Below, piece after piece: positions 1 through 64,000 of a stretch of DNA of 64,000 nucleotides. A program made the position numbers and the translations under genes. The notes below the pieces were generated by a model that worked only from the letters and a program-made list of their open reading frames with translations, had not been told where the DNA came from and made no database searches. Location: sequence record NC_048196.1; one strand, written 5' to 3'. The DNA is from Escherichia phage vB_EcoM_Schickermooser. Each line of letters begins with the position of its first letter. Positions within the stretch are counted from its first letter, which is position 1.

Positions 1-1088
1 ACTTTTCTGGAAAAGCTACGGAAGAGTCACTAGGTGCTCATATTGCTTACACTTTTGATTTTCAAGGTGGAGCGGCATCTGGTTATAATACCCCCCTTTT
101 ATTTAAGTCAGACGGATCTCCAGACATAACTTTTGAAAAGTTAGAAGCTCTCACTAAAATGGGAGAAGATGTTACAGAGTTACGTAAAAGCTATATTCAA
201 CAAGTGATGGATCGCATTTCTGAAAAAGTGCGTGAAAAATTTGAAGCTGGTTGGGATTGGGTTTACGTTATTGATGCTGACTTCGATGCGAACGTTGCAA
301 TTTTCTGTTCAGATAACGGTATGTTCTCTGTTGGCTTTAAAGTTGACGGACTGAATGTTGAAGTTGAAGAGGTTGCTAAACCTGTTGTTCGTGTTACTGA
401 TTATCAAGTTGTTGATGGTGATGTAATGATCTCCATTGATTTCTTTGAGGACGTTTTAGACGATGCTTTGAGTAATCTCGTTAAGAGTTCCTTGAAACAA
501 AGTCAAGTTAAAGATTATTTAGTGAAAGCTCACGCTAAAGCTAATACAAACTCTGTGGATGCAGAGGCTAACCCCGCAGGTGATAAATCTGCAAACACAA
601 CTGGAATCAATAAAGGAGAAACCCCTTTGGAAAATATCAACAAAGAAGAATTCCTGAAATCTGCTGAATTCCAAGAACTGATGAAAGCACAGATCGCTGA
701 AGCTGTAGAAAAAGCAGCCGCAGATGCACGTGCAGCCGCAGAACTTGAAGCACAGGAAAAAATCGCTAAGGCAGAACAGGAAGCAGAAGAACTTCGTAAA
801 GCTGAACAAGCTCGTATCGAAGAAGAATATACAACTGTTGTTAAATCCTATTCTTTCGTAGAAGAAGACAAAGTTGAAGCTCTCGTTAAATATCTGGTAG
901 ACAATAAAGATATCGCTGAAACTATCGTCAAAGCATTCGAAAAAGCACGTGCAGAAGTGGACGCAGTTAAGAAAGAATTTGGAGCAGAACGTGGTGTTGA
1001 TGTGATCAATACTCAACCTGTAGCTAAATCTTCTTCTGAACTGATTAGTCAGAAAGCTGCTGAACTTAAAAAAGCCCAGAAACAATAA
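1..1088 (+). CDS. prohead protease/scaffolding protein, C-terminal part (5' end outside window); possible internal in-frame scaffold start at 159
   Basis: Frame 3 is open from nt 3 with no stop before the ATG at 159 and there is no good RBS at 159; A/E/K-rich coiled-coil C-terminus typical of scaffolds; lies directly upstream of decoration and capsid genes (lambda C/Nu3-D-E order). Confidence 0.5.
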   Translation, partial: FSGKATEESLGAHIAYTFDFQGGAASGYNTPLLFKSDGSPDITFEKLEALTKMGEDVTELRKSYIQQVMDRISEKVREKFEAGWDWVYVIDADFDANVAIFCSDNGMFSVGFKVDGLNVEVEEVAKPVVRVTDYQVVDGDVMISIDFFEDVLDDALSNLVKSSLKQSQVKDYLVKAHAKANTNSVDAEANPAGDKSANTTGINKGETPLENINKEEFLKSAEFQELMKAQIAEAVEKAAADARAAAELEAQEKIAKAEQEAEELRKAEQARIEEEYTTVVKSYSFVEEDKVEALVKYLVDNKDIAETIVKAFEKARAEVDAVKKEFGAERGVDVINTQPVAKSSSELISQKAAELKKAQKQ

Positions 1089-1107
1089 TCTTAGGAGATT
1101 AAATTAA

Positions 1108-1506
1108 ATGGCTAAAGGAATTACTTTATCTAACTCTCGCCAGGAATTCGGACACCTGGTTCTGGGTGGAGTGTTTAGCTCTGACCTTGGACACTGTGTA
1201 CGTGAAGTTAACCTGGTTAAAACAGCAACCATGAAAATTGGTTCTATCCTGAAAGCTGACAACACTGAAGCTGCTAAAGCTGAAGCTGCCGATGCTGCTA
1301 AAGTTCTGATTTGGACTGATGCTCTGTTCGGTATTGATGATGTAGCAGTAGGTGACACTTTCACCGCAGTTGTTGGCGTACGTGATCTTACTCTGAACCG
1401 CTTTGCAGTATACTACAAAGATGGCTCCCTGGTAGATGACGCTGGCGTAGCAGCACTGGAAACACATGATCTGAAACTGACCGAAAAAGTCGTTTTCACT
1501 TCTTAA
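1108..1506 (+). CDS. head decoration protein (gpD-like, by position and size)
   Basis: 132 aa ORF with AGGAGA RBS between scaffold and major capsid gene; call rests on synteny, not on a verified motif. Confidence 0.45.
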   Translation: MAKGITLSNSRQEFGHLVLGGVFSSDLGHCVREVNLVKTATMKIGSILKADNTEAAKAEAADAAKVLIWTDALFGIDDVAVGDTFTAVVGVRDLTLNRFAVYYKDGSLVDDAGVAALETHDLKLTEKVVFTS

Positions 1507-1527
1507 TTTTAATAGGAGATTAATATA

Positions 1528-2529
1528 ATGCCAGCAGTAATTTTAGATCAGGTTGTAGATTTCAGCCCTATGATCGAACTTCAGGATTCCCCTGATACAC
1601 TGATTGCCAGCCTGAATCTGTTCAGTGTTGACTATCATTCAACTACCGCTATTGAAATCGGTAAAGAAAAAGCTGAAGATGCTCTGATCTCCGCTCGTGA
1701 GCGTGGTGGTGAGCGTAACTTCCTGACCATGAAAAATCCAGAACTGAAAGCGTTCCGCATTCCGTTCTTCCCTCTGGATAAAAACATCAAAGCTCAAGAT
1801 ATTCAATCTTTCCGTAGCTTTGCAATGGCAGGAATCAATGACTCTCTGCGCACAGACGCTGAAGTTGTTAACCGTTATATGTCCCAGATTCTGCGTGACG
1901 TAGCAAAAACCAAAGAGAAAATCTTTGCAGAAGCAGTTATGGGTCGTGCCTATAACGGCGTAGGTGGTGCAGCTAACTCTGCATACAACTGGTATACCGA
2001 GTGGAATGCTACCCAGAAATCTGTTGCTGTAGACTTTGCTTCTACCACTGTTTCTCCAGCAGCCACTATCGAACAAGAAGCTCGTGCTTACATCATCGAT
2101 ACTAAACAAGATGGCTCTACCGCTACCCGTATCGTAGCTCTGTGTTCTCGTGAATTTTTCGCATCTCTGGTTAACTCTCCATTTGTTCGCCAGGCGTATC
2201 AGTATTTCCAGGGAACTCCTAACCTTCTGCGTGACCGCCTTAGCGGTAACATGGATGTTCAGGTGTTCGAATGGAACGGTGTAACTTACATTGAAGATAT
2301 CCACGGTAACATCCCTGCTGGTGAAGCATATGTTCTGCCTATGGGTATCGAAGGTATGTTCCAGGCGCACTACGCTCCTGCGGATACTCCAGAACTGGCT
2401 AACACCCAGGCTCGTGAACTGTATACCTTCATGATCAGCCAGCACCGCACTATTCAGCTTCAGTCTGAATTCTCGCTGCTCGCAGTTAACACCCGTCCAG
2501 AACTGGTAGTTAAACTGACTACGGCTTAA
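1528..2529 (+). CDS. major capsid protein (lambda gpE-like class)
   Basis: 333 aa, strong RBS (AGGAGA), followed by strong terminator; position after scaffold/decoration genes. Confidence 0.65.
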   Translation: MPAVILDQVVDFSPMIELQDSPDTLIASLNLFSVDYHSTTAIEIGKEKAEDALISARERGGERNFLTMKNPELKAFRIPFFPLDKNIKAQDIQSFRSFAMAGINDSLRTDAEVVNRYMSQILRDVAKTKEKIFAEAVMGRAYNGVGGAANSAYNWYTEWNATQKSVAVDFASTTVSPAATIEQEARAYIIDTKQDGSTATRIVALCSREFFASLVNSPFVRQAYQYFQGTPNLLRDRLSGNMDVQVFEWNGVTYIEDIHGNIPAGEAYVLPMGIEGMFQAHYAPADTPELANTQARELYTFMISQHRTIQLQSEFSLLAVNTRPELVVKLTTA

Positions 2530-2549
2530 CAGAACTCTGCTAATATTAG

Positions 2550-2583
2550 AGGCTCGTCCGTGATGGGCGAGCCTTTTCTGTTT
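2550..2583 (+). terminator. rho-independent terminator after capsid gene
   Basis: 10-bp GC-rich stem (AGGCTCGTCC / GGGCGAGCCT) with 5-nt loop followed by TTTTCTGTTT. Confidence 0.7.
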
Positions 2584-2613
2584 ACAATAAGAGTTTACAA
2601 TGAGGAGATTGAT

Positions 2614-2958
2614 ATGTCAAACCCAGAATTGAAACGTTACTTTAGTTATCACGAAATGATTCGTGATTTCGAATCGCTTTCACCACTGATTGATGCTGAT
2701 AAAACATTAGTATCTGCGCCACCAATGTCTTTCTATCTGAAAGATGGTCGTATTGCATTAGGTGGAAACTTCATTCACTTCCTCACGCGTTTGAGAGAAG
2801 AAACAGGTATTCTTGTGCATCCTTTTGCAAGTGAAGAACACATGGGTTACTATCTTGTAAGTTACGAAGACTATGCACCTGTAAAAATCAAAGAAGAAGT
2901 TTTAAAAGTAGAAGCGGTAGACACTCCAGCTAAAAAACGTTCCCTTCGTAAAAAATAA
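2614..2958 (+). CDS. hypothetical protein (head/neck module)
   Basis: ORF-track start 2560 lies inside the terminator hairpin; ATG at 2614 has GAGGAG RBS. Confidence 0.4.
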   Translation: MSNPELKRYFSYHEMIRDFESLSPLIDADKTLVSAPPMSFYLKDGRIALGGNFIHFLTRLREETGILVHPFASEEHMGYYLVSYEDYAPVKIKEEVLKVEAVDTPAKKRSLRKK

Positions 2959-2967
2959 GGTGGGCTT

Positions 2968-3516
2968 ATGCTGAATGCGGTAGAGTTGGCACCACTGATC
3001 CGAATTCTTGTTTATAACCCTTCTCAAGAAGTATTGCCAGATGCAATGCTGATTCAGATCGTCCAAACTTGGATTGATATTATAGGGAATGAAGATAAGG
3101 ATAAGTGTGCAGTATTGTGGAACAGCTTGATTTCTGTTTTAGAGTATTTATGGAACAACGATGTTCTTAATAACAATACTCAAACAGGAGGAGCTATGTC
3201 CCGCAGAGAAAAGATGGGTGAAGTCGAAGTTGAAGTTAAATTTAACAACGGTCAAGTAACTTATAAGTCTCCGTGGGAAGATATCTATCATAACTATTTA
3301 AATGGTCTTATGGTGATCCCTGGGTGCACGGCAGGACGAGGAGCAACCAGTAAAGTTCTTATTGGTGGTGTTGATGCTCGTGAGATTGATCGAGTAAACA
3401 GTGATCCTAACTCTGTAAATGGTCTTGGTAATGTTGCAAGTGTTGATCGTAATACACGCAACGTTAATTATTTGCGAAATTACGGACCTGTTTCTTTTTA
3501 TCGTAGGGACAAATAA
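2968..3516 (+). CDS. hypothetical structural protein (head completion/neck candidate)
   Basis: 182 aa ORF in capsid-to-sheath gene block. Confidence 0.4.
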   Translation: MLNAVELAPLIRILVYNPSQEVLPDAMLIQIVQTWIDIIGNEDKDKCAVLWNSLISVLEYLWNNDVLNNNTQTGGAMSRREKMGEVEVEVKFNNGQVTYKSPWEDIYHNYLNGLMVIPGCTAGRGATSKVLIGGVDAREIDRVNSDPNSVNGLGNVASVDRNTRNVNYLRNYGPVSFYRRDK

Positions 3517-4004
3517 TGGAAAGTGAGATCTTACCAGGTGACGATACAGATTGGGAAACCATTATCAAAAAGATGATGGACCTTGAACAAGTTCAAATCG
3601 AAGCTGGTTTTTTAACAAACAAAAGGCATCCTGAATCAGATCTCACTATTCCTGCAATAGCAGCTATTCAACAATATGGTAATGAAACAAACAACATACC
3701 TGCTCGCCCTTTTATAACAGATGGTGCTGTTATCTCACAGAACAATATCGCTAAAAAGATGAAGCAGGTGTTTGCAAATTACCTAATGAATAATGTCGGG
3801 TTAGCTGTTTTTGAGCCTATAGCGAGAGCCTCTAGAGAAGGAATAGCTCAAGCGATTGCAATGCAACGTTATCGTCCTTTATCTCCTGTGACAATTAAGA
3901 TACGACAAGATAAAGGCAACTATTCTAATCATATCTTAATAGATACGGCACACATGATAAATGCAATCGAAACAAAAATCACAAAAAGCAAGTCTAAAAA
4001 ATAA
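3516..4004 (+). CDS. hypothetical structural protein (neck/tail completion candidate)
   Basis: 162 aa; ATG overlaps stop of upstream gene (TAATG). Confidence 0.4.
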   Translation: MESEILPGDDTDWETIIKKMMDLEQVQIEAGFLTNKRHPESDLTIPAIAAIQQYGNETNNIPARPFITDGAVISQNNIAKKMKQVFANYLMNNVGLAVFEPIARASREGIAQAIAMQRYRPLSPVTIKIRQDKGNYSNHILIDTAHMINAIETKITKSKSKK

Positions 4005-4049
4005 CTTGCATAAACTTTGTTTTTGATGTATACTAAAAAGGAGATACAA

Positions 4050-4466
4050 GTGTTACTAGATCAATTTACTCTCCTTGATCTAACTGAATACCAAGGTCGT
4101 AGACGAGTCTACAAAGAGGCAGTTGGTTCAGTTATTGCTAACTTAGAAAGTAGTGTAGAGTATGAACCATTTACTATCGAAGCAGCAAGCTTACAACCGA
4201 TATCTGGTAAAACACTGAATGCACTACCTGAAGGTTACAGATCTAAGGCTCAATATAGTTTCTGGACTAAAACAGAAATGAAGGGGTTACAACAAGGAAC
4301 AGAACAGTTATCAGATCAGATATTGATAGATGGTAAATGGTATTCTGTTTATTCCCTTAAAGATTGGACCAGAACATCTTTCTTAGTCCATCATCACTGT
4401 GTTGCAATATTAGACGATCAAAACAACTCCTGGTCTTATGGAACAGAAGGAGGAAACTTTGGCTAA
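4050..4466 (+). CDS. hypothetical structural protein
   Basis: GTG at 4050 preceded by AAGGAGA RBS; ORF-track start 4017 lacks RBS. Confidence 0.4.
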   Translation: MLLDQFTLLDLTEYQGRRRVYKEAVGSVIANLESSVEYEPFTIEAASLQPISGKTLNALPEGYRSKAQYSFWTKTEMKGLQQGTEQLSDQILIDGKWYSVYSLKDWTRTSFLVHHHCVAILDDQNNSWSYGTEGGNFG

Positions 4467-5097
4467 TATTTACCAACAAATAGAAGCATACGAAAATGCC
4501 ATCTACTTAAATATAGGTGGCTTCCTTCAAGAATTAGTGGGGTTGCCAGTCTATGTTATGGATAAGCCATTCATTAAACCGGATACTCCTTACCTAGCAC
4601 TACGTATTATCACTTCCAGCGATTCTGGAGGTTGGTCTTACCGAAGTTCTATTCAAAATGATATGTATTCCTACGAGATGGATAATACCTACGAGATTGA
4701 ACTTGTAGCCTATCGTGGAAGACCTACCACTTTGATGAGCTATGTTCTGGCTGCTCTCCGTGGTGCAGAGGAATTAAAATACAAACATCTCTATTCTAAA
4801 GGTCTTGGTTTTTTAGGAGCCTCTAATATAGCTCAAGCCAATACAATTGTAGACGGAGATAAGACTGAATTAAGAGCGCGTATGGTTATGACGTTCAACA
4901 CTCGCATGAGTATTGAAGATATTGCTACTACACCAATAGAAGCAATCAACATGCACATCCGTTCATTCAGAGATAGTTACAATGATCCTATCCCTTTAGA
5001 TTTAATTCTAAACAGGGTTTATGCAATTACTTTGGTTCCAGGCGAATACTCGTCAGTTAATCAAAATGGATCATTATTTAACAACCCTACCGAATAA
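4438..5097 (+). CDS. hypothetical structural protein (tail terminator/neck candidate)
   Basis: 219 aa ORF immediately upstream of sheath gene. Confidence 0.4.
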   Translation: MEQKEETLANIYQQIEAYENAIYLNIGGFLQELVGLPVYVMDKPFIKPDTPYLALRIITSSDSGGWSYRSSIQNDMYSYEMDNTYEIELVAYRGRPTTLMSYVLAALRGAEELKYKHLYSKGLGFLGASNIAQANTIVDGDKTELRARMVMTFNTRMSIEDIATTPIEAINMHIRSFRDSYNDPIPLDLILNRVYAITLVPGEYSSVNQNGSLFNNPTE

Positions 5098-5131
5098 ACT
5101 CATTGGAATTAAGTTTCTAACAGGAGCATAA

Positions 5132-6505
5132 ATGGCAACTTTTCGTGAAAAGGTAGCAACCGTAACTTTACTGTATGGTGCTACATCAATTCGTGAAACC
5201 CAGTTCGATATTCCCCTGATCCTTACAGGTCAGAACGTAACTGGCGAAGCGATTCAATATTACTCTTCTTCCGATGCACTTTTGGAAGCAGGTTATGGAT
5301 TAAATGATCCAGCGTATATTATGGCAGTCAAACTGTTTAACGGTTTGTTCCCACCAGATCAAGTTATGGTTGGTAAGCGTGAAGTTACAAACTTTACTCT
5401 AACTCCAATCGTAGAAGATAGTGCAACTTACACAATTACCATCAAAAATGGTACCAAGAAAAAAGAATTTAAATTCATTGCTGATGACACTGCAACTGCA
5501 CAAGAGATTGTAGTTGGTCTGACTGAAATGATCAATGCAGATCTTGTTTATGGCCCACTGTTTACAGTAGCTAACAACGGCGCTGCAATGACTTTCACTC
5601 CAGTAGAAGGTAAGTTTGGTTCTATTGACAGCACAGGTTTCACTCAAGAAACTGTCTATGCTAATGCTATTACGGAAGATATTGCTGCTCTGCATGATAT
5701 TGATAGTAGCTGGTTCTGGACCCTTTCAGATTCCCATGAAACAGAAGATATTCTAGCTTTGGCTGCATGGGTAGAAGAGAATGATAAAGTTTACTTCTTC
5801 TCTAGTTCTGAACCTGGAATTAAAACGAAAGCAGAAGATAACGTTCTGGAACGACTGAATGATCTCGGTTATAATAACACTTGCTTTGCATTGTGGATGA
5901 CCGATGCAGATTCTGTATTCCCAGAAGCAGCAGTTGTTGGTGCTATCTGTTCTCGTCAACCTGGTTTAACTACCCTTCACGGTAAAACACTGGTAGGTGT
6001 AGAGATCGAGAAACTGGATCAGACTTCGGAAAACAATATTGTTCAACAGAACGGTAACATCTATCGTAAAGAGCATGGAACTCTGTTCTATCGTGATGGA
6101 TTGATGGTTAGCGGTTTCTTTGTTGACTATGTTGTTCATGCTTTGTGGTTTAAAGCTCGCACAGAAGAATCACTGTTTACACTGTTTAAACAACAGTCTA
6201 TGCTGGGTGGTGGTGTTCGTGCTACTTCAAACGGTCTAGCTTTGATTCGACAAGCTGTTCTGGCTAACCCGATCCAAGTAGGTATCCTCAACGGTTCCAT
6301 CGCTAATGAAGTTGTTACTTCTGAAGAGACTGGTTTGCGTGTCGATCTGAAACCTATTGTTTATATTCCTTCTCGTGCCGATATGACCGATGCGCAAATC
6401 AATGCTCGTCTGGTTGATGGGATGAAGATTGAATATGTTTACGCTGGCTTCTTCCATTACGTTAAAGTTCAGGTCAACGTCCTGACTAACCGTACTGCAA
6501 ACTAA
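5132..6505 (+). CDS. tail sheath protein
   Basis: 457 aa, strong RBS, followed by ~160 aa tube gene, chaperone pair and tape measure (canonical contractile-tail order). Confidence 0.7.
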   Translation: MATFREKVATVTLLYGATSIRETQFDIPLILTGQNVTGEAIQYYSSSDALLEAGYGLNDPAYIMAVKLFNGLFPPDQVMVGKREVTNFTLTPIVEDSATYTITIKNGTKKKEFKFIADDTATAQEIVVGLTEMINADLVYGPLFTVANNGAAMTFTPVEGKFGSIDSTGFTQETVYANAITEDIAALHDIDSSWFWTLSDSHETEDILALAAWVEENDKVYFFSSSEPGIKTKAEDNVLERLNDLGYNNTCFALWMTDADSVFPEAAVVGAICSRQPGLTTLHGKTLVGVEIEKLDQTSENNIVQQNGNIYRKEHGTLFYRDGLMVSGFFVDYVVHALWFKARTEESLFTLFKQQSMLGGGVRATSNGLALIRQAVLANPIQVGILNGSIANEVVTSEETGLRVDLKPIVYIPSRADMTDAQINARLVDGMKIEYVYAGFFHYVKVQVNVLTNRTAN

Positions 6506-6506
6506 T

Positions 6507-6535
6507 ACGGCGGGGGTTAAGCCCCCGTTATCAAA
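6507..6535 (+). terminator. hairpin between sheath and tube genes (weak terminator/attenuator)
   Basis: CGGGGG-TTAA-CCCCCG stem-loop; only a short T tract after it. Confidence 0.45.
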
Positions 6536-6551
6536 ATAAAGAGGATCTATA

Positions 6552-7031
6552 ATGGATAAAATGCTTACTGGCGTAATGGCCTACGACCCATCTCAAGTTA
6601 TCCTTTCATTAGGTGGTTGGGAACCGTGGGGTTTTGCGGCTGATACTAAAATCGTTATTGCTAAATCTAACGATATTATCAACCCTTATTCAGGGACTGA
6701 TGGGGACGTTTCATTAGCTTTGAGTCGTAACCGTTTGGGAACACTCACAATGTCTTTGCAACGCACATCTCCAGCTAACGAAGTACTTGCAACATATGCA
6801 CAAACAATGTATTCTACTCGTCAAGTAGCATTCAGTGTTTACTTGGAAGACCCACGTGGCTATTACATTAGCACGATTGGATGGATTCAAAGTCAGCCTG
6901 AAGATACTATTGGCGAAATGATTACAGAGAACCAATGGGTTATTGGTCTTAAAGATGCAAGCCTTCTGCGTAATGAAGTTGGTGTAGGTTTGAGCACCCT
7001 TAACTCAATCTCTGCTCTGACAATTCAATAA
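6552..7031 (+). CDS. tail tube protein
   Basis: 159 aa ORF directly after sheath gene. Confidence 0.6.
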   Translation: MDKMLTGVMAYDPSQVILSLGGWEPWGFAADTKIVIAKSNDIINPYSGTDGDVSLALSRNRLGTLTMSLQRTSPANEVLATYAQTMYSTRQVAFSVYLEDPRGYYISTIGWIQSQPEDTIGEMITENQWVIGLKDASLLRNEVGVGLSTLNSISALTIQ

Positions 7032-7036
7032 TAAAT

Positions 7037-7060
7037 AAAGGGCAGAAATGCCCTTTTTTA
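7037..7060 (+). terminator. rho-independent terminator after tube gene
   Basis: AAAGGGCA-GAAA-TGCCCTTT followed by TTTTTTA. Confidence 0.7.
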
Positions 7061-7077
7061 TCATTAGAGAGGAAAAT

Positions 7078-7560
7078 ATGTCACAAGAACAAGATAACAC
7101 AATTCAAAAATATGCTCGACCAGAAGAAGTAGTTGAGATTCCGTTAGATGGAAACAGATCTGTTACTTTCCGTATTATGAAGTGGAGTCCATCTAAAGTG
7201 TTTGACAGGATTCCAGAATTAGGTAGTGTTCTGGTTGTTCCTATGACTATGTATAGCACAGCAACAATGTCCGCAGACGAAGACCTTGAGTCACGTATTG
7301 CTATGGCACTGATCCAACTTTTTGCAGGTTTGGAAGAAAAGAATTTAACTGTCTTTTTGCGTAAAATTTTAGATGAGGTTTATACCCAAGACGGTTATAA
7401 CGTTGCAGAAAATTTTGATGAATTATTTATGGCTCACCCAGAACTAGTGTTAGATCTTACTGCTAAAGTTCTGGAGGTAAACTACGGCCCTTTTTTCAAA
7501 CGAGGTTTCGGAAAACTGTTCACACAGCTTCAGGCGATGACGAGTTTAGCAGCAAATTAA
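7078..7560 (+). CDS. tail assembly chaperone (G-like)
   Basis: ATG at 7078 with GAGAGG RBS (track start 7048 is inside terminator); located between tube and tape measure; contains slippery heptamer. Confidence 0.55.
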   Translation: MSQEQDNTIQKYARPEEVVEIPLDGNRSVTFRIMKWSPSKVFDRIPELGSVLVVPMTMYSTATMSADEDLESRIAMALIQLFAGLEEKNLTVFLRKILDEVYTQDGYNVAENFDELFMAHPELVLDLTAKVLEVNYGPFFKRGFGKLFTQLQAMTSLAAN

Positions 7561-7826
7561 CACCTGCGATTGAACATGCTATCGACACAGCAACGAAAAC
7601 CCTTACTTTGAAGTGGTATGAGGTTATTCTTTGCAAAGTCGTTAAAGATACCTCGGAAACACTGAAAACATTGGATAACTACGGTGTAGATTATCTTTTA
7701 AAACTATATGAGTATTTAACATACGAAGAGTATGTTGAAGCCATGTATGTTAAAGACACTTCAATAAAGAGAAAACATCAAAACCAGACAAATAAAATGT
7801 CAGATTTGTTTAAGAAACTTGTTTAA
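7467..7826 (+). CDS. -1 frame extension of tail assembly chaperone (GT-like fusion C-terminus)
   Basis: ORF in the -1 frame relative to 7078..7560, overlapping its 3' end and ending just before the tape measure gene; no independent ATG/RBS (track start 7608 is TTG). Confidence 0.5.
   Translation, partial: SSGGKLRPFFQTRFRKTVHTASGDDEFSSKLTPAIEHAIDTATKTLTLKWYEVILCKVVKDTSETLKTLDNYGVDYLLKLYEYLTYEEYVEAMYVKDTSIKRKHQNQTNKMSDLFKKLV
7491..7497 (+). other. candidate -1 programmed ribosomal frameshift site (TTTTTTC)
   Basis: X XXY YYZ heptamer T TTT TTC in the zero frame of the chaperone ORF; the -1 frame is open from 7467 to 7826. Confidence 0.5.
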
Positions 7827-7846
7827 TCCAACACGAGGAACATACT

Positions 7847-9835
7847 TTGTTAGAAATTAACGCCTCCAGAATTAGTAACGTGGTTACGTTTAAGGTGGAC
7901 AAGAACAGTCTCAAGGAAGCAAAAGATGCCGTGTTGAGTGTTCAGAAGTTTGCAAATAAAATGCAACCCACTATGAACATGACCAAGTTTAGACAACAAA
8001 TGAAAGAGATTGAGCGTGAACTTAAGAAAGCTCAAACTCAAAGTCAAAAACCTATGCGAGCACCTACTCCCGCCGGAGCGGGTGCTCCTGTAGGAGGATC
8101 TGGTAGACCTAGAACTCCTAAAACCCCGCAAGGAAGAGAAGAAGAAAAAGCTCGTAAAGCTGCTGAACGCGAAGCTAAAGCAGCAGCACGTAGGGAAGAT
8201 TTAGGTAATCTTCGTTTGCAGAACTTTAACTACAGAGCAAGAGCATTTAGTAAAGCCAGTCCTGGCGCTATGCAAGAAGCTAGGGACGTTATGGGTAAAG
8301 CTGTAGAGCAATACAAAAAGGGTGAAATAACTCTTCAACGTATGAACCAAGCTCTTGCTCACCAGTTGGATGCTTTACGCAGATCTCATCGTGAAAAGAA
8401 TGCTGAAATAGAAGACGAGGTTCGCGGTCGTCGCCGTATTCGTAGAGAGCTAGAAGCAGAAGCTAAAATGCGTATACGTATGCGAAATCGTGAACTTAGA
8501 GATATAGAACGCAACCGTAAGCGTGAATTAGCTCAACAGAAACGTGATCGTGATCGTAGATACGGACAATTAAAAGAAGGTGCAGCAGGTCTTAATCCAC
8601 GCATGATTGCATCCTCTTTGATAGGTGCTGGGCTGTTTGCAGGTGGTTCTGTAGTTGGTAACACGTTGATGAATACTAACGAAAGAATTAAACTTGTAAG
8701 TCGTGGTGCTGAAAACGTTCAGACAAACGCCAACGCTATTTTGGCAATGACAGCTTGGGGTGAACAGAACGGTGTAGACTCTGCAAATATTATTAAATCA
8801 ATAGATAATATTAAAGACGTTCGTGAACGTCTTGGTAATACCGTTTTAGCTGCAAAGTGGAATGAGAAAGAAGGGAAGTGGAAAGGCGGTGATAATGGCA
8901 TAACTGACATTATGAACTTGTTTGGATGGAATCCAGAACAGCTTAAACCTTTACAGAACGATCCTTTAGCTTTTATTCAGGCTACTGTTAATGAAGGTGA
9001 GCGTCGAGGTATGAACTCTGCTCAAATCGGGCGACTTCTTGAAAACCTTGGTGATGACCTTATGCACTACCAACGTATGTTTAGTAAAAACGGCGAAGGG
9101 TATAATGAAGTATTGAAAATGCTTCAAAGAACAGGTGCAACATTAACTCAAGAACAAATAGATGCTTCTAAAGAGTTTACTCGTTTTGCTGCAACAGTTC
9201 AGCTTGTAGGTCAAGGTATGCAGAACCACTTCTTAGAGGGTTTTGTGAAAGCCTTACCTAAAGATGATTCTTGGTTGGATAACGTTAAAGTGCTAGATCA
9301 GTTTGCCAAAGATTTAGGTGAAGAACTCGGTAAGACAACAGTTCAATTAGGAGGTTTTGCTAAAGAATTAGGAGATGGCTTCGGATCTTTTACCAATTGG
9401 CTTAAAGAAACATTCCCAGATACATTCGGAGACAACACAGATCCTAATAAATCTATGGCACAAAAAGCATACGAGGCAACGCAAAGTGGAGACAGCAATC
9501 CTGTAGCAGATTGGTTGTACAATTTAACAGGTATTGATACACAAGACATTGGTCGTATGTGGAGAGGAGAACAAACAAGGACACGTGCTTTTGGATTTGG
9601 TAATCCTCTTGAAGATTTACGTGAATCAGCCTATACACCTAACGTAAGTTTGGCTCGTAATCAACCTGTTGTTGAGAATACGGTAGCAATACCAAGTGAT
9701 CTTATCAAAGTTACGATCAGCCCTTCTTCAGAGTTTGGAAATATTCTTGATGCAAGAATTCAAAATAGCGGAAATAGCATTTTCCAACGTTTGTCTCTTT
9801 CAACTCTAAGTGGACAATCTAACACTGGTGGTTAA
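7847..9835 (+). CDS. tail tape measure protein
   Basis: 662 aa, long charged helical regions (R/E/K-rich), position after chaperone pair; TTG start with GAGGAA RBS. Confidence 0.75.
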   Translation: MLEINASRISNVVTFKVDKNSLKEAKDAVLSVQKFANKMQPTMNMTKFRQQMKEIERELKKAQTQSQKPMRAPTPAGAGAPVGGSGRPRTPKTPQGREEEKARKAAEREAKAAARREDLGNLRLQNFNYRARAFSKASPGAMQEARDVMGKAVEQYKKGEITLQRMNQALAHQLDALRRSHREKNAEIEDEVRGRRRIRRELEAEAKMRIRMRNRELRDIERNRKRELAQQKRDRDRRYGQLKEGAAGLNPRMIASSLIGAGLFAGGSVVGNTLMNTNERIKLVSRGAENVQTNANAILAMTAWGEQNGVDSANIIKSIDNIKDVRERLGNTVLAAKWNEKEGKWKGGDNGITDIMNLFGWNPEQLKPLQNDPLAFIQATVNEGERRGMNSAQIGRLLENLGDDLMHYQRMFSKNGEGYNEVLKMLQRTGATLTQEQIDASKEFTRFAATVQLVGQGMQNHFLEGFVKALPKDDSWLDNVKVLDQFAKDLGEELGKTTVQLGGFAKELGDGFGSFTNWLKETFPDTFGDNTDPNKSMAQKAYEATQSGDSNPVADWLYNLTGIDTQDIGRMWRGEQTRTRAFGFGNPLEDLRESAYTPNVSLARNQPVVENTVAIPSDLIKVTISPSSEFGNILDARIQNSGNSIFQRLSLSTLSGQSNTGG

Positions 9836-9842
9836 TAAAATA

Positions 9843-9866
9843 CCTCGCTTCGGCGGGGTTTTTTCG
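9843..9866 (+). terminator. rho-independent terminator after tape measure gene
   Basis: CCTCGC-TTCG-GCGGGG hairpin followed by TTTTTTCGTTT. Confidence 0.7.
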
Positions 9867-9872
9867 TTTCCC

Positions 9873-9902
9873 TTGACACGAAGTTTCTATATGTGTTACA
9901 AT
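9873..9902 (+). promoter_or_regulatory. sigma70-type promoter with extended -10 (TTGACA-N18-TGtTACAAT)
   Basis: Perfect -35 TTGACA at 9873-9878, TGn at 9894-9896, -10 TACAAT at 9897-9902. Confidence 0.6.
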
Positions 9903-9912
9903 AATCAATATG

Positions 9913-9935
9913 GGAAGATCTTGCATCTTCCTTTT
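9913..9935 (+). promoter_or_regulatory. 5' leader stem-loop with T tract (attenuator/antitermination target candidate)
   Basis: Perfect 7-bp inverted repeat GGAAGAT-cttgc-ATCTTCC followed by TTTT, ~10-30 nt downstream of predicted TSS and upstream of ATG 9962. Confidence 0.4.
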
Positions 9936-9961
9936 GGCATTATCATTACTACGAGGTTATC

Positions 9962-10663
9962 ATGGCAGCAATGACTCCACAACAGTCGGTGAGAGCCGTC
10001 TATAAGGCAGAACAGGAAATCAACTCTACCGAGAATAAAAATACCTCGGCATCTACTGTAAAGGGTGATAATGGTTTCTGCATTTTAGCAAGTGTTTATA
10101 ATAGTTCAAGTGATCAATACATTCAAAACTTTAAAGCAATTACTTTCGATTCGGTCCCTGAAGTAGGTGTAACTCGTGAGGCAGATGTTACAAGTTTTCC
10201 AGTAGAATCAGGATCGGATGTAAGTGACCACGTTCAAATAAAAAACAACAGATTTAAACTTTCAGGTATAATTACCGAAACACCAATTCGGCTTATGCGA
10301 GATCAATTATACAGTGCAGGTGTAAATGGGGCAAGGATTTCTCAAGCAATAGAATATCTAGATCAAATATTTGAGTCAAGACAACCAATAGTTCTTTTGA
10401 CAGAACACAGGACTTTTGAAAATGTTATTCTGAAAGGGTACTCTTATGATTATAAATCTGAATTTGCTATGCAATTTGATTTAGAGTTCGAACAAATTCG
10501 TCTAGTCTCTAAGGCCACTACTAATGCTATTGCTGTAAAAACAGCACCAAATAAGTCAACTGGTGGTGATGTGAAAGGTCAAGTCGCTTCTAATGGTCCT
10601 AAGTCAGATATTACAGTAAGAACTGCTGAAGCTACTAATACCCCAACAAACAACGGAGGTTAA
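9962..10663 (+). CDS. hypothetical tail/baseplate protein
   Basis: 233 aa, first gene after tape measure. Confidence 0.4.
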   Translation: MAAMTPQQSVRAVYKAEQEINSTENKNTSASTVKGDNGFCILASVYNSSSDQYIQNFKAITFDSVPEVGVTREADVTSFPVESGSDVSDHVQIKNNRFKLSGIITETPIRLMRDQLYSAGVNGARISQAIEYLDQIFESRQPIVLLTEHRTFENVILKGYSYDYKSEFAMQFDLEFEQIRLVSKATTNAIAVKTAPNKSTGGDVKGQVASNGPKSDITVRTAEATNTPTNNGG

Positions 10664-10665
10664 TA

Positions 10666-11079
10666 GTGACAACTTATTCTAAAACAACAAGGTCTACAAG
10701 TAATACTGGCTACAGTGCAGTTTATCTGGAGGACCATTCTACTTATTTTGCATGGTATCTGAAAACTGAAGAGTACCCTGATCAAACATATACAGTTACA
10801 TTGGATGGAGTTGATTATGACATTCGTTTAAGGTGGAACACTAGGGACGAGTCTTGGCAATGTCAGATAGGATTATCTGGAGATGATCCAAGTATAAGTT
10901 TCAAAGTTACAAATGGTTTAGATCTTCTTAAACCTTATAAATATCTTGAAAGTGTGCCAGATGGTCAATTGTATATAGTAGATACAGTTAAGATTAATGG
11001 TCGTCCTGGGTATACAACTACAGGTCGAGATAAACGTTTTGTATTGGTTTATATTGATAACAAACCTAATCAGGCGTAA
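10666..11079 (+). CDS. hypothetical tail/baseplate protein
   Basis: 137 aa ORF in baseplate block. Confidence 0.4.
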   Translation: MTTYSKTTRSTSNTGYSAVYLEDHSTYFAWYLKTEEYPDQTYTVTLDGVDYDIRLRWNTRDESWQCQIGLSGDDPSISFKVTNGLDLLKPYKYLESVPDGQLYIVDTVKINGRPGYTTTGRDKRFVLVYIDNKPNQA

Positions 11080-11088
11080 GGAGATAAT

Positions 11089-12099
11089 ATGGCAGAAAGA
11101 GAGTATACAAAAGCTCCCGCCCCTAATTTAAACAGGGCATACAAATTATTAATTGGTTCTGCCACAAACACAATACAGAAGAGAACTAAGAACTCGGCAT
11201 TTAAATCTACAGTAGATTTGGATACCAAGTTAGGGACAACAGAAAAATCCTCTTCTAATTTGTATTTGTTGCAAGACCATCAAATAACCTTCAGTATTAA
11301 GAAAGATAATAACAAAGATCCTAACCAAGCAGAGATTGTAGTTTATAACCTTTCGGATGATACTGTTAACTATATAAACCGTGGTATCCGAAATAACTTG
11401 GCTGTTGCTTTAGCGGTAGGATACGAAGGTGAAGAGTTGGTTATGGTCTTCAAAGGAACTATCCAGTGGGTTAGTGATACTTTTGACTCGGTAGACAGGA
11501 AAACCACTTTACACTGTTTGGATGGCGGTATTAACATTGCAGAAGCAAGAACAAGCCGCAGTTATCCAAAAGGAACTAAAATCAAACGTGTTGTGACAGA
11601 TTTGGTAAAGGATTTAGGAACTACAGAAGGTAATATACACGTAGATAATGATCAAACCTTATCTTCAGCAACAGCTATGTGTGGAAACACTTCACATTAC
11701 CTAGAACATATTTGTAAAAGTATTGATCACAATGTGTCGATACAAGATGGATCTGTTTATGTCACTCCTCGTTCACAAATGTCTAGTGCACGTAGCGCCT
11801 ACATTAGCCCTGAAACTGGTCTGATAGGAAGTCCAGAACCATTCCACAACGATATAAAACCTACTAAAAAAGTTACCAAGTCCTCTAAGAAGGCAAAGAA
11901 ACCTACAGATGGTGTTAAATTCAAATGCCAAATGAATGGTGCAATACTACCAGAAAAAACAATCTGGTTAAAAAGCCGAGATTATGATGGTCCATTTAAA
12001 GTTGTTTCTGTTTCTCACAATGGTGATAAAGAGGGTAAAGAGTGGGTTACTGAAGTGGAGTGTGTATCCGTGTCTGAAATAATGACTAAGGAGAAATAA
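11089..12099 (+). CDS. baseplate hub candidate (gpD/gp27-like by position)
   Basis: 336 aa ORF immediately upstream of spike gene. Confidence 0.4.
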   Translation: MAEREYTKAPAPNLNRAYKLLIGSATNTIQKRTKNSAFKSTVDLDTKLGTTEKSSSNLYLLQDHQITFSIKKDNNKDPNQAEIVVYNLSDDTVNYINRGIRNNLAVALAVGYEGEELVMVFKGTIQWVSDTFDSVDRKTTLHCLDGGINIAEARTSRSYPKGTKIKRVVTDLVKDLGTTEGNIHVDNDQTLSSATAMCGNTSHYLEHICKSIDHNVSIQDGSVYVTPRSQMSSARSAYISPETGLIGSPEPFHNDIKPTKKVTKSSKKAKKPTDGVKFKCQMNGAILPEKTIWLKSRDYDGPFKVVSVSHNGDKEGKEWVTEVECVSVSEIMTKEK

Positions 12100-12833
12100 T
12101 GGATGCATTGAATTTTGTCACAGCAATGCGCGGATTAATGACAGAACAATTAGCAGAAGTCCATACAGCCCTGCCAGTCCGTGTGACTGGCGTTAATTAT
12201 GGTGCTAAAACTGTCACTTTAGAATCTATTGTTAAAAACACACGATCTAGTGAAGATGAAATAGATTATCCTACTTTTGAAGATGTTCCTTTTATGGTTA
12301 ATGGGGGTGGGACAGGAAGAATCTCATTCCCTATTAAAGCTGGCGATTTAGGAACTGTTATATTTTCTGAAAGAGATCCTTCTAATGCACTGCAAACTAG
12401 TGGAGAAACCTCTTCATCATCCACTTTTATGCAGCCTTGTGGATTATACCCTATTTGTTTTATTCCCAAAATAGCTACAGGAACAGATTCAACAGAAGCC
12501 GTAGATTCTGAAAAGGTAGTTATTTCTAATAACAAAAACACGTACGCTTCTTTCGACCCTACAGGTAATATTTCAATATGGAATAGTCAAGGGATGAAAA
12601 TAGATATTACTACCTCCGGTATTACTATTACAGATGGCACAGGGACTTTGGATCTAAAAGGTGGTAATTTAACTTTCAAAGGCGGCGTGGCAGATATCAA
12701 TGGTCTTAAAATAGATCAGAACGGTTTGATGACAGATGGTAATGGCATCGGATTCCATACTCACACGCACACGGTTCGTAACATTCAGAGCGGTAACTCA
12801 AGTGCCGAGTCCTTAAAACCAACAGGAGCCTAA
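12099..12833 (+). CDS. baseplate central spike protein (gpV/gp5-like)
   Basis: N-terminal OB-fold-like region (PVRVTGVNYGAKTVTLESIV), Gly-rich beta region, C-terminal His-rich apex (GFHTHTHTV) as in metal-binding spike tips. Confidence 0.6.
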   Translation: MDALNFVTAMRGLMTEQLAEVHTALPVRVTGVNYGAKTVTLESIVKNTRSSEDEIDYPTFEDVPFMVNGGGTGRISFPIKAGDLGTVIFSERDPSNALQTSGETSSSSTFMQPCGLYPICFIPKIATGTDSTEAVDSEKVVISNNKNTYASFDPTGNISIWNSQGMKIDITTSGITITDGTGTLDLKGGNLTFKGGVADINGLKIDQNGLMTDGNGIGFHTHTHTVRNIQSGNSSAESLKPTGA

Positions 12834-12834
12834 C

Positions 12835-13461
12835 ATGGGAATCCCTTTTGACTTAAAACTTGGGCCAAACAACGACCTCATCATGGATGATGGGGATTTG
12901 GTCCTCACTACAACCAGAACAGAAATTGCAGCACAAACTCTTGGGATAACTCTGAACACGTATCGTGGGGAGTGGTTTTTAAATACTAACTTCGGTGTTC
13001 CTTACTTACAAGAGATTATTGGTGTTGCTAGAAAGAAAGATATTGTAGACAGAATATTTTTAGCAGAGATTGCCAAAAACGTTTACATAGATACAATAAA
13101 CAGTTATAAATCTGCTTATGATATGGATCAACGTTATTACTCAATGACAGTTATGGTCACAGTTGGAGCAGATACAGTAACATCTATATTCAATACTCAA
13201 CCTTCTGAAGAGTTTATTTACCCTGAAGCTGGTGAAGACAATGCAGCGATCACTTGTGAAGCTTACAGTATTGTTGAGAATTCGAATAGACTTTATCGCT
13301 TTATCAACTTTGTTGGTTTGCCACGTGATACCTACTCTACTTGGTGGAATGAATGGTCTACAGAGTCAGCAGTGGAAAGAATCATGGTTAACGAAAAAGG
13401 TGATGCATTAGCTACAAACAATAATTTCGGTATAACAGCTATGACAGGAGTAGAAGAGTAA
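12835..13461 (+). CDS. baseplate wedge protein (gp25/W-like region)
   Basis: Pattern DDGDLVL...EIAAQTLGITLNTYRGEWFLNTNFGVPY resembles gp25/W-family N-terminal signature; position after spike. Confidence 0.45.
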   Translation: MGIPFDLKLGPNNDLIMDDGDLVLTTTRTEIAAQTLGITLNTYRGEWFLNTNFGVPYLQEIIGVARKKDIVDRIFLAEIAKNVYIDTINSYKSAYDMDQRYYSMTVMVTVGADTVTSIFNTQPSEEFIYPEAGEDNAAITCEAYSIVENSNRLYRFINFVGLPRDTYSTWWNEWSTESAVERIMVNEKGDALATNNNFGITAMTGVEE

Positions 13462-13934
13462 TGGCAGATTTAACTACGATCAAAGTTTCTGATCTTACAC
13501 AAACAACCTCTGTGTCTGATACAGATTTCTTTGTAACAGATCAGGCTGGAATAACAAAGAAAACTTCTTTGAAAGTGCTGTTGAGTGGTGCAGGGGTAAC
13601 TAGAAACCGTCTGAATGCACGGGGAACAGTAACTAGCACCCTGGCATTAGATATTAGTTTGGCAGAATATTTTTCAGCAACTTTATCTTCTGCAACGTGC
13701 ACAATTAGTTTTACTAATATTCCAGTAGCAACAAATGCAGTTTTAAACTTTACTTTAGCTTTGCGTCAAGGAAGTGGTGCAAATAAAGTCGTATGGCCTT
13801 CTTCTGTAAAATGGAGTTTTGGTCGTTCCCCAGTTTTGAGTTATCGTCAAGGTGCAACAGACACTTTTGAGTTTATCAGTTATGATAATGGAGCAACTTG
13901 GACAGGTAGCTTAGTTTTAGCAGGAGTTATTTAA
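13461..13934 (+). CDS. hypothetical baseplate/tail protein
   Basis: 157 aa ORF. Confidence 0.4.
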   Translation: MADLTTIKVSDLTQTTSVSDTDFFVTDQAGITKKTSLKVLLSGAGVTRNRLNARGTVTSTLALDISLAEYFSATLSSATCTISFTNIPVATNAVLNFTLALRQGSGANKVVWPSSVKWSFGRSPVLSYRQGATDTFEFISYDNGATWTGSLVLAGVI

Positions 13935-16810
13935 TGTCAAGAGTTAAGCACAATATTGACAACACGTTTCAGTTGATTGAAGGGTTGGTTCAGTTTTTGG
14001 AAAGAAATACTGGGCTTACCATAGATCCTACGGTTCAGCATTACATTATCAACCCACAAAACGTATTGGCGAACAACAGACACTTTATTAACTGGACAGC
14101 GCAGGAAGGGCAACCAAACGGTGACGCTACTACCGAAGGTCAATCTGTGCTTATCACTGGTTTTGCTTATGCATATTTGGCTACAGGGGATAAAAAATAT
14201 CTTGAATCTGCCGAGAAGTATTGGCAAGCCTATATAGATCACTTCTTCGGGGGCCAACCTATTCCTGATCCTCCGGCTAAGTATCGTCCCAACTGGATCA
14301 TCAATGGTAAAGAACCACGTTTAGCACATTACCCTCTCACAGATGATGGGTATCCTACGCACGGTGGGTTCAAAGGTAGCATGATGACTTGGATTAACGG
14401 AAGGACTGTTATTCCTAAAGGTGCACCGCATTGGGGAGAATACTTAGATAAAGCTTGGTTTGCTTTCAATGGTAATCTTGGTTGGAACTCCGTTAACGCA
14501 ACAGTTTATGCAACTAACCCAGATGGTTCAACTAACTGGAAAGAATATGGAGATCAGTGGGACGTTGAATGGATTATAGATCGTCTAGGACGTAAAGTTG
14601 ATTGGGATGGTAACATTTTATCTACAGGGCACAGCTTCGCAGAATATGGAACAGTGCAACTTAAAAATGCTTCTGTGAACGGTGATTATAAATTCAACTA
14701 CGCTACATGCAACCCTGTAGAACACGGTGGATATCTGCTTAAGCGTAATGAGATGTGGCATAACCGTCCTGTAAACGTTCCGGTAGAGTTAGGCTATCAA
14801 GATAATGCTTCCGATGCTGAAACGTGGTGGTGTGATGCAAACTACTTGATGTATCAGATCACAGGAGAGAGAAAATACTGGCTTTGCTGGCAATCTTCTT
14901 TATTGTTGTGTCAAGACTACTCAAACATCGATATGTTTGATAAATTCTTCCGTAGATCTACGACAGCAATAATTCCTTTTACAGATGGTATCTCGTATGA
15001 TTACTCATACCCATCTACAGCAATACCTAAATATTCTCGTGACGAATTAGGATATACAGTAATTCGCCAAGATGTTTCAGCACAAACAACTCTAGAACAA
15101 CAGGCAGTTTGGTTCAGAGTGGATCAGAATTCAAAACTGCGTATTGAGTTTCAAGGTGTAGATGATGCAGGGGAAGGTGTTCTTTTCCGTCCAGAGTTAG
15201 AATTAAGCAAGACTAAGAGTGAAACAGACACAGTGACATATCGTTGTGGCTTACCTCTTGGTGCAGCTAATATGACTAAGATGGATATACCTTTATCTAG
15301 TTTTATGCGCACCGAACCTCCTGGAGGTGGTGTATATATTATTGCTGAACCTAGAATCATTGTTGACTGGGGAAGCAATACTGTGATACAATATAAATAT
15401 GCAACTGGTATTGCTGGGACAAATAGTGATCAGATAGTTTCTGCTAATATGGATTCAGATGGTGGTTTTACTATTGGATTTTGGTTAACACCAACTAAAA
15501 CAGCCAATTTAAAATCTATTACCTATCGTTCATACGCAGATGATTTTAACATCACTATTACGGATTCCGCAGGTTGGAGATGGTGGGCCATGTTAGAAAA
15601 AACAAATTCTGCATGGGTTACTAAAGTTTTAAGTCCTGCTGATTTCAAATTAAGTACTTGGCAACCTAATCACAATGACACAGAGACAAAACCTTCGTCA
15701 ATAAACCTGACTGCTGTTGATCAGATCAACATTGCATTGGATTCTGAACCTGCAAATGGCTTGACAGGGGCAATCGACTTTTATTGCGTTAACGATATCC
15801 CATCTTTGTATTCTTCAGCCGCTGGTGATGATTACACAATGTATTTCAGGGTTACAGTTTCATCTGAAAATCCTTATACAGCAAAACTTGGAGATTGTAC
15901 AATACTGGACTACAAACTTGACAGTTTGAATTATACTCCAGGAATCATTCCATTTTCCAATATTAGTGATCCTAACACAGCATTATATGACGGTTGGCGT
16001 GGTATTCCTTACCCAGGTTATCAATACCCATCCTTATATTGTTTTAAAGGGAGAGATATTGACTGGGTTCGTATGAACAACAGTATAGACTTTTTATATG
16101 ATTCACAAATGTGGTTTTATAATAAGTTTGCCCCTGTGATGCCTGGGCCAATGGCACAAGCTTATGTTTGGGATCGTTGGGATGCTCATAAATACGGAAA
16201 CAAGAATGAGTTCACAATGTATCATTGGAACGATAAAGCTTGGGATGGTTATGAAGCACGAGCATTCTTCTGTGCATGTCATACAGTATACGAACTGAAA
16301 CAACGAGGAGCAGAAGTTCCTGCAAAACTTTTAACAGTTTGTAAAAACTGGATCAACTATCTGAAATGGTTCCAAGATAACAACGAAGGAAGAACACCAA
16401 CAATATTTTATCCCAATGGAGAAGTGGCTGCGCCTGTAGATGACTTTACAAGTCACATGTCTGCGCTCTTTATGGCGGGATGTGCTATAATGGGGATGGC
16501 TGGATATGATTCAGAAATTCCTAACATTAGAATAGTAGCAGACCGCTGTTTTGAACTTATTCAGGAAAACTATATTGTTCTTGGTCCTAATCACGTCATG
16601 AATGGTTGTTGGAGTGCCGCTCCTAGACCAGACAGTGATAACGGAGTCTTCTTTGGCTTCCACGCTGGAGAGTTGTTACGTGGTTTTGGGTTGTATGCTT
16701 TATACAAAAAACTTAATCCCCAAAATGCATTACCTGTTTTGGATTCGAGCAATATTCCTGCACTTACTGTTTTGACAATGGCAAACATTAGTGTGGACGT
16801 TACCGAGTAA
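13934..16810 (+). CDS. large virion protein (958 aa); possible carbohydrate-active domain
   Basis: Long ORF in baseplate block; W/Y-rich segments; enzymatic domain not verified. Confidence 0.35.
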   Translation: MSRVKHNIDNTFQLIEGLVQFLERNTGLTIDPTVQHYIINPQNVLANNRHFINWTAQEGQPNGDATTEGQSVLITGFAYAYLATGDKKYLESAEKYWQAYIDHFFGGQPIPDPPAKYRPNWIINGKEPRLAHYPLTDDGYPTHGGFKGSMMTWINGRTVIPKGAPHWGEYLDKAWFAFNGNLGWNSVNATVYATNPDGSTNWKEYGDQWDVEWIIDRLGRKVDWDGNILSTGHSFAEYGTVQLKNASVNGDYKFNYATCNPVEHGGYLLKRNEMWHNRPVNVPVELGYQDNASDAETWWCDANYLMYQITGERKYWLCWQSSLLLCQDYSNIDMFDKFFRRSTTAIIPFTDGISYDYSYPSTAIPKYSRDELGYTVIRQDVSAQTTLEQQAVWFRVDQNSKLRIEFQGVDDAGEGVLFRPELELSKTKSETDTVTYRCGLPLGAANMTKMDIPLSSFMRTEPPGGGVYIIAEPRIIVDWGSNTVIQYKYATGIAGTNSDQIVSANMDSDGGFTIGFWLTPTKTANLKSITYRSYADDFNITITDSAGWRWWAMLEKTNSAWVTKVLSPADFKLSTWQPNHNDTETKPSSINLTAVDQINIALDSEPANGLTGAIDFYCVNDIPSLYSSAAGDDYTMYFRVTVSSENPYTAKLGDCTILDYKLDSLNYTPGIIPFSNISDPNTALYDGWRGIPYPGYQYPSLYCFKGRDIDWVRMNNSIDFLYDSQMWFYNKFAPVMPGPMAQAYVWDRWDAHKYGNKNEFTMYHWNDKAWDGYEARAFFCACHTVYELKQRGAEVPAKLLTVCKNWINYLKWFQDNNEGRTPTIFYPNGEVAAPVDDFTSHMSALFMAGCAIMGMAGYDSEIPNIRIVADRCFELIQENYIVLGPNHVMNGCWSAAPRPDSDNGVFFGFHAGELLRGFGLYALYKKLNPQNALPVLDSSNIPALTVLTMANISVDVTE

Positions 16811-16818
16811 GGGGTAAA

Positions 16819-18882
16819 ATGAAACAAGCTATATTTACTGTCACGCGAGACAAGAGAGTAAATGCGAGTTCATTTAACTACACGACTGTTGACGGAACAG
16901 CAGTCGCTGGTAGAGATTATATAGCAAAATCGGGAACACTTGTGTTCCCTGATGATGCTGATTCTGCTACCATTGTGGTTGAAGTATTTGAACGACCAAA
17001 GAACTCAATAGATCTTAACTTCTCCCTCCAAGTTTCAGGGATTAGTCAAAATAACATGATGGTTGAAACGACCATCAATTGTATTATAACTACTATCCAA
17101 GAAAACACTACTCCAATAACTTGGACTACAAAAGACGTTAAAATGTTCTCTCCTATGTATTGGACAATAGACTCTCAAGCAACGGAAAGTTGTTCTATTG
17201 TATCTCATGGAGACTCTTTTACTGCAAGATTTGTAAACAGAACAGCAGCAGGTTTGGCAGGGGTTATCTGGAGCACAGTTGACAAATATGATCACAAAGG
17301 AGTTGGGTATTTACCCCACACAGATTTAAGTTCAGAGAAACTTTGGTTTAAAATGGAAATTAGTCAAAACATGCCAGGTTTTAAAGAAGAACCTTTGGTG
17401 CCGACTTTGACTGTAACTCTCCTGGATAAAAGTGTTCATTATGTCAGTTTAGGATTCTACGCTTCAGATATTTCAGAAGATGGTAAAACAGCCACAATCA
17501 AGTTAGATTTTGGTAATATCTTTTCTGGCCCTAATAATGATATTCCTTTGGATATGAGTGCTGTAGATAATATTTTCTTCTCTTTGATTACAGCAAGGTA
17601 TGAAGAAATAGAAGAGATTGTACCTATTGCCAGTCAAGAGGCTTGGTTTACTTTCACTCTTCTTGAACCTACTTCTGGTTACAGTATGATGAAAGTCAGC
17701 AACCTTGTCCAGCCTGAACATGATATTCGCATGTGCACATCTTATGATGATATGTATAACCTGACTCCAGAGAGAGTTATTTATAATACGTATGCACTAG
17801 GTTATCGTGGAATGATTAACCATTACAACGGAATGTCTCACTATTATGAGTTCTCATGGAACGGAACATCTTGGGCTTTAAATAGATCTGTTTTCCTGAA
17901 TCCGGCTACAGAAGCTTGGCTTAACAGTTTCCATTCTATAGCTAATGAAAATGGCTACACAATAATGAACTCTTTGAGTTTTGAGTTGATGAGCACAGTT
18001 TGTCCTGTAGAATGGGTTCAACATGATTGGAACGATGCTCTTGCAGCAACAGGTTATGAGCCGCCTAGTTATGTGTTATCTCCAACAATTGATGAAGGTA
18101 TGGAATATTTGCAAAATGTTATTAACAAAATAGCATCTATTTCTCAAGCTAACAATATTCCAGTCGTCATTCAAATTGGTGAACCTTGGTGGTGGTATAA
18201 TACAGCAAGTAAAATGCCTTGTATATATGATTACACTACCAAACTAGCATTCAATACAGAAACAGGCTTATTTGCACAAGATGCAGGAACAATAGATAAT
18301 TATAAAACAGGAACACCGTTTGACGAATACTATGCATTTTTGTCTCGTAAACTAGGATTAAGAGTTACAAAGTTTGCAACAGACACTAGAGCAACTTATC
18401 CAGGAGCTAAAGTAACATTGCTTCCGTTCTTACCGTCAATTATTGGCAACGGTTTGATGGAGAAAGTTAACTTTCCGTCTGATTACTACATTCCTGAAGC
18501 TTTTGATTTTTACTGTTCAGAGTGTTACGACTGGCTTCTGGAAGGTAAAATGATGAAAGCATTTGATGCAATTACCATACCACATGAAAAATTAGGTTTT
18601 GAATATTCTGATATTCACTATCTTTCAGGTTTTGTTCCAGATGCTACTCTTGCACCTTTGTATGGCTTCGATCCTGAATCAAACTACCGCACGTATCTTT
18701 GGAAAATGATTATAGGTAATATAGTGTTGAACGCCAATAAGTTCAATGGACTTACACAATATATATGGGCCTATCCTCAAATAATGCACGATTCCATCAC
18801 GGTAGTTAATTCTCAATCCCAAGTTTTCTATATGGGTAACGTGCCTTTGAACGTTTATTTACAGGATACAGTATATGCCTAA
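16819..18882 (+). CDS. large virion protein with N-terminal Calx-beta-like domain
   Basis: N-terminus DGTAVAGRDYIAKSGTLVFPDDADSATIVVEVFER matches Calx-beta-like pattern. Confidence 0.4.
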   Translation: MKQAIFTVTRDKRVNASSFNYTTVDGTAVAGRDYIAKSGTLVFPDDADSATIVVEVFERPKNSIDLNFSLQVSGISQNNMMVETTINCIITTIQENTTPITWTTKDVKMFSPMYWTIDSQATESCSIVSHGDSFTARFVNRTAAGLAGVIWSTVDKYDHKGVGYLPHTDLSSEKLWFKMEISQNMPGFKEEPLVPTLTVTLLDKSVHYVSLGFYASDISEDGKTATIKLDFGNIFSGPNNDIPLDMSAVDNIFFSLITARYEEIEEIVPIASQEAWFTFTLLEPTSGYSMMKVSNLVQPEHDIRMCTSYDDMYNLTPERVIYNTYALGYRGMINHYNGMSHYYEFSWNGTSWALNRSVFLNPATEAWLNSFHSIANENGYTIMNSLSFELMSTVCPVEWVQHDWNDALAATGYEPPSYVLSPTIDEGMEYLQNVINKIASISQANNIPVVIQIGEPWWWYNTASKMPCIYDYTTKLAFNTETGLFAQDAGTIDNYKTGTPFDEYYAFLSRKLGLRVTKFATDTRATYPGAKVTLLPFLPSIIGNGLMEKVNFPSDYYIPEAFDFYCSECYDWLLEGKMMKAFDAITIPHEKLGFEYSDIHYLSGFVPDATLAPLYGFDPESNYRTYLWKMIIGNIVLNANKFNGLTQYIWAYPQIMHDSITVVNSQSQVFYMGNVPLNVYLQDTVYA

Positions 18883-19135
18883 AGAAAGTGGTTTTAAAAA
18901 ATTTATTCGCGGAATGTTCTGCACTTACCCTGGCAACGGGGTAAGCTCTACAAAAGTCTGGAACGCTGTAGGCATGTCTGTTATGACAGGCATGTTTATC
19001 TTTTTAGGAATAGAAAAAGAAATTCCTGAATGGATGGGTTGGGCTTTTGTTTTCATGATAACTCCTTCTCGCCTCATGAAAAATCTTATTGATTTACGCT
19101 GGGGCAGATCACAATCTACCAAAGAGGATGACTAA
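18875..19135 (+). CDS. small membrane protein
   Basis: 86 aa with one hydrophobic segment (VWNAVGMSVMTGMFIFLGI). Confidence 0.4.
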   Translation: MPKESGFKKFIRGMFCTYPGNGVSSTKVWNAVGMSVMTGMFIFLGIEKEIPEWMGWAFVFMITPSRLMKNLIDLRWGRSQSTKEDD

Positions 19136-20622
19136 TGGATGAATATGGTTTGACAGATGCGGGATTTGTAATCCCGACTTTTGACGATGTTCTAAACAAC
19201 TATATGACAGCAGTAAAAAACACATTTGGTGCAGATGCAGCCACTTCGGAAGATACTGTGATCGGACAACTGTTTAGAATAATTGCATACACAGATTACA
19301 CATTGTGGGAAGGTATGCAAGGTGTTTATAATACTCAAACACTGGATGGTGCAGAAGGTATTTATCTTGATGAAATCTTTTCTAAACGCGGTTTCTATCG
19401 AGCAGGGGCAGCAGCAAGTACAGGTTATGCCTATGTTAAGAGTAATAACAAAGCAGCTTGGACTTATGAGTTAGGCACGGATATTTACTTCAACTCTGAT
19501 AGTGATATGAACTACTATGTTAGCACACCAACTATGTTGAATGCTAAGATTGCAGCTTATCAAATCTCTCGTGCTAATGCAACTGCTACAGGTGTTCCAA
19601 ATATTACTTTTTATGCACAAAGTGCGGTGGATGGAGGACTAAACAGTAAAACACTTGCACCTGGTTCTTCTACATTTATAACCGATCTTGAAACTTTTAT
19701 CAAGGCGAATTTAACAGAAGCTGATCGTAGTCTTGTATTTTCTGATTCAGGTAACTTATCAATTGGTTTTACTTCTTTAACCAGTGATACTCCAGTGGGG
19801 CTGGTAACTCCTATTAAATTTTATGCTAGTGTTCCGGTTGGAACCAAGTGGAGTGAGATTCCGGTAGTTGCAGCAGAGAAAGGATACAATCCTGTTGGTG
19901 TGGAGTCTATTACAGGGATATCTTCTACCTTTACAGGTTATCTTGATAGTGGTAACTTCTATTCATTTTCCCCTGGTCGAGATGTTGAGACAGACGCAGA
20001 ATTCCGCTCTCGTTTCAATGACAACGTTGACGAAGCTAACGCAGGGACACGAGCAGCTATTGTGAAAGCTCTGCTACTTACAGATGGTGTTACTAAGGTG
20101 AAGATTTATGATAACCCTACATTACATGATCAAGAACATGCTCCAGCTATGACTTTCCAGACTATAGTTTATGGTGGCAGTGCAGAAGAAATTGCAAATG
20201 TTATCTATAAAACCAAACCAATCAACACTTTGACACACGGAACAACAAACATAACAGTTACAACAGAAGATGGAGGACAAGAAATTATTCGCTTCTCTCC
20301 TGGTGCTTCTGCTATGTATTCCGTAAAACTTGTTTATCAAACTGTCAACGGAACAACTTTAAGTGGAACAGAAAAACAAAACATCGTAGAAGCTTTACAA
20401 AACCTGCAAGCTTACTTTGAGTTAGGTTCTTCAGTAACGAACGATCAAATCAAAGGTGTTATTTATGCAGCACTTGCTTTTGGACGCTTGACTTCTCTTC
20501 GTGTTTATGTTAAACTTAATACTGAGGATGACAGTAAATATACAGAGAATAATATAGTTCCTGCTTATAATGTTGTCCCTTCTTTTGACCTTGATAACAT
20601 TTCTTACGAGTATGGAGTGTAA
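19135..20622 (+). CDS. baseplate protein (gpJ/gp6-like candidate)
   Basis: 495 aa, followed by gpI-like, fiber and fiber-assembly genes (P2/Mu-like J-I-H-G order). Confidence 0.5.
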   Translation: MDEYGLTDAGFVIPTFDDVLNNYMTAVKNTFGADAATSEDTVIGQLFRIIAYTDYTLWEGMQGVYNTQTLDGAEGIYLDEIFSKRGFYRAGAAASTGYAYVKSNNKAAWTYELGTDIYFNSDSDMNYYVSTPTMLNAKIAAYQISRANATATGVPNITFYAQSAVDGGLNSKTLAPGSSTFITDLETFIKANLTEADRSLVFSDSGNLSIGFTSLTSDTPVGLVTPIKFYASVPVGTKWSEIPVVAAEKGYNPVGVESITGISSTFTGYLDSGNFYSFSPGRDVETDAEFRSRFNDNVDEANAGTRAAIVKALLLTDGVTKVKIYDNPTLHDQEHAPAMTFQTIVYGGSAEEIANVIYKTKPINTLTHGTTNITVTTEDGGQEIIRFSPGASAMYSVKLVYQTVNGTTLSGTEKQNIVEALQNLQAYFELGSSVTNDQIKGVIYAALAFGRLTSLRVYVKLNTEDDSKYTENNIVPAYNVVPSFDLDNISYEYGV

Positions 20623-20624
20623 AA

Positions 20625-21254
20625 ATGGCAGTGAGTGTTGACCATGTAACAACTTGGGCCAGTATCAATGAAGACGTTAAAAACCTTCTGATTGAAGATT
20701 TTAAATCTTCTCCTAACATTGTCAAGCTCCTCTACATCGTATCCAGTGAAAAGCAAAAGATAGATCAGGCAATGATCTATCTTGCTAAACACCGCTTGAT
20801 CTCCACAGCCACAGGCAAATACCTAGATATCTTAGGAGAAGAAATGGGGATCGAACGTAATGGCTCTGATGATGAAGAGTATAGAACAATATTAAAAATC
20901 AGGGCTTACCGCGTAGCCTCATCGGGGACTCGTGGTGACATAATTGATATCTTCGCCCGTTTCACAGGAACAGAGCGTGAAACGCTTAATACTTACGTAG
21001 GTTTGAATAAAACCTTTGATGTGTTTTTCTACAACCTGTGTCTTCAATCTGATCAAGCTTTAGAGCAGTTGCTAAGTGTTTTCCCTATTATTAGTAGCTA
21101 CCGTCTTGGAGCAAAAGCAGGATCAGCTTTTGGTTTTAGTTCTTATTATGCTACCAAACCGCCTCATGGTATTGGTGGTTTAGGTTCCCTGTACATGGAA
21201 TCTACTGGGGATGAAACAGGACGCATGTGTACGCTTCTCAAGCAAATAGATTAA
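20625..21254 (+). CDS. baseplate/tail protein (gpI-like candidate)
   Basis: 209 aa between J-like gene and tail fiber. Confidence 0.4.
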   Translation: MAVSVDHVTTWASINEDVKNLLIEDFKSSPNIVKLLYIVSSEKQKIDQAMIYLAKHRLISTATGKYLDILGEEMGIERNGSDDEEYRTILKIRAYRVASSGTRGDIIDIFARFTGTERETLNTYVGLNKTFDVFFYNLCLQSDQALEQLLSVFPIISSYRLGAKAGSAFGFSSYYATKPPHGIGGLGSLYMESTGDETGRMCTLLKQID

Positions 21255-21263
21255 GGAGTTTAA

Positions 21264-22325
21264 ATGGCGAAGCCAATATATTATCCTGACTGGGCTACAC
21301 AAACTGTAACGCTCCCAGGAACTTTAAACACAAACAAAATTAGACCTAAAGAAACCATCCGCACAGTTGGTATGGATTATGGTCAAATCATGACTTGCGA
21401 AGAAATGAACTGGATTCTTAATAATATCGGTTTATGGATTCGCTATTTGGTGGATGACTTTCTTCCAACTTTACCTAATACCTACTTGCCTTTAGTGGGA
21501 ACTAAGATTACAATGGCAGGTGATGCTACTGGTGAGGCTACTTGGAACGGTAACAAAGAAGTTACTTTATCTATCCAGGTTCAAGATAACAGTCATAATC
21601 ACTTGTCGGCAAACATTACGGATGCCACTAGTTCAACAGTAACACCAAACGTGTTGGTAAAACGTGATGCGGGTGGTGCTATTTATGGTGGTGATGTTTA
21701 TGTTAACGGTACTTCCACAACAGATCCTGCAACACTGTTCTTCAAAAACTTTGCAGGACAAACGAATGGTGAGATTTCTGCCGAGTATCAAAGCGGAGGT
21801 CAGCTTTACATCTACCGTAGAAATCCTAGCACAGGTAGTGTATCGGCAGGTGTTCGTTTATATGATGCAGGTTATGTTCTAATAGATAATCCAAGATCAA
21901 ACAGTGGACAAGACACTTCTAACGGAAATGCTTTAGTTCGTTTAGATTATCTGAACTCTCGTTTGACTTCCCTTCAGAACACATTGCAGACGAATATTAA
22001 CACTGTTCAAAACAACTTGAATAATGTTAACAACAACCTCTCTTCTCGTATAAACAATGTAGAAAGTAATCATCAAAGTCAGATTACAAATAACTACAAC
22101 TATGCTAACGGAACCTTTGTAAGAGATATTCGTTATACTAGCCAAGGTGTGTATTATCCACCAGGGAACGAGGTTTCTTGGACTTATATCTGTTCTTCTG
22201 GTTATGTTCTTTCTGGTATTATCGTACAGGAAACAGGACGTAGCTCTGCGGATAACATCGGTGGGGTTTACTTCAAACGCCTCCAGCGCAACGTTAACGG
22301 AAACTGGTACGATATTGGAGGCTAA
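21264..22325 (+). CDS. tail fiber protein
   Basis: 353 aa; N/Q/T-rich heptad-like stretch (NTLQTNINTVQNNLNNVNNNLSSRINNVESNH); followed by assembly chaperone. Confidence 0.6.
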   Translation: MAKPIYYPDWATQTVTLPGTLNTNKIRPKETIRTVGMDYGQIMTCEEMNWILNNIGLWIRYLVDDFLPTLPNTYLPLVGTKITMAGDATGEATWNGNKEVTLSIQVQDNSHNHLSANITDATSSTVTPNVLVKRDAGGAIYGGDVYVNGTSTTDPATLFFKNFAGQTNGEISAEYQSGGQLYIYRRNPSTGSVSAGVRLYDAGYVLIDNPRSNSGQDTSNGNALVRLDYLNSRLTSLQNTLQTNINTVQNNLNNVNNNLSSRINNVESNHQSQITNNYNYANGTFVRDIRYTSQGVYYPPGNEVSWTYICSSGYVLSGIIVQETGRSSADNIGGVYFKRLQRNVNGNWYDIGG

Positions 22326-22871
22326 ATGATATTTACAAACTTTAAAAAATATATTCCTGAAGACCCTGAACTAAAAGAATTGGTAGAAGCAGAGAACATT
22401 CTTTTTCTTCGTTGCGATCAAGGTTACGATTGGTATGATTTACGTAGCACAGAATTCAATAACGATAAAATGAAAGTCGTTTTTGATGATCAAAATCGTA
22501 TTGTGTTTTGGAATACTGATCCTACACTACTTTGCCCTGAAGATCTTTCTATAGCACAAGTAGACTTTAACATAGATACTTTTGAGGATATTAGGAACAA
22601 GGTTCTGGATTTAGAAACCTTAACTCTTAAGAATAAAGAGTATTCCCGTGAAGAGTTGATGACACAAGCTAGTGCAAAAATTCGCTCTTTACAAGAAACA
22701 GCGGTAGCACTTATAACACCTTTACAGTATGCTAAAGATTTAGAAATGGCTACTGAAGACGAATTAGCTTATCTTAAAAATCTTCAAGTTTATGTAGTTA
22801 AACTAAATCGTGTTCCGCTTCAAAAAGACTATCCTTACGCTATAGATTGGCCTACATTACCGACAGAATAA
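22326..22871 (+). CDS. tail fiber assembly protein
   Basis: 181 aa immediately downstream of fiber gene; conserved-looking C-terminal region (YPYAIDWPTLP). Confidence 0.5.
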   Translation: MIFTNFKKYIPEDPELKELVEAENILFLRCDQGYDWYDLRSTEFNNDKMKVVFDDQNRIVFWNTDPTLLCPEDLSIAQVDFNIDTFEDIRNKVLDLETLTLKNKEYSREELMTQASAKIRSLQETAVALITPLQYAKDLEMATEDELAYLKNLQVYVVKLNRVPLQKDYPYAIDWPTLPTE

Positions 22872-22880
22872 GGGATCACT

Positions 22881-23216
22881 ATGGAATTTCAAGAAGCATG
22901 GGGACTTGCAAAGGATGCAATAATCCCTTTAATCGGAGTCATCTGGTTCTTTTTCAAACAAAAAATGGATAAATTCGGCTCTGATCTTGAGGAAATGGAG
23001 GAGAAAAGTCGAGAGCTAGAGAAGAAGTTGGTCTTTGTTGAATCAACTTATGCAACTAAAGCCGAACTTACCCAGATGCTAAATCAAATTAACTCTACAT
23101 TAATGGCAAATAATAACACCCTTGAGCAAAAAATTGAAAAGATTATGGACCTCAAGAATGCGACTATCCAAATGATGCTAGATGACATAGTTAAACGTAC
23201 ACAGAATAAGGGGTAA
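22881..23216 (+). CDS. membrane-anchored coiled-coil protein
   Basis: N-terminal hydrophobic segment (IIPLIGVIWFFF) followed by charged helical region. Confidence 0.4.
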   Translation: MEFQEAWGLAKDAIIPLIGVIWFFFKQKMDKFGSDLEEMEEKSRELEKKLVFVESTYATKAELTQMLNQINSTLMANNNTLEQKIEKIMDLKNATIQMMLDDIVKRTQNKG

Positions 23217-23219
23217 TTA

Positions 23220-26200
23220 ATGGCAACATTCCCAACATATCCAGCAACGTCTCTCGAACAGGGCGTAGACCTGGTTATTTTCTCATCTAACCAACTCCAT
23301 GATGTTATTAATGGAAGTGCTACAGAGAGTATTGAAACAGAATCAGGGTTGATACCAACCCTGAGAAAAGCCCTTGTTGACAACTTTTTCTTTAAAAGCC
23401 CATTGGATTGGGCGCAAGGCACAAACGAAACAGTTTTTAACCAACTACGTTATTTTCAGAATGGGGTATTGAGCGGTTATTATTATGCTCCTAATGCTAC
23501 ATTGGTAAACCCAATCCCTATGCAAGGTACTCCAGTAGGAGATAACAACTGGGTATTGTGGGGATTGAAGACAGAACAATTGGCAACAGAAGTCACACCT
23601 TGGGTATATTCTGGTGCAACGGGTTATGAAACAGTAATTAGTCCTCCTTACATCTTTGATAGTGCTATTGTTACGATCAATGGTGTTATTCAGGTTCTGG
23701 GGGAAGCTTTCCGTATAGAAGATAGTAAGATCATCTTATCTGAACCTTTGGGACACGATCCTGCAACAGGACTGCCAAACAAACTTTTTGCTTATATTGG
23801 CAAAATCGTAGCTTCAGCAGATACAGATCCTAATCTAGAGAACCGTCTTGTTAGTTTAGAAACAAAAACGGAAGAACTAACAGAAAGTATGGATAAAGTC
23901 CCTCTGCAAACTATTGCTCGTAAGTATGGTTTGTTAGATGATGAGGTGGCTTACGCAACAGCAGGTCAATCGTTAACAGGGATTAAAGCTCTATATGATC
24001 CGGTAGCGCAGTCTTCCTACACATTACCTCCTAACATTACAGGCACTTTAACATCCCTGTCTGTTTCTGGAGTAATGACTTATTCTGGAGGATCTGTAGA
24101 CCTTTCTGCACTGGCTGTTGAGCGTGGACAGTTTGTTCATTTGCCTACAAGCTTTGGTAATAATGTAACTCTGACAGCTAAAAATCAGACGATTGGACGT
24201 GGCGCTGGTCGTTATCGTTGGGCTGGAAGTTTACCAAAAAGTATTTTGGCTTCTGATACATTGGAGACGAGCGGAGGATTAGGTCCAAATGCATGGGTTC
24301 TGACTAATACAGAAGGACTGTTAACCCCTCGTGGTGGAACATACAACGATTTATTCGATGTTGTCTACTTGTCCGAATTTGCTAACAATACAACTACCTA
24401 TACCACACCAGAAGCAGCTTTCCAGGCGGCACTGTTAGCAGCAAAAGCTTCGAAAAGCAAGATTCTCGATGCTTACGGTTGCGATATGACTTTCACGACA
24501 AGCTCTTTTGATATTCAAGGTATCACTTTGCGTGGGGGTGTGTTCCGTGGTCAACGCGACTATCGTGTGCAAAATGCTACGGTAGAAGGCACAACTTTCC
24601 GTAACTCTCGTGTTATGTATTGGGGTGGTGCTGTGCGCATGTTCGATTGTTTATGGGATGGTGCTCCTCGCGCAGGTCAAGTTGGTAGCTTGGTATTCCA
24701 AGGCAACCCAATATCAGGTACTTTTGAAATTGATAATTGTACTTTTAAAAACGGGTTATATGGCATTCTTCAACAAGGAACAGGGGAACCAGTAACACGT
24801 GGTGTCTTCCGTAACCTTACCTTCATGGACATGCAAGGTGATGCAATAGAACTGAACGTCATCAATAAACATTATGACGATGGTTGTGTGATTGAGAATA
24901 TTTACCTGTCTAATATCGATGGAACTAATGCTCCTATTCCTCTGTCGAACTGGGGTATCGGTATCGGTGTAGCTGGTAAAGGACCATATGGTTACGGAAT
25001 TCCTGATGATCAATATTGCAAGAATATTACAATTCGTAACGTTTTTGCAAAACGTTGCCGTCAGATTGTCCACGTAGAAGTTGGTCGTAATATTTCTATC
25101 GAAAACATTCATGGCGATCCAGATCAAACCGTATCTGTTGGGACAGGTTTGGCAACTGGCGCAGTTGTAATGTATGGAAGTAAAGATTTTACGATTGACG
25201 GTGTTTATGGAGAGCCTAAAACAGACGGTAGCACACTTGCAAGTAATATCCGTATGATTTATTTGGAGTGGGGAACTAACGCAGTTCTGGACGAAGAGGG
25301 TAATCCGGTAGTTCCGGCACAGGGTAGACCTTCAAACCCATGTTTTAACTATTCTGTTCGTAACATTCACACCAAAACTGGGCGTGTTTTTGCGGGAGTT
25401 TCCGCTGGGCCAGGTTATGAAAACAGAGTTAGCTTTGAAAATATTCGTTGCGCTGCATTGCAGTTGTTCGGTATAGCTTCTTGGCTTTCAATGTCTAACA
25501 TCACCTGTAATATCTTCGATTGTGTTGGTCAACCTGAATCTGGTCCAGGAACATTTTATGATGGATTCTTCCGTAGAGAAAAATCTGTTCTTGAAATGGT
25601 TAACGTAAACTGTTACCCAGATGGCAAGACGATGGTTACTGGTCGTCCACAGTGGAGCCGTTGCCGTTACTCGGATATTCATCGTGTCAACTGTAATGTT
25701 GAAGCTAATATGTATACCAATATCGCAGGTGGTATTGGAGCTATTGTAGGGACAACGGGCAAAGTTTATTACTTAGAGCCTAATCCTAGTCGAAACATTG
25801 ATGGAATGCATTTCCCAACAGGGAAAGAGTTTGACAAAGGTGATATGATAGTCAAAGCGGATAATACGTTCTTCCTTGTAACAACAAGTGGGGCATATAT
25901 TCCAGATATCCCAGCTTTCGGTATTCGAGCTACACAGGCAGGAGATACCTTCCTGACACAGAACTTGACTCCTAACGGGACAGCAACAAATGCTTCTTGG
26001 TTGTATCATTACCCTCTGTCAGCAGGGACACGTATCCGTATTCCTGGTGCTGGCGTAGGTGGAGCAGATTTGGACACAGTTATTACTCGTGCACCTTATC
26101 AAGATAATGATACGTGGACTAACCCAGTTAAAATAGACATTGCAGATCCAATTGTAACGCCTACAAGTGCTGGAGTTAGAATTAAAACCATACCTAATGA

Positions 26201-26273
26201 TTCCAGTAATGTTTCTGTAGGTAATACTGCGGTTATTCGCCCAACGCCAGTAGTAGATGTGCCAACAACCTAA
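23220..26273 (+). CDS. tailspike protein with right-handed beta-helix (pectate-lyase-like) depolymerase domain
   Basis: 1017 aa; repetitive N/G/T-rich beta-helix-like segments (NCTFKNGLYGI, NITIRNVFAKRC, ISIENIHGD). Confidence 0.65.
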   Translation: MATFPTYPATSLEQGVDLVIFSSNQLHDVINGSATESIETESGLIPTLRKALVDNFFFKSPLDWAQGTNETVFNQLRYFQNGVLSGYYYAPNATLVNPIPMQGTPVGDNNWVLWGLKTEQLATEVTPWVYSGATGYETVISPPYIFDSAIVTINGVIQVLGEAFRIEDSKIILSEPLGHDPATGLPNKLFAYIGKIVASADTDPNLENRLVSLETKTEELTESMDKVPLQTIARKYGLLDDEVAYATAGQSLTGIKALYDPVAQSSYTLPPNITGTLTSLSVSGVMTYSGGSVDLSALAVERGQFVHLPTSFGNNVTLTAKNQTIGRGAGRYRWAGSLPKSILASDTLETSGGLGPNAWVLTNTEGLLTPRGGTYNDLFDVVYLSEFANNTTTYTTPEAAFQAALLAAKASKSKILDAYGCDMTFTTSSFDIQGITLRGGVFRGQRDYRVQNATVEGTTFRNSRVMYWGGAVRMFDCLWDGAPRAGQVGSLVFQGNPISGTFEIDNCTFKNGLYGILQQGTGEPVTRGVFRNLTFMDMQGDAIELNVINKHYDDGCVIENIYLSNIDGTNAPIPLSNWGIGIGVAGKGPYGYGIPDDQYCKNITIRNVFAKRCRQIVHVEVGRNISIENIHGDPDQTVSVGTGLATGAVVMYGSKDFTIDGVYGEPKTDGSTLASNIRMIYLEWGTNAVLDEEGNPVVPAQGRPSNPCFNYSVRNIHTKTGRVFAGVSAGPGYENRVSFENIRCAALQLFGIASWLSMSNITCNIFDCVGQPESGPGTFYDGFFRREKSVLEMVNVNCYPDGKTMVTGRPQWSRCRYSDIHRVNCNVEANMYTNIAGGIGAIVGTTGKVYYLEPNPSRNIDGMHFPTGKEFDKGDMIVKADNTFFLVTTSGAYIPDIPAFGIRATQAGDTFLTQNLTPNGTATNASWLYHYPLSAGTRIRIPGAGVGGADLDTVITRAPYQDNDTWTNPVKIDIADPIVTPTSAGVRIKTIPNDSSNVSVGNTAVIRPTPVVDVPTT

Positions 26274-26278
26274 TGGAA

Positions 26279-26304
26279 TAGAGGGGGATTCCCCCTCTTC
26301 TTCC
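26279..26304 (+). terminator. rho-independent terminator after tailspike
   Basis: GAGGGGG-ATT-CCCCCTC hairpin followed by TTCTTCC. Confidence 0.55.
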
Positions 26305-26334
26305 AATAGAATGGTCTAATGATAGGAGAGATAA

Positions 26335-28359
26335 ATGAATTTAACAAGACCTAATAGTGCGATAGCCGATCTGGTAGAAGCTACTTATCGAAAACGTCGC
26401 AGCTTTGAGGCAGGTTTTACATTACGTAATTCCCGTGAAGTTTTGCTGTTAGCAGCAGAAGGGAATTATTACCAATGGAAAGGAACTTTTCCTAAAGTGG
26501 TTCCAGCAAACTCTACGCCAGCCACCACAGGTGGTATTTCTTCCCTTGCATGGCAAAGTGTTGGGACCGCTGATGATATAGCAATTATCAATGCCAAGTT
26601 TACGGCAATGCAGCAACAAATTGATGATCTGTCGGAAACAATACCTGAAGCTGGTAAATCGGCTTATCAGATCGCACTTGATAATGGTTTTGTTGGAACA
26701 GAAGCACAGTGGCTTGCCTCTTTGAAAGGGGATACTGGTGCTCAACTTAATATTAAAGGATCATTAGCAAGTACTAGTGAACTACCATCCACAGGTAACG
26801 TTGCAGGGGATGGTTATATCGTAGGTGATGTAATCTACGCTTGGGATGGTTCTGTTTGGAAACTTATTTCTTCTCTTGGGCCAGAAGGTAAATCAGCTTA
26901 CGAGGTATGGTTGGCAGATGGTAATACAGGATCTGTTTATGATTTCCTTACCTCTATAAAAGGTGATAAAGGCGATGTTGGTCCTACAGGGCCACAGGGA
27001 GCACCTGGTGTTAACGCCAACGGTTTTGATTATCGTGGAGATTTGCCTTCTACAAGTAACTTACCACAACCTAACTCTGAAAACGTAAGCCAAGCTTATT
27101 CTATCAATGGAAATCTTTATGTCTCTAATGGGACAGCTTGGGTCAACATGGGTAATATTGTTGGTCCTCAAGGTCCACAAGGTGAGGCAGGTAAAGACGG
27201 TCTAGATGGAACAGATGGAGATGAAGGGAAATCTGCATATCAAAGTTGGCTGGATGCTGGTAATGAAGGGACAGAAGTAGATTTTATTGCCTCGCTTAAA
27301 GGTCCAAAAGGAGACAAGGGTGATCAAGGAGAGCAAGGTCCACAAGGTGAATTAGGTCCACAAGGACCAGTAGGTGCAACAGGATCAGGCTTAGAGATTA
27401 TCGGGGTTCTGAACAGCGAAGCTGAACTTCCTCCGACTGGAGAAGTAGGTGACGCATATAAAATTAATAATGATTTATATGTTTGGGTCCAAGATGCTAC
27501 GGAATGGATGAATGTTGGCAGTCTTGGAGGAACATCAATTACAGCTAAAGGTCATGTTCCGAACAGTGAAGCTCTCCCTGTTTACAATAACTATGGTGAT
27601 GCTTACTTAACTGAAGACACTAGTAATCTTTACATCTATACCTACGATCAAGACACCAATTCCGCATCTTTTGTTGACATGGGAAGTATTAAAGGCGACA
27701 AAGGTGAAAAAGGGGATAAAGGAGATAAGGGTGATCCTGGAACAAACGGAACCAACGGTACTGATGGGACCAACGGTAAGGATGGCGCACAGTGGTTTGT
27801 AGCAACAACTAATCCAGTCACAGGAGACGGTGTTATCAATGATTACGCCTTCAATACTACCACTGGAGCAGTATTTAAGAAAACAGATTCTTCTACGTGG
27901 ACACTTATAGGAACTCTTCCTAGTATACCAGAAGCCCCTCAAGACGGCTTGACGTATGGTCGTTCTGATGGAAACTGGATCGAACTATCAGGATCAGATC
28001 CTACGGAAGCTATAACACCAACTAGAGTTACAGCAGGTTTCATGGAACTTGAAACAACTACTGCCAACTCTGGAGCATCTTGGACTCCTTCTGGAACTTC
28101 CAATATGTATGTTGTTACAGTAACTGACGCTCTGACAGTTGGAGCATGGCCTGGTGTCACTGGCTCTACAAAACCTAAAGCGTTTTCAGCAATGATTTAT
28201 TTGATTCAAGATACAACGGGACACACGGTTACACTAGATGCGTCTTATGGAGCACTAAATGATACAGAAATAGCAACTACTGCTAACGCAGTAACAATTT
28301 TGCAATTAACGTATCCTGGTGTGGGTGATATCGTGGACATGGTTGTTGTAACACGATAA
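26335..28359 (+). CDS. tail fiber protein with collagen-like repeats and phage fiber repeats
   Basis: Multiple G-X-Y runs (GPQGPQGEAGKDGLDGTDGDEG; GDKGEKGDKGDKGDPGTNGTNGTDGTNGKDG); three copies of KSAY..WL..GN.G...DF..SLKG repeat. Confidence 0.75.
   Translation: MNLTRPNSAIADLVEATYRKRRSFEAGFTLRNSREVLLLAAEGNYYQWKGTFPKVVPANSTPATTGGISSLAWQSVGTADDIAIINAKFTAMQQQIDDLSETIPEAGKSAYQIALDNGFVGTEAQWLASLKGDTGAQLNIKGSLASTSELPSTGNVAGDGYIVGDVIYAWDGSVWKLISSLGPEGKSAYEVWLADGNTGSVYDFLTSIKGDKGDVGPTGPQGAPGVNANGFDYRGDLPSTSNLPQPNSENVSQAYSINGNLYVSNGTAWVNMGNIVGPQGPQGEAGKDGLDGTDGDEGKSAYQSWLDAGNEGTEVDFIASLKGPKGDKGDQGEQGPQGELGPQGPVGATGSGLEIIGVLNSEAELPPTGEVGDAYKINNDLYVWVQDATEWMNVGSLGGTSITAKGHVPNSEALPVYNNYGDAYLTEDTSNLYIYTYDQDTNSASFVDMGSIKGDKGEKGDKGDKGDPGTNGTNGTDGTNGKDGAQWFVATTNPVTGDGVINDYAFNTTTGAVFKKTDSSTWTLIGTLPSIPEAPQDGLTYGRSDGNWIELSGSDPTEAITPTRVTAGFMELETTTANSGASWTPSGTSNMYVVTVTDALTVGAWPGVTGSTKPKAFSAMIYLIQDTTGHTVTLDASYGALNDTEIATTANAVTILQLTYPGVGDIVDMVVVTR
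26959..27790 (+). repeat. collagen-like G-X-Y triplet repeat tracts (coding)
   Basis: Interrupted Gly-X-Y runs within fiber ORF. Confidence 0.7.
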
Positions 28360-28361
28360 CA

Positions 28362-28388
28362 GAAGCCCCGAAAGGGGCTTTCTTTTTA
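28362..28388 (+). terminator. rho-independent terminator after collagen-like fiber
   Basis: GAAGCCCC-GAAA-GGGGCTTT hairpin followed by TCTTTTTAT. Confidence 0.7.
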
Positions 28389-28400
28389 TGGAGGGTTTAA

Positions 28401-31076
28401 ATGTTTCCAATTCCAATATTTACTATTATGACCAGCACTGGTGTCGTTCCTCTGCCAGCAGGTATTGTTAAAAAAGTAATCACTCTAGATTACCCAGATA
28501 ATGCTGGCAATTCTAATAGCAGTTTAGCAATTTTGCTTAATGATGGTAGATTGTTTACTCAAGGCGCAAACCTTTTTGGTGAGATTGCAGATGGAACTCG
28601 TAGTGCACGATTCAATAATTTCCACTTAGCTTCTACTGTAGTAGCGGATGTGTTTACCGCAGATCGTTGTTTTGTTATTAAAACTAACAGTGGGGGATGG
28701 CAATATTCAGGATTGACAGCAGGGTTGGTAGGATCTATAGCAGCAGGTGGTACGGATGCATGTGTAACCACTTGGACCAGCTTTCCATCTGTAATAACAG
28801 GGACTATCTCTTTAGCCAATCTTAAAGAGGTTAAGGGAGGATATAACAATACTCTCTGGTTAATGAATAGTGGTGTTCTTTATGGATCGGGTCAAAACAC
28901 AGTAGGCAGTTTAGGTGCAAGCACTACTAACGAAGTTTCTACTCCTCGTCAGATAACAAGCGCAGCAGTTGCTTTTGATGCAGGTTACAACCAATGTTCT
29001 TATGTCAACAATGTGGGAACCTTGCGTGTTTGTGGAGCCAGTAAAGGTTTAGCAGGTAATAATAACACAACAACAGCTTTTGTCAATGCCAAGATATCCG
29101 CTACTGAAACAGTGTATGTCAAAGATTACATCAATACAGTTTCCCAGACAATAGTTGTAGGAGATACCTCCGGTGGCACGGGTACAGTAAACTACTTATA
29201 TGTTAGATCTAATACAGAAACAACCTACACTAAACTGGATACCTTTGCAGCAGGTTTCTCAACATGGAAGTTTCCACCAAGCCGCCACTCTTTTTTCGTT
29301 GGGATTAATAATTCCTTGTGGGCTATTGGTAAGAACTACACTGCAAACTTAGGTTTGGGGTATGATTCTGCGAGCGGAGATCCACTCCAAGTGGGAAAAC
29401 CAGTTAAACCTGAAGGAGTGGGTTCTTGGGATATAAACAAGCTCACAAGCGTTCATACGCTGAATATGGATGTTACTAACCAATTAGGTTATCAAGGAAC
29501 CTTTTTCGTTTATAATGGAGATATGTATTATTCCGGTATTTGGAAAGATGGGAAAGCCTCGTATCTGTTCAATAGTGGTCTAAACTATAATAAATTCACA
29601 CCAATAGCAAGCTCCGTGATTACGGGCGATATTCTGGCAACTGGCTTAACTACAGATTCTTTAGGAATTTGTATTGTAGGTGGAACTAAACAGTTGACAC
29701 ATTCTGTTAGCCCAGAAGGAGGTAAACTTTTCAATATTAAATACACTTCTTCTGCCCCTGCAAACATGACAATATCATCTACTGGTTTAATGACTTTCCA
29801 TGCAGAAGGTGGTTTTGATGCAGGTATGACAGCCTTAAACGCTGAAGGAACAACTTTATCAGATACCTCTGGAGGATATGCTTCAACATTGAGCGTTTAC
29901 ACCCCTAGCTTATCTGCGATGGATGTAGGAACAACACAAACAATGGTAGCAGAAATAACGCCAACAGGAGCAGCAAGCTTACCTGGTATGGTTGTTGAGT
30001 ATTTCTCTAATGACCCTACGGTAGCAACAGTTGACCCCGTTACAGGCGTTATTACAGCGGTTGCTGATGGGGATTGTCGTATCGGTTGTAGAGCAACTTA
30101 TCAAGGTGTGGTAACTGCCGAAGATAGTTCTTATCTCGCAGTGAATGCTGTGGTGATTGTGATGGACTATGATTTGACGCAAGAAACTATTCCAACGGAT
30201 GTAAAGGTCAATAGGAGTAACCGTTATGCCAGGGCTTCTGGAGATATCCTTGTACCTACAGAGAGTTCTGCTCCCGTAGCACCTTTAGAATATGTTGGTA
30301 CAACTCCACAAGGTAGACGTGTTGTAGCAGCCAACCGTACACATATCTTTATCAACAATAACTTGACAACAGCTTCCCCGTGGTTGAAGACGAACTTGAC
30401 AGTCACAGCATCAACAATCAACTCTCCGGTTGGAACTACGGCTAACACTTACAAGTTAACACCTTCTACAACTTCAGGACAACATATTTTATCAGCAGTG
30501 AATACAGCCTCTGATATTACAGCAGGTAAGCACTGGGCGGCATCCGTATTCTTGAAGACAGACGGGATCACTAAAGTTAAACTCAAATTGACTTCAGGAG
30601 ATGAGATTAACGAAGGGACTTATGATCTTGTAGCTGGAACATTTACAGGTGCAGATGCAAACATAATCGATATGGGGAATGGTTGGTATCGTGTAATTCT
30701 ACACAAAGTGACAGTTGCCAAACAAGCATCTATAACCTATGAGATTATAGCTTTGAATGCAAGTGGATCAGACACTTTCGCAGGAGATGGTACGGCAGGT
30801 CTTATTGCTTGGGTTCCACAGCTTGAGATGGGTGATATGACAAATCCAGTTTGGGCGGGGACACCATTTGTTTGTTCTTATGCACGAGACACTACCAGTG
30901 CTGTTACCTTCACTATTCCTAAGAATGGACATACTGGCGTGGACATTTACCACACCGATGGTACTGTGCAACGAGAGGTCTTCACTGGTACAGCTACAAC
31001 TTGGATGTTGACGTTCACCGCCGCAAGTGCGGATTGGGGATCGAAGTTCATTACAGGTTTGAAATATTACGACTAA
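28401..31076 (+). CDS. tail fiber / receptor-binding protein with bacterial Ig-like (Big_2-type) domain
   Basis: 891 aa; segment TPTGAASLPGMVVEYFSNDPTVATVDPVTGVITAVADGDCRIGCRATYQGV matches Big_2 pattern. Confidence 0.6.
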   Translation: MFPIPIFTIMTSTGVVPLPAGIVKKVITLDYPDNAGNSNSSLAILLNDGRLFTQGANLFGEIADGTRSARFNNFHLASTVVADVFTADRCFVIKTNSGGWQYSGLTAGLVGSIAAGGTDACVTTWTSFPSVITGTISLANLKEVKGGYNNTLWLMNSGVLYGSGQNTVGSLGASTTNEVSTPRQITSAAVAFDAGYNQCSYVNNVGTLRVCGASKGLAGNNNTTTAFVNAKISATETVYVKDYINTVSQTIVVGDTSGGTGTVNYLYVRSNTETTYTKLDTFAAGFSTWKFPPSRHSFFVGINNSLWAIGKNYTANLGLGYDSASGDPLQVGKPVKPEGVGSWDINKLTSVHTLNMDVTNQLGYQGTFFVYNGDMYYSGIWKDGKASYLFNSGLNYNKFTPIASSVITGDILATGLTTDSLGICIVGGTKQLTHSVSPEGGKLFNIKYTSSAPANMTISSTGLMTFHAEGGFDAGMTALNAEGTTLSDTSGGYASTLSVYTPSLSAMDVGTTQTMVAEITPTGAASLPGMVVEYFSNDPTVATVDPVTGVITAVADGDCRIGCRATYQGVVTAEDSSYLAVNAVVIVMDYDLTQETIPTDVKVNRSNRYARASGDILVPTESSAPVAPLEYVGTTPQGRRVVAANRTHIFINNNLTTASPWLKTNLTVTASTINSPVGTTANTYKLTPSTTSGQHILSAVNTASDITAGKHWAASVFLKTDGITKVKLKLTSGDEINEGTYDLVAGTFTGADANIIDMGNGWYRVILHKVTVAKQASITYEIIALNASGSDTFAGDGTAGLIAWVPQLEMGDMTNPVWAGTPFVCSYARDTTSAVTFTIPKNGHTGVDIYHTDGTVQREVFTGTATTWMLTFTAASADWGSKFITGLKYYD

Positions 31077-31112
31077 TAAAAAAGGGAACCCGCAAAGGTT
31101 CCCTTTTCTTTT
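31077..31112. terminator. bidirectional rho-independent terminator at convergence of late (+) and early (-) modules
   Basis: GGGAACC-cgcaaa-GGTTCCC hairpin flanked by AAAA upstream and TTTTCTTTT downstream. Confidence 0.7.
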
Positions 31113-31139
31113 ATAAAAACTCTTTATAAATCAATAAGA

Positions 31140-32027
31140 TCAGAATGGAATATCATCGTCGAAGTCCATTGGAGGTTCTTCTTGATTACTTGGAGTTGGT
31201 TCTGGTTGTGGTTCAGGTTTCTTAACTTCTTTCTTCTCTTCTTTCTTAGGCTGTTCTGCGGAACCACGAATGGCAGCAGCAACTTTATCAGACAGAGCCA
31301 GAACTTTACGAGCAGAATCAATCAGATCTTCTACAGAGACAGTCTTGATGGTATGGTCTTTACAAGCATTGAGAATAGCGTGACCAACAGATGCCCCAAG
31401 ATCATAATCATTAATATCAACGCCACGAGATTCAGCAATTTCAGATTTCAGCGTGACAGTTGCAGATTGAACAACCCCAGCGATATCGAAAGCATCGCCT
31501 TTAACACCATTACGAATCAGTTCCAGTGCACCATTTACTGCGTGACCAGTTTCCAGACCTACAGTATCACGTTTTTTATAGGACTGCTTAGGAGCAGCAT
31601 CGTTGGAACCTTTATTGCCAGAAGATTTGTTAGACTTCTGAACACCATCGGTAGACAATACTGTAATACGAGATTTTTTAGTATTGTAGTAAGTTTTACC
31701 GCCTTTATTATCAACGCGATCAATATCAATACTTACTTCTACACCTTTTTCAATAGTGATCCAATTATCACCTTCTTTGACTTGCAGGTTTTCATAACCT
31801 TCTTTCAGTTCAATGTCACCAAGAGAAATCCAAACACCTTTCTCATCTGGTTTAGCACCTTTCTCTTTCAGAACAAGAGAAGCTCGGTGAGTTGAAACAA
31901 TCGTTTTTCCTTCCCAATGGAAGGTTTTAGGTTCAGCGAATTTATCCAGTTTAACGTAGTCTACGATACCAGTTGCATAAGTTACGGTTTTGCCTTTACG
32001 ATCAGTTTCAGTATTAATTACGGACAT
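31140..32027 (-). CDS. ssb: single-stranded DNA-binding protein
   Basis: C-terminal acidic tail DFDDDIPF (bacterial/phage SSB C-terminal motif) preceded by Pro/Glu/Lys-rich linker. Confidence 0.7.
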   Translation of the reverse strand: MSVINTETDRKGKTVTYATGIVDYVKLDKFAEPKTFHWEGKTIVSTHRASLVLKEKGAKPDEKGVWISLGDIELKEGYENLQVKEGDNWITIEKGVEVSIDIDRVDNKGGKTYYNTKKSRITVLSTDGVQKSNKSSGNKGSNDAAPKQSYKKRDTVGLETGHAVNGALELIRNGVKGDAFDIAGVVQSATVTLKSEIAESRGVDINDYDLGASVGHAILNACKDHTIKTVSVEDLIDSARKVLALSDKVAAAIRGSAEQPKKEEKKEVKKPEPQPEPTPSNQEEPPMDFDDDIPF

Positions 32028-32043
32028 TATTATCTCCTCTACA

Positions 32044-32436
32044 TTACATTAATTTTGCACAGAAAGAGCGGAGTCTTTCCATATCATCTTGCTCTAACAG
32101 GTATTTACCTTTACCTATTCCAACCCCAATTTCACCATTAGGAAAATGAACTATTTGCACTGGGAAACCTCCGAGTTTAATTGTGGCAGCTTTGCCTTCT
32201 TCGTCTATAACGTTTCGGATTGTATCTTGCAGTGAAATGAATTCTTTGTTTGTAACAGTGGTTTCAATTATTTCAGATGTTTCAACACGAGCAGTTAGCT
32301 TCTTGTTTCCACCTTGAATAACCAAAATTTGAAAATAAAAAGAGTTGTCAAGACCTACAACATTTTTCTCAACTAGTGTCAAACTGGTATAGTTTCCATA
32401 AACAGTTTCAACAGCTATCTTAGAACGTTCAGTCAT
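32044..32436 (-). CDS. hypothetical protein
   Basis: 130 aa ORF. Confidence 0.4.
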   Translation of the reverse strand: MTERSKIAVETVYGNYTSLTLVEKNVVGLDNSFYFQILVIQGGNKKLTARVETSEIIETTVTNKEFISLQDTIRNVIDEEGKAATIKLGGFPVQIVHFPNGEIGVGIGKGKYLLEQDDMERLRSFCAKLM

Positions 32437-32481
32437 TGAATGCTATCCTATCATAAAATGTTTAATATTGTCAAGCTTTAA

Positions 32482-33078
32482 TTACCAAGGAATATCATCT
32501 TCTTCTTCCGATTTGGTATCTACTTGAGGTGGACGTGGAACCTTAACCTCTTTAACAAAGCGAAGATATGGGAAACGCGTAGCGATTTTAATAACATGTT
32601 TGGCATCTTCTCTAACATCTTTGTGCAAGAAGCAGATCCCTGTTTCCAAAGTTGTTTCAAAATCTTTAGAGTAATAACAATCCTTTCCATCAAATGCAGC
32701 CTGGCAGATGGACAGATCAAACTCATTCAGAAAGGTTGTCATTACATTTGGGTCCATAATCATAAGGTTGCAAAGCTGACCATCACGTTCAAATTCAAAA
32801 ACGTGTTTAAGACCAGTAACACCCTCGTAGTTATCAGAAGCATCTTTGTTTCCTAGTTTACGAATATTAGTTCCCATCAAAGCAGATGCAATCAAGTCTT
32901 GTATTTGCTCTTCTGATCGATGTGCAGGAAGAGACGTGTAAAAATCCAGATCACGTCCAGCAATATCAAGAATACGCCAATCACGAACAGCACCGCCAGC
33001 CAAGACAGAATTAGGATCAGCGATCTTTAATACGGTAAGAATTTCTTTGGCAATATTGATTTGTTTTGATTTAGTCAT
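32482..33078 (-). CDS. minimal nucleotidyltransferase (Pol-beta/CCA-head-like) with SSB-like acidic C-terminal tail
   Basis: LAGGAVRDWRILDIAGRDLDF matches GGxVRD...DxD NTase head motif; C-terminus EEEDDIPW resembles SSB tail. Confidence 0.5.
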   Translation of the reverse strand: MTKSKQINIAKEILTVLKIADPNSVLAGGAVRDWRILDIAGRDLDFYTSLPAHRSEEQIQDLIASALMGTNIRKLGNKDASDNYEGVTGLKHVFEFERDGQLCNLMIMDPNVMTTFLNEFDLSICQAAFDGKDCYYSKDFETTLETGICFLHKDVREDAKHVIKIATRFPYLRFVKEVKVPRPPQVDTKSEEEDDIPW

Positions 33079-33289
33079 TGATACGCTCCACAGTTACTTT
33101 AACAATATCGTCCATATTAATCTCATCTCCCAAGACTTCAATAACACCTTCCTCATAAAGTCGAGCACATTCTTCCCATACTTCTGCTTCCGTCATTCCA
33201 CCTTCAATCTTATTTGCAAGACCTTTAATAACATCTTCATTTTGTTCATCAATAAGAATTGAAACATTAAAGCTCACTAGTTTACGCAT
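33071..33289 (-). CDS. hypothetical acidic protein
   Basis: 72 aa, acidic. Confidence 0.4.
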   Translation of the reverse strand: MRKLVSFNVSILIDEQNEDVIKGLANKIEGGMTEAEVWEECARLYEEGVIEVLGDEINMDDIVKVTVERIND

Positions 33290-33299
33290 TGTTTTCTCC

Positions 33300-33467
33300 T
33301 TATACCTCTAAACGGAAAGTTTCTTTAGATACAAAATCGTATCCACCTTTTTCAAGCCAGCCATTGTAAACCTCATCGGCTTGAGACTCTATCATAAAAT
33401 ACCGAGTGGTAACTTCGTCTCCGACAATACGCACAATTTTATAGCAAATCATGATACCATTTCCCAT
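33300..33467 (-). CDS. hypothetical small protein (55 aa, not in ORF track)
   Basis: ATG at 33467 preceded by GGAGGA RBS; fills the gap in a tightly packed operon. Confidence 0.4.
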   Translation of the reverse strand: MGNGIMICYKIVRIVGDEVTTRYFMIESQADEVYNGWLEKGGYDFVSKETFRLEV

Positions 33468-33658
33468 TAATCTTCCTCCAGATCAATTTCATTATAACAA
33501 TGTATGCAGAAACCATCATTGTGCATATGTTGTTCATAAGACATATCTTTACCACAAGACCAACAACGGATATCCCCATCGTCCCATTCACGTTCTTCTT
33601 CACCTTCAAATTCATCTGGTAGGTAAGGCATACCAAGACAATCTAAATCGTAATGCAT
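33467..33658 (-). CDS. small zinc-ribbon protein
   Basis: CWSC...CIHC pairs. Confidence 0.45.
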   Translation of the reverse strand: MHYDLDCLGMPYLPDEFEGEEEREWDDGDIRCWSCGKDMSYEQHMHNDGFCIHCYNEIDLEED

Positions 33659-33670
33659 ATCTCCTCCTAT

Positions 33671-33690
33671 AAAGGGGCAGAAGCCCCTTA
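33671..33690 (-). terminator. hairpin after DNA polymerase gene (weak terminator)
   Basis: GGGGC-AGAA-GCCCC stem-loop with short T/A flanks. Confidence 0.4.
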
Positions 33691-33706
33691 TAAAACAATG
33701 AGTTAA

Positions 33707-36304
33707 CTAGTGACAGGACGCCCAGGAGTTACCCACATCATATCCGGCAGTAAGCTGAACGTTAAGATTGTAAAATTCTCCAGCCTTAGTAACAGCTAAA
33801 GCAGCAAGTTCACCTGCCCGACTATAGGCTGTAAACCATCCACCTTTGGGAGATTCATGAATGTTAGCCCAAATTTGCCCTGTCTCTTTTTCCTTATTAT
33901 GCTTCCATTCTTCGACTTTAGCAAGGCATTCTTTATCAATTTTCTTTTGTTCTTCAGGATCGTCTACTTTTTTCCAACCTAATGATTCGGGTGAAAACCA
34001 TTTAAATTCTACAAGGTTACGAGAAACTTCAAGCTGGGCTTCATCGTGATATGCAATCATTTGTTGTACGAAGTCTTTATTCTTCCAGTCATCTTTAAAG
34101 AAGTCAACACTTAGTCCTTCTTCTTCGATCATATCATCATAAATAACCATTGCACGTTTAGCACAGATAACCCCACCGCTTTGGAACAGAGAGTTAAGAA
34201 TCGCATGAGCAGAACGAGTAGGAACCTTACGACCGTCAATACCCAAAACATATTGTTTACCAGTCTTAACCCAGAAATCGTTTAAACGTTCTTTAAGACG
34301 CGCCAATGGGAATGCAGCTTCCCAGAAAGCATCGAACACCAATTGACCTGTAAACTTATCGCTACCAATTGTTTTAGCAACCTTGTCGGCTTGTGCACCA
34401 TAGGTAATACCATACTTAACAGATTTAGCAGGACTACGTTCAAATTTACGTCCAATAGTTTCAGTGATACGTTTTGCCATCATTGTGTGAACATCATTAG
34501 GTTTCTCTAACAACAGAGCGTTACAATATTCGTGTGGCTCCGGCTCGTATCGCCAACAGTAGTGTGATTCAATTTTTGCTTCCAAAGAGTCGAAGTCGTA
34601 GCCAATCTGGAAGTATTTAGGAACCTCTACACCAAACAAGTTACGCATCTCCCATCCAAACAAAGATGTGACACGAGGAATATTAGCTACAGACCTATGC
34701 TTCATACGAGAGGTTGCAGCATCACATGTAGCGGCTGGTGTAGGAATACGCCCATCCGCCCTTACTGCGGCTAAGAAACCTTTATCATATTCTTGGTCTT
34801 CTTCATCTTCTTCCCAATCAGCACCACCACCTAAAATAGAGTTCCTACGATGCTTATACGTTAAGTATTCTACAATCTGTGTAGCATAAGGGAATTTCTC
34901 ACCCAAAGCTTGCAGGTTAGGACAGATTTCTTTTTCCTGACCTTTGGTAAAACATGGGTTAGTCAATACTTTAAGACCGCGACCTTTACCTTTTGCTATA
35001 CGCTCTTGAATCTTCCTTTCCAAGGTTTCCGGTGTGCACTCCAGATGATCACAACGGTCCTGACAAAAATTAGAAGATAAAGTTTGCTCAACGTAAGCTC
35101 GAATACCTTTCTGAAGTTCTTCCTCGCTCTTTTTAATCTTGGTGCCAGATTTAAGAGTCAAATCTTTATCTTTATATTCCGATGGTACCCAACCTAATCC
35201 TACAAGCCAGTTTTTAATATGGGTTGTATCGTTTAATGTTGCAGGGATGTGAGGATCACATAAAGGCTCATCTGCTGCAACTGGCAGTTTCCACTCTTTC
35301 CCCAACATAACTAACCACCAATCTCCATCCCTCTCTTCCAAATGACCATCATGTTTCTTAGCAAAATTGATCATATGGTTAGTTGGTTCTAAGTTCTTTT
35401 TAATTTGCAACTTAGGTGGAATAAAAGCTTTAAGATAACCTTTTGTTGCTGGTTTAGGTGGCAAAATAGGCTCAACGAGTAAACGAAGACGCTCCATTTC
35501 TGCATCCAAAAAAGCAAGGTTCTCTTCTGCTTGCTTCATGTTAAAAGCAAACCCACGGTGTTCCTGGCGCGTGATAATGTCTGCTACACGTTGTTCAAGT
35601 TCAAATGGACCTTCCCATTTATCATAATCACCCCATTCTTCCATGAGGTAATTATATACACTTGTGTTGGCTTTGTTATCATAGATACAGTAATAAAGCA
35701 TATCCGCAGCAAAAGTCTTAAATCGATCTTCTTCTGGAATCTCTTTACGGAAATCTATTTTTACATCACCGCCTGCTTTTCGAGAAAGTGCTGCCAAGCT
35801 ATGTCCTGATTTGCCCTCAATCTTTCGATCTGGGTTTAACACTTTACTCAAAATCAAAGAGTCAATAAGTTTTACCTTATTTTTGCCCCACGTGTTATAT
35901 TTAACACTGTAATCTAATCCATAAAACAGTTTTGTAGCCAACCAGTCATAGTTGATACCGTTGTGTGCCACAGCCATTTCAACCAAATATTCAGGCTTGT
36001 CTTTAAAATAACCTTCATGATTAATAAAGTCTGGGAAATCTTTTAGTTGAAAATGTGTGTAATCTTGCGCCACATATTCTTTAAGAACATACGTGTATTT
36101 ACCATCTGATTCTTCATAAGGACGCCCGTCAAAAATATACTTAGGGCCATCGTGGAAAGCTACTATCTCTCCTGTTTCATGGTTCTCTAAGACAATACAG
36201 TGCATTTGAAATGTGTCTTTGAGACGATAAGGACTAGCTAAATAATCGATAGTGTCATTATTCAACAATCCGTTTGCTTCAATATCCCATGTAAACTTAC
36301 TCAC
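33707..36304 (-). CDS. DNA polymerase, family A (T7 gp5-like) with 3'-5' exonuclease domain
   Basis: Exo I motif WDIEANGL; motif B RSPAKSVKYGITYG; motif C HDEAQLEV. Confidence 0.85.
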   Translation of the reverse strand: MSKFTWDIEANGLLNNDTIDYLASPYRLKDTFQMHCIVLENHETGEIVAFHDGPKYIFDGRPYEESDGKYTYVLKEYVAQDYTHFQLKDFPDFINHEGYFKDKPEYLVEMAVAHNGINYDWLATKLFYGLDYSVKYNTWGKNKVKLIDSLILSKVLNPDRKIEGKSGHSLAALSRKAGGDVKIDFRKEIPEEDRFKTFAADMLYYCIYDNKANTSVYNYLMEEWGDYDKWEGPFELEQRVADIITRQEHRGFAFNMKQAEENLAFLDAEMERLRLLVEPILPPKPATKGYLKAFIPPKLQIKKNLEPTNHMINFAKKHDGHLEERDGDWWLVMLGKEWKLPVAADEPLCDPHIPATLNDTTHIKNWLVGLGWVPSEYKDKDLTLKSGTKIKKSEEELQKGIRAYVEQTLSSNFCQDRCDHLECTPETLERKIQERIAKGKGRGLKVLTNPCFTKGQEKEICPNLQALGEKFPYATQIVEYLTYKHRRNSILGGGADWEEDEEDQEYDKGFLAAVRADGRIPTPAATCDAATSRMKHRSVANIPRVTSLFGWEMRNLFGVEVPKYFQIGYDFDSLEAKIESHYCWRYEPEPHEYCNALLLEKPNDVHTMMAKRITETIGRKFERSPAKSVKYGITYGAQADKVAKTIGSDKFTGQLVFDAFWEAAFPLARLKERLNDFWVKTGKQYVLGIDGRKVPTRSAHAILNSLFQSGGVICAKRAMVIYDDMIEEEGLSVDFFKDDWKNKDFVQQMIAYHDEAQLEVSRNLVEFKWFSPESLGWKKVDDPEEQKKIDKECLAKVEEWKHNKEKETGQIWANIHESPKGGWFTAYSRAGELAALAVTKAGEFYNLNVQLTAGYDVGNSWASCH

Positions 36305-37098
36305 TATTCCTCCTTTCTAATGTTCTCCAGAACCCACTGAAGTTCTTTTAAACTTAAACTTCTTACTCCCGCAGTTTTACTAGCTTCGGCTTTAAGTAAC
36401 GGGTAAGCCTCAATGATACGCGTTTTAAGATCAGAAGTCAAGGCTTTTAAAAAATAGGTAGATGCTTCAGATAAAGAATCTTCTTCTGATAACACTTTAC
36501 CTGCACTTGCTCCCGCTCTCCTAACGGCTATGTCGTAGTCTTTACTGTTGCCTAATACGAATAGTCGATTTTCTCCTAAAACAACGGGAGAACGCTTCTC
36601 GTTGCGTTTAATCCATACCTGGAATACACAAGGAACATCCCAAGGTTCTCCATGAAGAATAAAAGATCCTTTTGGACATTCTTCTTCGTAAAGAAGATGC
36701 ATGTGGGGATTTAGTTTGTGTGCAAAAAAGATTTTTTGAAATGTGCGAGGCAAGATAAAACAAATACCACCTTCGTTATCCAACATTTCAGCACAATGGT
36801 TAAAGAACTTAATGGCAAGACTAGCATTTTTTCCAAACGGAGGATTACCGACAAAAGCAGTTACACTACCAACAGACTCAACAGATTGAGCTAAAAAATC
36901 TGCCTCAATACAATCTTCAAACTTAGGGTCAATATCAAAAGAAGTTATGTTTTTAAAACAAGAAGAGAAAGCTCCTTCTCCCGCAGATGGTTCTACGTAG
37001 TTAGCTTCCTCTCCAAAAATTTCTTTGATCTTATCACATAAGAACCCCGCATAAGCGGGGTTAGTGTAATATTGATCAAGTGTGTTCAACTTGCTCAA
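36304..37098 (-). CDS. DNA methyltransferase (N6-adenine type, NPPF)
   Basis: Motif I EPSAGEGAF followed by motif IV GNPPFGK. Confidence 0.7.
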   Translation of the reverse strand: MSKLNTLDQYYTNPAYAGFLCDKIKEIFGEEANYVEPSAGEGAFSSCFKNITSFDIDPKFEDCIEADFLAQSVESVGSVTAFVGNPPFGKNASLAIKFFNHCAEMLDNEGGICFILPRTFQKIFFAHKLNPHMHLLYEEECPKGSFILHGEPWDVPCVFQVWIKRNEKRSPVVLGENRLFVLGNSKDYDIAVRRAGASAGKVLSEEDSLSEASTYFLKALTSDLKTRIIEAYPLLKAEASKTAGVRSLSLKELQWVLENIRKEE

Positions 37099-37107
37099 TA
37101 GTCCTCC

Positions 37108-37539
37108 TTAGTTGTTAGCGAACTCAATAGTGAGGTCAACTTTACCATCGTCAGAAATAACCATGTTTTTGGTATTTTTAAAGATGATATCTACTTTACC
37201 TTCACTTACACGACAGAATGCAACACCATCTGCAACTTTATCGATATAATATTTGTAAGAAAGAATACCCACTTTACTACGACCAGCACCTTTTGTGAAA
37301 GAAGGGCTTACATCGAAACGGAAACCTTTAGAAGAAACAACACGGTAAGAACGTCCAGTTGGAAGATGTTCAATAACAGAGACATTGTTCTCAACAACTT
37401 TTACAGCAAACTCTTCAGGATGATCCTCAACAATCATATGTGGGATGGCAAATGCCAACGCTTGTTTGTGTTTAATAACACCAGCACCCAGAGCACCAGC
37501 AGCTTTAACTTTTGCATTCAGATCGATTGTCATACGCAT
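37108..37539 (-). CDS. hypothetical protein
   Basis: 143 aa, first gene after promoter. Confidence 0.4.
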   Translation of the reverse strand: MRMTIDLNAKVKAAGALGAGVIKHKQALAFAIPHMIVEDHPEEFAVKVVENNVSVIEHLPTGRSYRVVSSKGFRFDVSPSFTKGAGRSKVGILSYKYYIDKVADGVAFCRVSEGKVDIIFKNTKNMVISDDGKVDLTIEFANN

Positions 37540-37572
37540 TTTTACTTCTCCTCTTGTTTGGTTGATGAGACA

Positions 37573-37601
37573 AGTATAAGTCCCTTCCGTAAAGTTGTCA
37601 A
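37573..37601 (-). promoter_or_regulatory. sigma70-type promoter (TTGACA-N17-TATACT)
   Basis: On minus strand: -35 TTGACA (37601..37596), 17-nt spacer, -10 TATACT (37578..37573). Confidence 0.6.
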
Positions 37602-37615
37602 CAGGTATTTTTAAT

Positions 37616-37634
37616 AAAAGGGCCGAAGCCCTTA
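37616..37634 (-). terminator. terminator after primase-helicase gene
   Basis: AAGGGC-CGAA-GCCCTT hairpin overlapping stop codon, followed on minus strand by TTATTAAAAA. Confidence 0.5.
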
Positions 37635-39410
37635 ATAGTTGCTATCCGTAGGCAAATTAGCAGGATTGTTGAAATACTGCTCTTTGTCATGCAGAGTTGC
37701 AGTTCTAATGTCATAGTAAAACTGCCCTGCCGGACCCGTTTCCGAGAACTCACGGTTTTTTAGGATAAAGCAATGAGTCGTATTGCGTTCTACAGGGTCT
37801 TCAGCGGCTTTATCTCGTTCCAAAGCCAAGGTAATACCAGCACCTTTAGCCAAGAAACTACTACCCATTGCATCGTCCTCTGTTAAGTGTTCATTGCCAC
37901 CATTAGCTGACTTCTTAACGTGTGAGATGACGATAATAGTTATAGCATACTCTTTCATGATTCGCTTCAACCATGTTGCTAACTCTTCCTGGGCTTGAAC
38001 ATCCATACCAGAAAGCAAATCAGAATAAGGGTCGATAACAAGAATTGTTACTCCAAAATAGATGATCATCTCCAAAACTTTTTCTTTGATAGACTCCACA
38101 TCTGCTCCACGATCATCACACACATAAAAACGTGGTGATCCATCTTCTCTTTCGTAAAAATCTAGGATTTTTTCTTTATTCTCTTCCAAGATTTGAAATT
38201 TCTCTTCCGGTGTTTTCCTGTGTAGAGGAATATGCAAGAAAGAGGACAACAGGTTACGAGAATATTTCTTATAAGTTGCTTCCAAGGACAGAATACCTAG
38301 GGTATGTTCTGGGTGTGCAACGATAATATGTTTGGTGATCTCGTTCACCATCAAAGTTTTACCGATACTGGTCTTTGCCAGGATGACTGTAATCTCTTCC
38401 TCTACTAAACCACCACCCAGCATATTTGCAGCAACACGCATAAAAGGAGGCAAGGTAATCATCTTGGATTCCAAGCATTCTAATGCAGCTTCATACAAGA
38501 CATTAGAAGCATAAACACCTGCTGGGGTGTATAGACGAGCACTCCAAAAAGCTTTTACGAAATCTTTTGCACGACCTTCTTCCAGATACTGATTGGCATC
38601 CTTAAGATCCATCTGCATACGGTAGACTTTGTTACGAGGCAGCACCTTAACAATATTTTCAAATGCCTCATTACCTGCTTTGTCATTATCCATGCAAACA
38701 ATAATCTTCTTAAATTTTTCAAAGAAAGGATATTGTGCCTGAACTTGTTTATACATACTGGTTTCACCAGTTGTGCCACTAACTACTGCTGGAAGTTCAT
38801 ATTTGTTGTCCAAGTTTTCAGACAGCATTTGATAAGCTGCCAGAGCATCGTGTTCACCACCTGTAATTACCACAGTATGAGAACGGTCTGCAAAACGAAT
38901 TTGTCCAAAAAGATCTACATCTTTACCTACTTGACCAATAGGTTTACTGAAATCTTTAGGATGAATACGACGCTTAAAACCAACCAATTCTTTACCGATA
39001 GTAGTCGGATATAAACAACTTTCTACTACCATCTGATCCCCTTCCTGACGGTATTCATAACGAACACCATAGAAAGATGAAACTTTTTCTTTAATGCCTC
39101 GATAACCACGTGGGTTGGTTGATGTTTCTTGAACAATTTTACGATGAATCTGTTTATTAAATTCCGAACCCACAATCTCCTCCTCTTCTTCTAAAACTTC
39201 ACCATTTTCTCGTAACCATTCTACGCTAGGAATAGTGTATTCACACGCAAAGCACTTAGCACCTTTATGCTCTCCATTAGAATCTAATCCATAAACCATC
39301 AGGTTATTACGAGAGCGATCCTTGCCATTTTTCATGCAGCGCGGACAACCTGTATGCCCTTCCTTGCTAAGATCAACATCAAATCCATATTTAGTTATAA
39401 TGTGCGACAC
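37632..39410 (-). CDS. DNA primase-helicase (T7 gp4-like)
   Basis: N-terminal Cys4 zinc ribbon (CPRCMKNG...CFACEY); C-terminal helicase with Walker A (SIGKT) and Walker B-like (VIDPYSDL). Confidence 0.85.
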   Translation of the reverse strand: MSHIITKYGFDVDLSKEGHTGCPRCMKNGKDRSRNNLMVYGLDSNGEHKGAKCFACEYTIPSVEWLRENGEVLEEEEEIVGSEFNKQIHRKIVQETSTNPRGYRGIKEKVSSFYGVRYEYRQEGDQMVVESCLYPTTIGKELVGFKRRIHPKDFSKPIGQVGKDVDLFGQIRFADRSHTVVITGGEHDALAAYQMLSENLDNKYELPAVVSGTTGETSMYKQVQAQYPFFEKFKKIIVCMDNDKAGNEAFENIVKVLPRNKVYRMQMDLKDANQYLEEGRAKDFVKAFWSARLYTPAGVYASNVLYEAALECLESKMITLPPFMRVAANMLGGGLVEEEITVILAKTSIGKTLMVNEITKHIIVAHPEHTLGILSLEATYKKYSRNLLSSFLHIPLHRKTPEEKFQILEENKEKILDFYEREDGSPRFYVCDDRGADVESIKEKVLEMIIYFGVTILVIDPYSDLLSGMDVQAQEELATWLKRIMKEYAITIIVISHVKKSANGGNEHLTEDDAMGSSFLAKGAGITLALERDKAAEDPVERNTTHCFILKNREFSETGPAGQFYYDIRTATLHDKEQYFNNPANLPTDSNY

Positions 39411-39422
39411 TTTGTTCTCCTG

Positions 39423-39701
39423 TTAAAATGGTTCGTTAGTCTCCATCATATATTCTGCTTCTAGTTCTTCCATATGCTTTCTAAATTGGAAAGCAATTTC
39501 TGCTACAGTTACATTTAAATCTTTTTCAAAAACTTCTGTAGAGCCTTCATAAAAACGAATACCGTCAATTAAAAGCCCTCCGTGGTAATCCCAATCACTT
39601 TCACGAGAAAGCGGGTTAGGCTCTTCATAATAGTAATCCACCTCCACGACTAAAGCTTTCCCGTTACGAGTGGTGTATTCAAAATCAAAAGTGTTAATCA
39701 T
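39423..39701 (-). CDS. hypothetical protein
   Basis: 92 aa. Confidence 0.4.
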   Translation of the reverse strand: MINTFDFEYTTRNGKALVVEVDYYYEEPNPLSRESDWDYHGGLLIDGIRFYEGSTEVFEKDLNVTVAEIAFQFRKHMEELEAEYMMETNEPF

Positions 39702-40645
39702 TATAGCTCCTCAAATAAAAGTCTACGACGCTCATTCAACACATCAATGTGATAATGAGTCCTGACATACTTAGCTAATGCTAATCCTTTCTCCATGCAA
39801 ACATCGGGAGCACTTAATAAGTATTCCGTAATATCTTTCCACTCGGAAGGTGTTTCAGCAAAGAATAACAAATCTTTAAACTCTTGTGTATGATAATTCT
39901 CACGAGGAGAACAGATCAAAGGTAAACCCTTAGCACCTGCCTCAAGAATTTTAAGATTGCTTTTTGCATTATTAAACACGTTATCAATCAATGGCGCAAG
40001 ACTGATTTGATGACCATCGTAAGATTCCATGTAGTTGGCATATGGTCTTACACCTTCATAAACACAAGTTGGTGCTACATTTTCTCTGATTACAGACCAT
40101 TCACGACTACTTAAAACTTCAGAATCCCTACGAAAACCACATATTGTAAGATCTTTACCAAAATCGGGCAAGATAGCCAAATCTTGTTTATGTGTTTCAC
40201 TTCCAGCCCAGACTAATGGAGTTTTGGAGTAGCGATCACGGGTCAACACAAATTGACCTTCCTCGTAAGGAAGTCCATTAGGGATTATGTGCACATTATC
40301 ATTGTATTGTGAAAGTTCAACTTGCAAGGCAGGTGTCGTAGTTGTAACAAGATCACTGTGCTCTAAAAACCATTTTAAATGTTCACGAATACCTGATTCA
40401 AAAATACCTTCTAACATGTGTCCTTTTGGAATAACTAAAGAGTCATCCAAATCCATAACCATTTTAAAGCCTAGGTTTTTAAGGGCTAAAAAGCCCTCTT
40501 TACCTTTTGTTGGCACTCCGTTAAAAACGAAAACGTTGTGTTTAGGTTGTGAAGAGAACTGCCTTGAGTAAGGCAGCACTACCCTATGGAAATCGCAGAC
40601 ACTATAATTGATTCCGTTACGATTGTCAAGAATTATTTGTCCCAT
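39701..40645 (-). CDS. glycosyltransferase, GT-B fold (paralog 1)
   Basis: C-terminal KSNLKILEAGAKGLPLICS matches GT-B sugar-donor-binding motif; paralogous to next gene. Confidence 0.55.
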   Translation of the reverse strand: MGQIILDNRNGINYSVCDFHRVVLPYSRQFSSQPKHNVFVFNGVPTKGKEGFLALKNLGFKMVMDLDDSLVIPKGHMLEGIFESGIREHLKWFLEHSDLVTTTTPALQVELSQYNDNVHIIPNGLPYEEGQFVLTRDRYSKTPLVWAGSETHKQDLAILPDFGKDLTICGFRRDSEVLSSREWSVIRENVAPTCVYEGVRPYANYMESYDGHQISLAPLIDNVFNNAKSNLKILEAGAKGLPLICSPRENYHTQEFKDLLFFAETPSEWKDITEYLLSAPDVCMEKGLALAKYVRTHYHIDVLNERRRLLFEEL

Positions 40646-40652
40646 ACTTCAC

Positions 40653-41600
40653 CTACAAACTTTCAATAACCTGGCGTCGCAATTCGTTTGCATCTGCCAG
40701 ATTATAATGTGTTCGAACATGTTCCGCTAAGAACAAGCCGCGATCTTCCCGATAGTTCGGATTGCGAAGAAGCTTAACAATTTCGTAATGCCATTCTGCT
40801 TTATTCTCTGCATAAGCAACAGCGCGAGCATCTACAGGGTTAAAATAAGGTAATACCTTAGAACAAACAATCGGAATACCTTTTGCCCCAGCTTCAAGGA
40901 TTTTGAGATTACTTTTACAATTATTAAAATCATTATCTACCAAAGGAGCTATAGCAATAGCATGACTTTCGTAAACACTCATGTAATTATCTAAATCTTT
41001 TACAGCAGCTTTATATTTGGCATTTGGTAAATTTCTACGGATCTTAATCCACTCTTGCCCTGTGATACTCTGCGAAGCTTCATACCCCGCAATAGTAAGA
41101 AGTTCATCATCAAAAGTGTTAGAGACTAGTCGTAAATCAGGTTCATGACTAGCACCTCCAGCCCATACAATAGGGGTACCGGATGAACGGTCATTTGACA
41201 AAGTAAATTGTCCGCTATCAAAAGGAAGTGCATTTCGGATTACAACAACATTTCTATTTAAATGACGGATTTTATATGCCAAATATTCCGTAGTCACAAT
41301 GACCACATCAGCAAGCTTAACCATAGCCACAATAGCGTGAGTGTTTGACTCATATAAACTTGCTAAATAATGTTCTGGATTAAGTTGGTAGAAATCATCT
41401 AAATCTACAACAATCTTAACACCTTGACGTTTCAGGGACAGAACATATTCTGCACCTTTAGAATGAATACGGTTAAACACGACAACATCTTTCTTAGGCT
41501 GAAAATTATTGTTGTTAAATGGTATAACAATACGATGATAATCACAACCGCTGTGAGGTTTTGCATCAATTTTCAGTTTAGTCCATTTTTTATTTGACAT
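40653..41600 (-). CDS. glycosyltransferase, GT-B fold (paralog 2)
   Basis: KSNLKILEAGAKGIPIVCS motif; start moved to ATG 41600 (GAGGAGG RBS) to avoid 50-nt overlap. Confidence 0.55.
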   Translation of the reverse strand: MSNKKWTKLKIDAKPHSGCDYHRIVIPFNNNNFQPKKDVVVFNRIHSKGAEYVLSLKRQGVKIVVDLDDFYQLNPEHYLASLYESNTHAIVAMVKLADVVIVTTEYLAYKIRHLNRNVVVIRNALPFDSGQFTLSNDRSSGTPIVWAGGASHEPDLRLVSNTFDDELLTIAGYEASQSITGQEWIKIRRNLPNAKYKAAVKDLDNYMSVYESHAIAIAPLVDNDFNNCKSNLKILEAGAKGIPIVCSKVLPYFNPVDARAVAYAENKAEWHYEIVKLLRNPNYREDRGLFLAEHVRTHYNLADANELRRQVIESL

Positions 41601-42273
41601 GTGCCAGTGCCTCCTCATAAGAAATTCGGATTTTCCCATTTTTAATATCTTCTAAAGACGCTTTATATTCTTCCCAGTTAATGCCAATAGCAGCTTCTTT
41701 CTCTTCTTTTGTCAGGTTAGCAAAAGGCATAGGATTGTTTCCAAAAACATCGTCTGGGTGGATATAAGCCATGATACGAAGTGGACAAGGTATTGCCTGA
41801 ATACCCTGATTCAAACCAGCAGCTTTCAAACGGTGTACCCATTCAGCATCTTCAAAACCATAGCCGTGAGTGTAAGGGCGGAAATAACCCATCTTCTCAA
41901 CAACGGCACGAGAATACATTGCAAATTGACACATTGCAAGCTCCCAGAGAATAACTTCTCCTTTACTCCCAACAACTTTATCTTTGAAATACTCCGGCAT
42001 ACCAAAGAAATCCCATCCTCCAGAGACAGCTTGATCTACAAAATATGTTTCCCATCCCTCCATGATTGGGTAGCAATCGTCGTCAAAAATAAACCAATAA
42101 TCATAACCTTCTTCATAAAACTGGTGCATAAGTTCATTCCTGGCGTAAGCTACACCTTTACGATCTGGATCGTTGAATACTCGAAAATCTGCATGTGGAT
42201 CTGTTACAAGATAGTCTTTAAGTGGACGGACACCTACAGTGATAACACCCACTCCGATTTTAATATTTTCCAT
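41590..42273 (-). CDS. glycosyltransferase, GT-A fold (GT2-like)
   Basis: KGVAYARNELMHQFYEEGYDYWFIFDDDCYP resembles GT2 nucleotide-sugar binding region with DxD. Confidence 0.5.
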   Translation of the reverse strand: MENIKIGVGVITVGVRPLKDYLVTDPHADFRVFNDPDRKGVAYARNELMHQFYEEGYDYWFIFDDDCYPIMEGWETYFVDQAVSGGWDFFGMPEYFKDKVVGSKGEVILWELAMCQFAMYSRAVVEKMGYFRPYTHGYGFEDAEWVHRLKAAGLNQGIQAIPCPLRIMAYIHPDDVFGNNPMPFANLTKEEKEAAIGINWEEYKASLEDIKNGKIRISYEEALAHVK

Positions 42274-42281
42274 TTTCTCTC

Positions 42282-42845
42282 CTAGATAGTTTTACTGTGA
42301 TCGTGACAGTGTAATAAATGATGTATAGACCGTTGAGGATTTGTTTGACCTAATCTGTAAATGTGAAACAGATACATTCCCCGCATCAATCCTAACCTCT
42401 TTCCTTTTTCATGTAAAGTGCGAGAGAAAATTAAGTCGAATTGGATAGATTTTTCTTCGAAAGGAATTTCATTCCACAATGATTTTCTAAAAAGCAAAAA
42501 GAAACCTGCCAGAGGTGTTCCGAAAGGAACTTCTTCAACACTCACTTTATGATATTCTCTTGCAATCTTAGCATATTCTATATGGTTTAGAATGTCTGGA
42601 TCATCGTTAATTTGGTTAGAGAAAAGCTGATAACCACTACCTAACCTGTTACAAGTTGCACCTATTACATCAAAAGGCGGGTTTGACATAACAAGCTCTT
42701 CAAGCATAGATGGTTGATCAGGTAGGAGGAACATCGTATCGGTATCTCTTAAACACACCCAACTATCATCTGGAAGAACGGCAATAGCTTCATTGATAGC
42801 CTTGCCGATATTTCCTGTCAGATAGGGAGTAATATAATAAATCAT
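42282..42845 (-). CDS. putative glycosyltransferase-like protein (weak)
   Basis: DxD-like LRDTDTMF; strong RBS. Confidence 0.3.
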   Translation of the reverse strand: MIYYITPYLTGNIGKAINEAIAVLPDDSWVCLRDTDTMFLLPDQPSMLEELVMSNPPFDVIGATCNRLGSGYQLFSNQINDDPDILNHIEYAKIAREYHKVSVEEVPFGTPLAGFFLLFRKSLWNEIPFEEKSIQFDLIFSRTLHEKGKRLGLMRGMYLFHIYRLGQTNPQRSIHHLLHCHDHSKTI

Positions 42846-42861
42846 TCTCCCCTCCGTTATA

Positions 42862-43053
42862 TTAACTGTCAGCTACAATCCCACGTTTAATCATTTCTTG
42901 TTGGATTTGGATGACACGATCTCGTGCTTCCATATATTCTTTAAAAGATTCTTGTAGATGGTCACGAGCTACATCCCGTAGTTTAATCAGTTTGTCGTTT
43001 GTCACTTCTTGAAGAGAGATCTCGCCAGTTTCATTGGTCCCAAGCGTTTTCAT
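42862..43053 (-). CDS. hypothetical protein
   Basis: 63 aa helical. Confidence 0.35.
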   Translation of the reverse strand: MKTLGTNETGEISLQEVTNDKLIKLRDVARDHLQESFKEYMEARDRVIQIQQEMIKRGIVADS

Positions 43054-43261
43054 TTACAACCTCCTTAATAGCTACTGCACAGTTCTTACAAATACATTGA
43101 CCTTTGTTCTTAGAAATTTCAATGTAAGGTTCATTTTCGTTTTCTCCGCGTCGTGAATCGTATATTACAGTATTGAAGCAGACAACGCAAATGTTTTTAA
43201 TAACGACATATTTTTGCACTTTTTGTTTAGTGCGAAAATTGACTTCAATGACTTCTCCCAT
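43031..43261 (-). CDS. small zinc-ribbon protein
   Basis: CVVC...CKNC; start at ATG overlapping upstream stop (TGATG). Confidence 0.4.
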   Translation of the reverse strand: MGEVIEVNFRTKQKVQKYVVIKNICVVCFNTVIYDSRRGENENEPYIEISKNKGQCICKNCAVAIKEVVNENAWDQ

Positions 43262-43545
43262 CAGTGAATCTCCCCTAAAATGTTGTTTTGAGACATTACT
43301 GCGGAGCATTCTACAGCATCATGAGTCCTTGCAAAACGCTCCCACAACACAGCATCTACTTTAAGAACCATACAAGGATAAATACTGTCGTTGATCATAT
43401 CAATGCTATATTTATCTACATCCTTTTCATCTTCCATAAACAAAGTAGCGTATGCTTCCAAATGTTTACGGGTGTAGTATACGTCCTCTTCGGTAAGACC
43501 GACAACCAGGTAACTTGCTACAACAACAGTATTATCTTCTTGCAT
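43261..43545 (-). CDS. hypothetical protein
   Basis: ATG at 43545 with AAGGGGAG RBS. Confidence 0.4.
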   Translation of the reverse strand: MQEDNTVVVASYLVVGLTEEDVYYTRKHLEAYATLFMEDEKDVDKYSIDMINDSIYPCMVLKVDAVLWERFARTHDAVECSAVMSQNNILGEIH

Positions 43546-43546
43546 T

Positions 43547-44068
43547 TTAACTCCCCTTTGGTAGATAGAAACCATGCACTTTATCTCGATAAACAAGACG
43601 CATATCACGCTCCCAGTGTGTCCTTATATTCCGTTTCTTGAAGTATAGAGCACCTTTAGTAACATCTAAAACAGACCGCAATTCAGGAAAATGTTTCTCT
43701 AAATAAAGTAAACGCTCCGCTATTGCTTTTGCTTCCTGCCACTTATCTTTCTCTGTCACGTTAAAAGTTTTCGCATATGAGAATTGCCCTTTCTGGAACA
43801 AGACTCCCTTGACTGTGTTAGGGAAGTAGGCATCATTTCTTCTGTTGATTACCACATTCCCAACGGCATTCATTCCTTTTTTACCCAGACCGCGACCTTC
43901 TGCGTAAATTGCACAAGCTAATAGAATTTTATCATTATATTGCTTTGTACATTTGTGAACTACTTTAGCGGTTTTTACGTTTGCAGCTTCGGCTTTCGCC
44001 ACAACAGGTGTAAATGTAAAAGCAGTTAAGGATAGTAACGCAACTGTTACAAAGTTTTTTATCAGCAA
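43547..44068 (-). CDS. cell wall hydrolase, SleB-like, with N-terminal signal peptide (candidate endolysin)
   Basis: Signal-like N-terminus (VTVALLSLTAFTFTPVVAKA); AIYAEGRG...GMNAVGNVVINRRN...GQFS matches SleB-like signature. Confidence 0.65.
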   Translation of the reverse strand: MLIKNFVTVALLSLTAFTFTPVVAKAEAANVKTAKVVHKCTKQYNDKILLACAIYAEGRGLGKKGMNAVGNVVINRRNDAYFPNTVKGVLFQKGQFSYAKTFNVTEKDKWQEAKAIAERLLYLEKHFPELRSVLDVTKGALYFKKRNIRTHWERDMRLVYRDKVHGFYLPKGS

Positions 44069-44100
44069 ATTTTGCCTCCTTTTTAAGTTAACGAACTTCT

Positions 44101-44129
44101 AGTATAACACGATAGAGGCTTTATTGCAA
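44101..44129 (-). promoter_or_regulatory. sigma70-type promoter (TTGCAA-N17-TATACT)
   Basis: On minus strand -35 TTGCAA (44129..44124), -10 TATACT (44106..44101); ~30 nt upstream of RBS/ATG at 44068. Confidence 0.5.
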
Positions 44130-44150
44130 GAGGGGGGATTTCTCCCCCTC
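44130..44150 (-). terminator. hairpin downstream of terD (weak terminator)
   Basis: GAGGGGGG-att-TCTCCCCCTC stem; weak U tract. Confidence 0.4.
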
Positions 44151-44168
44151 AAAATCATTTGTTAATTA

Positions 44169-44771
44169 TTATGGACATTCATACCATTCTTTTTTACCAC
44201 CGAAGGCCATCACCACATCGCAAATATCCAGACCAGCTTTACCTACACCATATGCTTTCAGCTTCCATTCTCCATCTTCACGAACCAGGGAAGCCACGTG
44301 GCAGATTGTGTTGCCAGCTACTTCAGGAGCCAGGAAGTCAAAATCCAGAATTTCCACATTACGCTCGGAGTCGAAGATTTTAAGCATACCTTCAGAAGCA
44401 TGACCAAAACGTTTCAGACCTGTATCATCATCAATAGTCAGAACAAAGGCAATCTCTTGTGCATCAGGAGAGATTTTAGCCAGAGTAATATCAATCTGCT
44501 CCATGCTGCCAGTTCCATCACGAACATCGTCACCAGCAAAGGTAGAACGTTCAGGATCAAACTTATTAGCATAGCAAACCAGATGACGTGCAGACAGCAT
44601 TTCAGGATTGCCAGCGGCATTGTGACGACAAACCAGTGCACTTACATCCAGATCCAGTTTAGAATCAGATTTCCAAGAGAATTCCAGGCGTAGTTCTTTC
44701 AGAGCCGGAGCAACTTTCTTCAGGGAAATTTTTTCGCTAGAGCCTTTTTTCAGGGAAATTTTATCAGTCAT
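44169..44771 (-). CDS. terD: TerD-family stress-response protein
   Basis: N-terminal ISLKKG...ISLKK, DLDVSALVC, and C-terminal EDGEWKLKAYGVGKAGL match TerD-domain signatures. Confidence 0.85.
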   Translation of the reverse strand: MTDKISLKKGSSEKISLKKVAPALKELRLEFSWKSDSKLDLDVSALVCRHNAAGNPEMLSARHLVCYANKFDPERSTFAGDDVRDGTGSMEQIDITLAKISPDAQEIAFVLTIDDDTGLKRFGHASEGMLKIFDSERNVEILDFDFLAPEVAGNTICHVASLVREDGEWKLKAYGVGKAGLDICDVVMAFGGKKEWYECP

Positions 44772-44786
44772 CTTTTGTCTCCTCTA

Positions 44787-45056
44787 TTATTTAAGTGTAA
44801 TACCAGTTACAGTCAATTCTACTTCCAAAAGCTTAGATGTGTTTTGGATTGCTACTAATTGTGCATGATGGTTTAGTTCTACAGCAGAATAATCATTTTC
44901 CCCATCATCTACTTTTAAATAAACAATTACTTCACTAAGGTCTAAACCATTTTCGTCAAATGCATTTTCATAGACGAAAGTATCTCCTACATCCAAATCT
45001 TTAATGGTAAGGCATCGTTTATTTACTTTTTGCTCATCAATTTCGAAGTTTAACAC
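44787..45056 (-). CDS. hypothetical protein, paralog B of 46078..46356
   Basis: Shares DLDVGDTFVYENAFDENGLD and EVELTVTGITLK with paralog A. Confidence 0.45.
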   Translation of the reverse strand: MLNFEIDEQKVNKRCLTIKDLDVGDTFVYENAFDENGLDLSEVIVYLKVDDGENDYSAVELNHHAQLVAIQNTSKLLEVELTVTGITLK

Positions 45057-45285
45057 TTCTTCCTCCTAATGTTATCTCCGGTTTGTATATACGAAGAATT
45101 ATAGCATTTTCATTTTCTTTGTCAACCCATTCTTCATAATCAGGCCATACATGAATCTCTACTCTACTTACAATATCTTCCATCCGCACAGTCCCAATGA
45201 AATATTCTTTGAGACTGCGCATAATGAAAGCTTCTCTCTCGCGCCAATAATTTTCTACGACTTGAGAGGCAAGCTCGTCGATCAT
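45037..45285 (-). CDS. hypothetical protein
   Basis: 82 aa. Confidence 0.35.
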   Translation of the reverse strand: MIDELASQVVENYWREREAFIMRSLKEYFIGTVRMEDIVSRVEIHVWPDYEEWVDKENENAIILRIYKPEITLGGRSVKLRN

Positions 45286-46076
45286 TTTTTAGCACCTACT
45301 TTAACAACCCACTCTCCGAACTCTTCAGATAAGAGTTTGTCATAAAGCTCTGAATCTGTCAAGTCTAAATCTTTAATGCCAATAAAACCAACATTGTCAT
45401 AAGCATTTGCCAGTTCTTTCAGGAAGCTGAACTTCTCATTACCAACGCCAACCATGAACCAATAGATAGGCTTATTCTTATTCTCTTCAATAAGACGACG
45501 AACAGCACTAGGATCACCATTCTCACCGTCTGTCTGGAAGAATACAACGCCAGGAGTAACATCAGCACCTGGTTCAGATACAGCTACAACTTTTTCACGC
45601 TCTACCGATACTGTTTCAGTTTTACCAAGCAGACGATTAAAGAAGCCTTTCTTTGGAGCCTCCTCTTGTACCACTTGTTTAGTGGTAACATATTTGGTAA
45701 CAGTGCCAAAATACTCATCGTAGATATCTGCCATTACAGGGGCGTAATTTGTTCCACCTCCGATACGAACATTACGCATACATTTACCAACGTAGTCATC
45801 GTAAACGTCTGCTGTTGCTGGAGTAAGCTCTTGAGAACTCGTATTGAAGGCCCACATGTCAATTTGTTCATTATCGTCGAACAGCATACCAAAAGGAAGC
45901 AGTTTACCTACAAAATCACTCACTACCCCACGAGTATATAGACCATGCATACTACCAGAAATATCTAGAGCACATGCTACACGAAGAACAATCTTACCTT
46001 CGTTCAGGTTCTTATTCTTTTTCAGAGAGAAAGCAAGGTTTTCTTGACGTTTTTTCAGGCTGATTTTCTCGGACAT
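45282..46076 (-). CDS. von Willebrand factor A domain protein (TerF/TerY-like)
   Basis: MIDAS motif DISGSM; N-terminal EKISLKK...SLKK resembles TerD leader. Confidence 0.6.
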   Translation of the reverse strand: MSEKISLKKRQENLAFSLKKNKNLNEGKIVLRVACALDISGSMHGLYTRGVVSDFVGKLLPFGMLFDDNEQIDMWAFNTSSQELTPATADVYDDYVGKCMRNVRIGGGTNYAPVMADIYDEYFGTVTKYVTTKQVVQEEAPKKGFFNRLLGKTETVSVEREKVVAVSEPGADVTPGVVFFQTDGENGDPSAVRRLIEENKNKPIYWFMVGVGNEKFSFLKELANAYDNVGFIGIKDLDLTDSELYDKLLSEEFGEWVVKVGAKK

Positions 46077-46077
46077 A

Positions 46078-46356
46078 TTATTTCTCCTTCTTAAGTGTAA
46101 TATTGGTAACTTCTAAATCTACTTCCACCATATTTGTATCTGGTGGGATGCAATGAGTATAGCCTCGTTGTGCTAGTGATCCATTAATACAGATCGCACT
46201 GTTTGTGGAATTTTTAATGAACACCAAGTTACGGTAGGTATCCAACCCTGCGTCTTCATAGGCATCATAATACATGAATGTGTCCCCTATGCCAAGGTCT
46301 TCGAAAGCAATAGGTAAATCCTGACACTTTTCTTCTTGAATATTGAATCTAAACAC
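46078..46356 (-). CDS. hypothetical protein, paralog A of 44787..45056
   Basis: GTG start at 46356 with GGAGG RBS gives 92 aa aligned with paralog B; track ATG 46422 would overlap upstream gene by 74 nt. Confidence 0.4.
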   Translation of the reverse strand: MFRFNIQEEKCQDLPIAFEDLGIGDTFMYYDAYEDAGLDTYRNLVFIKNSTNSAICINGSLAQRGYTHCIPPDTNMVEVDLEVTNITLKKEK

Positions 46357-46912
46357 GCATACCTCCTCTACCAATTTTGAAGCCCAAATCGTAAGCTTCC
46401 TTAGTGATCTTTTGTAACTCACTTATAGGAAGTGTTACAAGAGGATCATCTTCTTCAATTTCCATCTTGTCATCTTCTGTTTCAATGAGAGTATTATGCA
46501 CTTTGTGATAAGGGTTGTCAACACGTTTAAACTTATTCTTTTCTGTGCTGAAAAAACAATCTGGATCTTCTTCGCCATCACCCCAACCTTGGTTAGGATC
46601 TCCGTCAGATTGTTCTGTAGGGATTTCACCTGTAAAATACTCTTCCAGCACCATAGCGATACCGTCCCTTGGATTCGAGGAATGCATTAAATCACAAACC
46701 TTACCCCAATCCATAGCCCATTCGAACCGTTCACGAACGCCATTTTCATCCTCCTTTCCAGAGAAAACACAACCATAACTATCATAGTTGCCATACATCT
46801 CTTCAATAACAACACCATCCTTCAAAAGAAAGAGATAGCAAGGTGATCCGTCGAAAGAAGTAGAAAGGGCAGCTTTGCCCGATTCCTTACACAAAAAGCT
46901 AAAACAACCCAT
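46349..46912 (-). CDS. hypothetical acidic protein
   Basis: 187 aa, D/E-rich. Confidence 0.4.
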   Translation of the reverse strand: MGCFSFLCKESGKAALSTSFDGSPCYLFLLKDGVVIEEMYGNYDSYGCVFSGKEDENGVRERFEWAMDWGKVCDLMHSSNPRDGIAMVLEEYFTGEIPTEQSDGDPNQGWGDGEEDPDCFFSTEKNKFKRVDNPYHKVHNTLIETEDDKMEIEEDDPLVTLPISELQKITKEAYDLGFKIGRGGMRV

Positions 46913-47109
46913 TACAAACCCTCCTTCAGATTATCAAGAGCTACAGTGGTTTCACAAAATTCTCCATACGCTTTATGATGTTCTAGAAAAGCTTCAGGTC
47001 CACCCCAATCATTATCTTGTGTATTCCAACCATCAATAAAAGCATCTTCAATGATTGTGATCAGTTCCTGTCGAGTCAACGTAATGGTATCAGGTTTTGG
47101 ATTATGCAT
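46912..47109 (-). CDS. hypothetical small acidic protein
   Basis: 65 aa. Confidence 0.35.
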   Translation of the reverse strand: MHNPKPDTITLTRQELITIIEDAFIDGWNTQDNDWGGPEAFLEHHKAYGEFCETTVALDNLKEGL

Positions 47110-47275
47110 CTTCTTTCTCCTCTAAAATATGAAACCCATAGCTACAATAGTCCTGAAAGGTTTCGTGTGCAAGATCTTCTATATCCTCTTGAGACATATC
47201 ATCTTCAATTTCGATATCCACAACCTCATTGCATCCACACCAAGCAGTTTCAATATTCACTCGTAAAGTTTTCAT
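47102..47275 (-). CDS. hypothetical small acidic protein (57 aa, not in ORF track)
   Basis: ATG overlaps upstream stop (ATGA); very acidic. Confidence 0.35.
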   Translation of the reverse strand: MKTLRVNIETAWCGCNEVVDIEIEDDMSQEDIEDLAHETFQDYCSYGFHILEEKEDA

Positions 47276-47469
47276 TCTTCTTCCTCATTGAAGTCAATAT
47301 CTGCAAGGAGTTGAAATTTACGGAAGTTACGACAACCTTCATAAATATAACAATCACGACAAACTGCTAGAACACTTGGGGGATATATGCCTCCCATCGG
47401 TGCGAATCGTTTTTCGTCATCATAACGGACACCAATGTCTTCATCAATTATATAGATACGGATTCTCAT
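47272..47469 (-). CDS. hypothetical small Cys-containing protein
   Basis: 65 aa. Confidence 0.35.
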   Translation of the reverse strand: MRIRIYIIDEDIGVRYDDEKRFAPMGGIYPPSVLAVCRDCYIYEGCRNFRKFQLLADIDFNEEEE

Positions 47470-48578
47470 TTACCAAGCCCTCGTTTCACAGCAGCTACCA
47501 TCCCGTCTTCCAGAGATTGAACTTCATTAATATAATCAACACGAGCAGCACGGGCTTCCGTATTGATGCGGTTAGTTTCTTCCAACATCTTAACCAAGTT
47601 TTCCTGATCGTGACGCAGAGTTTCAATATCCAACACTTGACGGTTAGCCAGTGCTGCTGCTTCGATCTGATTCTGTGTGGCAAGATCGCTACCCAGTTTA
47701 ATTGCCAGGTTAAATTCATCAAGAACGTTATTCTGCGTCTCTGCTGCTTTCATTTGACGTAAGCTCTCGATATACATTGAGAAGTTAGCAGAGTAAGCAG
47801 GAATAACATTATTTACTATGTTACGCGCAGATCGCATTAAGCTTGCAGAAACTTTTTGCATACCTTGCACACGTGGTCCCATTTGGACACACAGTAGGCG
47901 CAATGCTTTTAAATCGGCAATACGAATCTCCAGAAGATCCAAAGTATCTCGGATCACTTGTCGCTGTTCTACTGCATCTTCTGGAAGAGCAGCCAAAGCT
48001 TGTTCTTCTTTTTCATAGGTTGCTGTTAGAAGCTGCATATCTCGGTTCAAACTTGCAGCATATTGTCCAATAGCTTGATGCAGTTTTTCAAGATATACCA
48101 AGGAATCTTCTTCTTTGCGAATATCCATTTGAAGGTTCTTTACCAACTCTTCAATACGGTTATTAACATTATCAAACTCCCCAAACAGGTCTTCTTTCAT
48201 ACCCATAACTTTTTTAATGAGTTTAGTAATACCTTTGCTTTGTTTAATAGAGTTTGGATCAAGTTGTTTTGCCTGTTTAATCAAAGCTGTGAGTCGTTCA
48301 CTCATCTGATCGCCTTGATTACTACGTTGATGTTTTAATACCTCGGCATTCAAGGAACGCAAGGTTGTCCCTGCCTCTGCCCCGATCTCTTCGATCTCTT
48401 GTCGGGTCATAGAAGGCAAAACTGGGACTTCTTGCGGTGCGGCTGGTGCATAAACAGGACTGGCATCTAATACGCTTGGAGCGAATACAGATTTACTTGC
48501 ATCTGTTGTTGCAGTGAATACACTCATTTCAGACTTCTTCTGACCACCAGTAGCTGCTTTTAAAAACGGACTTGTCAT
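47466..48578 (-). CDS. TelA-like (toxic anion resistance family) coiled-coil protein, tentative
   Basis: 370 aa, predominantly helical/coiled-coil, size and context (between terC and terD) consistent with TelA/KlaA family; not motif-verified. Confidence 0.4.
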   Translation of the reverse strand: MTSPFLKAATGGQKKSEMSVFTATTDASKSVFAPSVLDASPVYAPAAPQEVPVLPSMTRQEIEEIGAEAGTTLRSLNAEVLKHQRSNQGDQMSERLTALIKQAKQLDPNSIKQSKGITKLIKKVMGMKEDLFGEFDNVNNRIEELVKNLQMDIRKEEDSLVYLEKLHQAIGQYAASLNRDMQLLTATYEKEEQALAALPEDAVEQRQVIRDTLDLLEIRIADLKALRLLCVQMGPRVQGMQKVSASLMRSARNIVNNVIPAYSANFSMYIESLRQMKAAETQNNVLDEFNLAIKLGSDLATQNQIEAAALANRQVLDIETLRHDQENLVKMLEETNRINTEARAARVDYINEVQSLEDGMVAAVKRGLGK

Positions 48579-49165
48579 TCTTCATTCTCCTCTTCTGCAT
48601 CTCTTATGTATGGTGAAACACCGTATTCTTTAGCTACTTTAACCCAATCGTCCCATTTATACAACCATAATTTTCCTTCTGTTCCTTCTTTATCTGATTT
48701 TAACCACATATTAGGTTGCTTACCTGGATACATGCGATTAGGTTTACGATTATACCCTCTAACACATCTTGTCGCAAACCTATCCACCAAAACAAGAACA
48801 TATTTATATTCATGGTTCAACGGCTCTTTGGAAGTAGCTTTAGGGTTTGCCCCTAATTCTGCTGCCAGTTTTTGCCAATGAGCACCGTGCCGACTAAACT
48901 TACCCATACAACCATCAATAGCATGAGCAATTTCGTGCTTCATTGTATCCACGATCATATCTCTTGTAGAGTTCTTATGCAAGTGCCAATTTACAACAAC
49001 AATTTTATCTCGGTAGTTGCACCAACCGAAAGAGTTATTCACTTTGTTTCTAACGCAAGCTTTATATCCTGCTTCACGTAACATGTTGTAGTAAACAGGA
49101 AAATCTTCTTTTATTTCCTGCATCACTTCCCACCACAAGAGTTGCAAGTCTCTCTCGGTATACAT
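48575..49165 (-). CDS. SprT-like zinc metallopeptidase (HExxH)
   Basis: MKHEIAHAIDGCMGKFSRHGAHWQKLAAELG contains HExxH followed by HG..W. Confidence 0.55.
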   Translation of the reverse strand: MYTERDLQLLWWEVMQEIKEDFPVYYNMLREAGYKACVRNKVNNSFGWCNYRDKIVVVNWHLHKNSTRDMIVDTMKHEIAHAIDGCMGKFSRHGAHWQKLAAELGANPKATSKEPLNHEYKYVLVLVDRFATRCVRGYNRKPNRMYPGKQPNMWLKSDKEGTEGKLWLYKWDDWVKVAKEYGVSPYIRDAEEENEE

Positions 49166-49168
49166 AAC

Positions 49169-49762
49169 TTACACCTTAAAAGTGAAATGCGTGGTCGTGG
49201 CTTCAAAATCAGGGCCAGATAAACGTGCACTGAAATCTGAAATATTTGTAATTAAAAAGCTTTTATGCATACCCAACACAGCCACGCTTTCAATATCTTC
49301 TACTAACATTTCAATCATGTTAGAAACATGGCTGAACGTAGTGTTTTGTTTTTTGATGGTGTAGAAAGAAAGATTCCCACCTGCTGTATAAGATACTTCT
49401 TCAAAATCTTTAATCGTATACTGTGTCCCATCAGTAAAGAAAATGGTAGCTTTATTAGTAGCACGTTTCTTGTTTTTTGGTCCTTTTTTACGTTTACTGC
49501 GAGTAGGAAAACCATTTGGGAATACCGTAGCTACAAATTCTTCAGGAGAAACCTCCTTACCGAAATCATAACCATAAGAAACAGCATCTATAAACTCATC
49601 GTCCTCATTTTTAAAATAATGGAAATAGGGCCAATTTGAAAGATTATCAAGCATCTTATGCTCGTCCACAGCAGAGAATGTATCCCTCAAAGCGCGTGTG
49701 ATTTGCAAAGCATTAGGCAACCTTTTAACACCTACGATGGAAGTACGAATAGAAATTGTCAT
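49169..49762 (-). CDS. hypothetical protein
   Basis: 197 aa. Confidence 0.4.
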   Translation of the reverse strand: MTISIRTSIVGVKRLPNALQITRALRDTFSAVDEHKMLDNLSNWPYFHYFKNEDDEFIDAVSYGYDFGKEVSPEEFVATVFPNGFPTRSKRKKGPKNKKRATNKATIFFTDGTQYTIKDFEEVSYTAGGNLSFYTIKKQNTTFSHVSNMIEMLVEDIESVAVLGMHKSFLITNISDFSARLSGPDFEATTTHFTFKV

Positions 49763-49776
49763 TGTTTTTCTCCTTA

Positions 49777-50214
49777 TTAACGTCGCTTGCTACGAGATGA
49801 ACTCTTTTTACTTAAAGGGCTATTGTAAGATTTACGAGTTGTATAGCTACTATTTGTTTTAAAAGTTTGTCTCGGCTTTTCATAAGTTTTTATCTCTTGT
49901 TTAGGCTTACTATAAAAATTAGTTTTCGGTTTAGGTGTGTTATAATGTTTATTAATAATCGTTCTGTTATCGTTATAATCCCCGCCGCTACGATTACTAC
50001 TACCGCTCATCATATGTCCTAACAACATACCTGTAGCAAACTCACCAACACCGCTACTACTAGAACCGCCACCATTGTTGATAATAGTTGTATCTCCGTC
50101 AGATCCTTGTTGAGCGTATTGTTGAGGAGGTTGTTGATATTGTGTAGGATTTGTTTCATCCTCGCAAGCTGTTAAAAAGATACAACCAATTAAAATCAGG
50201 GCTAGTTTTTTCAT
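49777..50214 (-). CDS. lipoprotein (Gly/Ser-rich, glycine-zipper-like)
   Basis: Start at ATG 50214 (GAGGAA RBS): MKKLALILIGCIFLTAC lipobox; GGGSSSSGVGEFATGMLLGHMMSG. Confidence 0.55.
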   Translation of the reverse strand: MKKLALILIGCIFLTACEDETNPTQYQQPPQQYAQQGSDGDTTIINNGGGSSSSGVGEFATGMLLGHMMSGSSNRSGGDYNDNRTIINKHYNTPKPKTNFYSKPKQEIKTYEKPRQTFKTNSSYTTRKSYNSPLSKKSSSRSKRR

Positions 50215-50401
50215 ATTTGCTTTCCTCGTTTTGACTATTAATACATCTGTGTTTGAAATCTCCAGAGAAGCAATAAAGCTGCTCTCCATCTCGGTATAAA
50301 CTCACTTTACTGCCGTTGATTACGCTTGTCAATACAAAAATTACAACAAACAACCCTATTGCAAAACAAATATTTTCAAACACAACCAACAAGTATTTCA
50401 T
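50156..50401 (-). CDS. small N-terminally membrane-anchored protein overlapping lipoprotein start
   Basis: ATG overlaps upstream stop (ATGA); N-terminal TM (LLVVFENICFAIGLFVVIFVL); overlaps lipoprotein gene by 59 nt in another frame. Confidence 0.45.
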   Translation of the reverse strand: MKYLLVVFENICFAIGLFVVIFVLTSVINGSKVSLYRDGEQLYCFSGDFKHRCINSQNEESKYEKTSPDFNWLYLFNSLRG

Positions 50402-50748
50402 TTTAAAAATACCTCATCATCAGTTTCATTATCCCAGAAGAACAAATCCCAACCATTAGGATCATTCCACTTGGCGGTTGGAGAAGTCCAAATTTGTTCG
50501 ATATCAATATTCAAAACTTCGCCGTTTCGTTTTGAAACAGCCTTGGTTAATTCCCAACGAGATACAGGTTCTACCTCTCCTGAACCACTCCCACAACAAG
50601 CTACTACATTAGGAGGAAGGTTAATTGGATCTTTGGTCACAATCATAACGCTTACCCCAGGGTAAACTTTTGAAAGATAATCTGAAACGTAATCAACATC
50701 ACCAGGTAAATCCCAAACAAGTTTTTGAATTTCATCGAAATTGCTCAT
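50398..50748 (-). CDS. hypothetical protein
   Basis: 116 aa; GGAGAG RBS. Confidence 0.4.
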   Translation of the reverse strand: MSNFDEIQKLVWDLPGDVDYVSDYLSKVYPGVSVMIVTKDPINLPPNVVACCGSGSGEVEPVSRWELTKAVSKRNGEVLNIDIEQIWTSPTAKWNDPNGWDLFFWDNETDDEVFLK

Positions 50749-50766
50749 AAGTCTCTCCTATAAAAT

Positions 50767-50784
50767 AGCCTCCCGAAGGAGGCT
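50767..50784 (-). terminator. terminator/attenuator hairpin after terC
   Basis: AGCCTCC-CGAA-GGAGGCT followed on minus strand by ATTTTAT. Confidence 0.5.
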
Positions 50785-50790
50785 CATCTA

Positions 50791-51765
50791 TTAAACAGCA
50801 GCTTGTTCTTTTTCAGGGAAGATAAAGCTTGCAATAACACCAAGAGCTAATGTGCCTAGAACAATCATCAGACTTACGTTAGGGGAAATATCATGCGGAA
50901 GGAATGACCACTTGGCATGAAGTGTTTCACCGAACGGGTGATACATAAGTTTAGCACCAACAAACACCAGAACCACAGCAACAGCTTTCTCTAAGTGAAC
51001 CAAATATTTCACAGCTACACTTAACACAAAGAAAAGTGCACGTAAACCAAGAACAGCCATCAGCATTGCAGAATAAACTAGCAGAGGTTCTTGTGTCACA
51101 CCGATCACAGCCGGAACTGAATCAAAAGAGAAGACAATATCTGTAAGCTCAATAACAAACACACAAAGAAGAGCAGGAGTTGCATATTTAATACCATTCT
51201 TAATGGTAATGAACTTTTCACCATCCAGTGCATTGTGCACAGGCAGAACTTTACCTACTAAACGAACAGCCCAATGCTTAGAGTAATCAATATCCTCTTC
51301 TTCGTCACAACCTTTGATGATAGCCACGGCAGACCAAGCTACAATCAAACCGAACAACACTTGGACCGACCAATGAAGGTTAAACAAAGCGGTCCCTGCT
51401 GCAACAAAAATACCTCGGAAAACAATGGCTCCTGCAATCCCCCAAAGTAAAATCTTATGTTGGAGATGTGTGCTCTTAATTCCAAAGCTTGCAAAAATTG
51501 CCATGAACACCATCAGGTTATCTACAGAAAGACTCTTTTCCAACACATAGCCGCTTAGGAAAAGCGCGGCAAACTCTTTACCATGTTCTACCCAAATGAA
51601 TGCGTAATATCCTAAAGCTAAAGCAATCCAAAAAACAGACCAAAGCAAAGCAGATTTAATTCCAATTTCTTTATTCTCTTTATGACCAAAGAAATCGATA
51701 CCAATAGACAATGCTAAAATACCAACTAAAACAACTACATCAATAATTGGGAAACCAAGTTGCAT
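50791..51765 (-). CDS. terC: TerC-family integral membrane protein
   Basis: Multi-pass membrane protein with EKSLSVDN and FSFDSVPAV motifs characteristic of TerC family. Confidence 0.85.
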   Translation of the reverse strand: MQLGFPIIDVVVLVGILALSIGIDFFGHKENKEIGIKSALLWSVFWIALALGYYAFIWVEHGKEFAALFLSGYVLEKSLSVDNLMVFMAIFASFGIKSTHLQHKILLWGIAGAIVFRGIFVAAGTALFNLHWSVQVLFGLIVAWSAVAIIKGCDEEEDIDYSKHWAVRLVGKVLPVHNALDGEKFITIKNGIKYATPALLCVFVIELTDIVFSFDSVPAVIGVTQEPLLVYSAMLMAVLGLRALFFVLSVAVKYLVHLEKAVAVVLVFVGAKLMYHPFGETLHAKWSFLPHDISPNVSLMIVLGTLALGVIASFIFPEKEQAAV

Positions 51766-51844
51766 TCTTTTCTCCTCTCTTTGCGGGGAACTATTCCCCG
51801 CTTCATGTGATATATCTTACTCTTTTTAAGAACTATGTCAACAC

Positions 51845-52066
51845 TTATTTTGTTGAATGAGAGGAAAAGATTCCTCGTAATACAGCCAGAATAAACGAAA
51901 CACAAACCACGGTCCAGAAGGTTACTGGAACAGTGATATCTGCATGACCCATAACTTCAGCAACATAGTTGTAAGCCAGCAACAGTAACCAAGCTGGAAT
52001 CAAACTAAGCATAAAAGCAATAACAAAAAAGCTTACCACTGCAACAATACCTGCAAAAACACCCAT
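51845..52066 (-). CDS. small membrane protein (2 predicted TM segments)
   Basis: 73 aa; two hydrophobic helices. Confidence 0.45.
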   Translation of the reverse strand: MGVFAGIVAVVSFFVIAFMLSLIPAWLLLLAYNYVAEVMGHADITVPVTFWTVVCVSFILAVLRGIFSSHSTK

Positions 52067-52078
52067 ACTAATCTCCTC

Positions 52079-52564
52079 TTAAAGTTTATAAATAGTCACA
52101 TCGTGACCAGCTTTTACTAAAGTTTCTTTGATCATGACTTCAATGATAGCCCAATTACCTCCAGCATGACCTGCACCTATCATAGGTAGACCAATCTTAT
52201 GTGCTGGCTGATCTCCTTTATCGTAATTGTGTAAGTCCATTGCCATAGCTGCAAGAGCATCATACAGCGCATCATAATCTAGTTGACGACCTTTACTATT
52301 GTATCCATAACGATACTGTCCATAAAGGTTGTATACCATAGGGTTAGGATAATCTTCTGGTTCCCCTAAACTAAAAGAACCAAGCTTTTTCTGGTTTCCT
52401 GCTCCTGTAGCTAAATCTGCTTCGTATGCATATGGAAACGCATATTTTATTTGTGGGGCAATACCTGCCCCCATATTACACATACAGTTGCAACAATGAG
52501 CAATAACAGTTACTTCACCTGTTTTAGCGGCATCAATAAGATTACCTGTTTTCATTTTAAGCAT
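52079..52564 (-). CDS. macrodomain protein (TARG1/OARD1/DarG-like)
   Basis: VIAHCCNCMCNMGAGIA and PMIGAGHAGGNW...VTIYKL resemble TARG1-type macrodomain motifs; start at ATG 52564 with AAGGAG RBS. Confidence 0.65.
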   Translation of the reverse strand: MLKMKTGNLIDAAKTGEVTVIAHCCNCMCNMGAGIAPQIKYAFPYAYEADLATGAGNQKKLGSFSLGEPEDYPNPMVYNLYGQYRYGYNSKGRQLDYDALYDALAAMAMDLHNYDKGDQPAHKIGLPMIGAGHAGGNWAIIEVMIKETLVKAGHDVTIYKL

Positions 52565-52577
52565 TTTTAGCTCCTTA

Positions 52578-53405
52578 TTACAGAATGTGTTGTTTTGTGT
52601 AACGATCCAAGAATTCAAAGTTTTCAGCATACTTTGCAATTCGATTGTAGCCTTCAGCTAAACAGCCGAAGAAAAGTTGTTCCACATAGTAGTGTGGCAA
52701 TTGGCTAAGAATGATTTTGAAGTCTTCATGATTTTGGCCCATAAGATACTTAATAGGACGAACAAGGCACTGTGCATCACGTTCTTCATTAATCATTTTA
52801 ACAAACGCTTCTGGTGTATTAATGTAGTTAAAATTCAGTTTAGCTTCAGTATCTGCTTGATTACCTTCGTATTTTGCAAAATACAAGAAGTAAACATCAT
52901 TTTTAACTTGATTTTCATCAAGAATCTCAATCAGTTTGTCTTCATGCGTTCCGGTGATATTTACATCATCAATGAACACCAACTTCTTATCACCCCAGAA
53001 TTCTTTGTTGCAGTAGAATGTATCCCCATCAATAAGTTTCTTACGACTAGCTTTATCCAAGAAGCCATAATCGTTAATATAACTAACTTTACGATGAATA
53101 ATATCCAGTTCTGCTGAACGACCTTGATCATATTGTGCTTGCAACATATTAAAGTAATTAATAAAATGATCTGTCATCATTGTTGCAGCATTATGCACAT
53201 GGTTATAAGGAGAAGGAATGATAACAAATTGTTCCCCAATATGTTTCATTGCCACTTGAGCAAAAAACTGAAGTGCCAATTCTTTACCCATACGACGCGC
53301 AGCTTGGTTACTGCCAAATTTCAATTTTGAATAATCTTTGATATCAAAAGTAGCAGTTTCCAGGTCATCAAATTTATTTGCAAAAATTTGAGTTTGATTA
53401 CGCAT
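52578..53405 (-). CDS. phosphoribosyltransferase-type (PRT type I fold) protein
   Basis: KLVFIDDVNITGTH matches PRPP-binding motif of type I PRTases/PRPP synthetases. Confidence 0.5.
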   Translation of the reverse strand: MRNQTQIFANKFDDLETATFDIKDYSKLKFGSNQAARRMGKELALQFFAQVAMKHIGEQFVIIPSPYNHVHNAATMMTDHFINYFNMLQAQYDQGRSAELDIIHRKVSYINDYGFLDKASRKKLIDGDTFYCNKEFWGDKKLVFIDDVNITGTHEDKLIEILDENQVKNDVYFLYFAKYEGNQADTEAKLNFNYINTPEAFVKMINEERDAQCLVRPIKYLMGQNHEDFKIILSQLPHYYVEQLFFGCLAEGYNRIAKYAENFEFLDRYTKQHIL

Positions 53406-54054
53406 TTACAATTTCTCCTCTTTTAAGTTTCTCTAGTAAGTCGTTAGGGTTCTTAATATGACAGAAGTTAATCCCTATGTCAACACATTTTCCATCAAAT
53501 TCTTCGCTGTCCCCAACATGTAAAATCTCTTCAGCCTTCAAAGGAATGCTTGAATATGTGGCGGTCCTAACAAAGAATCTAGGATCTGGTTTACACAACA
53601 GATGTTCGTCTGAAAAATGCATAAATTCAAAACAATTCCAACTGTCAAACATACAAGCACGACGCAAAATATCCCCAGATATGAAATTAGTATTGCTTTT
53701 AATACTAAGATCATATTTACCAGACAAGTATAGCAAACAAACTGGCAAATCTAAAGCAATATGTGGAGGAAATTTAAGAAACCATTGTTCACACTCAAAA
53801 CGCATTTGTGCAGATTCTACAGGGGTTAAACCTATCTTTCTTCCCAACATGTTCCATGCATATGCTACGCCTTCTGCACACCCATTTAGTGCAGCATTAT
53901 CCATAATTTCTTTGGCATCTTTATATGCTTCTTTTGCGGCACGTTCAGACATTCTACCATATGTGGCAATAGTGTGCGTACGTGCATCTGCATAGTTTTG
54001 ATTGGCAGAAATAAGAGTATTCCATACATCAAAAGAGATATGTTTTATTGTCAT
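53398..54054 (-). CDS. HAD-superfamily hydrolase
   Basis: Motif I-like ISFDVWNTL and motif IV-like HVGDSEEFD. Confidence 0.5.
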   Translation of the reverse strand: MTIKHISFDVWNTLISANQNYADARTHTIATYGRMSERAAKEAYKDAKEIMDNAALNGCAEGVAYAWNMLGRKIGLTPVESAQMRFECEQWFLKFPPHIALDLPVCLLYLSGKYDLSIKSNTNFISGDILRRACMFDSWNCFEFMHFSDEHLLCKPDPRFFVRTATYSSIPLKAEEILHVGDSEEFDGKCVDIGINFCHIKNPNDLLEKLKRGEIVNA

Positions 54055-54055
54055 A

Positions 54056-54661
54056 TTAGGCCCACCATGCATCAAGATTTAAGTTACTGTCTACCACAAC
54101 TTGCTCTATGTGGTAGCCTTTTATCTGTATCCCACTGTTCAAGAGCATACCATATGCCTCATTGAAACGCAACTTATCTTCTGCGGAATATAAGCGAGCA
54201 TTGTAAAATCGGTAATCAAGTTCTTCAGCATTAGAAGAAATACGGAAGAAGTTTGTTTCTACTTCAGGATCACTTGCTGAAGTTTTAATGTGAACTTCTC
54301 CGTAATTTTCTTTGCTTAGATCCATGAAAAGAACACAGGCAACATGTTTGAACATTCGTTCTAGTTTGTAACGAACAACATTGAAACCTGCATTCTCAAG
54401 TTTTTCTACACATTGCAACATTAACGTAGTGTCGAGATCGCTTTGATACTTTGTTAACATACGATCACGTTGAGACTTTGTATCCCGATGTAAATCAATT
54501 GTTGTGCATTTGGCACCAATGATCTTAGCTGCTTTCATCAACTCTTCAGAACTAACGTTAGATAAAGTAAGATGAAAATGGGCTTTCCACACTTTTTGAG
54601 TAGGGACACCAAAAGATTTATCCCCACTATTCGGCATGTTAACTACTACACTATGTTGCAT
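54056..54661 (-). CDS. hypothetical protein (one HxT motif; possible 2H-phosphoesterase relative, weak)
   Basis: AHFHLTL motif; second HxT motif not found. Confidence 0.3.
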   Translation of the reverse strand: MQHSVVVNMPNSGDKSFGVPTQKVWKAHFHLTLSNVSSEELMKAAKIIGAKCTTIDLHRDTKSQRDRMLTKYQSDLDTTLMLQCVEKLENAGFNVVRYKLERMFKHVACVLFMDLSKENYGEVHIKTSASDPEVETNFFRISSNAEELDYRFYNARLYSAEDKLRFNEAYGMLLNSGIQIKGYHIEQVVVDSNLNLDAWWA

Positions 54662-54676
54662 TACTTATCTCCTCAC

Positions 54677-54868
54677 TTAAAATGGAAGTCTTTGAAGTTC
54701 ATCTCCTCCGATATCAAGTAATTTAGCAACATCTCGATCAGAAAGCAACTCTTTTCTTTGTAAAATATCCACAAGGGTTGCAAGAATCTCCTTAACGTCT
54801 CGATCACTGTTCTTCAAAAGTTCTCCCGCTGTTCCTACCTTGTCTCCTACAGCAAAGTATGTAACCAT
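54677..54868 (-). CDS. hypothetical small protein
   Basis: ATG at 54868 with AGGAGG RBS. Confidence 0.4.
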   Translation of the reverse strand: MVTYFAVGDKVGTAGELLKNSDRDVKEILATLVDILQRKELLSDRDVAKLLDIGGDELQRLPF

Positions 54869-54881
54869 ACAACCTCCTACG

Positions 54882-55352
54882 CTAATCTGATTGCCAACCA
54901 CTCGCCGTTTTGGTCCATAATCTTTGATTATCTGATCCTCTGAAAGGTTTTGTGGTTGGATTGTTTATTTCATACTTTCCGTCTACAATAATGTCAACAA
55001 GATTTTTAATATACAAAGGCACTTCCTCAAAAGTATATCCTGTATACACCATTATATCTTTGCTTGACCCATAAACGTCTCTAACCTTTTCTATAAGGTT
55101 TTTAACATTGTAAATATTCTGCGGATCTAATGGTTCTCCTCCTAAAATTGTTAAACCTTTTACAAACGGTCTTGACAAATCTTTTAAAACTTGTTCTACA
55201 TTTTCGTTAGTGAACGGTTTCCCATAAGAATAAGACCAGGCTTTCTGGTTAAAACAGCCACGACAACCGTGGCTACAACCACTAACCCAGAGGGAGCACC
55301 TAACTCCCTCACCATTAATAAGATCTACAGGTTCATATCCTGCAAAATTCAA
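54882..55352 (-). CDS. nrdG: anaerobic ribonucleotide reductase activating protein (radical SAM)
   Basis: CSHGCRGC (CxxxCxxC) near N-terminus; 156 aa; directly downstream of nrdD. Confidence 0.8.
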   Translation of the reverse strand: MNFAGYEPVDLINGEGVRCSLWVSGCSHGCRGCFNQKAWSYSYGKPFTNENVEQVLKDLSRPFVKGLTILGGEPLDPQNIYNVKNLIEKVRDVYGSSKDIMVYTGYTFEEVPLYIKNLVDIIVDGKYEINNPTTKPFRGSDNQRLWTKTASGWQSD

Positions 55353-57163
55353 AGATGTTTCTCCCTTTGCAAAACTTCCTGCATTTTACCTTTGTTATAA
55401 GGCCGTGAATTAGGGGCAGAAAGATACCCTGATACACGTCTAACTACAGAAATAGTTTCTTCTTCATGGTTGCCACAATTAGGACACTCAAACCCTTTAG
55501 CCGTTGCCTTAAATTCTCCATGAAAACCACACTTAAAGCATTGATCCACGGGCTGATTAATACCAAAATAGTGAATATGTTCATAAGCGTAGTCTACTAA
55601 AGTCTCCAAAGCTTCTAAGTTATTCTTTAAGTTTGATGTTTCGACATAACTTATGTTACCACCATTGCTAATCTGTGCAAAACCTGCTTCATAATCCCAT
55701 TTTTCAAAAGGATTTGTTACCAACCATACAGGTTGATGAAAAGAATTAGTAAGATAGTCTCTTTCTACCAGACCTGGATATTTTTCATTTAAAGCTGTTG
55801 CAAATTTATAGCACAAGGATTCTGCTGGAGTTCCATAAAGACTAAATGCCAACTTAGATCGTTCTTTAAACACAGCACACACATCTTTCATATGTTGCAG
55901 AATGTTTTTACCTAGTTCCTTTTTATCTTTTTCCTCTGGATAAAGAATTTCCAAGGCTTCGGCAAGACCTACATAACCAATACTAATAGAAGCATAACCA
56001 CCTTCAAACAAAACACCAATTTCATCGTTGGCATTTAAACGCGCTAAAGCACCTTCCATGAAAAGAATAGGGTTTTCAGATGCTTTGGTATGTCTAATAC
56101 GGTTTACACGTAGCATGTGAGCATCGTAGGCTATCTCCATATGTTTATTAAGAAGATCGGTGAAAGATTCTCCTTTACTTCTCGCTTCCGCAGCAATCAG
56201 AGGCAAGTTGATAGAAACTACTCCAAGGTTGAATCGTCCATCATATTTTTCTCCTTGTTCGGTGGCATAGTACGACAAAAAGGAACGACAACCCATACTC
56301 GTAACGGTACCATCTGCTGATCCCGTAACTTCTTTGTTCAAAGGAACAGAAATAAAATCTGGATAAATACGATCAGCACAACATGCCAAAGCTTGTTGCT
56401 TAAGGTCGTAGTTAGGATCACTAGGTTTCATGTTAACACCTTCTTGTAAAAAGAAAATAACTTTAGGGAATACAGGCGTTACATGATCTTTGCCTAGACC
56501 GTTACTATGCACTTTAAGATAGTTAGCTGTGATCATTCTGCCAAAAACAGAGGTATCCAGACCCATACTGATTGTAATAAAAGGAGATTGTCCATTAACA
56601 CTCATTAAAGTGTTAACCTGATACAAGAGAGTTTGCATAGCGTCATATACATCTTGTTCGGTCATTTCTAGAGCTTCTTTCCTTGCATAACAACCGTAGC
56701 GACGTTTGGTTATCTCCATGTTTTTAAGGAAACTGGCTTCAACATAAGGACTAAGACCTTTATCAATGTGAGCACACGTCTGACCTCCATACTGACTGGA
56801 GGCAACAGCTTGGATGATTTGAGTTAGCACTGTAGTAGCTACTCCAATAGATTTTGGTTTTTCTATCTGTGCAGCACCGATCTTAAAACCATTCTCTAAC
56901 ATATCTTGATAATTAACAAGACAACAGTTTGTAAGAGGAGAGAGCAGATAATCCAAGTCGTGAATATGTCCAAAACCTTCTGTATGCCATTCTGACAAGT
57001 TTTTTGGCAGTATCTGTGTCATTGCCATATGTTTGCTTAAAATCCCCGCCAAGAGATCCCTATGCGTGTTAACGAGGTGGGAAGGTTTGTTTGCATTCTC
57101 TCTGGTGTATGTTTCTGAAGTGCGATCTAAAAAAGAAAAAACATCTTGGTACAAATCTTTCAT
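55349..57163 (-). CDS. nrdD: anaerobic ribonucleoside-triphosphate reductase (class III)
   Basis: 604 aa; C-terminal zinc site CFKCG...CPNCG and glycyl-radical motif RRVSGYL. Confidence 0.85.
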   Translation of the reverse strand: MKDLYQDVFSFLDRTSETYTRENANKPSHLVNTHRDLLAGILSKHMAMTQILPKNLSEWHTEGFGHIHDLDYLLSPLTNCCLVNYQDMLENGFKIGAAQIEKPKSIGVATTVLTQIIQAVASSQYGGQTCAHIDKGLSPYVEASFLKNMEITKRRYGCYARKEALEMTEQDVYDAMQTLLYQVNTLMSVNGQSPFITISMGLDTSVFGRMITANYLKVHSNGLGKDHVTPVFPKVIFFLQEGVNMKPSDPNYDLKQQALACCADRIYPDFISVPLNKEVTGSADGTVTSMGCRSFLSYYATEQGEKYDGRFNLGVVSINLPLIAAEARSKGESFTDLLNKHMEIAYDAHMLRVNRIRHTKASENPILFMEGALARLNANDEIGVLFEGGYASISIGYVGLAEALEILYPEEKDKKELGKNILQHMKDVCAVFKERSKLAFSLYGTPAESLCYKFATALNEKYPGLVERDYLTNSFHQPVWLVTNPFEKWDYEAGFAQISNGGNISYVETSNLKNNLEALETLVDYAYEHIHYFGINQPVDQCFKCGFHGEFKATAKGFECPNCGNHEEETISVVRRVSGYLSAPNSRPYNKGKMQEVLQREKHL

Positions 57164-57224
57164 TATTAATCCTTATTTTGTGAGTAGAACTATTATTCTA
57201 CCTCTTCCAACCGAAAAAAGCTTT

Positions 57225-57246
57225 GAGGGAAATCAAAAAAGGCGCA
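57225..57246 (-). terminator. rho-independent terminator upstream of nrdD block
   Basis: GGCGC-aaagt-GCGCC hairpin followed on minus strand by TTTTTTGATTT. Confidence 0.65.
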
Positions 57247-57266
57247 AAGTGCGCCTTTAAGTTTTA

Positions 57267-58652
57267 TCATTTGGAGAGGAATTGTCTTCCCATGATCTTA
57301 CCGTTCTTCACAGCGGTCCCATCGTGTCCATTGTAATCCCAGGTTCCATCGATATTACGCAAGAAGCTATCACGAACAGTATAGGCTTTACCGTTCTCTA
57401 CTTTACTTTCTTCCACAATGATTGCCATAACAAGCTTATTTTCAATTTCGGTAGTAACCGATTCTTTGATACCCTCTGTAACTTCACGATCATATTGGAT
57501 ATAAACTCGCTCCTCGGTTACTTGCACGTCTACCACATTTTTAAATGTGTAGGTCTGTTGCGTAGTGTAGAGGACACGAACGACACTCTTCTTACCTACC
57601 GGAGGCTTCTTACGAGGCTTACGGTAACGTGGTTTAGGGTTGTTAGTTGGAAGCCAACCAACAATATCCCGATCATATCCAACATGACCCCAAGTGAAAT
57701 GCGTAGCCGATCCACTATCCGTAGTTCCGTCACGAAAGAGAACTTCTACGTGACCACCACAAGGGCGGTGTCCACCATTATTATAGTTGTATTTTGCCGT
57801 GCGCGGGAGAATGAAGTATTCTTTAATCGCCCACTCTTCCAGATTGTCGATATTCCAAGTGAATACTGTTCCCTTAGCAACATCTGTTTGACCATTGTTG
57901 AAGCGAACCTGCACGAAATCTTCTGAAGGCATAACACCTGTGTTCGGCAGATATTCAAATGCAGTATCTTCCGCTACAAACTGTTCTTCCTCTTGCTCCT
58001 CAATACTTGGCACAGGCGCAGCTTCATCGTATTTCGCAGCAAACATATTTTTAAATTCTTGAGCCGTGACTTCTACAAGGCCGCGATCACCAGTAGCAGC
58101 AGAGTGTGGGCGTGGTAAATCCCCAACTTCAATATGCATTGCATCTAAGCCTGCTTGACGATCAAAGAAGATAACCTTGCGGAATTGTTTATCTTTATAT
58201 TGTGGCAGTTCATACATACTTGGATCGATTGTCTTCAAACGTTCAGCATCTTCTGGCTTCCAGAAGCTTTTACCTGTTGCAAATCTAAAGTCTACCAGTA
58301 GTTTAACAACATCTCCTAATGATAAACTATCTGCATCTACGAAAACGTCTTCGATTCCCAATAACCCTGATTTCTTAAGAATCAGATCTAACATGTAACC
58401 TCCTGTGGTTTGTTCTGCATCTGGATAACGATCAACACTGGTGCTGGTTACACCGTTTATTTCACCAGTGGAGGCATTGTAGGAAATATATGGGAAGGTC
58501 ATATCGTTCATTGCAAAATCACCTGAACAGGTTGGATCATCTTCTCCCTCCCAGCCATACACCTTCACAATACCTTCACACAATTTGTCATACACACCAG
58601 CGCGACGTGCTGCTTCAGCAACTTCCTGTTTACGGGCAAATTTATTAATCAT
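57267..58652 (-). CDS. hypothetical protein (461 aa)
   Basis: Start at ATG 58652 with AGGAGG RBS. Confidence 0.4.
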   Translation of the reverse strand: MINKFARKQEVAEAARRAGVYDKLCEGIVKVYGWEGEDDPTCSGDFAMNDMTFPYISYNASTGEINGVTSTSVDRYPDAEQTTGGYMLDLILKKSGLLGIEDVFVDADSLSLGDVVKLLVDFRFATGKSFWKPEDAERLKTIDPSMYELPQYKDKQFRKVIFFDRQAGLDAMHIEVGDLPRPHSAATGDRGLVEVTAQEFKNMFAAKYDEAAPVPSIEEQEEEQFVAEDTAFEYLPNTGVMPSEDFVQVRFNNGQTDVAKGTVFTWNIDNLEEWAIKEYFILPRTAKYNYNNGGHRPCGGHVEVLFRDGTTDSGSATHFTWGHVGYDRDIVGWLPTNNPKPRYRKPRKKPPVGKKSVVRVLYTTQQTYTFKNVVDVQVTEERVYIQYDREVTEGIKESVTTEIENKLVMAIIVEESKVENGKAYTVRDSFLRNIDGTWDYNGHDGTAVKNGKIMGRQFLSK

Positions 58653-59199
58653 GATTCCTCCTGTTAATTGCCATAGATGCACGAGGTTCGGCTATGGCTG
58701 TTGCATAAATATATGGATGACCTTGTGGAGAAGTTCTCATCCCAAACGAACCTAATTCTAACCCATACATATCTTCCACGTCAAGACCAATATCTGTCTC
58801 TATGATTTGAGTTTGAACTTTGTAATACGTCCAAAAGAAATAGCGCATAGTTTCGGCATATTCTTTGACGGACGCTCCTGGATAAAACTCAATAATTTCC
58901 AACTTTAAGAAAATGTTAAAATGAGCATCATCCAACTCTTCTTCTGTTCGGTAGCAAGGTGTTAGAGCCATATAAGGATGATCTGTTGAAAATTCAAACC
59001 CATCTTTCTCCATCTGAAGGAAAGACTGCTCTGCACTAGCTACGTAGAACTTACCATTAGGATGCCCCAAGGGGCGATCCTCTTTACCTTCTGGTAATGT
59101 ATATGCAAGGATATCCGCATCTACAAGATAAGGGACTTCCAACATCTCCGCAAATCGCCCGTAGTAATCAATAGCTTGAGCAATAACAGCTACGTTCAT
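58645..59199 (-). CDS. hypothetical protein
   Basis: 184 aa. Confidence 0.4.
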   Translation of the reverse strand: MNVAVIAQAIDYYGRFAEMLEVPYLVDADILAYTLPEGKEDRPLGHPNGKFYVASAEQSFLQMEKDGFEFSTDHPYMALTPCYRTEEELDDAHFNIFLKLEIIEFYPGASVKEYAETMRYFFWTYYKVQTQIIETDIGLDVEDMYGLELGSFGMRTSPQGHPYIYATAIAEPRASMAINRRNHD

Positions 59200-59447
59200 G
59201 ATCTTCCTCCTGTGCGGAAAGCGCGTTTAGTAATGTTGGACATAATGATTAAATCTTGTAAAGTCATATCTGGGAACTGTTGTTCTAAAACTCCCTCAAC
59301 AGCACCTATAATATCTGATAATTCAACAAGTTGCATTATTTTGCAATCCTGTTCAACAGCATCAAAAAGTTCTTCTACTTCCTCTTTAATCTTTTCTATG
59401 CTGCCATAAGGTTGTTTCTTAATGTCTGTTATGTGATACCCCGCCAT
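59196..59447 (-). CDS. MazG-like nucleotide pyrophosphohydrolase (tentative)
   Basis: 83 aa helical protein with EEVEEL...E..D acidic motifs reminiscent of MazG/HisE fold. Confidence 0.35.
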   Translation of the reverse strand: MAGYHITDIKKQPYGSIEKIKEEVEELFDAVEQDCKIMQLVELSDIIGAVEGVLEQQFPDMTLQDLIIMSNITKRAFRTGGRS

Positions 59448-61040
59448 TTAACGATCCTCTCTGATTTGATTAATCTTACGAGCAAGGGCAGCTATAAGCT
59501 TATCTTCTTCGGATACAGGAGCCGTGCTCTTACCTAAACGATGCATGTCTAGAATCTCTTGAACAGTCCGGTTCCATTGTAGACATTTAATACAACGTGT
59601 ATGTGCAACATACAGAAGGTTTCGTTCTGATTCTTCAAGACCTACCCACTCACCCTTCTTATCATAATTAGAAGGGAAGTCATTTGCAACAATAACCTGA
59701 TCCCATTCCAAACCTTTTGATTTGTGGGCTGTAGTTAAAGTAACTTTAGCCGTTGGAGAGTTACGGTGCATACGTAAAGTGTATGCAATATTATTAGCTT
59801 TACCAGAAACAACAATGTTTAAAAGTCGTTTTGCATCAGGATCTGATTCTGCACACTCTACAAATTCTTCCCAAGAAGTGTAAGGTAGAACTGTCTCATG
59901 CTTAACTTTGTCCAAATCACCTCTACGTAAAGCATTAACACTATCAACCATAGAAATGAAATCTTTGGTATCTACGTTAATAATAATCTCTTCTCCGTTA
60001 GCGATTCGGTCCATAGCTTCGAGCAACAGAGTCAAATTCTTACGGAAAATAATGGTGTAAGGTTTACTATAATCTACTACATCAGAATGAAAACTTCCAG
60101 TGACAGTATCATAACCTTTGCCTACCAGCGGATGCTTCAGAGGTGAGCGATCAGAAAGGATCGCATTGGCAATGTCCGCAACTTTAGGACCAAAGCGAAA
60201 ACAAGCTGTCAGAGGCAACTCAACCCCATATGTAGCCGTTTGCTTCATCATGTTCTGGCTTCCACGGAACTGATAAATACTCTGAAATTCATCACCCACA
60301 ACAACAATACGTTTAGCCGATTTAGCATTGCGAAGGATAGACAGGAATGCAGGGTTAACATCCTGGAATTCATCTCCAAAAATAATATCGTATCCTAAAT
60401 CTTCTTTACTCAATTCAAAGAGTTTCACATAGGTGTCATGAGTCATAATGGTTTCTGATTTAGGATCAATACGCTCACGCCAAAGTTGCTTCGCATATTT
60501 AACAACTTCATTAATAAGTTTTTGTTCGTTGATGTTCTTACGTTTAAGATCTGACATATGCACTTTAGGAAAATGTTTATGTCCAATATGTTCATCGTCA
60601 GAAAACTCATATTTAGCTAAAGTTTGTTTTACCATTAGCCCGATCATTGCACGAGTCAGTAGCACTTTACCATTCTTATCAATCAAATTCTGAATCTTGA
60701 ATTTTTTGGCAATCTCACTACCAGTTCCAGCTACGTTAACATATTGACCTTCTGGACGAGACAATTTGTGTCGAAGGTTTTGTGGAAGACGTTGGTAACA
60801 GATTGAATGTAGCGTTCGGCACATAACGTTAGGCGGCATTTTACGTCGAGCTTCCTCTGCCATACTTTTGTTAAACGCCAAGTATAGAATACTATCATTT
60901 GTGCCATTAGCCAACATATATAGTGTTGACGTTTTACCTGATCCAGATTTAGCTTGAATTGTAACGAAACGATTTTCTTTATACCCGCTTTCAATAGCGT
61001 ATTGTTCCTCGGTAGGTGTAAAACTCAATTGTGTAGACAC
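59448..61040 (-). CDS. UvrD/Rep-type superfamily 1 DNA helicase
   Basis: Walker A AKSGSGKT; motif II FGDEFQD; 530 aa. Confidence 0.75.
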   Translation of the reverse strand: MSTQLSFTPTEEQYAIESGYKENRFVTIQAKSGSGKTSTLYMLANGTNDSILYLAFNKSMAEEARRKMPPNVMCRTLHSICYQRLPQNLRHKLSRPEGQYVNVAGTGSEIAKKFKIQNLIDKNGKVLLTRAMIGLMVKQTLAKYEFSDDEHIGHKHFPKVHMSDLKRKNINEQKLINEVVKYAKQLWRERIDPKSETIMTHDTYVKLFELSKEDLGYDIIFGDEFQDVNPAFLSILRNAKSAKRIVVVGDEFQSIYQFRGSQNMMKQTATYGVELPLTACFRFGPKVADIANAILSDRSPLKHPLVGKGYDTVTGSFHSDVVDYSKPYTIIFRKNLTLLLEAMDRIANGEEIIINVDTKDFISMVDSVNALRRGDLDKVKHETVLPYTSWEEFVECAESDPDAKRLLNIVVSGKANNIAYTLRMHRNSPTAKVTLTTAHKSKGLEWDQVIVANDFPSNYDKKGEWVGLEESERNLLYVAHTRCIKCLQWNRTVQEILDMHRLGKSTAPVSEEDKLIAALARKINQIREDR

Positions 61041-61054
61041 GTATTTCTCCTCTC

Positions 61055-61570
61055 TTAATAAAAACTCTTGACAATCCTCATCATTTCCTTAGCTCTGCTG
61101 GCATAAGGTTCTTTTAGATTAGGTGGCAAATGTGCATTAATGTACCCCATTTGTTTTTCCCATGTCCACTTATCTTTAAATCTTGGCATGGTGTCTCCTG
61201 CTAAACTGTTTTCTTTTCGTGTTTGAATAATCCAATTACATGGAAAATGCACACCACCTTTACGGAAGGGAATATAATGTCCCAATGTGAATGCCTTATT
61301 GTTCTTTAAACGTCCAGCTAAATTAAGATTAACAATAAGACTACGAAACACGTAGTATTGATAAAGATTGTCAACAGTATATACAGAGTAGTATGCTCTA
61401 AGTGCATTATCTCTACTAAGATTACCAACATCCAAACTGCACCAGTTTAAATTACTTGGATCGTAGTTGTGATTATCAATCCATTCTTCTCTTTCCTCAA
61501 ATTCTGCATTAACAGCAGACTGCCCTGCTGTAGATACAAAAAGAGAATTTGCATCAAAGAACATACTCAC
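61055..61570 (-). CDS. HNH endonuclease-like protein (tentative)
   Basis: GHYIPFRKGGVHFPCNWIIQTRKEN resembles H-N-N/H core. Confidence 0.4.
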   Translation of the reverse strand: MSMFFDANSLFVSTAGQSAVNAEFEEREEWIDNHNYDPSNLNWCSLDVGNLSRDNALRAYYSVYTVDNLYQYYVFRSLIVNLNLAGRLKNNKAFTLGHYIPFRKGGVHFPCNWIIQTRKENSLAGDTMPRFKDKWTWEKQMGYINAHLPPNLKEPYASRAKEMMRIVKSFY

Positions 61571-61577
61571 TCCCCCT

Positions 61578-61931
61578 TTAGTTTACATCGTTTAGAGCAT
61601 TACCAATCTTTAAGATAATAACATCATTAAGAGCTTCTTCTCCATTAAGACCAGAGAAAGCAGGAGTAACGAAAGTTACCATATAATAATGGTCTTCTTG
61701 TAGGATTGCGATAACGCCGTCTAGTTTAACATCTCCTGTGAAACGAAAAACTTTCAACTTTTGTTCTAAAGGGAGATCTCCTTCAACATTTAAAACCATA
61801 TCTCCGACACCAAACTTTTCTGCCCCGATGTAGATGTAAGCTTGGTCCTCTTTTTTATGATAATACAGTGTTGCTTGTTTGTCTTGTAGTGTTGTGATAC
61901 CAAACACATCTACATCAATAATATTTTTCAA
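61578..61931 (-). CDS. hypothetical protein
   Basis: 117 aa. Confidence 0.4.
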   Translation of the reverse strand: MKNIIDVDVFGITTLQDKQATLYYHKKEDQAYIYIGAEKFGVGDMVLNVEGDLPLEQKLKVFRFTGDVKLDGVIAILQEDHYYMVTFVTPAFSGLNGEEALNDVIILKIGNALNDVN

Positions 61932-61942
61932 AAATTCTCCTC

Positions 61943-62485
61943 TTATTTTGTGTTGACCTTATTTCGCATTAACCTGTGGGATACAGAGTTGCGAGATCTG
62001 TTTAGAACCTTACCAATCCCTGCATGACTATACCCTTCACTATTTAACTTTTCAAGAATCTGGTCTTCTTCCTCTGTCCAGTAGCGGCGTTTAGCTTGTC
62101 TATCATCCACACCATACATGATAGGTTGCTTTACATCCATCACTTTTAGCAATCTGACAGCCTCTTCCGCTTTCTCTTTTTTGAAACGGAGATAAGGGAT
62201 TAAATTCTCAAGCAATCTTATCACACTTTCTCTGCTGCTAACATTGATATTATACATCAAATTATCATATTTTTCAGCCCAAGCTACGCGCGATGTGAAA
62301 GAGACAGTATATCCATAACTTTCCAACTCTTTAGCCAAATCGGTCATTTCTTCTGCCGATCTCTCGTGTTGTGTAAGGTTTACTGTGTAGGAGTCTGAAG
62401 TCTCCCTGTTTCTGCTTATAATAGACCCATCACAATCTATGCAACCTGCGTAGTAAGCATAAAACAGTTGTTCTTTTATGTCCAC
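61943..62485 (-). CDS. LAGLIDADG-like homing endonuclease candidate with C-terminal Myb/SANT-like segment
   Basis: YYAGCIDCDGSI resembles LAGLIDADG motif; C-terminal WTEEEDQILEKL resembles Myb/SANT helix. Confidence 0.4.
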   Translation of the reverse strand: MDIKEQLFYAYYAGCIDCDGSIISRNRETSDSYTVNLTQHERSAEEMTDLAKELESYGYTVSFTSRVAWAEKYDNLMYNINVSSRESVIRLLENLIPYLRFKKEKAEEAVRLLKVMDVKQPIMYGVDDRQAKRRYWTEEEDQILEKLNSEGYSHAGIGKVLNRSRNSVSHRLMRNKVNTK

Positions 62486-62489
62486 AATA

Positions 62490-62852
62490 TTAACCTAAAC
62501 ACATACGTGCGATCAGACCCTGGATGAGTTTATCTGCTTCTTCGCGATCATAGTCGGTATCTTCTATACCACCATCTTCGTCACGATAAACTTTACCTTC
62601 CAGGTACCCAGCATCGATCAAACCAATAATCAAATCGAACTGCCAGCAAGAGTTACCGAAAGGACGTTTTCCACTGAAACTGTCTTCTTCTTCCCAAAGT
62701 GTAGAGAGCAGTCGTCTGAAATATTCACGCACAGTAACAGTGCCAAGATCATCGTCTTCAAAAACAACATCTAAAGCATCTGGTTCAGCTTTCTCTACAA
62801 CAGGCACATAACGTTGACCATTAATAACAACATCTACAATCGTTTCTCTCAT
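62490..62852 (-). CDS. hypothetical acidic protein
   Basis: 120 aa, D/E-rich. Confidence 0.4.
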   Translation of the reverse strand: MRETIVDVVINGQRYVPVVEKAEPDALDVVFEDDDLGTVTVREYFRRLLSTLWEEEDSFSGKRPFGNSCWQFDLIIGLIDAGYLEGKVYRDEDGGIEDTDYDREEADKLIQGLIARMCLG

Positions 62853-63211
62853 TTTTCCTCCTTCTTGTATTCTAAGAACATGTCAACTTCATAAGCTGTC
62901 CGTTCATCAAATTTGCTAGGATCTACTAAAATAAAAAGTTGTTTATTTATATCTTGAAACTCTTTTACTACAATGTAAAGGTGTTTCTTACAAGAGAAGC
63001 TTGTTGCTTGATAAGCATCACCCCAATTATCCACACCTTTTAATGTTTCTACATACTTACATTTTATTTTATCTTTACCATCTTGGTAAAGTGCTTCACC
63101 TCCGAACCATGTGAAGAATTTAGTGCGATCTGCCCCAACCTTAAAGCCGTCACGAGCAAAAACACCAGTAGAGGCTAGTAACAGCAAGGCAAACAGCACT
63201 TTTCTCATCAC
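62849..63211 (-). CDS. secreted/periplasmic protein with signal peptide
   Basis: N-terminal MMRKVLFALLLLASTGVFA signal-like sequence. Confidence 0.5.
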   Translation of the reverse strand: MMRKVLFALLLLASTGVFARDGFKVGADRTKFFTWFGGEALYQDGKDKIKCKYVETLKGVDNWGDAYQATSFSCKKHLYIVVKEFQDINKQLFILVDPSKFDERTAYEVDMFLEYKKEEK

Positions 63212-63516
63212 ATCTCCTCGTCGGACTTCAAGGCTTTAGAGAATACTACATTAAACATTTCACCGCAACCATTATTAACATAATACATGATGTAATTATC
63301 ATCTTCATCTACAGGCGCACGATACTCCAATTCATAACTATACAAATTAGAATTACTTGTGCAACCTTGTGGATACCAAAAGTAAAGTTCACCCCAAGAT
63401 TCTACCCATTTAAGACCAGTCCGATCTTCAAACACCAATGTAGAAGGGTTTTCTGAATCTTTCACAGCTTCTTCATACTGTTGATGTACCATGACTGCTA
63501 ATGACAATGTACTCAT
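63208..63516 (-). CDS. hypothetical protein
   Basis: ATG at 63516 overlaps upstream stop; track GTG start 63519 less likely. Confidence 0.4.
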   Translation of the reverse strand: MSTLSLAVMVHQQYEEAVKDSENPSTLVFEDRTGLKWVESWGELYFWYPQGCTSNSNLYSYELEYRAPVDEDDNYIMYYVNNGCGEMFNVVFSKALKSDEEM

Positions 63517-63689
63517 CACGCCTCCAAATAGTGTTTACAAATGACAAAACGCCATGTTTGTTTGTAATAGTCTCTTTTTTCAAGAGCCTCTTTGTAAGAG
63601 GGTATACGTTGCGACAGAAGCATCCATTCACAATCTGCACCCATTCTTCCATAAAGCGCGTAACGGATGTTACTTTGTTTATCTCCCAT
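63516..63689 (-). CDS. hypothetical small protein (57 aa, not in ORF track)
   Basis: ATG at 63689 with AAGGAGG RBS; stop overlaps next start. Confidence 0.4.
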   Translation of the reverse strand: MGDKQSNIRYALYGRMGADCEWMLLSQRIPSYKEALEKRDYYKQTWRFVICKHYLEA

Positions 63690-63732
63690 AAATGCCTCCT
63701 TAATCTTGTTTACAAGTATACCCTCTAATTAG

Positions 63733-63930
63733 TTACACTTTTTCCCAAGTACCAAAAGCACAGGAAGGGTAGATTCCAACTTGAGGGTTTCCGTTATCAT
63801 CTTTGAAAGTAAAACTGTTGTTGTCTTTATCAAGAACTGTAGAATAAATCTTACCAACAGTAACGCAGTTGGAAGCTTGACCCAGTTCAGTAAGAGTAAG
63901 ACATTTCATTTTCTGTTTCTTTGTAGCCAT
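63733..63930 (-). CDS. hypothetical small protein
   Basis: 65 aa; AAGGAGA RBS; first gene after promoter. Confidence 0.45.
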   Translation of the reverse strand: MATKKQKMKCLTLTELGQASNCVTVGKIYSTVLDKDNNSFTFKDDNGNPQVGIYPSCAFGTWEKV

Positions 63931-63960
63931 TTATAAAGTCTCCTTAGTAAGTGAATCTTT

Positions 63961-63990
63961 ATTCTACACAAAGAGCTTTGCACATGTCAA
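63961..63990 (-). promoter_or_regulatory. sigma70-type promoter (TTGACA-N18-TAGAAT)
   Basis: On minus strand -35 TTGACA (63990..63985), -10 TAGAAT (63966..63961). Confidence 0.6.
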
Positions 63991-64000
63991 GTAACTCTTT

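Follow-up and report, generated by a model that had tools for sequence, protein, structure and literature searches.

The window analysed here is a 64,000-nucleotide stretch of DNA from Escherichia phage vB_EcoM_Schickermooser (NC_048196.1). Positions 31000-37200 of the window share 97.6-97.7% nucleotide identity with phAPEC8 and its relatives, and the genome is that of a phAPEC8-like Escherichia myovirus (Phapecoctavirus, Stephanstirmvirinae). The region contains a block of replication genes in which a small nucleotidyltransferase (NTase) gene and the gene for an SSB-like protein lie close together, with the following features:

31080-31107, no strand assigned: hairpin terminator, closing the replication operon
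31140-32027, minus strand: SSB-like protein of 295 aa, gp085 ortholog, two genes downstream of the NTase
31143-31166, minus strand: host-type SSB-Ct, D-F-D-D-D-I-P-F, the C-terminal end of the SSB-like protein
32044-32436, minus strand: conserved 130-aa protein, gp084 ortholog, PHROG 16560, between the NTase and SSB-like genes
32482-33078, minus strand: NTase gene, 198 aa, ortholog of phAPEC8 gp083 (YP_007348551.1)
32485-32499, minus strand: SSB-Ct-type tip, D-D-I-P-W, directly before the stop codon (32482-32484)
32500-32553, minus strand: Pro-rich variable linker, approximately residues 176-193, predicted to be disordered (AF2 and ortholog comparison)
32944-32952, minus strand: catalytic DxD, D43-L-D45, both Asp invariant in 150 of 150 family representatives
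32980-32997, minus strand: glycine-rich loop of motif A, G28-G-A-V-R-D33, aligning to GGAVRD of CCA-adding enzymes
33071-33658, minus strand: three small ORFs of 72, 55, and 63 aa, located between the polymerase and NTase genes
33707-36304, minus strand: family A DNA polymerase, gp079 ortholog (Pfam DNA_pol_A, E 1e-13; PHROG 17)
37573-37601, minus strand (read 37601-37573): best promoter-like site for the polymerase-to-SSB gene block, at the start of the block
37632-39410, minus strand: primase-helicase, upstream of that promoter-like site

The polymerase gene lies upstream of the NTase gene and is transcribed in the same direction. The 72-aa ORF overlaps the start of the NTase gene by 8 nt, and the hairpin terminator is shared by the replication operon and a convergent tail-protein gene. 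The gene order of the Stephanstirmvirinae, which is primase-helicase, DNA polymerase, (small ORFs), NTase, 130-aa protein, and SSB-like protein, is kept in phAPEC8, muut, KP13-26, PsgM04F, and the locus L010. The 130-aa protein is always found between the NTase and SSB-like genes across the subfamily, even where the NTase is tipless; it had no match in Pfam, NCBIfam, or PADLOC, and may partner either of the two neighbouring proteins. A 264-aa gene (36304-37098, minus strand) abuts the DNA polymerase gene and is annotated as an N6-adenine methyltransferase or as 'DarB-like anti-restriction', with a weak Pfam match to Eco57I (E 0.017). Its position looks like a variable slot within the replication block, because PsgM04F has an endonuclease there instead. 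The polymerase also differs in length, from 865 residues here to 1,099 and 1,189 in two related metagenomic contigs, L010 (6285-9584, plus strand) and L021 (1-1740, plus strand), which suggests an insertion, either an intein or an additional domain, in the longer polymerases. The primase-helicase has no acidic tail of the T7 gp4 kind and ends in ...LPTDSNY.

The preliminary description of this DNA had reported a 198-aa protein with a GGAVRD...DLD motif and the ending ...EEEDDIPW, and had called it a minimal nucleotidyltransferase with a head resembling that of CCA-adding enzymes and poly(A) polymerases (CCA/PAP). The protein is indeed encoded at 32482-33078 on the minus strand, and the assignment is supported by both fold and motifs. 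The AF2 model (overall pLDDT 77.5) has an ordered core extending to about residue 176 with an alpha/beta NTase fold, and motif A aligns to that of CCA-adding enzymes. We conclude that gp083 is a stand-alone nucleotidyltransferase of the Pol-beta superfamily with a class-II CCA/PAP-like head. A search of 1.84 billion representatives with the family profile gave 1,036 matches at E <=1e-3, mostly of 175-230 aa, so that the family exceeds 1,000 representatives at 50% identity; conservation was counted, and a neighbour-joining tree built, from 150 of the 1,036. G28 and G29 are present in 149 of the 150 aligned sequences (the remaining row is a gap) and D43 and D45 in all of them, and for this reason gp083 is probably an active, if still putative, enzyme. 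Conservation reaches at least 94% for A27, A30, R32, W34, Y84, and K164, with R32 and W34 above 95%, and the position of E95, the third catalytic carboxylate, is acidic in just 104 of the 150. When the PDB was searched with a profile made from the close alignment, only chance matches were obtained (Cas12f, E 0.03); the profile from the wide alignment matched CCA-adding enzymes, through motif A alone. PADLOC returned nothing for the NTase, and NCBIfam nothing above threshold. The possibility that the NTase is itself an SSB, that is, an OB-fold ssDNA-binding protein, was ruled out by the alpha/beta NTase fold of the model, in which no OB-fold was found; no SSB family in Pfam, PHROG, or NCBIfam was matched either.

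An SSB-like gene ending in DFDDDIPF had been placed two genes away, and this too proved correct. The C-terminus of the encoded protein is ...PSNQEEPPMDFDDDIPF, and its last 12 residues, EPPMDFDDDIPF, are identical to those of E. coli SSB (PDB 1EQQ). In the predicted structure, residues 1-125 form an OB-like beta domain and residues 156-253 a four-helix bundle, and the tail is disordered. Although annotated 'SSB', the protein is not a canonical SSB by sequence (PHROG 4477, 'unknown function'), and its tail alone matches SSB models. Host-type tips, such as DFDDDIPF, DDSDLPF, or DDDVPF, terminate most of the 120 homologs listed (P0270-P0389). The codons of the tail vary synonymously among phages, which argues that the tail mimics the host tip at the protein level. 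Because the SSB-like protein of the NTase operon carries the host tip, the phage already exploits the reading of SSB-Ct.

In about 20 of the 120 listed homologs the tip is internal and is followed by a conserved extension of 14-16 aa ([AS]P[ILV]GLQY...); one such extended variant, representing 110 member sequences, has 99% identity to the window protein. The copy in the window has no extension. Loci of SSB-like homologs were taken from L002 (9026-9973), L004 (9064-10017), and L021 (4001-4933). In both L021 and PsgM04F, the extended 3' end of the SSB-like gene overlaps with an endonuclease-like ORF of 164 aa, and the extension thus resembles the junction of a cassette, either mobile or of the homing-endonuclease type, targeting the conserved DNA that encodes the tail; the muut protein has the same extension without the endonuclease-like ORF. 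Such an extension would hide the free C-terminal Phe on which SSB-Ct readers depend. Reading of the tip may therefore be accessory, as in some phages the tip of the SSB-like protein is masked without obvious harm.

The NTase ends in ...KSEEEDDIPW. Its TGG codon is followed directly by TAA (32482-32487), so that a free alpha-carboxylate follows the aromatic residue. The tail had been described as nearly identical to the SSB C-terminal peptide. The orthologs P0004 and P0006 end in DFEDDIPW and DFQDDIPW, each matching DFDDDIPF of E. coli SSB at six of eight positions, and the ortholog ends NDFEDDIPW and EDFQDDIPW are closer to the SSB-Ct MDFDDDIPF than is the window copy, E-E-E-D-D-I-P-W, which ends in Trp as against the [IL]-P-F consensus of SSB-Ct. 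The three lineages closest to SSB-Ct all have Trp at the last position; almost all of the 120 listed SSB-like homologs have Phe, or the tip plus the extension. Among 10 orthologs with 58-95% identity, nine end in DDIPW and one in DSFPW, and the 10-15 residues that precede the tip differ in both length and sequence. The AF2 model has no secondary structure past residue 176, with a mean pLDDT of 55 for residues 181-190 and 43 for residues 191-198, and values below 50 throughout residues 189-198. Because the tip is conserved in diverged orthologs behind a variable linker that is predicted to be disordered, it is a real, selected feature rather than an accident. A conserved tip, a divergent linker, and a tail predicted by AF2 to be disordered together make the signature of a short linear docking motif. 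As judged from sequence, the NTase tip is a genuine and selected short linear motif of the SSB-Ct type, with a putative binding function.

Endings of this kind are rare in the phage. The pattern [DE][ILVM]P[FWY] terminates 2 of the 3,878 stop-terminated frames in the window, namely those of the NTase and the SSB-like protein, and the 147.7-kb phAPEC8 genome contains no further protein with a [DE]IP[FW] tip besides these two. Across all fetched loci, 16 of 532 distinct ORFs of at least 100 aa end in [ILVM]P[FWY]; all 16 belong to the NTase or SSB-like families, and none of the approximately 516 unrelated control ORFs has such a tip. A transfer of the tip by cassette exchange (the sequence GAT ATT CCT TGG is identical in distant lineages) was rejected, as the flanking linkers are unrelated and codon bias explains the identity (GAT 0.79, ATT 0.56, CCT 0.51). 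Because the tip codons are those preferred by the phage, their identity between lineages carries no information.

Acidic aromatic tails serve unrelated docking as well. The only other one in the phAPEC8 genome belongs to the RNR small subunit (41244-42329, minus strand, NC_020079.1), which ends in the classical R1-binding tail ...DDEELDF. In the same genome the 63-aa hypothetical protein gp046 (124794-124985, minus strand) ends in ...GGDELQRLPF, which is of the xLPF form but not acidic beside the tip.

Within the family as a whole, most members have no special tail. Tips are found in distant members such as P0016 (...NFPDDIPW), P0119 (...SSNDIPW), P0158 (...YPDDGIPF), P0034 (...VESIPY), and P0110 (...EKPIPF), and other C-termini are acidic and aromatic (...WDEEF, ...FSDDDF, ...DESWETPF). 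In the neighbour-joining tree of the 150 representatives, IP[FWY] tips occur in at least four to five separate places, with tail-less relatives between them. From composition, 0.14 such endings would be expected among 147 representatives (Poisson P (>=5) ~4e-7). The NTase of the Justusliebigvirus muut, which infects the same host and is 36% identical, ends in ...NNEEFKI without a tip, and no second tip-bearing protein was found in the approximately 66 kb of muut scanned (two stretches). The KP13-26 NTase also has no tip and carries a different extension of 40 aa. Since muut and KP13-26, close relatives from the same subfamily, do without it, as do most family members, the tip is an accessory module that is dispensable for the core function.

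All genomic contexts of tipped members that were seen are phage-like, and the annotatable ones consist of replication genes: a DNA polymerase, a primase-helicase, an ATP-dependent ligase, or an SSB-like protein. For example, a tipped NTase adjoins the primase-helicase in L011, and in L012 the gene of the NDIPW-tipped P0119 overlaps the end of an ATP-dependent DNA ligase gene. The loci of the tipped P0034 and P0110 contain mostly small unannotated phage ORFs. Scans of viral contigs with P0016, P0158, and P0119 gave no loci, and the contigs of these three were recovered through exact-protein look-up. A Pfam scan of the N-terminal extensions of longer family members revealed no informative domain fusion. 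Near P0119 in L012, an exonuclease (413-1486, plus strand, PHROG 107) ends in ...DDSDALDDFDDF (...DDFDDF), an acidic aromatic tail in the style of T7.

Two known systems are relevant for the comparison. E. coli SSB recruits at least 17 partners via its C-terminal tip (PMC7145534, PMC10018359), and lambda Red-beta is a phage recombination protein that also reads this tip (PMC6393309). With bacterial SSB-Ct, gp083 shares the extreme C-terminal position, the acidic run followed by Ile-Pro-aromatic, the disordered linker, and the conservation of the unit. It differs in that its tip sits on an enzyme, not on an ssDNA-binding protein, is probably monovalent where SSB is tetravalent, and ends in Trp in the main lineages where SSB-Ct ends in Phe. 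The acidic tails of T7 gp2.5 and gp4, invoked earlier as a precedent, are an apt comparison, as the T7 tails compete for one site on the polymerase: the gp4 helicase-primase and the gp2.5 SSB carry similar acidic, aromatic-ended tails that vie for basic patches on the DNA polymerase (10.64898/2026.05.20.726333). There, as here, two proteins of one phage replication system carry similar tails. The T7 tails, ...DTDF and ...DGDF, however lack the IPF form and are read by the phage polymerase; in our phage an NTase bears the second tail, and the tail of the SSB-like partner is an exact copy of the host tip.

Several rival explanations were weighed. In public annotations the gene is called 'nucleotidyltransferase' or 'putative tRNA nucleotidyl transferase / poly(A) polymerase'. 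If the latter were right, gp083 would act on RNA, as a CCA-adding or tRNA-repairing enzyme or as a poly(A) polymerase, and its tail would be unconnected with SSB partners. We consider this improbable, although motif A does align to GGAVRD...DxD of the CCA-adding enzymes and the phage (phAPEC8) encodes 11 tRNAs. The head and motif A are common to gp083 and the class-II enzymes, but gp083 is about half their size (198 aa versus 372-580 aa in the matched CCA-adding and poly(A) polymerase chains) and has no neck, body, or tail domains. The match to Pfam PolyA_pol (PF01743) scores 14.9 against a cut-off of 23 (E 0.035) and covers only residues 26-67, and TIGR02692 scores 12.2 against a cut-off of 438.8. 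The RRD motif is absent, with NEFDLSIC in the place of motif B, and EDxxR (motif D) is not conserved, as the family positions of E157-D158 vary (D, W, A, or E at 157; K, E, S, or G at 158). Moreover, CCA is encoded in the genome at all 11 tRNAs of phAPEC8 (NC_020079.1, 59143-61148, L019) and at all 15 of muut (NC_052657.1, 8243-11279, L022), which speaks against the phage needing a CCA-adding enzyme of its own; the 64-kb window itself contains no tRNA genes. Because the similarity is restricted to motif A, the domains and the RRD and EDxxR motifs are missing, and CCA is encoded, gp083 was not filed as a CCA-adding enzyme or poly(A) polymerase, and the corresponding annotation is probably over-specific. 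A role on tRNA or poly(A) would also leave the conserved and recurrent SSB-type tip and the replication-module context unexplained. Profile searches detected no sequence relationship of gp083 to NP_344798.1, a stand-alone CCA-head protein (PDB 2LA3), or to the MenT toxins (PDB 8AN4), which differ from gp083 in acting on tRNA acceptor ends in a toxin-antitoxin context. We know of no SSB-type tip on NP_344798.1 or on NTase toxins of the MenT type. A resemblance to the SSB tail that is coincidental or neutral, leaving the tail without function, is already disfavoured and seems very improbable indeed: only five residues match, and their codons are the preferred ones of the phage, but the tip has been kept across orthologs of 58-95% identity despite turnover of the linker, recurs in independent branches, and is absent from the control ORFs. 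As a third alternative, the tail might act within its own molecule as a nucleic-acid mimic, folded into the basic groove of the enzyme and released by substrate, with no intermolecular docking. The acidic tails of SSB, T7 gp2.5, and T4 gp32 have been proposed to fold back in this manner, acidic tails are established as auto-inhibitory for ssDNA-binding proteins, and the gp083 tail is both acidic and carried on a flexible linker. Such self-regulation is hardly likely here, as the conserved element is the D-I-P-aromatic tip rather than net charge (P0158 and P0009 have basic linkers), the tail of the AF2 model (pLDDT below 50) is not docked on the core, and most family members function without any tail.

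The remaining alternative stems from a distant relationship to Gad2 (Gabija anti-defence 2), a phage protein of 400 aa with a predicted NTase domain that is required to overcome Gabija; the copy of Gad2 in Bacillus phage SPbetaL7 is toxic, and its mechanism was unresolved as of February 2026 (10.1101/2023.05.01.538930; PMC12904381). Precomputed matches to the Gad2 family of Pfam (PF26128) exist for many family members including P0009, some of them 'faint' or 'weak', and for the window protein's own cluster, P0001, there is none. An hhalign comparison of the family with the experimentally verified Gad2 of a Brevibacillus prophage gave a probability of 89% (E 2e-6) over 121 columns, corresponding to Gad2 residues 15-139, and pairwise BLASTP against the verified Gad2 gave E 0.079. 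Both have phage-borne NTase heads of the Pol-beta type with the core hAGGxxxxxF/W...DxD(F/Y)Y and the motif FDF/L-S/T-I/V-C. In contrast to the 198-aa gp083, Gad2 has about 400 aa with a C-terminal region of 250 aa that gp083 lacks, and it has no SSB-type tip, the verified homolog ending in ...EMNWGG. Gad2 belongs to an anti-defence locus of a temperate Bacillus phage, the gp083 gene to the replication operon of a virulent coliphage. Since the hhalign match covers the head only, we take the gp083 family and Gad2 to have a common head domain, without gp083 being a Gad2 ortholog. The NTases of the MNT type were rejected as the family of gp083, their active site reading GS...SDxD and not AGGAxRDW...DxD; an MNT-like phage NTase clade makes competitor cyclic dinucleotides (10.1101/2022.06.09.495361).

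On this basis gp083 could be an anti-defence or host-takeover effector of the Gad2 type. Its tip would serve as bait that plugs the SSB-Ct pocket of a helicase or nuclease which normally reads SSB in host repair or defence, and its NTase would then nucleotidylylate that protein or its DNA end, or simply block it. We regard this as unlikely. The precomputed PF26128 matches, the head homology, the requirement for Gad2 against Gabija, and the toxicity of the SPbetaL7 copy favour it, as do the toxicity on over-expression of a family-annotated NTase of phage Emajogi and the patchy, accessory spread of the tip, which fits arms-race evolution. Against it, the homology comprises only some 120 head residues, the C-terminal part of Gad2 is missing from gp083, the window protein's own cluster is without a Gad2 Pfam match, the gene occupies a conserved position in a replication operon and not a variable anti-defence island, and neither PADLOC nor the anti-defence literature yielded anything specific. 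In addition, no class-II-type NTase is, to our knowledge, able to modify proteins. A more speculative version, which we hold to be rather doubtful, combines both ideas. In this version, small Gad2-related NTases would work at the SSB hub, having acquired the host SSB-Ct as an 'address label' independently in several lineages; the tip would deliver the NTase to an SSB-reading repair or defence protein or to SSB-coated phage ssDNA, where nucleotidylylation of a DNA end or a protein would disarm DNA-targeting immunity. If this version is true, gp083 would be the first enzyme-borne mimic of the SSB tail, and it could open a way to understand how Gad2 acts against Gabija.

The best reading, which we hold with evenly balanced confidence, is that gp083 is a replication-module NTase, probably active, which its SSB-Ct-type tip would tether to readers of SSB tails. 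The conserved copy of the SSB peptide, as seen in the alignments, suggests that the enzyme may be delivered to the SSB hub of replication and repair. According to this proposal, gp083 would be expressed from the replication gene block together with the polymerase, the 130-aa protein, and the SSB-like protein, and its ...DDIPW tip with the free C-terminus would most likely insert into the type of pocket that reads ...DDDIPF of the host SSB and the phage SSB-like protein. The analysis shows the fold, the catalytic residues, and the operon context of gp083, as well as the conservation, disorder, and recurrence of its tip; from there we infer the binding to such pockets, the fit of Trp in them, the partner, and the acceptor substrate. 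Candidate readers would be host SSB-interacting proteins and/or replisome and recombination proteins of the phage. Docking may hold the NTase where ssDNA is coated with SSB, or allow it to compete with SSB at such places, and the docked NTase would then transfer nucleotides onto a 3'-OH or another acceptor.

The gene and its fold are already known and annotated; what is new is the conserved, recurrent tip of SSB type, together with the link to Gad2. The combination of an NTase with an SSB-like tail had been put forward as not previously described, and no description of it was found in the literature searched (8 million full texts), where searches yielded no mention of DDIPW, no SSB-Ct-like tip on a non-SSB enzyme, and no account of the phAPEC8 NTase. 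Every tip carrier found in that literature is an ssDNA-binding protein itself. SSB tails are a central address system of bacterial genome maintenance, and an enzyme bearing the SSB label would, if the proposal is true, be a new viral way to plug into, or jam, the SSB hub. The NTase family is large and resides in phage replication modules, and Gad2 is its only experimentally studied relative. The tip thus provides a concrete and cheap handle for finding partners, which may lead to the function of the family.

What the first reader, a model, noticed from the sequence alone, without database searches (positions are those of the whole stretch)
39701..42845. Four clustered glycosyltransferase-like genes in the replication operon: predicted DNA (or virion) glycosylation system
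Two paralogous GT-B proteins (shared KSNLKILEAGAKG[LI]P[LI][IV]CS motif), one GT2-like GT-A protein (ARN...FIFDDD) and a fourth weak DxD protein sit between the primase-helicase and the lysis gene, in the same transcription unit as DNA polymerase and an N6-adenine methyltransferase (36304-37098). In lytic phages, glycosyltransferases co-transcribed with replication genes usually glycosylate hydroxymethylated pyrimidines in DNA (T4 alpha/beta-GT, arabinosyl-hmC systems). Four enzymes suggest a multi-sugar or branched modification. No hydroxymethylase is present in this window, so the substrate is unknown.
Basis: partly seen in the sequence, partly recalled or inferred. Interest (0 to 1): 0.65.

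Follow-up and report, generated by a model that had tools for sequence, protein, structure and literature searches.

The report
Phage four-glycosyltransferase cassette, probably not for DNA
Four neighbouring sugar-transferring enzymes in this E. coli phage are real and conserved, but the evidence indicates they build a rhamnose-containing sugar chain on something other than DNA, perhaps the virus particle itself.

Summary
The window comes from a Phapecoctavirus, a phAPEC8-like E. coli myovirus of about 150 kb. The four minus-strand genes at 39701-42845 are genuine glycosyltransferases. Two are GT-B paralogues (41% identical; confident model; GT4/CgeB-like fold). Two are unrelated GT-A enzymes with conserved DxD/DDD motifs. 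RefSeq already annotates all four as glycosyltransferases.

The DNA-glycosylation reading is not new (Olsen 2020) and is poorly supported:
- The complete genome of a 98.6%-identical relative has no hydroxymethylase, dCTPase or TET/JBP.
- Phapecoctavirus DNA is cut by HincII.
- Sister-genus phages with the orthologous cassette are very sensitive to restriction-modification systems and BREX, and are not targeted by the modification-dependent nuclease BrxU.
- The GT-B fold is no closer to T4 alpha/beta-GT than to generic GT4 enzymes, and GT3 is not a TAGT member.

New here: the unit is a mobile three-gene cassette (GT4→GT3→GT-B, with the GT-B duplicated in this subfamily). It also occurs in the late region of a Serratia prophage. 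It co-occurs with a phage-encoded RmlABCD (dTDP-L-rhamnose) pathway, and in one relative it has an NDP-sugar dehydratase gene inserted within it. Distant homologues sit in head-morphogenesis modules or beside the mycobacteriophage virion-glycosylation enzyme.

Best reading: a rhamnose-containing glycan is assembled on a non-DNA acceptor, most likely virion proteins. The acceptor is unproven.

The parts
42282..42845 (-). GT4: 187-aa minimal GT-A glycosyltransferase with D34-x-D36; first gene of the cassette in the direction of transcription
41590..42273 (-). GT3: 227-aa GT-A glycosyltransferase with invariant FIFDDD(C)YP and YGFED motifs
   Evidence: phrog_2456 over its full length. Weak, sub-threshold Pfam hits to TAGT, GT2 and Glyco_transf_7C. 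Alignment A3. hhalign probability 98.3% to the N-terminal GT-A domain of mycobacteriophage Ramsey gp106, and 0.3% to the T6 TAGT-family enzyme.
40653..41600 (-). GT2: 315-aa GT-B glycosyltransferase, paralogue of GT1 (the ORF is open up to 41639, but the SD site and RefSeq support a start at 41600)
   Evidence: phrog_7162 E=1e-148. 41% identical to GT1. SD GAGGAGG upstream of the ATG at 41600. Sub-threshold Pfam hits to Glyco_trans_1_4 and Glyco_trans_1_2.
39701..40645 (-). GT1: 314-aa GT-B glycosyltransferase (GT4/CgeB-like)
39423..39701 (-). Conserved 92-aa ORF of unknown function between the cassette and the primase-helicase; its ATG overlaps the GT1 stop. Its membership of the functional unit is uncertain.
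   Evidence: phrog_4240. ORFs of 82-86 aa lie between the GT-B gene and the primase-helicase in the distant relatives L011 and L012; their homology to this ORF was not tested.

Best explanation
The four genes are an expanded version of a mobile three-enzyme glycan-assembly cassette: GT-A 'GT4', then GT-A 'GT3', then a GT-B that is duplicated in this phage subfamily. The enzymes are soluble and cytoplasmic. They would act one after another on nucleotide-sugar donors, including dTDP-L-rhamnose, which the phage makes with its own RmlA-D enzymes encoded about 75 kb away outside the window. The product would be a short oligosaccharide containing rhamnose. The acceptor is not DNA (my estimate about 0.85). 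The most likely acceptor is one or more phage structural proteins, so that progeny virions carry a glycan coat as in glycosylated mycobacteriophages (about 0.4). Shown: the enzyme folds and motifs, the paralogy, conservation of the cassette, co-occurrence with rml, and absence of a modified-base pathway. Inferred: the donor sugar, the sequential action and the acceptor.
For: Enzyme identity. Cassette: GT4-like, GT3-like and GT-B genes occur in the same order in a Serratia prophage (hhalign probability 100%, 38-40% identity) and in divergent large phages L011, L012, L027 and L028, each with a single GT-B. Donor: all four Rml proteins of the close relative pass NCBIfam equivalog cut-offs. RmlC occurs in the same phage groups as the GTs (Escherichia 104 versus 104-105 records, plus Klebsiella relatives). 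In L028 an NDP-sugar 4,6-dehydratase/epimerase gene lies inside the cassette. ESCO37 has lost RmlA and RmlB, which the host can replace, but keeps RmlC and RmlD. Not DNA. Virion leaning: GT3's only distant phage relatives are 324 Cluster F mycobacteriophage GTs, encoded two genes away from an 85%-identical orthologue of Che8 gp110, the GT essential for capsid glycosylation. The GT4-type domain in Cellulophaga phages lies between the head-morphogenesis and capsid genes, next to a Methyltransf_24 gene. The GT-B homologue in Streptomyces phage Zuko sits beside a sugar-nucleotide enzyme directly upstream of terminase and portal. In the Serratia prophage the cassette is embedded in the lysis-to-terminase late array, with no distinct GC content, promoter or terminator. 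GT4-family fusions to further GT domains and a sugar O-methyltransferase domain indicate multi-step glycan synthesis.
Against: No experiment shows glycosylated virion proteins in any phage of this group. None of the four enzymes is homologous to Che8's own gp108, gp109 or gp110, so the link to proven virion glycosylation rests on gene neighbourhood only. In this phage lineage the cassette lies among early/middle-type replication genes, downstream of consensus sigma-70 promoters, not among the structural genes. The head, decoration, sheath and tube proteins show no obvious Ser/Thr-rich acceptor tails. The top structural matches of the GT-B include enzymes with small-molecule or lipid-linked acceptors. 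The co-occurrence with rml is largely within one clade, so it is not independent evidence.
Confidence: 0.4

Rival explanations
1. DNA glycosylation: the enzymes attach rhamnose or other sugars to hydroxymethylated or otherwise hydroxylated bases in phage DNA, as T-even phages do, to evade host nucleases.
Confidence: 0.1
2. Remodelling of the host cell envelope: during infection the soluble enzymes add sugars to nascent LPS core, ECA or capsule precursors at the cytoplasmic face of the membrane. This would mask the phage's own receptors, giving superinfection exclusion or less loss of progeny on cell debris.
For: The GT-B fold is closest to GT4-family enzymes that act on lipid-linked or membrane-associated acceptors: PglH/WlaC, PglA, PimA, WaaG, WaaB and WbnH. 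These phages use ECA and an LPS-core glucose as receptors. Rhamnose is a common envelope sugar (general knowledge). Phage databases file the genes as 'moron, auxiliary metabolic gene and host takeover'.
Against: No flippase, polymerase, ligase or membrane-anchored component is encoded nearby, and none of the four proteins has a transmembrane segment. In the prophage the cassette shows no moron-like promoter, terminator or GC signature, and it lies in the late operon, which is silent in lysogens. Distant homologues sit in head modules.
Confidence: 0.2
3. Synthesis of a soluble glycoside, or glycosylation of a non-structural target. The enzymes might make a di- or oligosaccharide or glycosylate a small metabolite, for example the nucleoside-like product predicted for the adjacent Ter/PRTase/HAD gene cluster. 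Alternatively they might glycosylate a host or phage protein or RNA as a takeover or anti-defence measure.
For: The best sequence and structure matches of the GT-B include enzymes with small-molecule acceptors: sucrose-phosphate synthase, TreT, BshA, MshA and GlgM. BASEL annotators called the orthologue a 'putative disaccharide synthase'. The TerD, vWA-TerF, SleB, GT cassette and primase synteny is conserved in distant relatives. PRTase_3, HAD and macro-domain genes lie nearby.
Against: The Serratia prophage cassette has no Ter genes in the 15.7 kb examined. Four transferases plus a dedicated deoxy-sugar pathway is heavy machinery for a soluble metabolite. No precedent is known to me.
Confidence: 0.15

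Closest known systems
Mycobacteriophage virion glycosylation cassettes (Che8 gp108-110; Ramsey gp106/gp108; Freeman et al. 2023, as cited in PMC11256854 and PMC12363180)
   Same: Both are clusters of several soluble phage GTs that build an oligosaccharide. GT3 is homologous (hhalign 98.3%, shared F[IL]FDDDCYP motif) to the GT-A domain of Ramsey gp106, which lies beside the orthologue of the essential capsid-glycosylation GT. The GT4 family is fused to the same Methyltransf_24 domain that Che8 gp108 carries.
   Different: There is no homologue of the GT25-type initiator gp110, nor of Che8 gp108 or gp109. This cassette has GT-B enzymes and a phage-encoded rhamnose pathway. The host is Gram-negative. 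The genes lie in the replication block, not at the genome end. Glycosylated virion proteins have not been demonstrated.
T-even phage DNA glucosyltransferases (T4 alpha-GT and beta-GT; T2/T6 beta-alpha-GT of the TAGT family)
   Same: They are phage-encoded, soluble and early-expressed GTs located among replication genes. They share the GT-B fold (alpha/beta-GT) and the GT-A fold with a DxD motif (TAGT).
   Different: There is no sequence-family membership. Fold similarity is no better than to generic GT4 enzymes. GT3 versus T6 TAGT gives probability 0.3%. No hmC pathway exists. DNA of this phage and its relatives behaves as unmodified.
Bacillus subtilis spore-surface glycosylation (SpsA GT-A, CgeB GT-B, SpsI-L = Rml enzymes). 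This resemblance is recalled from memory and is a lead, not a test.
   Different: It is a bacterial sporulation system. Similarity is only at family level, and no synteny was tested.
Giant-virus and archaeal-virus particle glycosylation enzymes (PBCV-1/NY2A B736L, Mimivirus R655/R699, STIV A197)
   Same: They are virus-encoded GT-A and GT-B enzymes that glycosylate capsids or fibrils independently of the host. They appear among the structural neighbours.

Membership tests
T4-type DNA alpha/beta-glucosyltransferases (GT72/GT63) | Sequence membership in the T4 alpha-GT or beta-GT families | tested here: not met
   No such Pfam family was reported, even at E<=1. PHROG assignments go to other families. 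No PDB sequence hit to 1y6f or 1c3j.
T4-type DNA alpha/beta-glucosyltransferases (GT72/GT63) | GT-B fold specifically closest to the DNA GTs | tested here: not met
T4-type DNA alpha/beta-glucosyltransferases (GT72/GT63) | A companion pathway making a hydroxymethylated base (gp42-type hydroxymethylase, dCTPase) | tested here: not met
   Whole-genome annotation of a 98.6%-identical relative. Pfam and PHROG scans. phmmer with ThyA, T6 gp42 and gp56 gave a best E of 0.03, while the positive control gave 1e-11.
T4-type DNA alpha/beta-glucosyltransferases (GT72/GT63) | Virion DNA resistant to ordinary restriction and sensitive to modification-dependent nucleases | not testable with these tools
   Published phenotypes of close relatives point the other way: HincII cuts Phapecoctavirus DNA, phi92-like phages are RM-sensitive, and PATM is BREX-sensitive and not BrxU-targeted.
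TAGT (TET-associated / T6 beta-alpha glucosyltransferase, PF20691) | Score above the Pfam gathering threshold, or profile homology to a bona fide member | tested here: not met
   GT3 scores 19.2 bits against a cut-off of 27.5, over 36 residues only. hhalign of A3 against T6 ggt gives probability 0.3%; GT4 against T6 ggt gives 0.3%.
TAGT (TET-associated / T6 beta-alpha glucosyltransferase, PF20691) | A TET/JBP dioxygenase or hmC pathway in the same genome | tested here: not met
   No TET_JBP domain in the proteins scanned. A few proteins with no family assignment remain.
GT-B, GT4/Glyco_trans_1_2 (CgeB-like) glycosyltransferases | Two-Rossmann-domain GT-B fold with a C-terminal nucleotide-sugar-binding domain | tested here: met
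GT-B, GT4/Glyco_trans_1_2 (CgeB-like) glycosyltransferases | Pfam family score above the gathering threshold | tested here: inconclusive
   GT1 scores 25.2 against 25.0, which only just passes. GT2 scores 20.6 and 22.6, below the cut-offs. Many family members carry precomputed PF13524 hits. By my reading of the alignment, the canonical EX7E motif is only half present (E235 conserved).
GT-A (GT2-like, DxD) glycosyltransferases | GT-A Rossmann-like fold with a conserved DxD metal and nucleotide-sugar motif | tested here: met
Mycobacteriophage virion glycosylation system (Che8 type) | Homologue of the essential GT25-type enzyme (Che8 gp110) | tested here: not met
   hhalign of A2 and A3 against Ramsey gp108 (85% identical to Che8 gp110), and of A2 against Che8 gp110, all give probability below 1%.
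Mycobacteriophage virion glycosylation system (Che8 type) | Homology to other cassette GTs | tested here: inconclusive
   GT3 matches Ramsey gp106 at 98.3%. A3 matches neither Che8 gp108 nor gp109, and A2 does not match Che8 gp109.
Mycobacteriophage virion glycosylation system (Che8 type) | Glycans covalently attached to capsid or tail proteins | not testable with these tools
   No published glycoprotein data exist for this phage group. The one E. coli phage glycostain study found covers unrelated genera.
dTDP-L-rhamnose biosynthesis (RmlABCD), the donor pathway (outside the window) | All four enzymes present at equivalog level | tested here: met
   In ukendt: TIGR01207 465 bits (cut-off 361), TIGR01181 432 (365), TIGR01221 226 (156), TIGR01214 237 (224). 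The window itself does not include these genes.

The most novel reading that the evidence does not exclude
The cassette and the phage rhamnose pathway place a sugar on DNA by a route that needs no hydroxymethylase, or only at sparse sites. An example would be rhamnosylation of a base made by an unrecognised enzyme among the remaining proteins of unknown function. The density would be too low to block HincII, type I-III restriction or BREX. This would be a new DNA modification chemistry. The available evidence disfavours it but does not exclude it, because no nucleoside mass spectrometry has been reported for this phage group.
Probability: 0.05. Interest if true: 0.85.

Novelty: new variant of a known kind. 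Interest (0 to 1): 0.4.

Why it matters
Phapecoctavirus and phi92-like phages are among the E. coli phages most often isolated and are widely proposed for therapy and biocontrol. If their particles carry a phage-made rhamnose-containing glycan, it would be the first virion glycosylation in phages of Gram-negative bacteria. It could also affect antibody recognition, clearance and stability, as reported for mycobacteriophages. The analysis also closes off a published but untested idea, rhamnosylated DNA in these phages, by bringing together genomic absence of the pathway and several independent phenotypes. It defines a compact, mobile three-enzyme cassette that can be tested directly.

Tried and rejected
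1. Direct homology of GT3 and GT4 to Che8 gp108, gp109 or gp110 (not every pair was run): none. My early assumption that GT3 matched the Che8 enzymes was wrong; it matches only the alternative Ramsey-type GT.
2. A paper reporting 'no virion glycosylation' in E. coli phages (JEP7, JEP6) looked decisive, but those phages are a Rosemountvirus and a Tequatrovirus and lack the cassette.
3. Sequence searches of GT3 and GT4 profiles against PDB, and of all four proteins against NCBIfam, gave nothing useful.
4. A search for Ser/Thr-rich acceptor tails in head, decoration, sheath and tube proteins found nothing obvious.
5. The search for related loci in viral contigs returned only 16 loci, mostly close relatives, so a statistical census of neighbourhoods was not possible.
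6. The weak gp42 'hit' on the DUF7275 protein (E=0.03) was checked and dismissed.
7. The phi92 genome/proteome paper and the Freeman 2023 paper are not held in the library, so statements about them rest on citing papers or on memory.
8. Papers on this phage subfamily were swept for GT, rhamnose or DNA-chemistry data. Only Olsen 2020 and Maffei 2021 comment.
Full report
**Identity of the window.** The region 39400-43100 is 97.5-98.7% identical to about 63 sequenced Phapecoctavirus genomes (phAPEC8-like E. coli myoviruses of about 150 kb, subfamily Stephanstirmvirinae). The window aligns with Escherichia phage ukendt (NC_052661) from about 101.5 kb, across the record end, to about 18.9 kb. I used that genome as a proxy for the parts outside the window.

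**The observation.** Four minus-strand ORFs lie at the stated coordinates.
- GT1 (39701-40645) and GT2 (40653-41600 or 41639) are paralogues, 41% identical with E=1e-76.
- GT3 (41590-42273) has invariant FIFDDD and YGFED motifs and a full-length PHROG glycosyltransferase match.
- All four proteins are predicted soluble and each gene has its own Shine-Dalgarno site. The genes are 7-16 nt apart or overlapping. The SD site supports 41600 as the GT2 start.
- RefSeq already labels all four genes 'glycosyltransferase'.

**Test of the DNA-glycosylation interpretation.** Olsen et al. 2020 already suggested that phapecoctaviruses and phi92-like phages use rhamnose to glycosylate hydroxymethylated nucleotides. 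Four lines of evidence argue against it.

- *No precursor pathway.*
  - The complete relative genome has a ThyX, an NT5C-like nucleotidase and a MazG-like protein.
  - It has no ThyA/gp42-type hydroxymethylase, no gp56-type dCTPase and no TET/JBP domain, by annotation and by Pfam and PHROG scans of nearly all proteins of about 165 aa or more.
  - phmmer searches with ThyA, T6 gp42 and T6 gp56 against all ORFs of 80 aa or more gave a best E of 0.03. The positive control, ThyA against gp42, gave 1e-11.
- *Published phenotypes.*
  - In one study HincII cut all isolates except three T-even relatives, so the five Phapecoctavirus isolates were cut. These include ESCO25, which is 98.6% identical here. 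The window alone has 65 HincII sites.
  - The BASEL study found Vequintavirinae and phi92-like relatives 'exceptionally susceptible' to restriction-modification systems, 'despite' their dTDP-sugar genes. Those phages carry orthologues of all four GTs at 66-76% identity.
  - Phage PATM is a Justusliebigvirus with the orthologous cassette. BREX reduces its plating by seven orders of magnitude, and it belongs to the class not targeted by BrxU, which cleaves 5mC, 5hmC and glc-5hmC DNA.
  - Stephanstirmvirinae are also hit by Druantia III and ARMADA II, which spare hypermodified T-even phages.
- *GT3's hint of a DNA GT.* This is a sub-threshold TAGT hit (19.2 bits against 27.5) and a 40-residue match to the T2/T6 beta-alpha-GT PHROG. 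It does not survive a direct test: hhalign of the GT3 profile against the authentic T6 enzyme gives probability 0.3%.

**What the unit is.**
- The GT-B family is small and almost entirely phage-borne. Its one 'bacterial' member, from Serratia sp. M24T3, lies in a prophage.
- In that prophage, the two ORFs directly upstream are a GT4 homologue (probability 100%, 40% identity) and a GT3 homologue (probability 100%, 38% identity). The gene order is the same as in the window.
- The same GT4, GT3, GT-B order, with a single GT-B, occurs in divergent large phages (L011, L012, L027, L028).
- The ancestral unit is therefore a three-enzyme cassette. The second GT-B is a duplication found in the Escherichia Phapecoctavirus/Justusliebigvirus phages and Citrobacter phage Tr1, where there are two places per record; the Klebsiella relatives have one.
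- In the prophage the cassette lies between the lysis genes and HNH/terminase/head genes. It has no distinct GC content, promoter or terminator. It thus looks like part of the late operon rather than a lysogenic-conversion moron.
- This also shows that linkage to replication genes is lineage-specific.

**Donor sugar.**
- The relative encodes RmlA, RmlB, RmlC and RmlD, and all four pass NCBIfam equivalog cut-offs. These genes lie outside the window.
- RmlC occurs in the same phage groups as the GTs.
- In L028 an NDP-sugar 4,6-dehydratase/epimerase gene is inserted between GT4 and GT3.
- ESCO37 lacks RmlA and RmlB but keeps RmlC and RmlD. This fits a requirement for L-rhamnose, since E. coli can supply dTDP-4-keto-6-deoxyglucose through RffH and RffG (established pathway knowledge).
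- That the GTs use dTDP-rhamnose is an inference.

**Acceptor.** This is the weak point. The evidence leaning towards virion proteins is as follows.
- GT3's only distant phage relatives are 324 Cluster F mycobacteriophage GTs. It is homologous to the GT-A domain of Ramsey gp106 (98.3%).
- Ramsey gp106 is encoded two genes from gp108. That protein is 85% identical to Che8 gp110, named as the GT essential for capsid glycosylation.
- The GT4-type domain in Cellulophaga phages lies between the head-morphogenesis and capsid genes, beside a Methyltransf_24 gene.
- The GT-B homologue of Streptomyces phage Zuko sits with a sugar-nucleotide enzyme just upstream of terminase and portal.
- The GT4 family (982 clusters) is repeatedly fused to further GT domains and to Methyltransf_24, the domain also present in Che8 gp108.

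The evidence against is as follows.
- None of the four enzymes is homologous to Che8's own GTs.
- The structural proteins show no obvious acceptor tails.
- In this lineage the cassette sits among replication genes, downstream of consensus sigma-70 promoters.
- No glycoprotein data exist for these phages.

Host-envelope remodelling and small-molecule glycosylation remain live rivals. The GT-B resembles enzymes acting on lipid-linked acceptors (PglA, PglH, PimA, WaaG) and on small-molecule acceptors (SPS, TreT, BshA).

**Verdict.** The genes are real, conserved and correctly recognised as glycosyltransferases. The DNA-modification reading is an existing hypothesis, and genomic and published phenotypic evidence now argues against it. 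The best-supported picture is a mobile glycan-assembly cassette that works with a phage rhamnose pathway on a non-DNA acceptor, most likely virion proteins, at modest confidence. Interest is moderate: the function is open and easy to test, and it is relevant to phages proposed for therapy. No mechanism is established, and the headline claim of the finding is probably wrong.

Noticed in passing
window 44169-54700 (minus strand): A Ter-type gene cluster lies directly upstream of the GT block. It contains TerD (44169-44771) and vWA-TerF-like (45282-46076). By mapping to ukendt it also contains a TelA-like 'tellurite resistance' gene, SprT-like, TerC, a macro domain, a ComF-like PRTase_3 and a HAD hydrolase. 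The TerD/vWA/SleB/GT-cassette/primase synteny is kept in distant relatives (L011, L028). Such clusters have been proposed (from memory) to make a nucleoside-like metabolite.
   Followed up: partly
window 33707-36304 (minus strand); break at 34393/34409: The DNA polymerase here is 865 aa, whereas the ukendt orthologue is annotated at 1189 aa. ukendt has about 1 kb of extra sequence at this point, possibly an intein or homing element. FKP3 has an HNH gene next to its polymerase.
   Followed up: no
window 45125-45098 (minus strand): A perfect sigma-70 consensus promoter (TTGACA, 16 nt, TATAAT, with an extended -10 TG) lies about 2.3 kb upstream of the GT cassette. 11/12 matches occur at 40629-40601 (inside GT1) and 37601-37573.
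   Followed up: no
window 43547-44068 (minus strand): The SleB-type cell-wall hydrolase ('lysis gene') begins with a hydrophobic signal- or SAR-like segment (MLIKNFVTVALLSLTAFTFTPVVAKAEA). A second lysozyme and an Rz-like spanin are encoded elsewhere in the relative's genome, so the lysis functions are dispersed.
   Followed up: no
GenBank relatives, e.g. MG065650 'Campylobacter phage B15', OP562383 'Acinetobacter phage vB_AbaM_ABPW7': Records labelled as Campylobacter, Acinetobacter, Pseudomonas or Klebsiella phages match this E. coli Phapecoctavirus region at 95-99% identity (B15 98.6%). The host labels look doubtful, or the host range is unusually broad.
   Followed up: no
ukendt 69571-72849 (outside the window); ESCO37 (OM386659): The phage-encoded RmlABCD operon lies between glutaredoxin/lysozyme and the RNR genes. 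ESCO37 naturally lacks RmlA and RmlB but keeps RmlC and RmlD. It is a ready-made natural variant for testing whether the pathway matters.
   Followed up: partly
ukendt 101011-101490 (just upstream of window position 1): The gene annotated 'DNA methyltransferase' between the portal and scaffold genes actually scores as an XkdF-type phage serine protease (Peptidase_S78_2). This is probably a RefSeq misannotation.
   Followed up: partly
L015 (Klebsiella phage FKP3) 6409-7784: In this Klebsiella relative the locus holds only a GT4-like gene and a GT-B that matches in three pieces and is annotated short (230 aa). The GT3-like gene is about 90 kb away. The cassette content therefore varies between lineages and may be decaying in some.
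   Followed up: no

What the first reader, a model, noticed from the sequence alone, without database searches (positions are those of the whole stretch)
43547..44068. Signal-peptide SleB-like cell-wall hydrolase as the only recognisable lysis gene, first gene of an early-strand operon with no adjacent holin
The hydrolase carries an N-terminal secretion or signal-anchor sequence and the SleB-like catalytic signature. It is transcribed from a sigma70-like promoter (44101-44129) together with glycosyltransferase and replication genes, and no holin-like gene neighbours it; the small TM proteins are several kb away. This suggests Sec-dependent export and an atypical lysis timing mechanism.
Basis: partly seen in the sequence, partly recalled or inferred. 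Interest (0 to 1): 0.4.

Follow-up and report, generated by a model that had tools for sequence, protein, structure and literature searches.

The report
Exported SleB-like wall hydrolase, second lysin
This gene of a phAPEC8-like E. coli phage encodes a small cell-wall-cutting enzyme that is almost certainly exported to the periplasm, but it is an already annotated, widespread second wall hydrolase that sits alongside a normal T4-type lysozyme and spanins elsewhere in the genome, not a lone atypical lysis system.

Summary
The ORF is real: 43547-44068 (-), 173 aa, TTG start. It is a single-domain SleB/CwlJ-family hydrolase (Pfam Hydrolase_2, E 2e-17; AF2 model matches the SleB catalytic domain; invariant Glu57). 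It has a canonical N-terminal Sec-type signal (n-h-c regions, Pro21, AXA sites at residues 24-28).

A hairpin, a sigma70-like promoter with an extended -10, the RBS and the TTG start are conserved across three groups of relatives. No TM protein lies within about 5 kb.

The window is a Phapecoctavirus (98-99% identical to about 63 GenBank genomes), where this gene is already annotated "cell wall hydrolase SleB/endolysin". "Only lysis gene" is a window artefact. Relatives also carry a soluble T4 e-type lysozyme (47% identical to T4 gpe) and an i-/o-spanin pair next to the terminase gene.

Signal-bearing homologues occur in Vequintavirinae and T5-like phages, and a membrane-anchored one in PAK_P3-like phages. 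Each of these lineages has its own canonical endolysin. The PAK_P3 homologue is transcribed equally early and late.

Most likely it is an accessory periplasmic murein hydrolase that does not depend on late expression. Its exact role, and the holin, remain unidentified. The feature is already known; interest is low to moderate.

The parts
43547..44068 (-). CDS of the 173-aa precursor of a single-domain SleB/CwlJ-family (Hydrolase_2) murein hydrolase. TTG start at 44068-44066, TAA stop at 43549-43547.
   Evidence: The gene is 98-99% identical to the 'putative cell wall hydrolase SleB/endolysin' genes of about 63 Phapecoctavirus records.
43985..44068 (-). Signal-peptide coding part, residues 1-28. 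n-region MLIK, h-region NFVTVALLSLTAFTF, c-region TPVVAKAEA. Candidate SPase I sites are VVA|K, AKA|E and AEA|A.
   Evidence: Hydropathy and the -3/-1 rule. A small-x-small site is kept in relatives. AF2 predicts a helix at residues 4-19 followed by coil. Diverged homologues also carry signal peptides. SignalP was not run.
43565..43885 (-). Hydrolase_2 (PF07486) catalytic domain, residues 62-168 as matched by Pfam. The folded core spans roughly residues 37-170.
43898..43900 (-). GAA codon of Glu57 in the motif IYAEGRG. It aligns with the Glu of YGESRGE in SleB and is invariant in a 67-sequence alignment. (Tool outputs number it E56, because the first codon was omitted from the query.)
   Evidence: The assignment of this residue as the catalytic Glu rests on my knowledge of the SleB crystal-structure papers.
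44075..44080 (-). Shine-Dalgarno AGGAGG, 6 nt upstream of the TTG start. Both are conserved in Justusliebigvirus and PsgM04F.
44101..44129 (-). Sigma70-like promoter: -35 TTGCAA (44129-44124), 17-nt spacer, extended -10 TGtTATACT (44109-44101).
   Evidence: 9/12 match plus the TG. The elements are conserved across three groups of relatives. No transcript data exist.
44130..44150 (-). GC-rich hairpin GAGGGGG-AGAAAT-CCCCCCTC between the TerD gene and the promoter. It lacks a U-tract, so it is at best a weak terminator or an RNA-stability element.
   Evidence: MFE -16 kcal/mol, z -1.7. The stem is kept, with sequence changes, in relatives.
37632..43545 (-). Tightly packed co-directional genes downstream: three small soluble ORFs, four glycosyltransferases, one small ORF and a primase/helicase. 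The run ends at the next hairpin plus TTGACA-17-TATACT promoter (37540-37631). This is the probable transcription unit headed by the hydrolase gene.
   Evidence: Co-transcription is inferred from spacing only.

Best explanation
The gene encodes a roughly 19.7-kDa precursor. The Sec pathway is predicted to export it, and signal peptidase I to cleave it around residues 24-28. That would leave a basic (pI about 10), roughly 16.8-kDa, single-domain SleB/CwlJ-type murein hydrolase in the periplasm. It is probably a lytic transglycosylase using Glu57.

It is transcribed by host sigma70 RNA polymerase from its own conserved promoter, probably also by read-through from upstream. It sits within the DNA-metabolism, glycosyltransferase and Ter gene block rather than with the late structural genes. 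It is translated from a conserved weak TTG start.

It is an accessory wall hydrolase, not the phage's sole endolysin. The lineage also has a cytoplasmic T4 e-type lysozyme, which would need a still unidentified holin, and an i-/o-spanin pair for the final steps of lysis.

Its likely task is limited, holin-independent cutting or remodelling of the sacculus during infection. That could prime the wall for rapid lysis or feed peptidoglycan turnover.

Shown here: domain, fold, conserved Glu, signal-like N-terminus, conserved promoter/RBS/TTG, and co-occurrence with a second lysin and spanins.
Inferred: export and cleavage, enzymatic chemistry, timing, and physiological role.
For: Identity of the enzyme:
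- Pfam, PDB sequence and fold matches, and the invariant Glu.

Export signal:
- n-h-c layout with AXA sites, kept in close relatives.
- Signal peptides are also present in homologues only about 33-37% identical: FFH2 (VVA|A), NINP13076 (VLA|K) and the T5-like STG2 (SHA|T).
- 129 of the 150 top family representatives have an N-terminal hydrophobic segment.

Expression signals:
- Promoter, RBS and TTG start are conserved.
- Non-ATG starts also occur in FFH2 (GTG) and NINP13076 (TTG).

A second lysin in this lineage:
- ESCO5 gp080 is a soluble T4 e-type lysozyme (PF00959, 47% identical to T4 e, E/D/T motif positions present). It is found in 63 records at >=95% identity, the same number as the SleB-like gene.
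- The spanin pair lies upstream of the terminase gene (PMC6139136).
- The two-lysin content is published for Phapecoctavirus (PMC10793346).

Other lineages carrying a homologue keep a separate endolysin:
- STG2 has a holin-endolysin pair 25 kb away.
- PAK_P3 has gp28 plus downstream holin/spanin candidates (PMC5563952).
- rV5 has Gp89 (PMC3606486).
- PVP-SE1 and BME3 are described as having two endolysins (PMC12210895).

Timing and location of homologues:
- PAK_P3 gp151 shows an early-versus-late log2 fold change of 0.62, p = 0.28, so it is not a late-only gene. The authors treat it as an auxiliary metabolic gene possibly linked to accumulation of wall precursors (PMC4933390).
- rV5 gp2 is not named among the virion proteins found by mass spectrometry.
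Against: - No expression, localisation or activity data exist for this protein or any close relative.
- The CB7 homologue was reported toxic on expression in E. coli, and CR3_087 was 'implicated in host lysis' (PMC7344957).
- In Certrevirus and in Seunavirus NINP13076, a 2-TMD holin-like ORF directly follows the SleB-like gene. This looks like a lysis cassette and favours a genuine endolysin role there.
- The h-region is somewhat more conserved (0.76 pairwise identity) than the mature protein (0.66). That is unusual for a segment that is simply discarded.
- The endolysin role of the T4-type lysozyme in this phage is also only inferred from homology.
- Signal-peptide cleavage was judged by heuristics, not by SignalP.
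Confidence: 0.6

Rival explanations
1. It is the phage's true, secretory endolysin. It is exported by Sec throughout infection and kept latent in the energised envelope. It is unleashed when a holin or pinholin collapses the proton-motive force, in the manner of Lys44 of Oenococcus phage fOg44. The T4-type lysozyme would then be auxiliary.
For: - An export signal on a murein hydrolase.
- Toxicity of the CB7 homologue, and its neighbouring class II holin-like gene (PMC7344957).
- A 57-aa protein with two TMDs and a basic C-terminus immediately downstream in NINP13076.
- The SleB-like gene is the conserved element across all Vequintavirinae genera, whereas the other lysin varies: lysozyme, M15 peptidase, or an IPR023346-type enzyme.
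- Databases label it 'endolysin'.
Against: - Every lineage examined keeps another canonical endolysin, including a holin-endolysin pair in T5-like STG2.
- No holin-like gene is adjacent here.
- The PAK_P3 homologue is not late-regulated.
- The database labels rest on homology only.
Confidence: 0.22
2. It is a SAR (signal-anchor-release) endolysin. The N-terminal segment is not cleaved. It tethers an inactive enzyme to the inner membrane until depolarisation releases it, as in P1 Lyz or phage 21 R.
For: - The hydrophobic stretch, residues 6-24, is long enough (19 aa) to span a membrane and is 42% Gly/Ala/Ser/Thr.
- The h-region is more conserved than the mature domain.
- The Nankokuvirus homologue CHA_P1 gp152 has an anchor-like N-terminus with no obvious cleavage site.
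Against: - Pro21 and the AF2 model end the helix at about residue 19.
- A canonical small-x-small site follows the helix and is kept in relatives and in diverged homologues.
- 53% of the segment is strongly hydrophobic, which from my knowledge is higher than in classical SAR domains.
- There is no Cys in the segment and no adjacent pinholin.
Confidence: 0.08
3. It has a non-lytic envelope role: local opening of the sacculus for a phage-made envelope structure, superinfection exclusion, or envelope remodelling together with the downstream glycosyltransferases.
For: - It shares a probable transcription unit with four glycosyltransferases.
- It lies next to the membrane-associated Ter genes.
- In rV5-like phages it sits next to rIIA/rIIB.
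Against: - The neighbours differ in every lineage and no partner gene is shared.
- Nothing links the glycosyltransferases to the envelope. A 'putative dTDP glycosylation machinery' is discussed only in the context of restriction-modification (PMC8594841).
Confidence: 0.08
4. It is a virion-associated lysin used during DNA injection.
For: It is a murein hydrolase encoded by a large myovirus, and no muralytic domain was detected in the tail proteins tested.
Against: - A Sec signal would remove it from the cytoplasm, where virions assemble.
- It is encoded outside the structural module.
- The rV5 homologue gp2 is not named among virion proteins found by mass spectrometry.
Confidence: 0.02

Closest known systems
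Annotated 'putative cell wall hydrolase SleB / endolysin' of phAPEC8, ESCO5 and other Phapecoctavirus genomes (e.g. ESCO5 HOR27_gp207)
   Same: 98-99% identical protein with the same position and neighbours. The genus is already reported to encode two lytic proteins, Phage_lysozyme and Hydrolase_2 (PMC10793346).
   Different: Nothing substantive; this is the same gene. No experimental work on it was found.
SleB-like hydrolases of Vequintavirinae (rV5 gp2, the PVP-SE1/BME3 'second endolysin', CB7_83, CR3_087)
   Same: About 33-37% identical, the same size, a signal peptide, the two conserved Cys residues (HxC...LAC), a location among early/replication genes, and coexistence with another lysin.
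   Different: There the gene sits beside rIIA/rIIB, and in Certrevirus and Seunavirus it is followed by a 2-TMD holin-like ORF. Here the downstream ORF is soluble.
Bacillus SleB / CwlJ spore-cortex lytic enzymes (PDB 4F55, 4FET)
   Same: The catalytic-domain fold, the Glu-containing motif, and a signal peptide in SleB.
   Different: It has no N-terminal PG-binding domain, so it is CwlJ-like in architecture. The host wall lacks the muramic delta-lactam that SleB requires (my knowledge), so substrate specificity must differ. Identity is only 26-27%.
Secretory and SAR endolysins (Lys44 of fOg44; P1 Lyz; phage 21 R)
   Same: A murein hydrolase that reaches the wall through Sec without needing a holin pore.
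   Different: Those enzymes are the phage's main endolysin and have holin or pinholin partners. This one coexists with a canonical soluble lysozyme, has no adjacent partner, and has a cleavage-type rather than a SAR-type N-terminus.
PAK_P3 gp151 'cell wall hydrolase' (Nankokuvirus), treated as an auxiliary metabolic gene
   Same: A Hydrolase_2 protein with a membrane-targeting N-terminus, encoded among DNA-metabolism genes and separate from the endolysin gp28.
   Different: 33% identity. Its N-terminus looks like an uncleaved anchor. It is the only homologue with transcript data, which show equal early and late levels.

Membership tests
SleB/CwlJ cell-wall hydrolase family (Pfam Hydrolase_2, PF07486) | Profile match above the curated threshold | tested here: met
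   64.1 bits against a cutoff of 27, E 2e-17, covering profile positions 3-100 of 100.
SleB/CwlJ cell-wall hydrolase family (Pfam Hydrolase_2, PF07486) | Fold of the SleB catalytic domain | tested here: met
   The AF2 model (pLDDT 90.7) matches 4F55/4FET with probability 1.0 and target-normalised TM 0.71-0.75. There are no other significant hits.
SleB/CwlJ cell-wall hydrolase family (Pfam Hydrolase_2, PF07486) | Conserved catalytic glutamate in the YxE(A/S)RG motif | tested here: met
   Glu57 is invariant in 67 sequences and aligns with the Glu of YGESRGE in 4F55.
SleB/CwlJ cell-wall hydrolase family (Pfam Hydrolase_2, PF07486) | Lytic transglycosylase activity on peptidoglycan | not testable with these tools
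   Needs muropeptide analysis for 1,6-anhydroMurNAc products.
SleB proper (two-domain spore cortex-lytic enzyme) | N-terminal PG-binding domain preceding the catalytic domain | tested here: not met
   Only one Pfam domain is found. Just about 30 residues separate the signal peptide from the fold.
Canonical holin-dependent endolysin | Soluble cytoplasmic protein without an export signal | tested here: not met
   An N-terminal signal-like segment with AXA sites is present.
Canonical holin-dependent endolysin | Holin gene adjacent, or the gene lies in a lysis cassette | tested here: not met
   The flanking ORFs have no TMD. The spanins lie about 50 kb away in ESCO5.
Canonical holin-dependent endolysin | Late expression | not testable with these tools
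   No transcript data exist for this genus. The PAK_P3 homologue is not late-specific. No T4-type late motif lies upstream.
SAR endolysin | Uncleaved, weakly hydrophobic (Gly/Ala/Ser-rich) N-terminal TMD | tested here: inconclusive
   42% Gly/Ala/Ser/Thr and 53% strongly hydrophobic residues. The helix ends at about residue 19 before Pro21, and conserved AXA sites follow. This leans towards a cleavable signal peptide. SignalP and Phobius were not available.
SAR endolysin | Pinholin partner | tested here: not met
   No small TM protein lies within about 5 kb. The small TM proteins of the genome match only PHROGs of unknown function.
Secretory (signal-peptide) endolysin of the Lys44 type | Cleavable Sec signal peptide on the lysin | tested here: inconclusive
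   Heuristic n-h-c and -3/-1 analysis is positive and the pattern is conserved in homologues. There is no dedicated predictor result or experiment.
Secretory (signal-peptide) endolysin of the Lys44 type | Serves as the phage's principal murein hydrolase for lysis | tested here: not met
   A T4 e-type lysozyme is found in 63 records at >=95% identity, the same number as the SleB-like gene. Which enzyme drives lysis is not known experimentally.
Virion-associated lysin | Encoded in the structural module, fused to a structural protein, or found in virions | tested here: not met
   It is a stand-alone gene in the replication/Ter block. rV5 gp2 is not named in the virion mass-spectrometry list. Virion proteomics for Phapecoctavirus were not found.

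The most novel reading that the evidence does not exclude
Exported SleB/CwlJ-type hydrolases may form a third functional class of phage murein hydrolase, alongside endolysins and virion lysins. They coexist with a canonical endolysin in at least four separate lineages of virulent Gram-negative phages: Stephanstirmvirinae, Vequintavirinae, T5-like phages, and Pakpunavirus/Nankokuvirus. About 1,000 genomes carry one. The enzyme would be Sec-exported, not restricted to late expression, deliberately weakly translated, and would act on the sacculus before lysis, for example by priming the wall or driving peptidoglycan turnover.
Probability: 0.35. Interest if true: 0.5.

Novelty: already known. Interest (0 to 1): 0.25.

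Why it matters
As a finding about this window it matters little. The gene, its family, the signal peptide in homologues and the two-lysin content of the genus are already in GenBank records and papers.

An open question remains. More than 1,000 phage genomes keep an exported SleB-like hydrolase in addition to a normal endolysin, and nobody has shown what it does. Nor has the holin of the phAPEC8/phi92 and rV5 groups been identified.

A gene knockout plus timing data in one of these easily grown coliphages would settle whether these enzymes are redundant endolysins or a distinct pre-lysis function. It would also inform the routine database labelling of such genes as 'endolysin'.

Tried and rejected
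- The first AF2 run, on 16 close relatives, gave pLDDT 59.5 and was discarded. It was rerun with 67 diverse sequences.
- I looked for a repeated phage-specific promoter motif resembling the one upstream of the gene. There were 5 hits at up to 3 mismatches against 4.1 expected, so no motif family exists.
- I looked for T4-type late motifs (TATAAATA, and the rV5-type TggTAaAAtA) upstream of the hydrolase or lysozyme genes. Nothing informative turned up.
- I tried to identify the holin:
  - The ESCO5 gene annotated 'hol-like chemotaxis' has no TMD.
  - The ORF upstream of the T4-type lysozyme is hydrophilic.
  - All small TM proteins of the genome fall in PHROGs of unknown function and have no Pfam match.
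- I tested whether the SleB-like gene travels with a conserved partner gene across lineages. It does not.
- The word-indexed homologue search returned only close relatives. The exhaustive profile search was needed to reach further.
- The phi92 genome/proteome paper (PMC3457257) is not held, so virion proteomics for the closest characterised relative could not be checked.
- A lipoprotein reading was rejected because there is no Cys before residue 40.

Full report
WHAT IS THERE

The ORF at 43547-44068 on the minus strand is real. It encodes 173 aa and starts with TTG, six bases after an AGGAGG ribosome-binding site. The next in-frame Met is residue 65, downstream of the catalytic motif, so TTG is the only sensible start.

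The protein matches Pfam Hydrolase_2 (PF07486), the SleB/CwlJ cell-wall hydrolase family, at 64 bits against a cutoff of 27 (E 2e-17). It also matches PHROG 938 'endolysin'. Its only sequence relatives in the PDB are the SleB catalytic domains 4F55 and 4FET.

An AlphaFold model built on 16 close relatives was poor (pLDDT 59.5). A second model on 67 diverse family members reached pLDDT 90.7. Its only significant structural neighbours are the same SleB catalytic domains (Foldseek probability 1.0, target-normalised TM 0.71-0.75).

The Glu of the IYAEGRG motif is invariant in the 67-sequence alignment and aligns with the Glu of YGESRGE in SleB. It is Glu57 in full-length numbering; tool outputs number it 56 because I omitted the first codon from the query. 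There is no PG-binding domain, so the architecture is CwlJ-like rather than that of SleB proper.

THE N-TERMINUS

Residues 1-28 have the classical n-h-c layout: MLIK, then NFVTVALLSLTAFTF, then TPVVAKAEA. The best 19-residue hydropathy window scores 1.94. Small-x-small sites follow A24, A26 and A28. The good model places a helix at residues 4-19, followed by coil.

Among 15 relatives at 56-90% identity, a small-x-small site is kept at the equivalent of residues 26-28, while the c-region as a whole is the least conserved part. Cleavage would leave a protein of about 145 aa and 16.8 kDa with a pI near 10.

Homologues only about 33-37% identical also carry signal peptides:
- Vequintavirus FFH2...SLPVVA|APK.
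- Seunavirus NINP13076...TPVLA|KEN.
- T5-like STG2...NSHA|TYD.

The Nankokuvirus CHA_P1 homologue instead has an anchor-like segment without an obvious cleavage site.

An exhaustive profile search found 20,614 family members at E<1e-3. Of the 150 best representatives, 129 have an N-terminal hydrophobic segment. An export signal is therefore the family norm.

I could not run SignalP. I judge a cleavable Sec signal much more likely than a SAR anchor. One point leans the other way: the h-region is slightly more conserved than the mature protein (0.76 against 0.66 pairwise identity).

Two Cys residues, C40 and C52, are conserved in the mature part in Stephanstirmvirinae and Vequintavirinae. The wider family has a different Cys pair. 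Both patterns fit oxidative folding in the periplasm, but that is inference.

EXPRESSION SIGNALS

The 100-nt gap upstream (44069-44168) holds three elements:
- a GC-rich hairpin (44150-44130) without a U-tract;
- TTGCAA (44129-44124), followed by a 17-nt spacer;
- TGtTATACT (44109-44101), an extended -10.

As a pattern match the promoter is unremarkable: 9/12, in a scan that found 49 sites against 32 expected in 12 kb. It does not belong to a repeated motif family. The hairpin folds no better than 8 of 200 shuffles (z -1.7).

The same gap in Justusliebigvirus EmilieFrey and in phage PsgM04F keeps the -35 hexamer, the TG, most of the -10 hexamer, the stem, the RBS and the TTG start. I therefore accept it as a probable promoter.

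Similar hairpin-plus-TTGACA promoters occur at 37540-37631, 32437-32481 and 51766-51844 on the same strand, and at 9836-9961 inside the tail module. rV5, a related phage, was likewise reported to have sigma70-type promoters all over its genome (PMC3606486). The presence of such a promoter therefore says little about timing.

Downstream, genes are packed without gaps until the next hairpin and promoter at 37540-37631. They comprise three small soluble ORFs, four glycosyltransferases, a small ORF and the primase/helicase. Read-through from the TerD gene upstream cannot be excluded.

Non-ATG starts occur here (TTG), in NINP13076 (TTG) and in FFH2 (GTG). This suggests selection for weak translation. 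That would fit the toxicity reported for the CB7 homologue.

WHERE THE WINDOW COMES FROM, AND WHAT THAT CHANGES

The region is 98-99% identical to about 63 GenBank genomes of the genus Phapecoctavirus: phAPEC8, ESCO5, KKP 3954 and others. In them this gene is annotated 'putative cell wall hydrolase SleB' or 'endolysin'.

The window corresponds to roughly 67.7-131.7 kb of ESCO5. Within the window I found no other muralytic domain among the tail and baseplate proteins tested. No TM protein lies within about 5 kb of the gene.

Outside the window, ESCO5 carries two further lysis functions:
- gp080, a 166-aa soluble protein with the T4 lysozyme signature (MLRVDEGLKL...YQDHLGYWTVGIGH; PF00959), 47% identical to T4 gene e;
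- an overlapping i-spanin/o-spanin pair immediately upstream of the large terminase gene. This pair is already catalogued as a phi92/phAPEC8 spanin family (PMC6139136).

The lysozyme occurs in 63 records at >=95% identity and in 68 more at 60-90%. The SleB-like gene shows 63 and 67. From these matching counts I infer that both enzymes are carried throughout Phapecoctavirus and Justusliebigvirus.

A genome announcement already states that Phapecoctavirus 'encodes two lytic proteins', Phage_lysozyme and Hydrolase_2 (PMC10793346). 'Only recognisable lysis gene' is therefore an artefact of the window boundary.

No holin is annotated in the genome. The gene labelled 'hol-like chemotaxis' has no TMD. 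The ORF next to the lysozyme is hydrophilic. The roughly ten small TM proteins of the genome match only families of unknown function.

THE WIDER PATTERN

tblastn finds homologues in 1,087 phage records. They fall into Stephanstirmvirinae, Vequintavirinae, T5-like Demerecviridae, Pakpunavirus/Nankokuvirus and a few others. In each lineage I checked, the phage has a separate canonical endolysin:
- rV5 has Gp89, a Phage_lysozyme, with a distant putative holin (PMC3606486).
- Septuagintavirus and CB7 have an M15 peptidase plus the SleB-like protein.
- STG2 has an adjacent holin-endolysin pair 25 kb from its SleB-like gene.
- PAK_P3 has endolysin gp28, followed by holin/spanin candidates (PMC5563952).

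The SleB-like gene always sits among early or DNA-metabolism genes: next to rIIA/rIIB in rV5-like phages, and next to ligase, DprA and helicase genes in CHA_P1. No neighbour is shared between lineages.

The only timing data are for PAK_P3 gp151. Its normalised counts at 3.5 and 13 min differ by log2 0.62 (p = 0.28), so it is already transcribed early (PMC4933390 supplement). Those authors treat it as an auxiliary metabolic gene that might explain the accumulation of wall precursors late in infection.

For CB7, the signal peptide, the toxicity on expression in E. coli and the presence of homologues in all Vequintavirinae genera were already noted (PMC7344957). A survey of phage lysins lists Hydrolase_2 among the dominant catalytic domains of Gram-negative phage lysins. 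It predicts signal peptides in 28% of them (PMC8223927).

MOST LIKELY MECHANISM

I think the protein is exported by Sec, cleaved, and acts in the periplasm as a low-abundance murein hydrolase. It is probably a lytic transglycosylase, and it acts from before the late phase. The main holin-dependent endolysin would be the T4-type lysozyme, and the spanins would complete lysis. My confidence is about 0.6.

The main rival (about 0.22) is that it is a genuine secretory endolysin, kept latent until the membrane is depolarised. Four observations support this rival:
- the toxicity of the CB7 homologue;
- class II holin-like ORFs directly downstream of the gene in Certrevirus;
- a similar ORF that I found in Seunavirus NINP13076, 57 aa with two TMDs and a basic tail;
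- the SleB-like gene is the conserved element across Vequintavirinae, while the other lysin is swapped between genera.

A SAR mechanism (0.08), a non-lytic envelope role (0.08) and a virion lysin (0.02) are less likely, for the reasons given under the rival explanations.

VERDICT

Its headline claim that this is the only lysis gene is wrong for the genome, and its timing claim is untested. The feature is already annotated and described in the literature, so novelty is 'already known' and interest is low (0.25).

The residual value lies in the unanswered question of why so many virulent Gram-negative phages keep an exported SleB-like hydrolase beside a normal endolysin.

Noticed in passing
window 44169-54661 (-): A Ter stress-response-type gene set in a virulent phage: TerD (44169-44771), vWA-TerF (45282-46076), TelA (47466-48578) and TerC (50791-51765). 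The genes at about 52079-54661 correspond by position to the phosphatase, phosphoribosyltransferase and hydrolase annotated in ESCO5. Its function in infection is unknown.
   Followed up: partly
window 39701-42845 (-): Four consecutive glycosyltransferase genes lie in the same probable transcription unit as the hydrolase. One has a weak hit to the TET-associated glycosyltransferase family (E 0.0013, below threshold). ESCO5 also carries dTDP-rhamnose pathway genes outside the window. The BASEL paper mentions a 'putative dTDP glycosylation machinery' in phi92-like phages. The target, DNA or envelope, is unknown.
   Followed up: partly
window 18875-19135 (+): An 86-aa membrane protein (phrog_1322) with a TMD at residues 28-46, a second short hydrophobic stretch and a charged C-terminus. 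It is embedded in the late baseplate/tail operon. By position and likely timing it is a plausible holin candidate.
   Followed up: partly
window 51845-52066 (-): A 73-aa protein with two strong TMDs (phrog_16065, function unknown), immediately upstream of TerC, with a TTGACA-type promoter between them. It has class II holin-like topology but only a weakly charged C-terminus.
   Followed up: partly
window 49777-50289 (-) and 62849-63211 (-): Two more predicted exported proteins. The first is a lipoprotein (lipobox LTAC) with a long low-complexity, basic C-terminal part. The second is a 120-aa protein with a classical signal peptide (MRKVLFALLLLASTGVFA). Both match PHROGs of unknown function.
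   Followed up: no
window 45098-45125 (-): A perfect sigma70 consensus (TTGACA-16-TG-TATAAT, 12/12) lying inside the ORF 45037-45285, upstream of the gene at 44787-45056.
   Followed up: no
window 9836-9961 (+): A strong intrinsic terminator, followed by TTGACA-17-TGTGTTACAAT, inside the tail module and upstream of the Dit-like gene. Its -10 region is nearly identical to that of the Justusliebigvirus SleB promoter. This suggests sigma70-type promoters are also used within the 'late' block.
   Followed up: no
window 33707-36304 (-): The DNA polymerase ORF is 865 aa here, whereas ESCO5 annotates a 3,333-nt (1,110-aa) gene. The 735-nt difference is consistent with the shifted offset of the neighbouring genes. 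It could be an insertion in ESCO5, such as an intein or homing element, or a deletion here.
   Followed up: no
L007 3024-3197 (Salmonella phage NINP13076, Seunavirus): A 57-aa ORF with two TMDs and a basic C-terminus (RKARKRN) sits between the SleB-like gene and rIIA. It is a class II holin-like partner that is absent from the Phapecoctavirus locus.
   Followed up: partly
L002 48815-49141 (ESCO5 gp113): The RefSeq product name 'hol-like chemotaxis' is misleading. The protein is an acidic coiled-coil protein without any TMD.
   Followed up: yes
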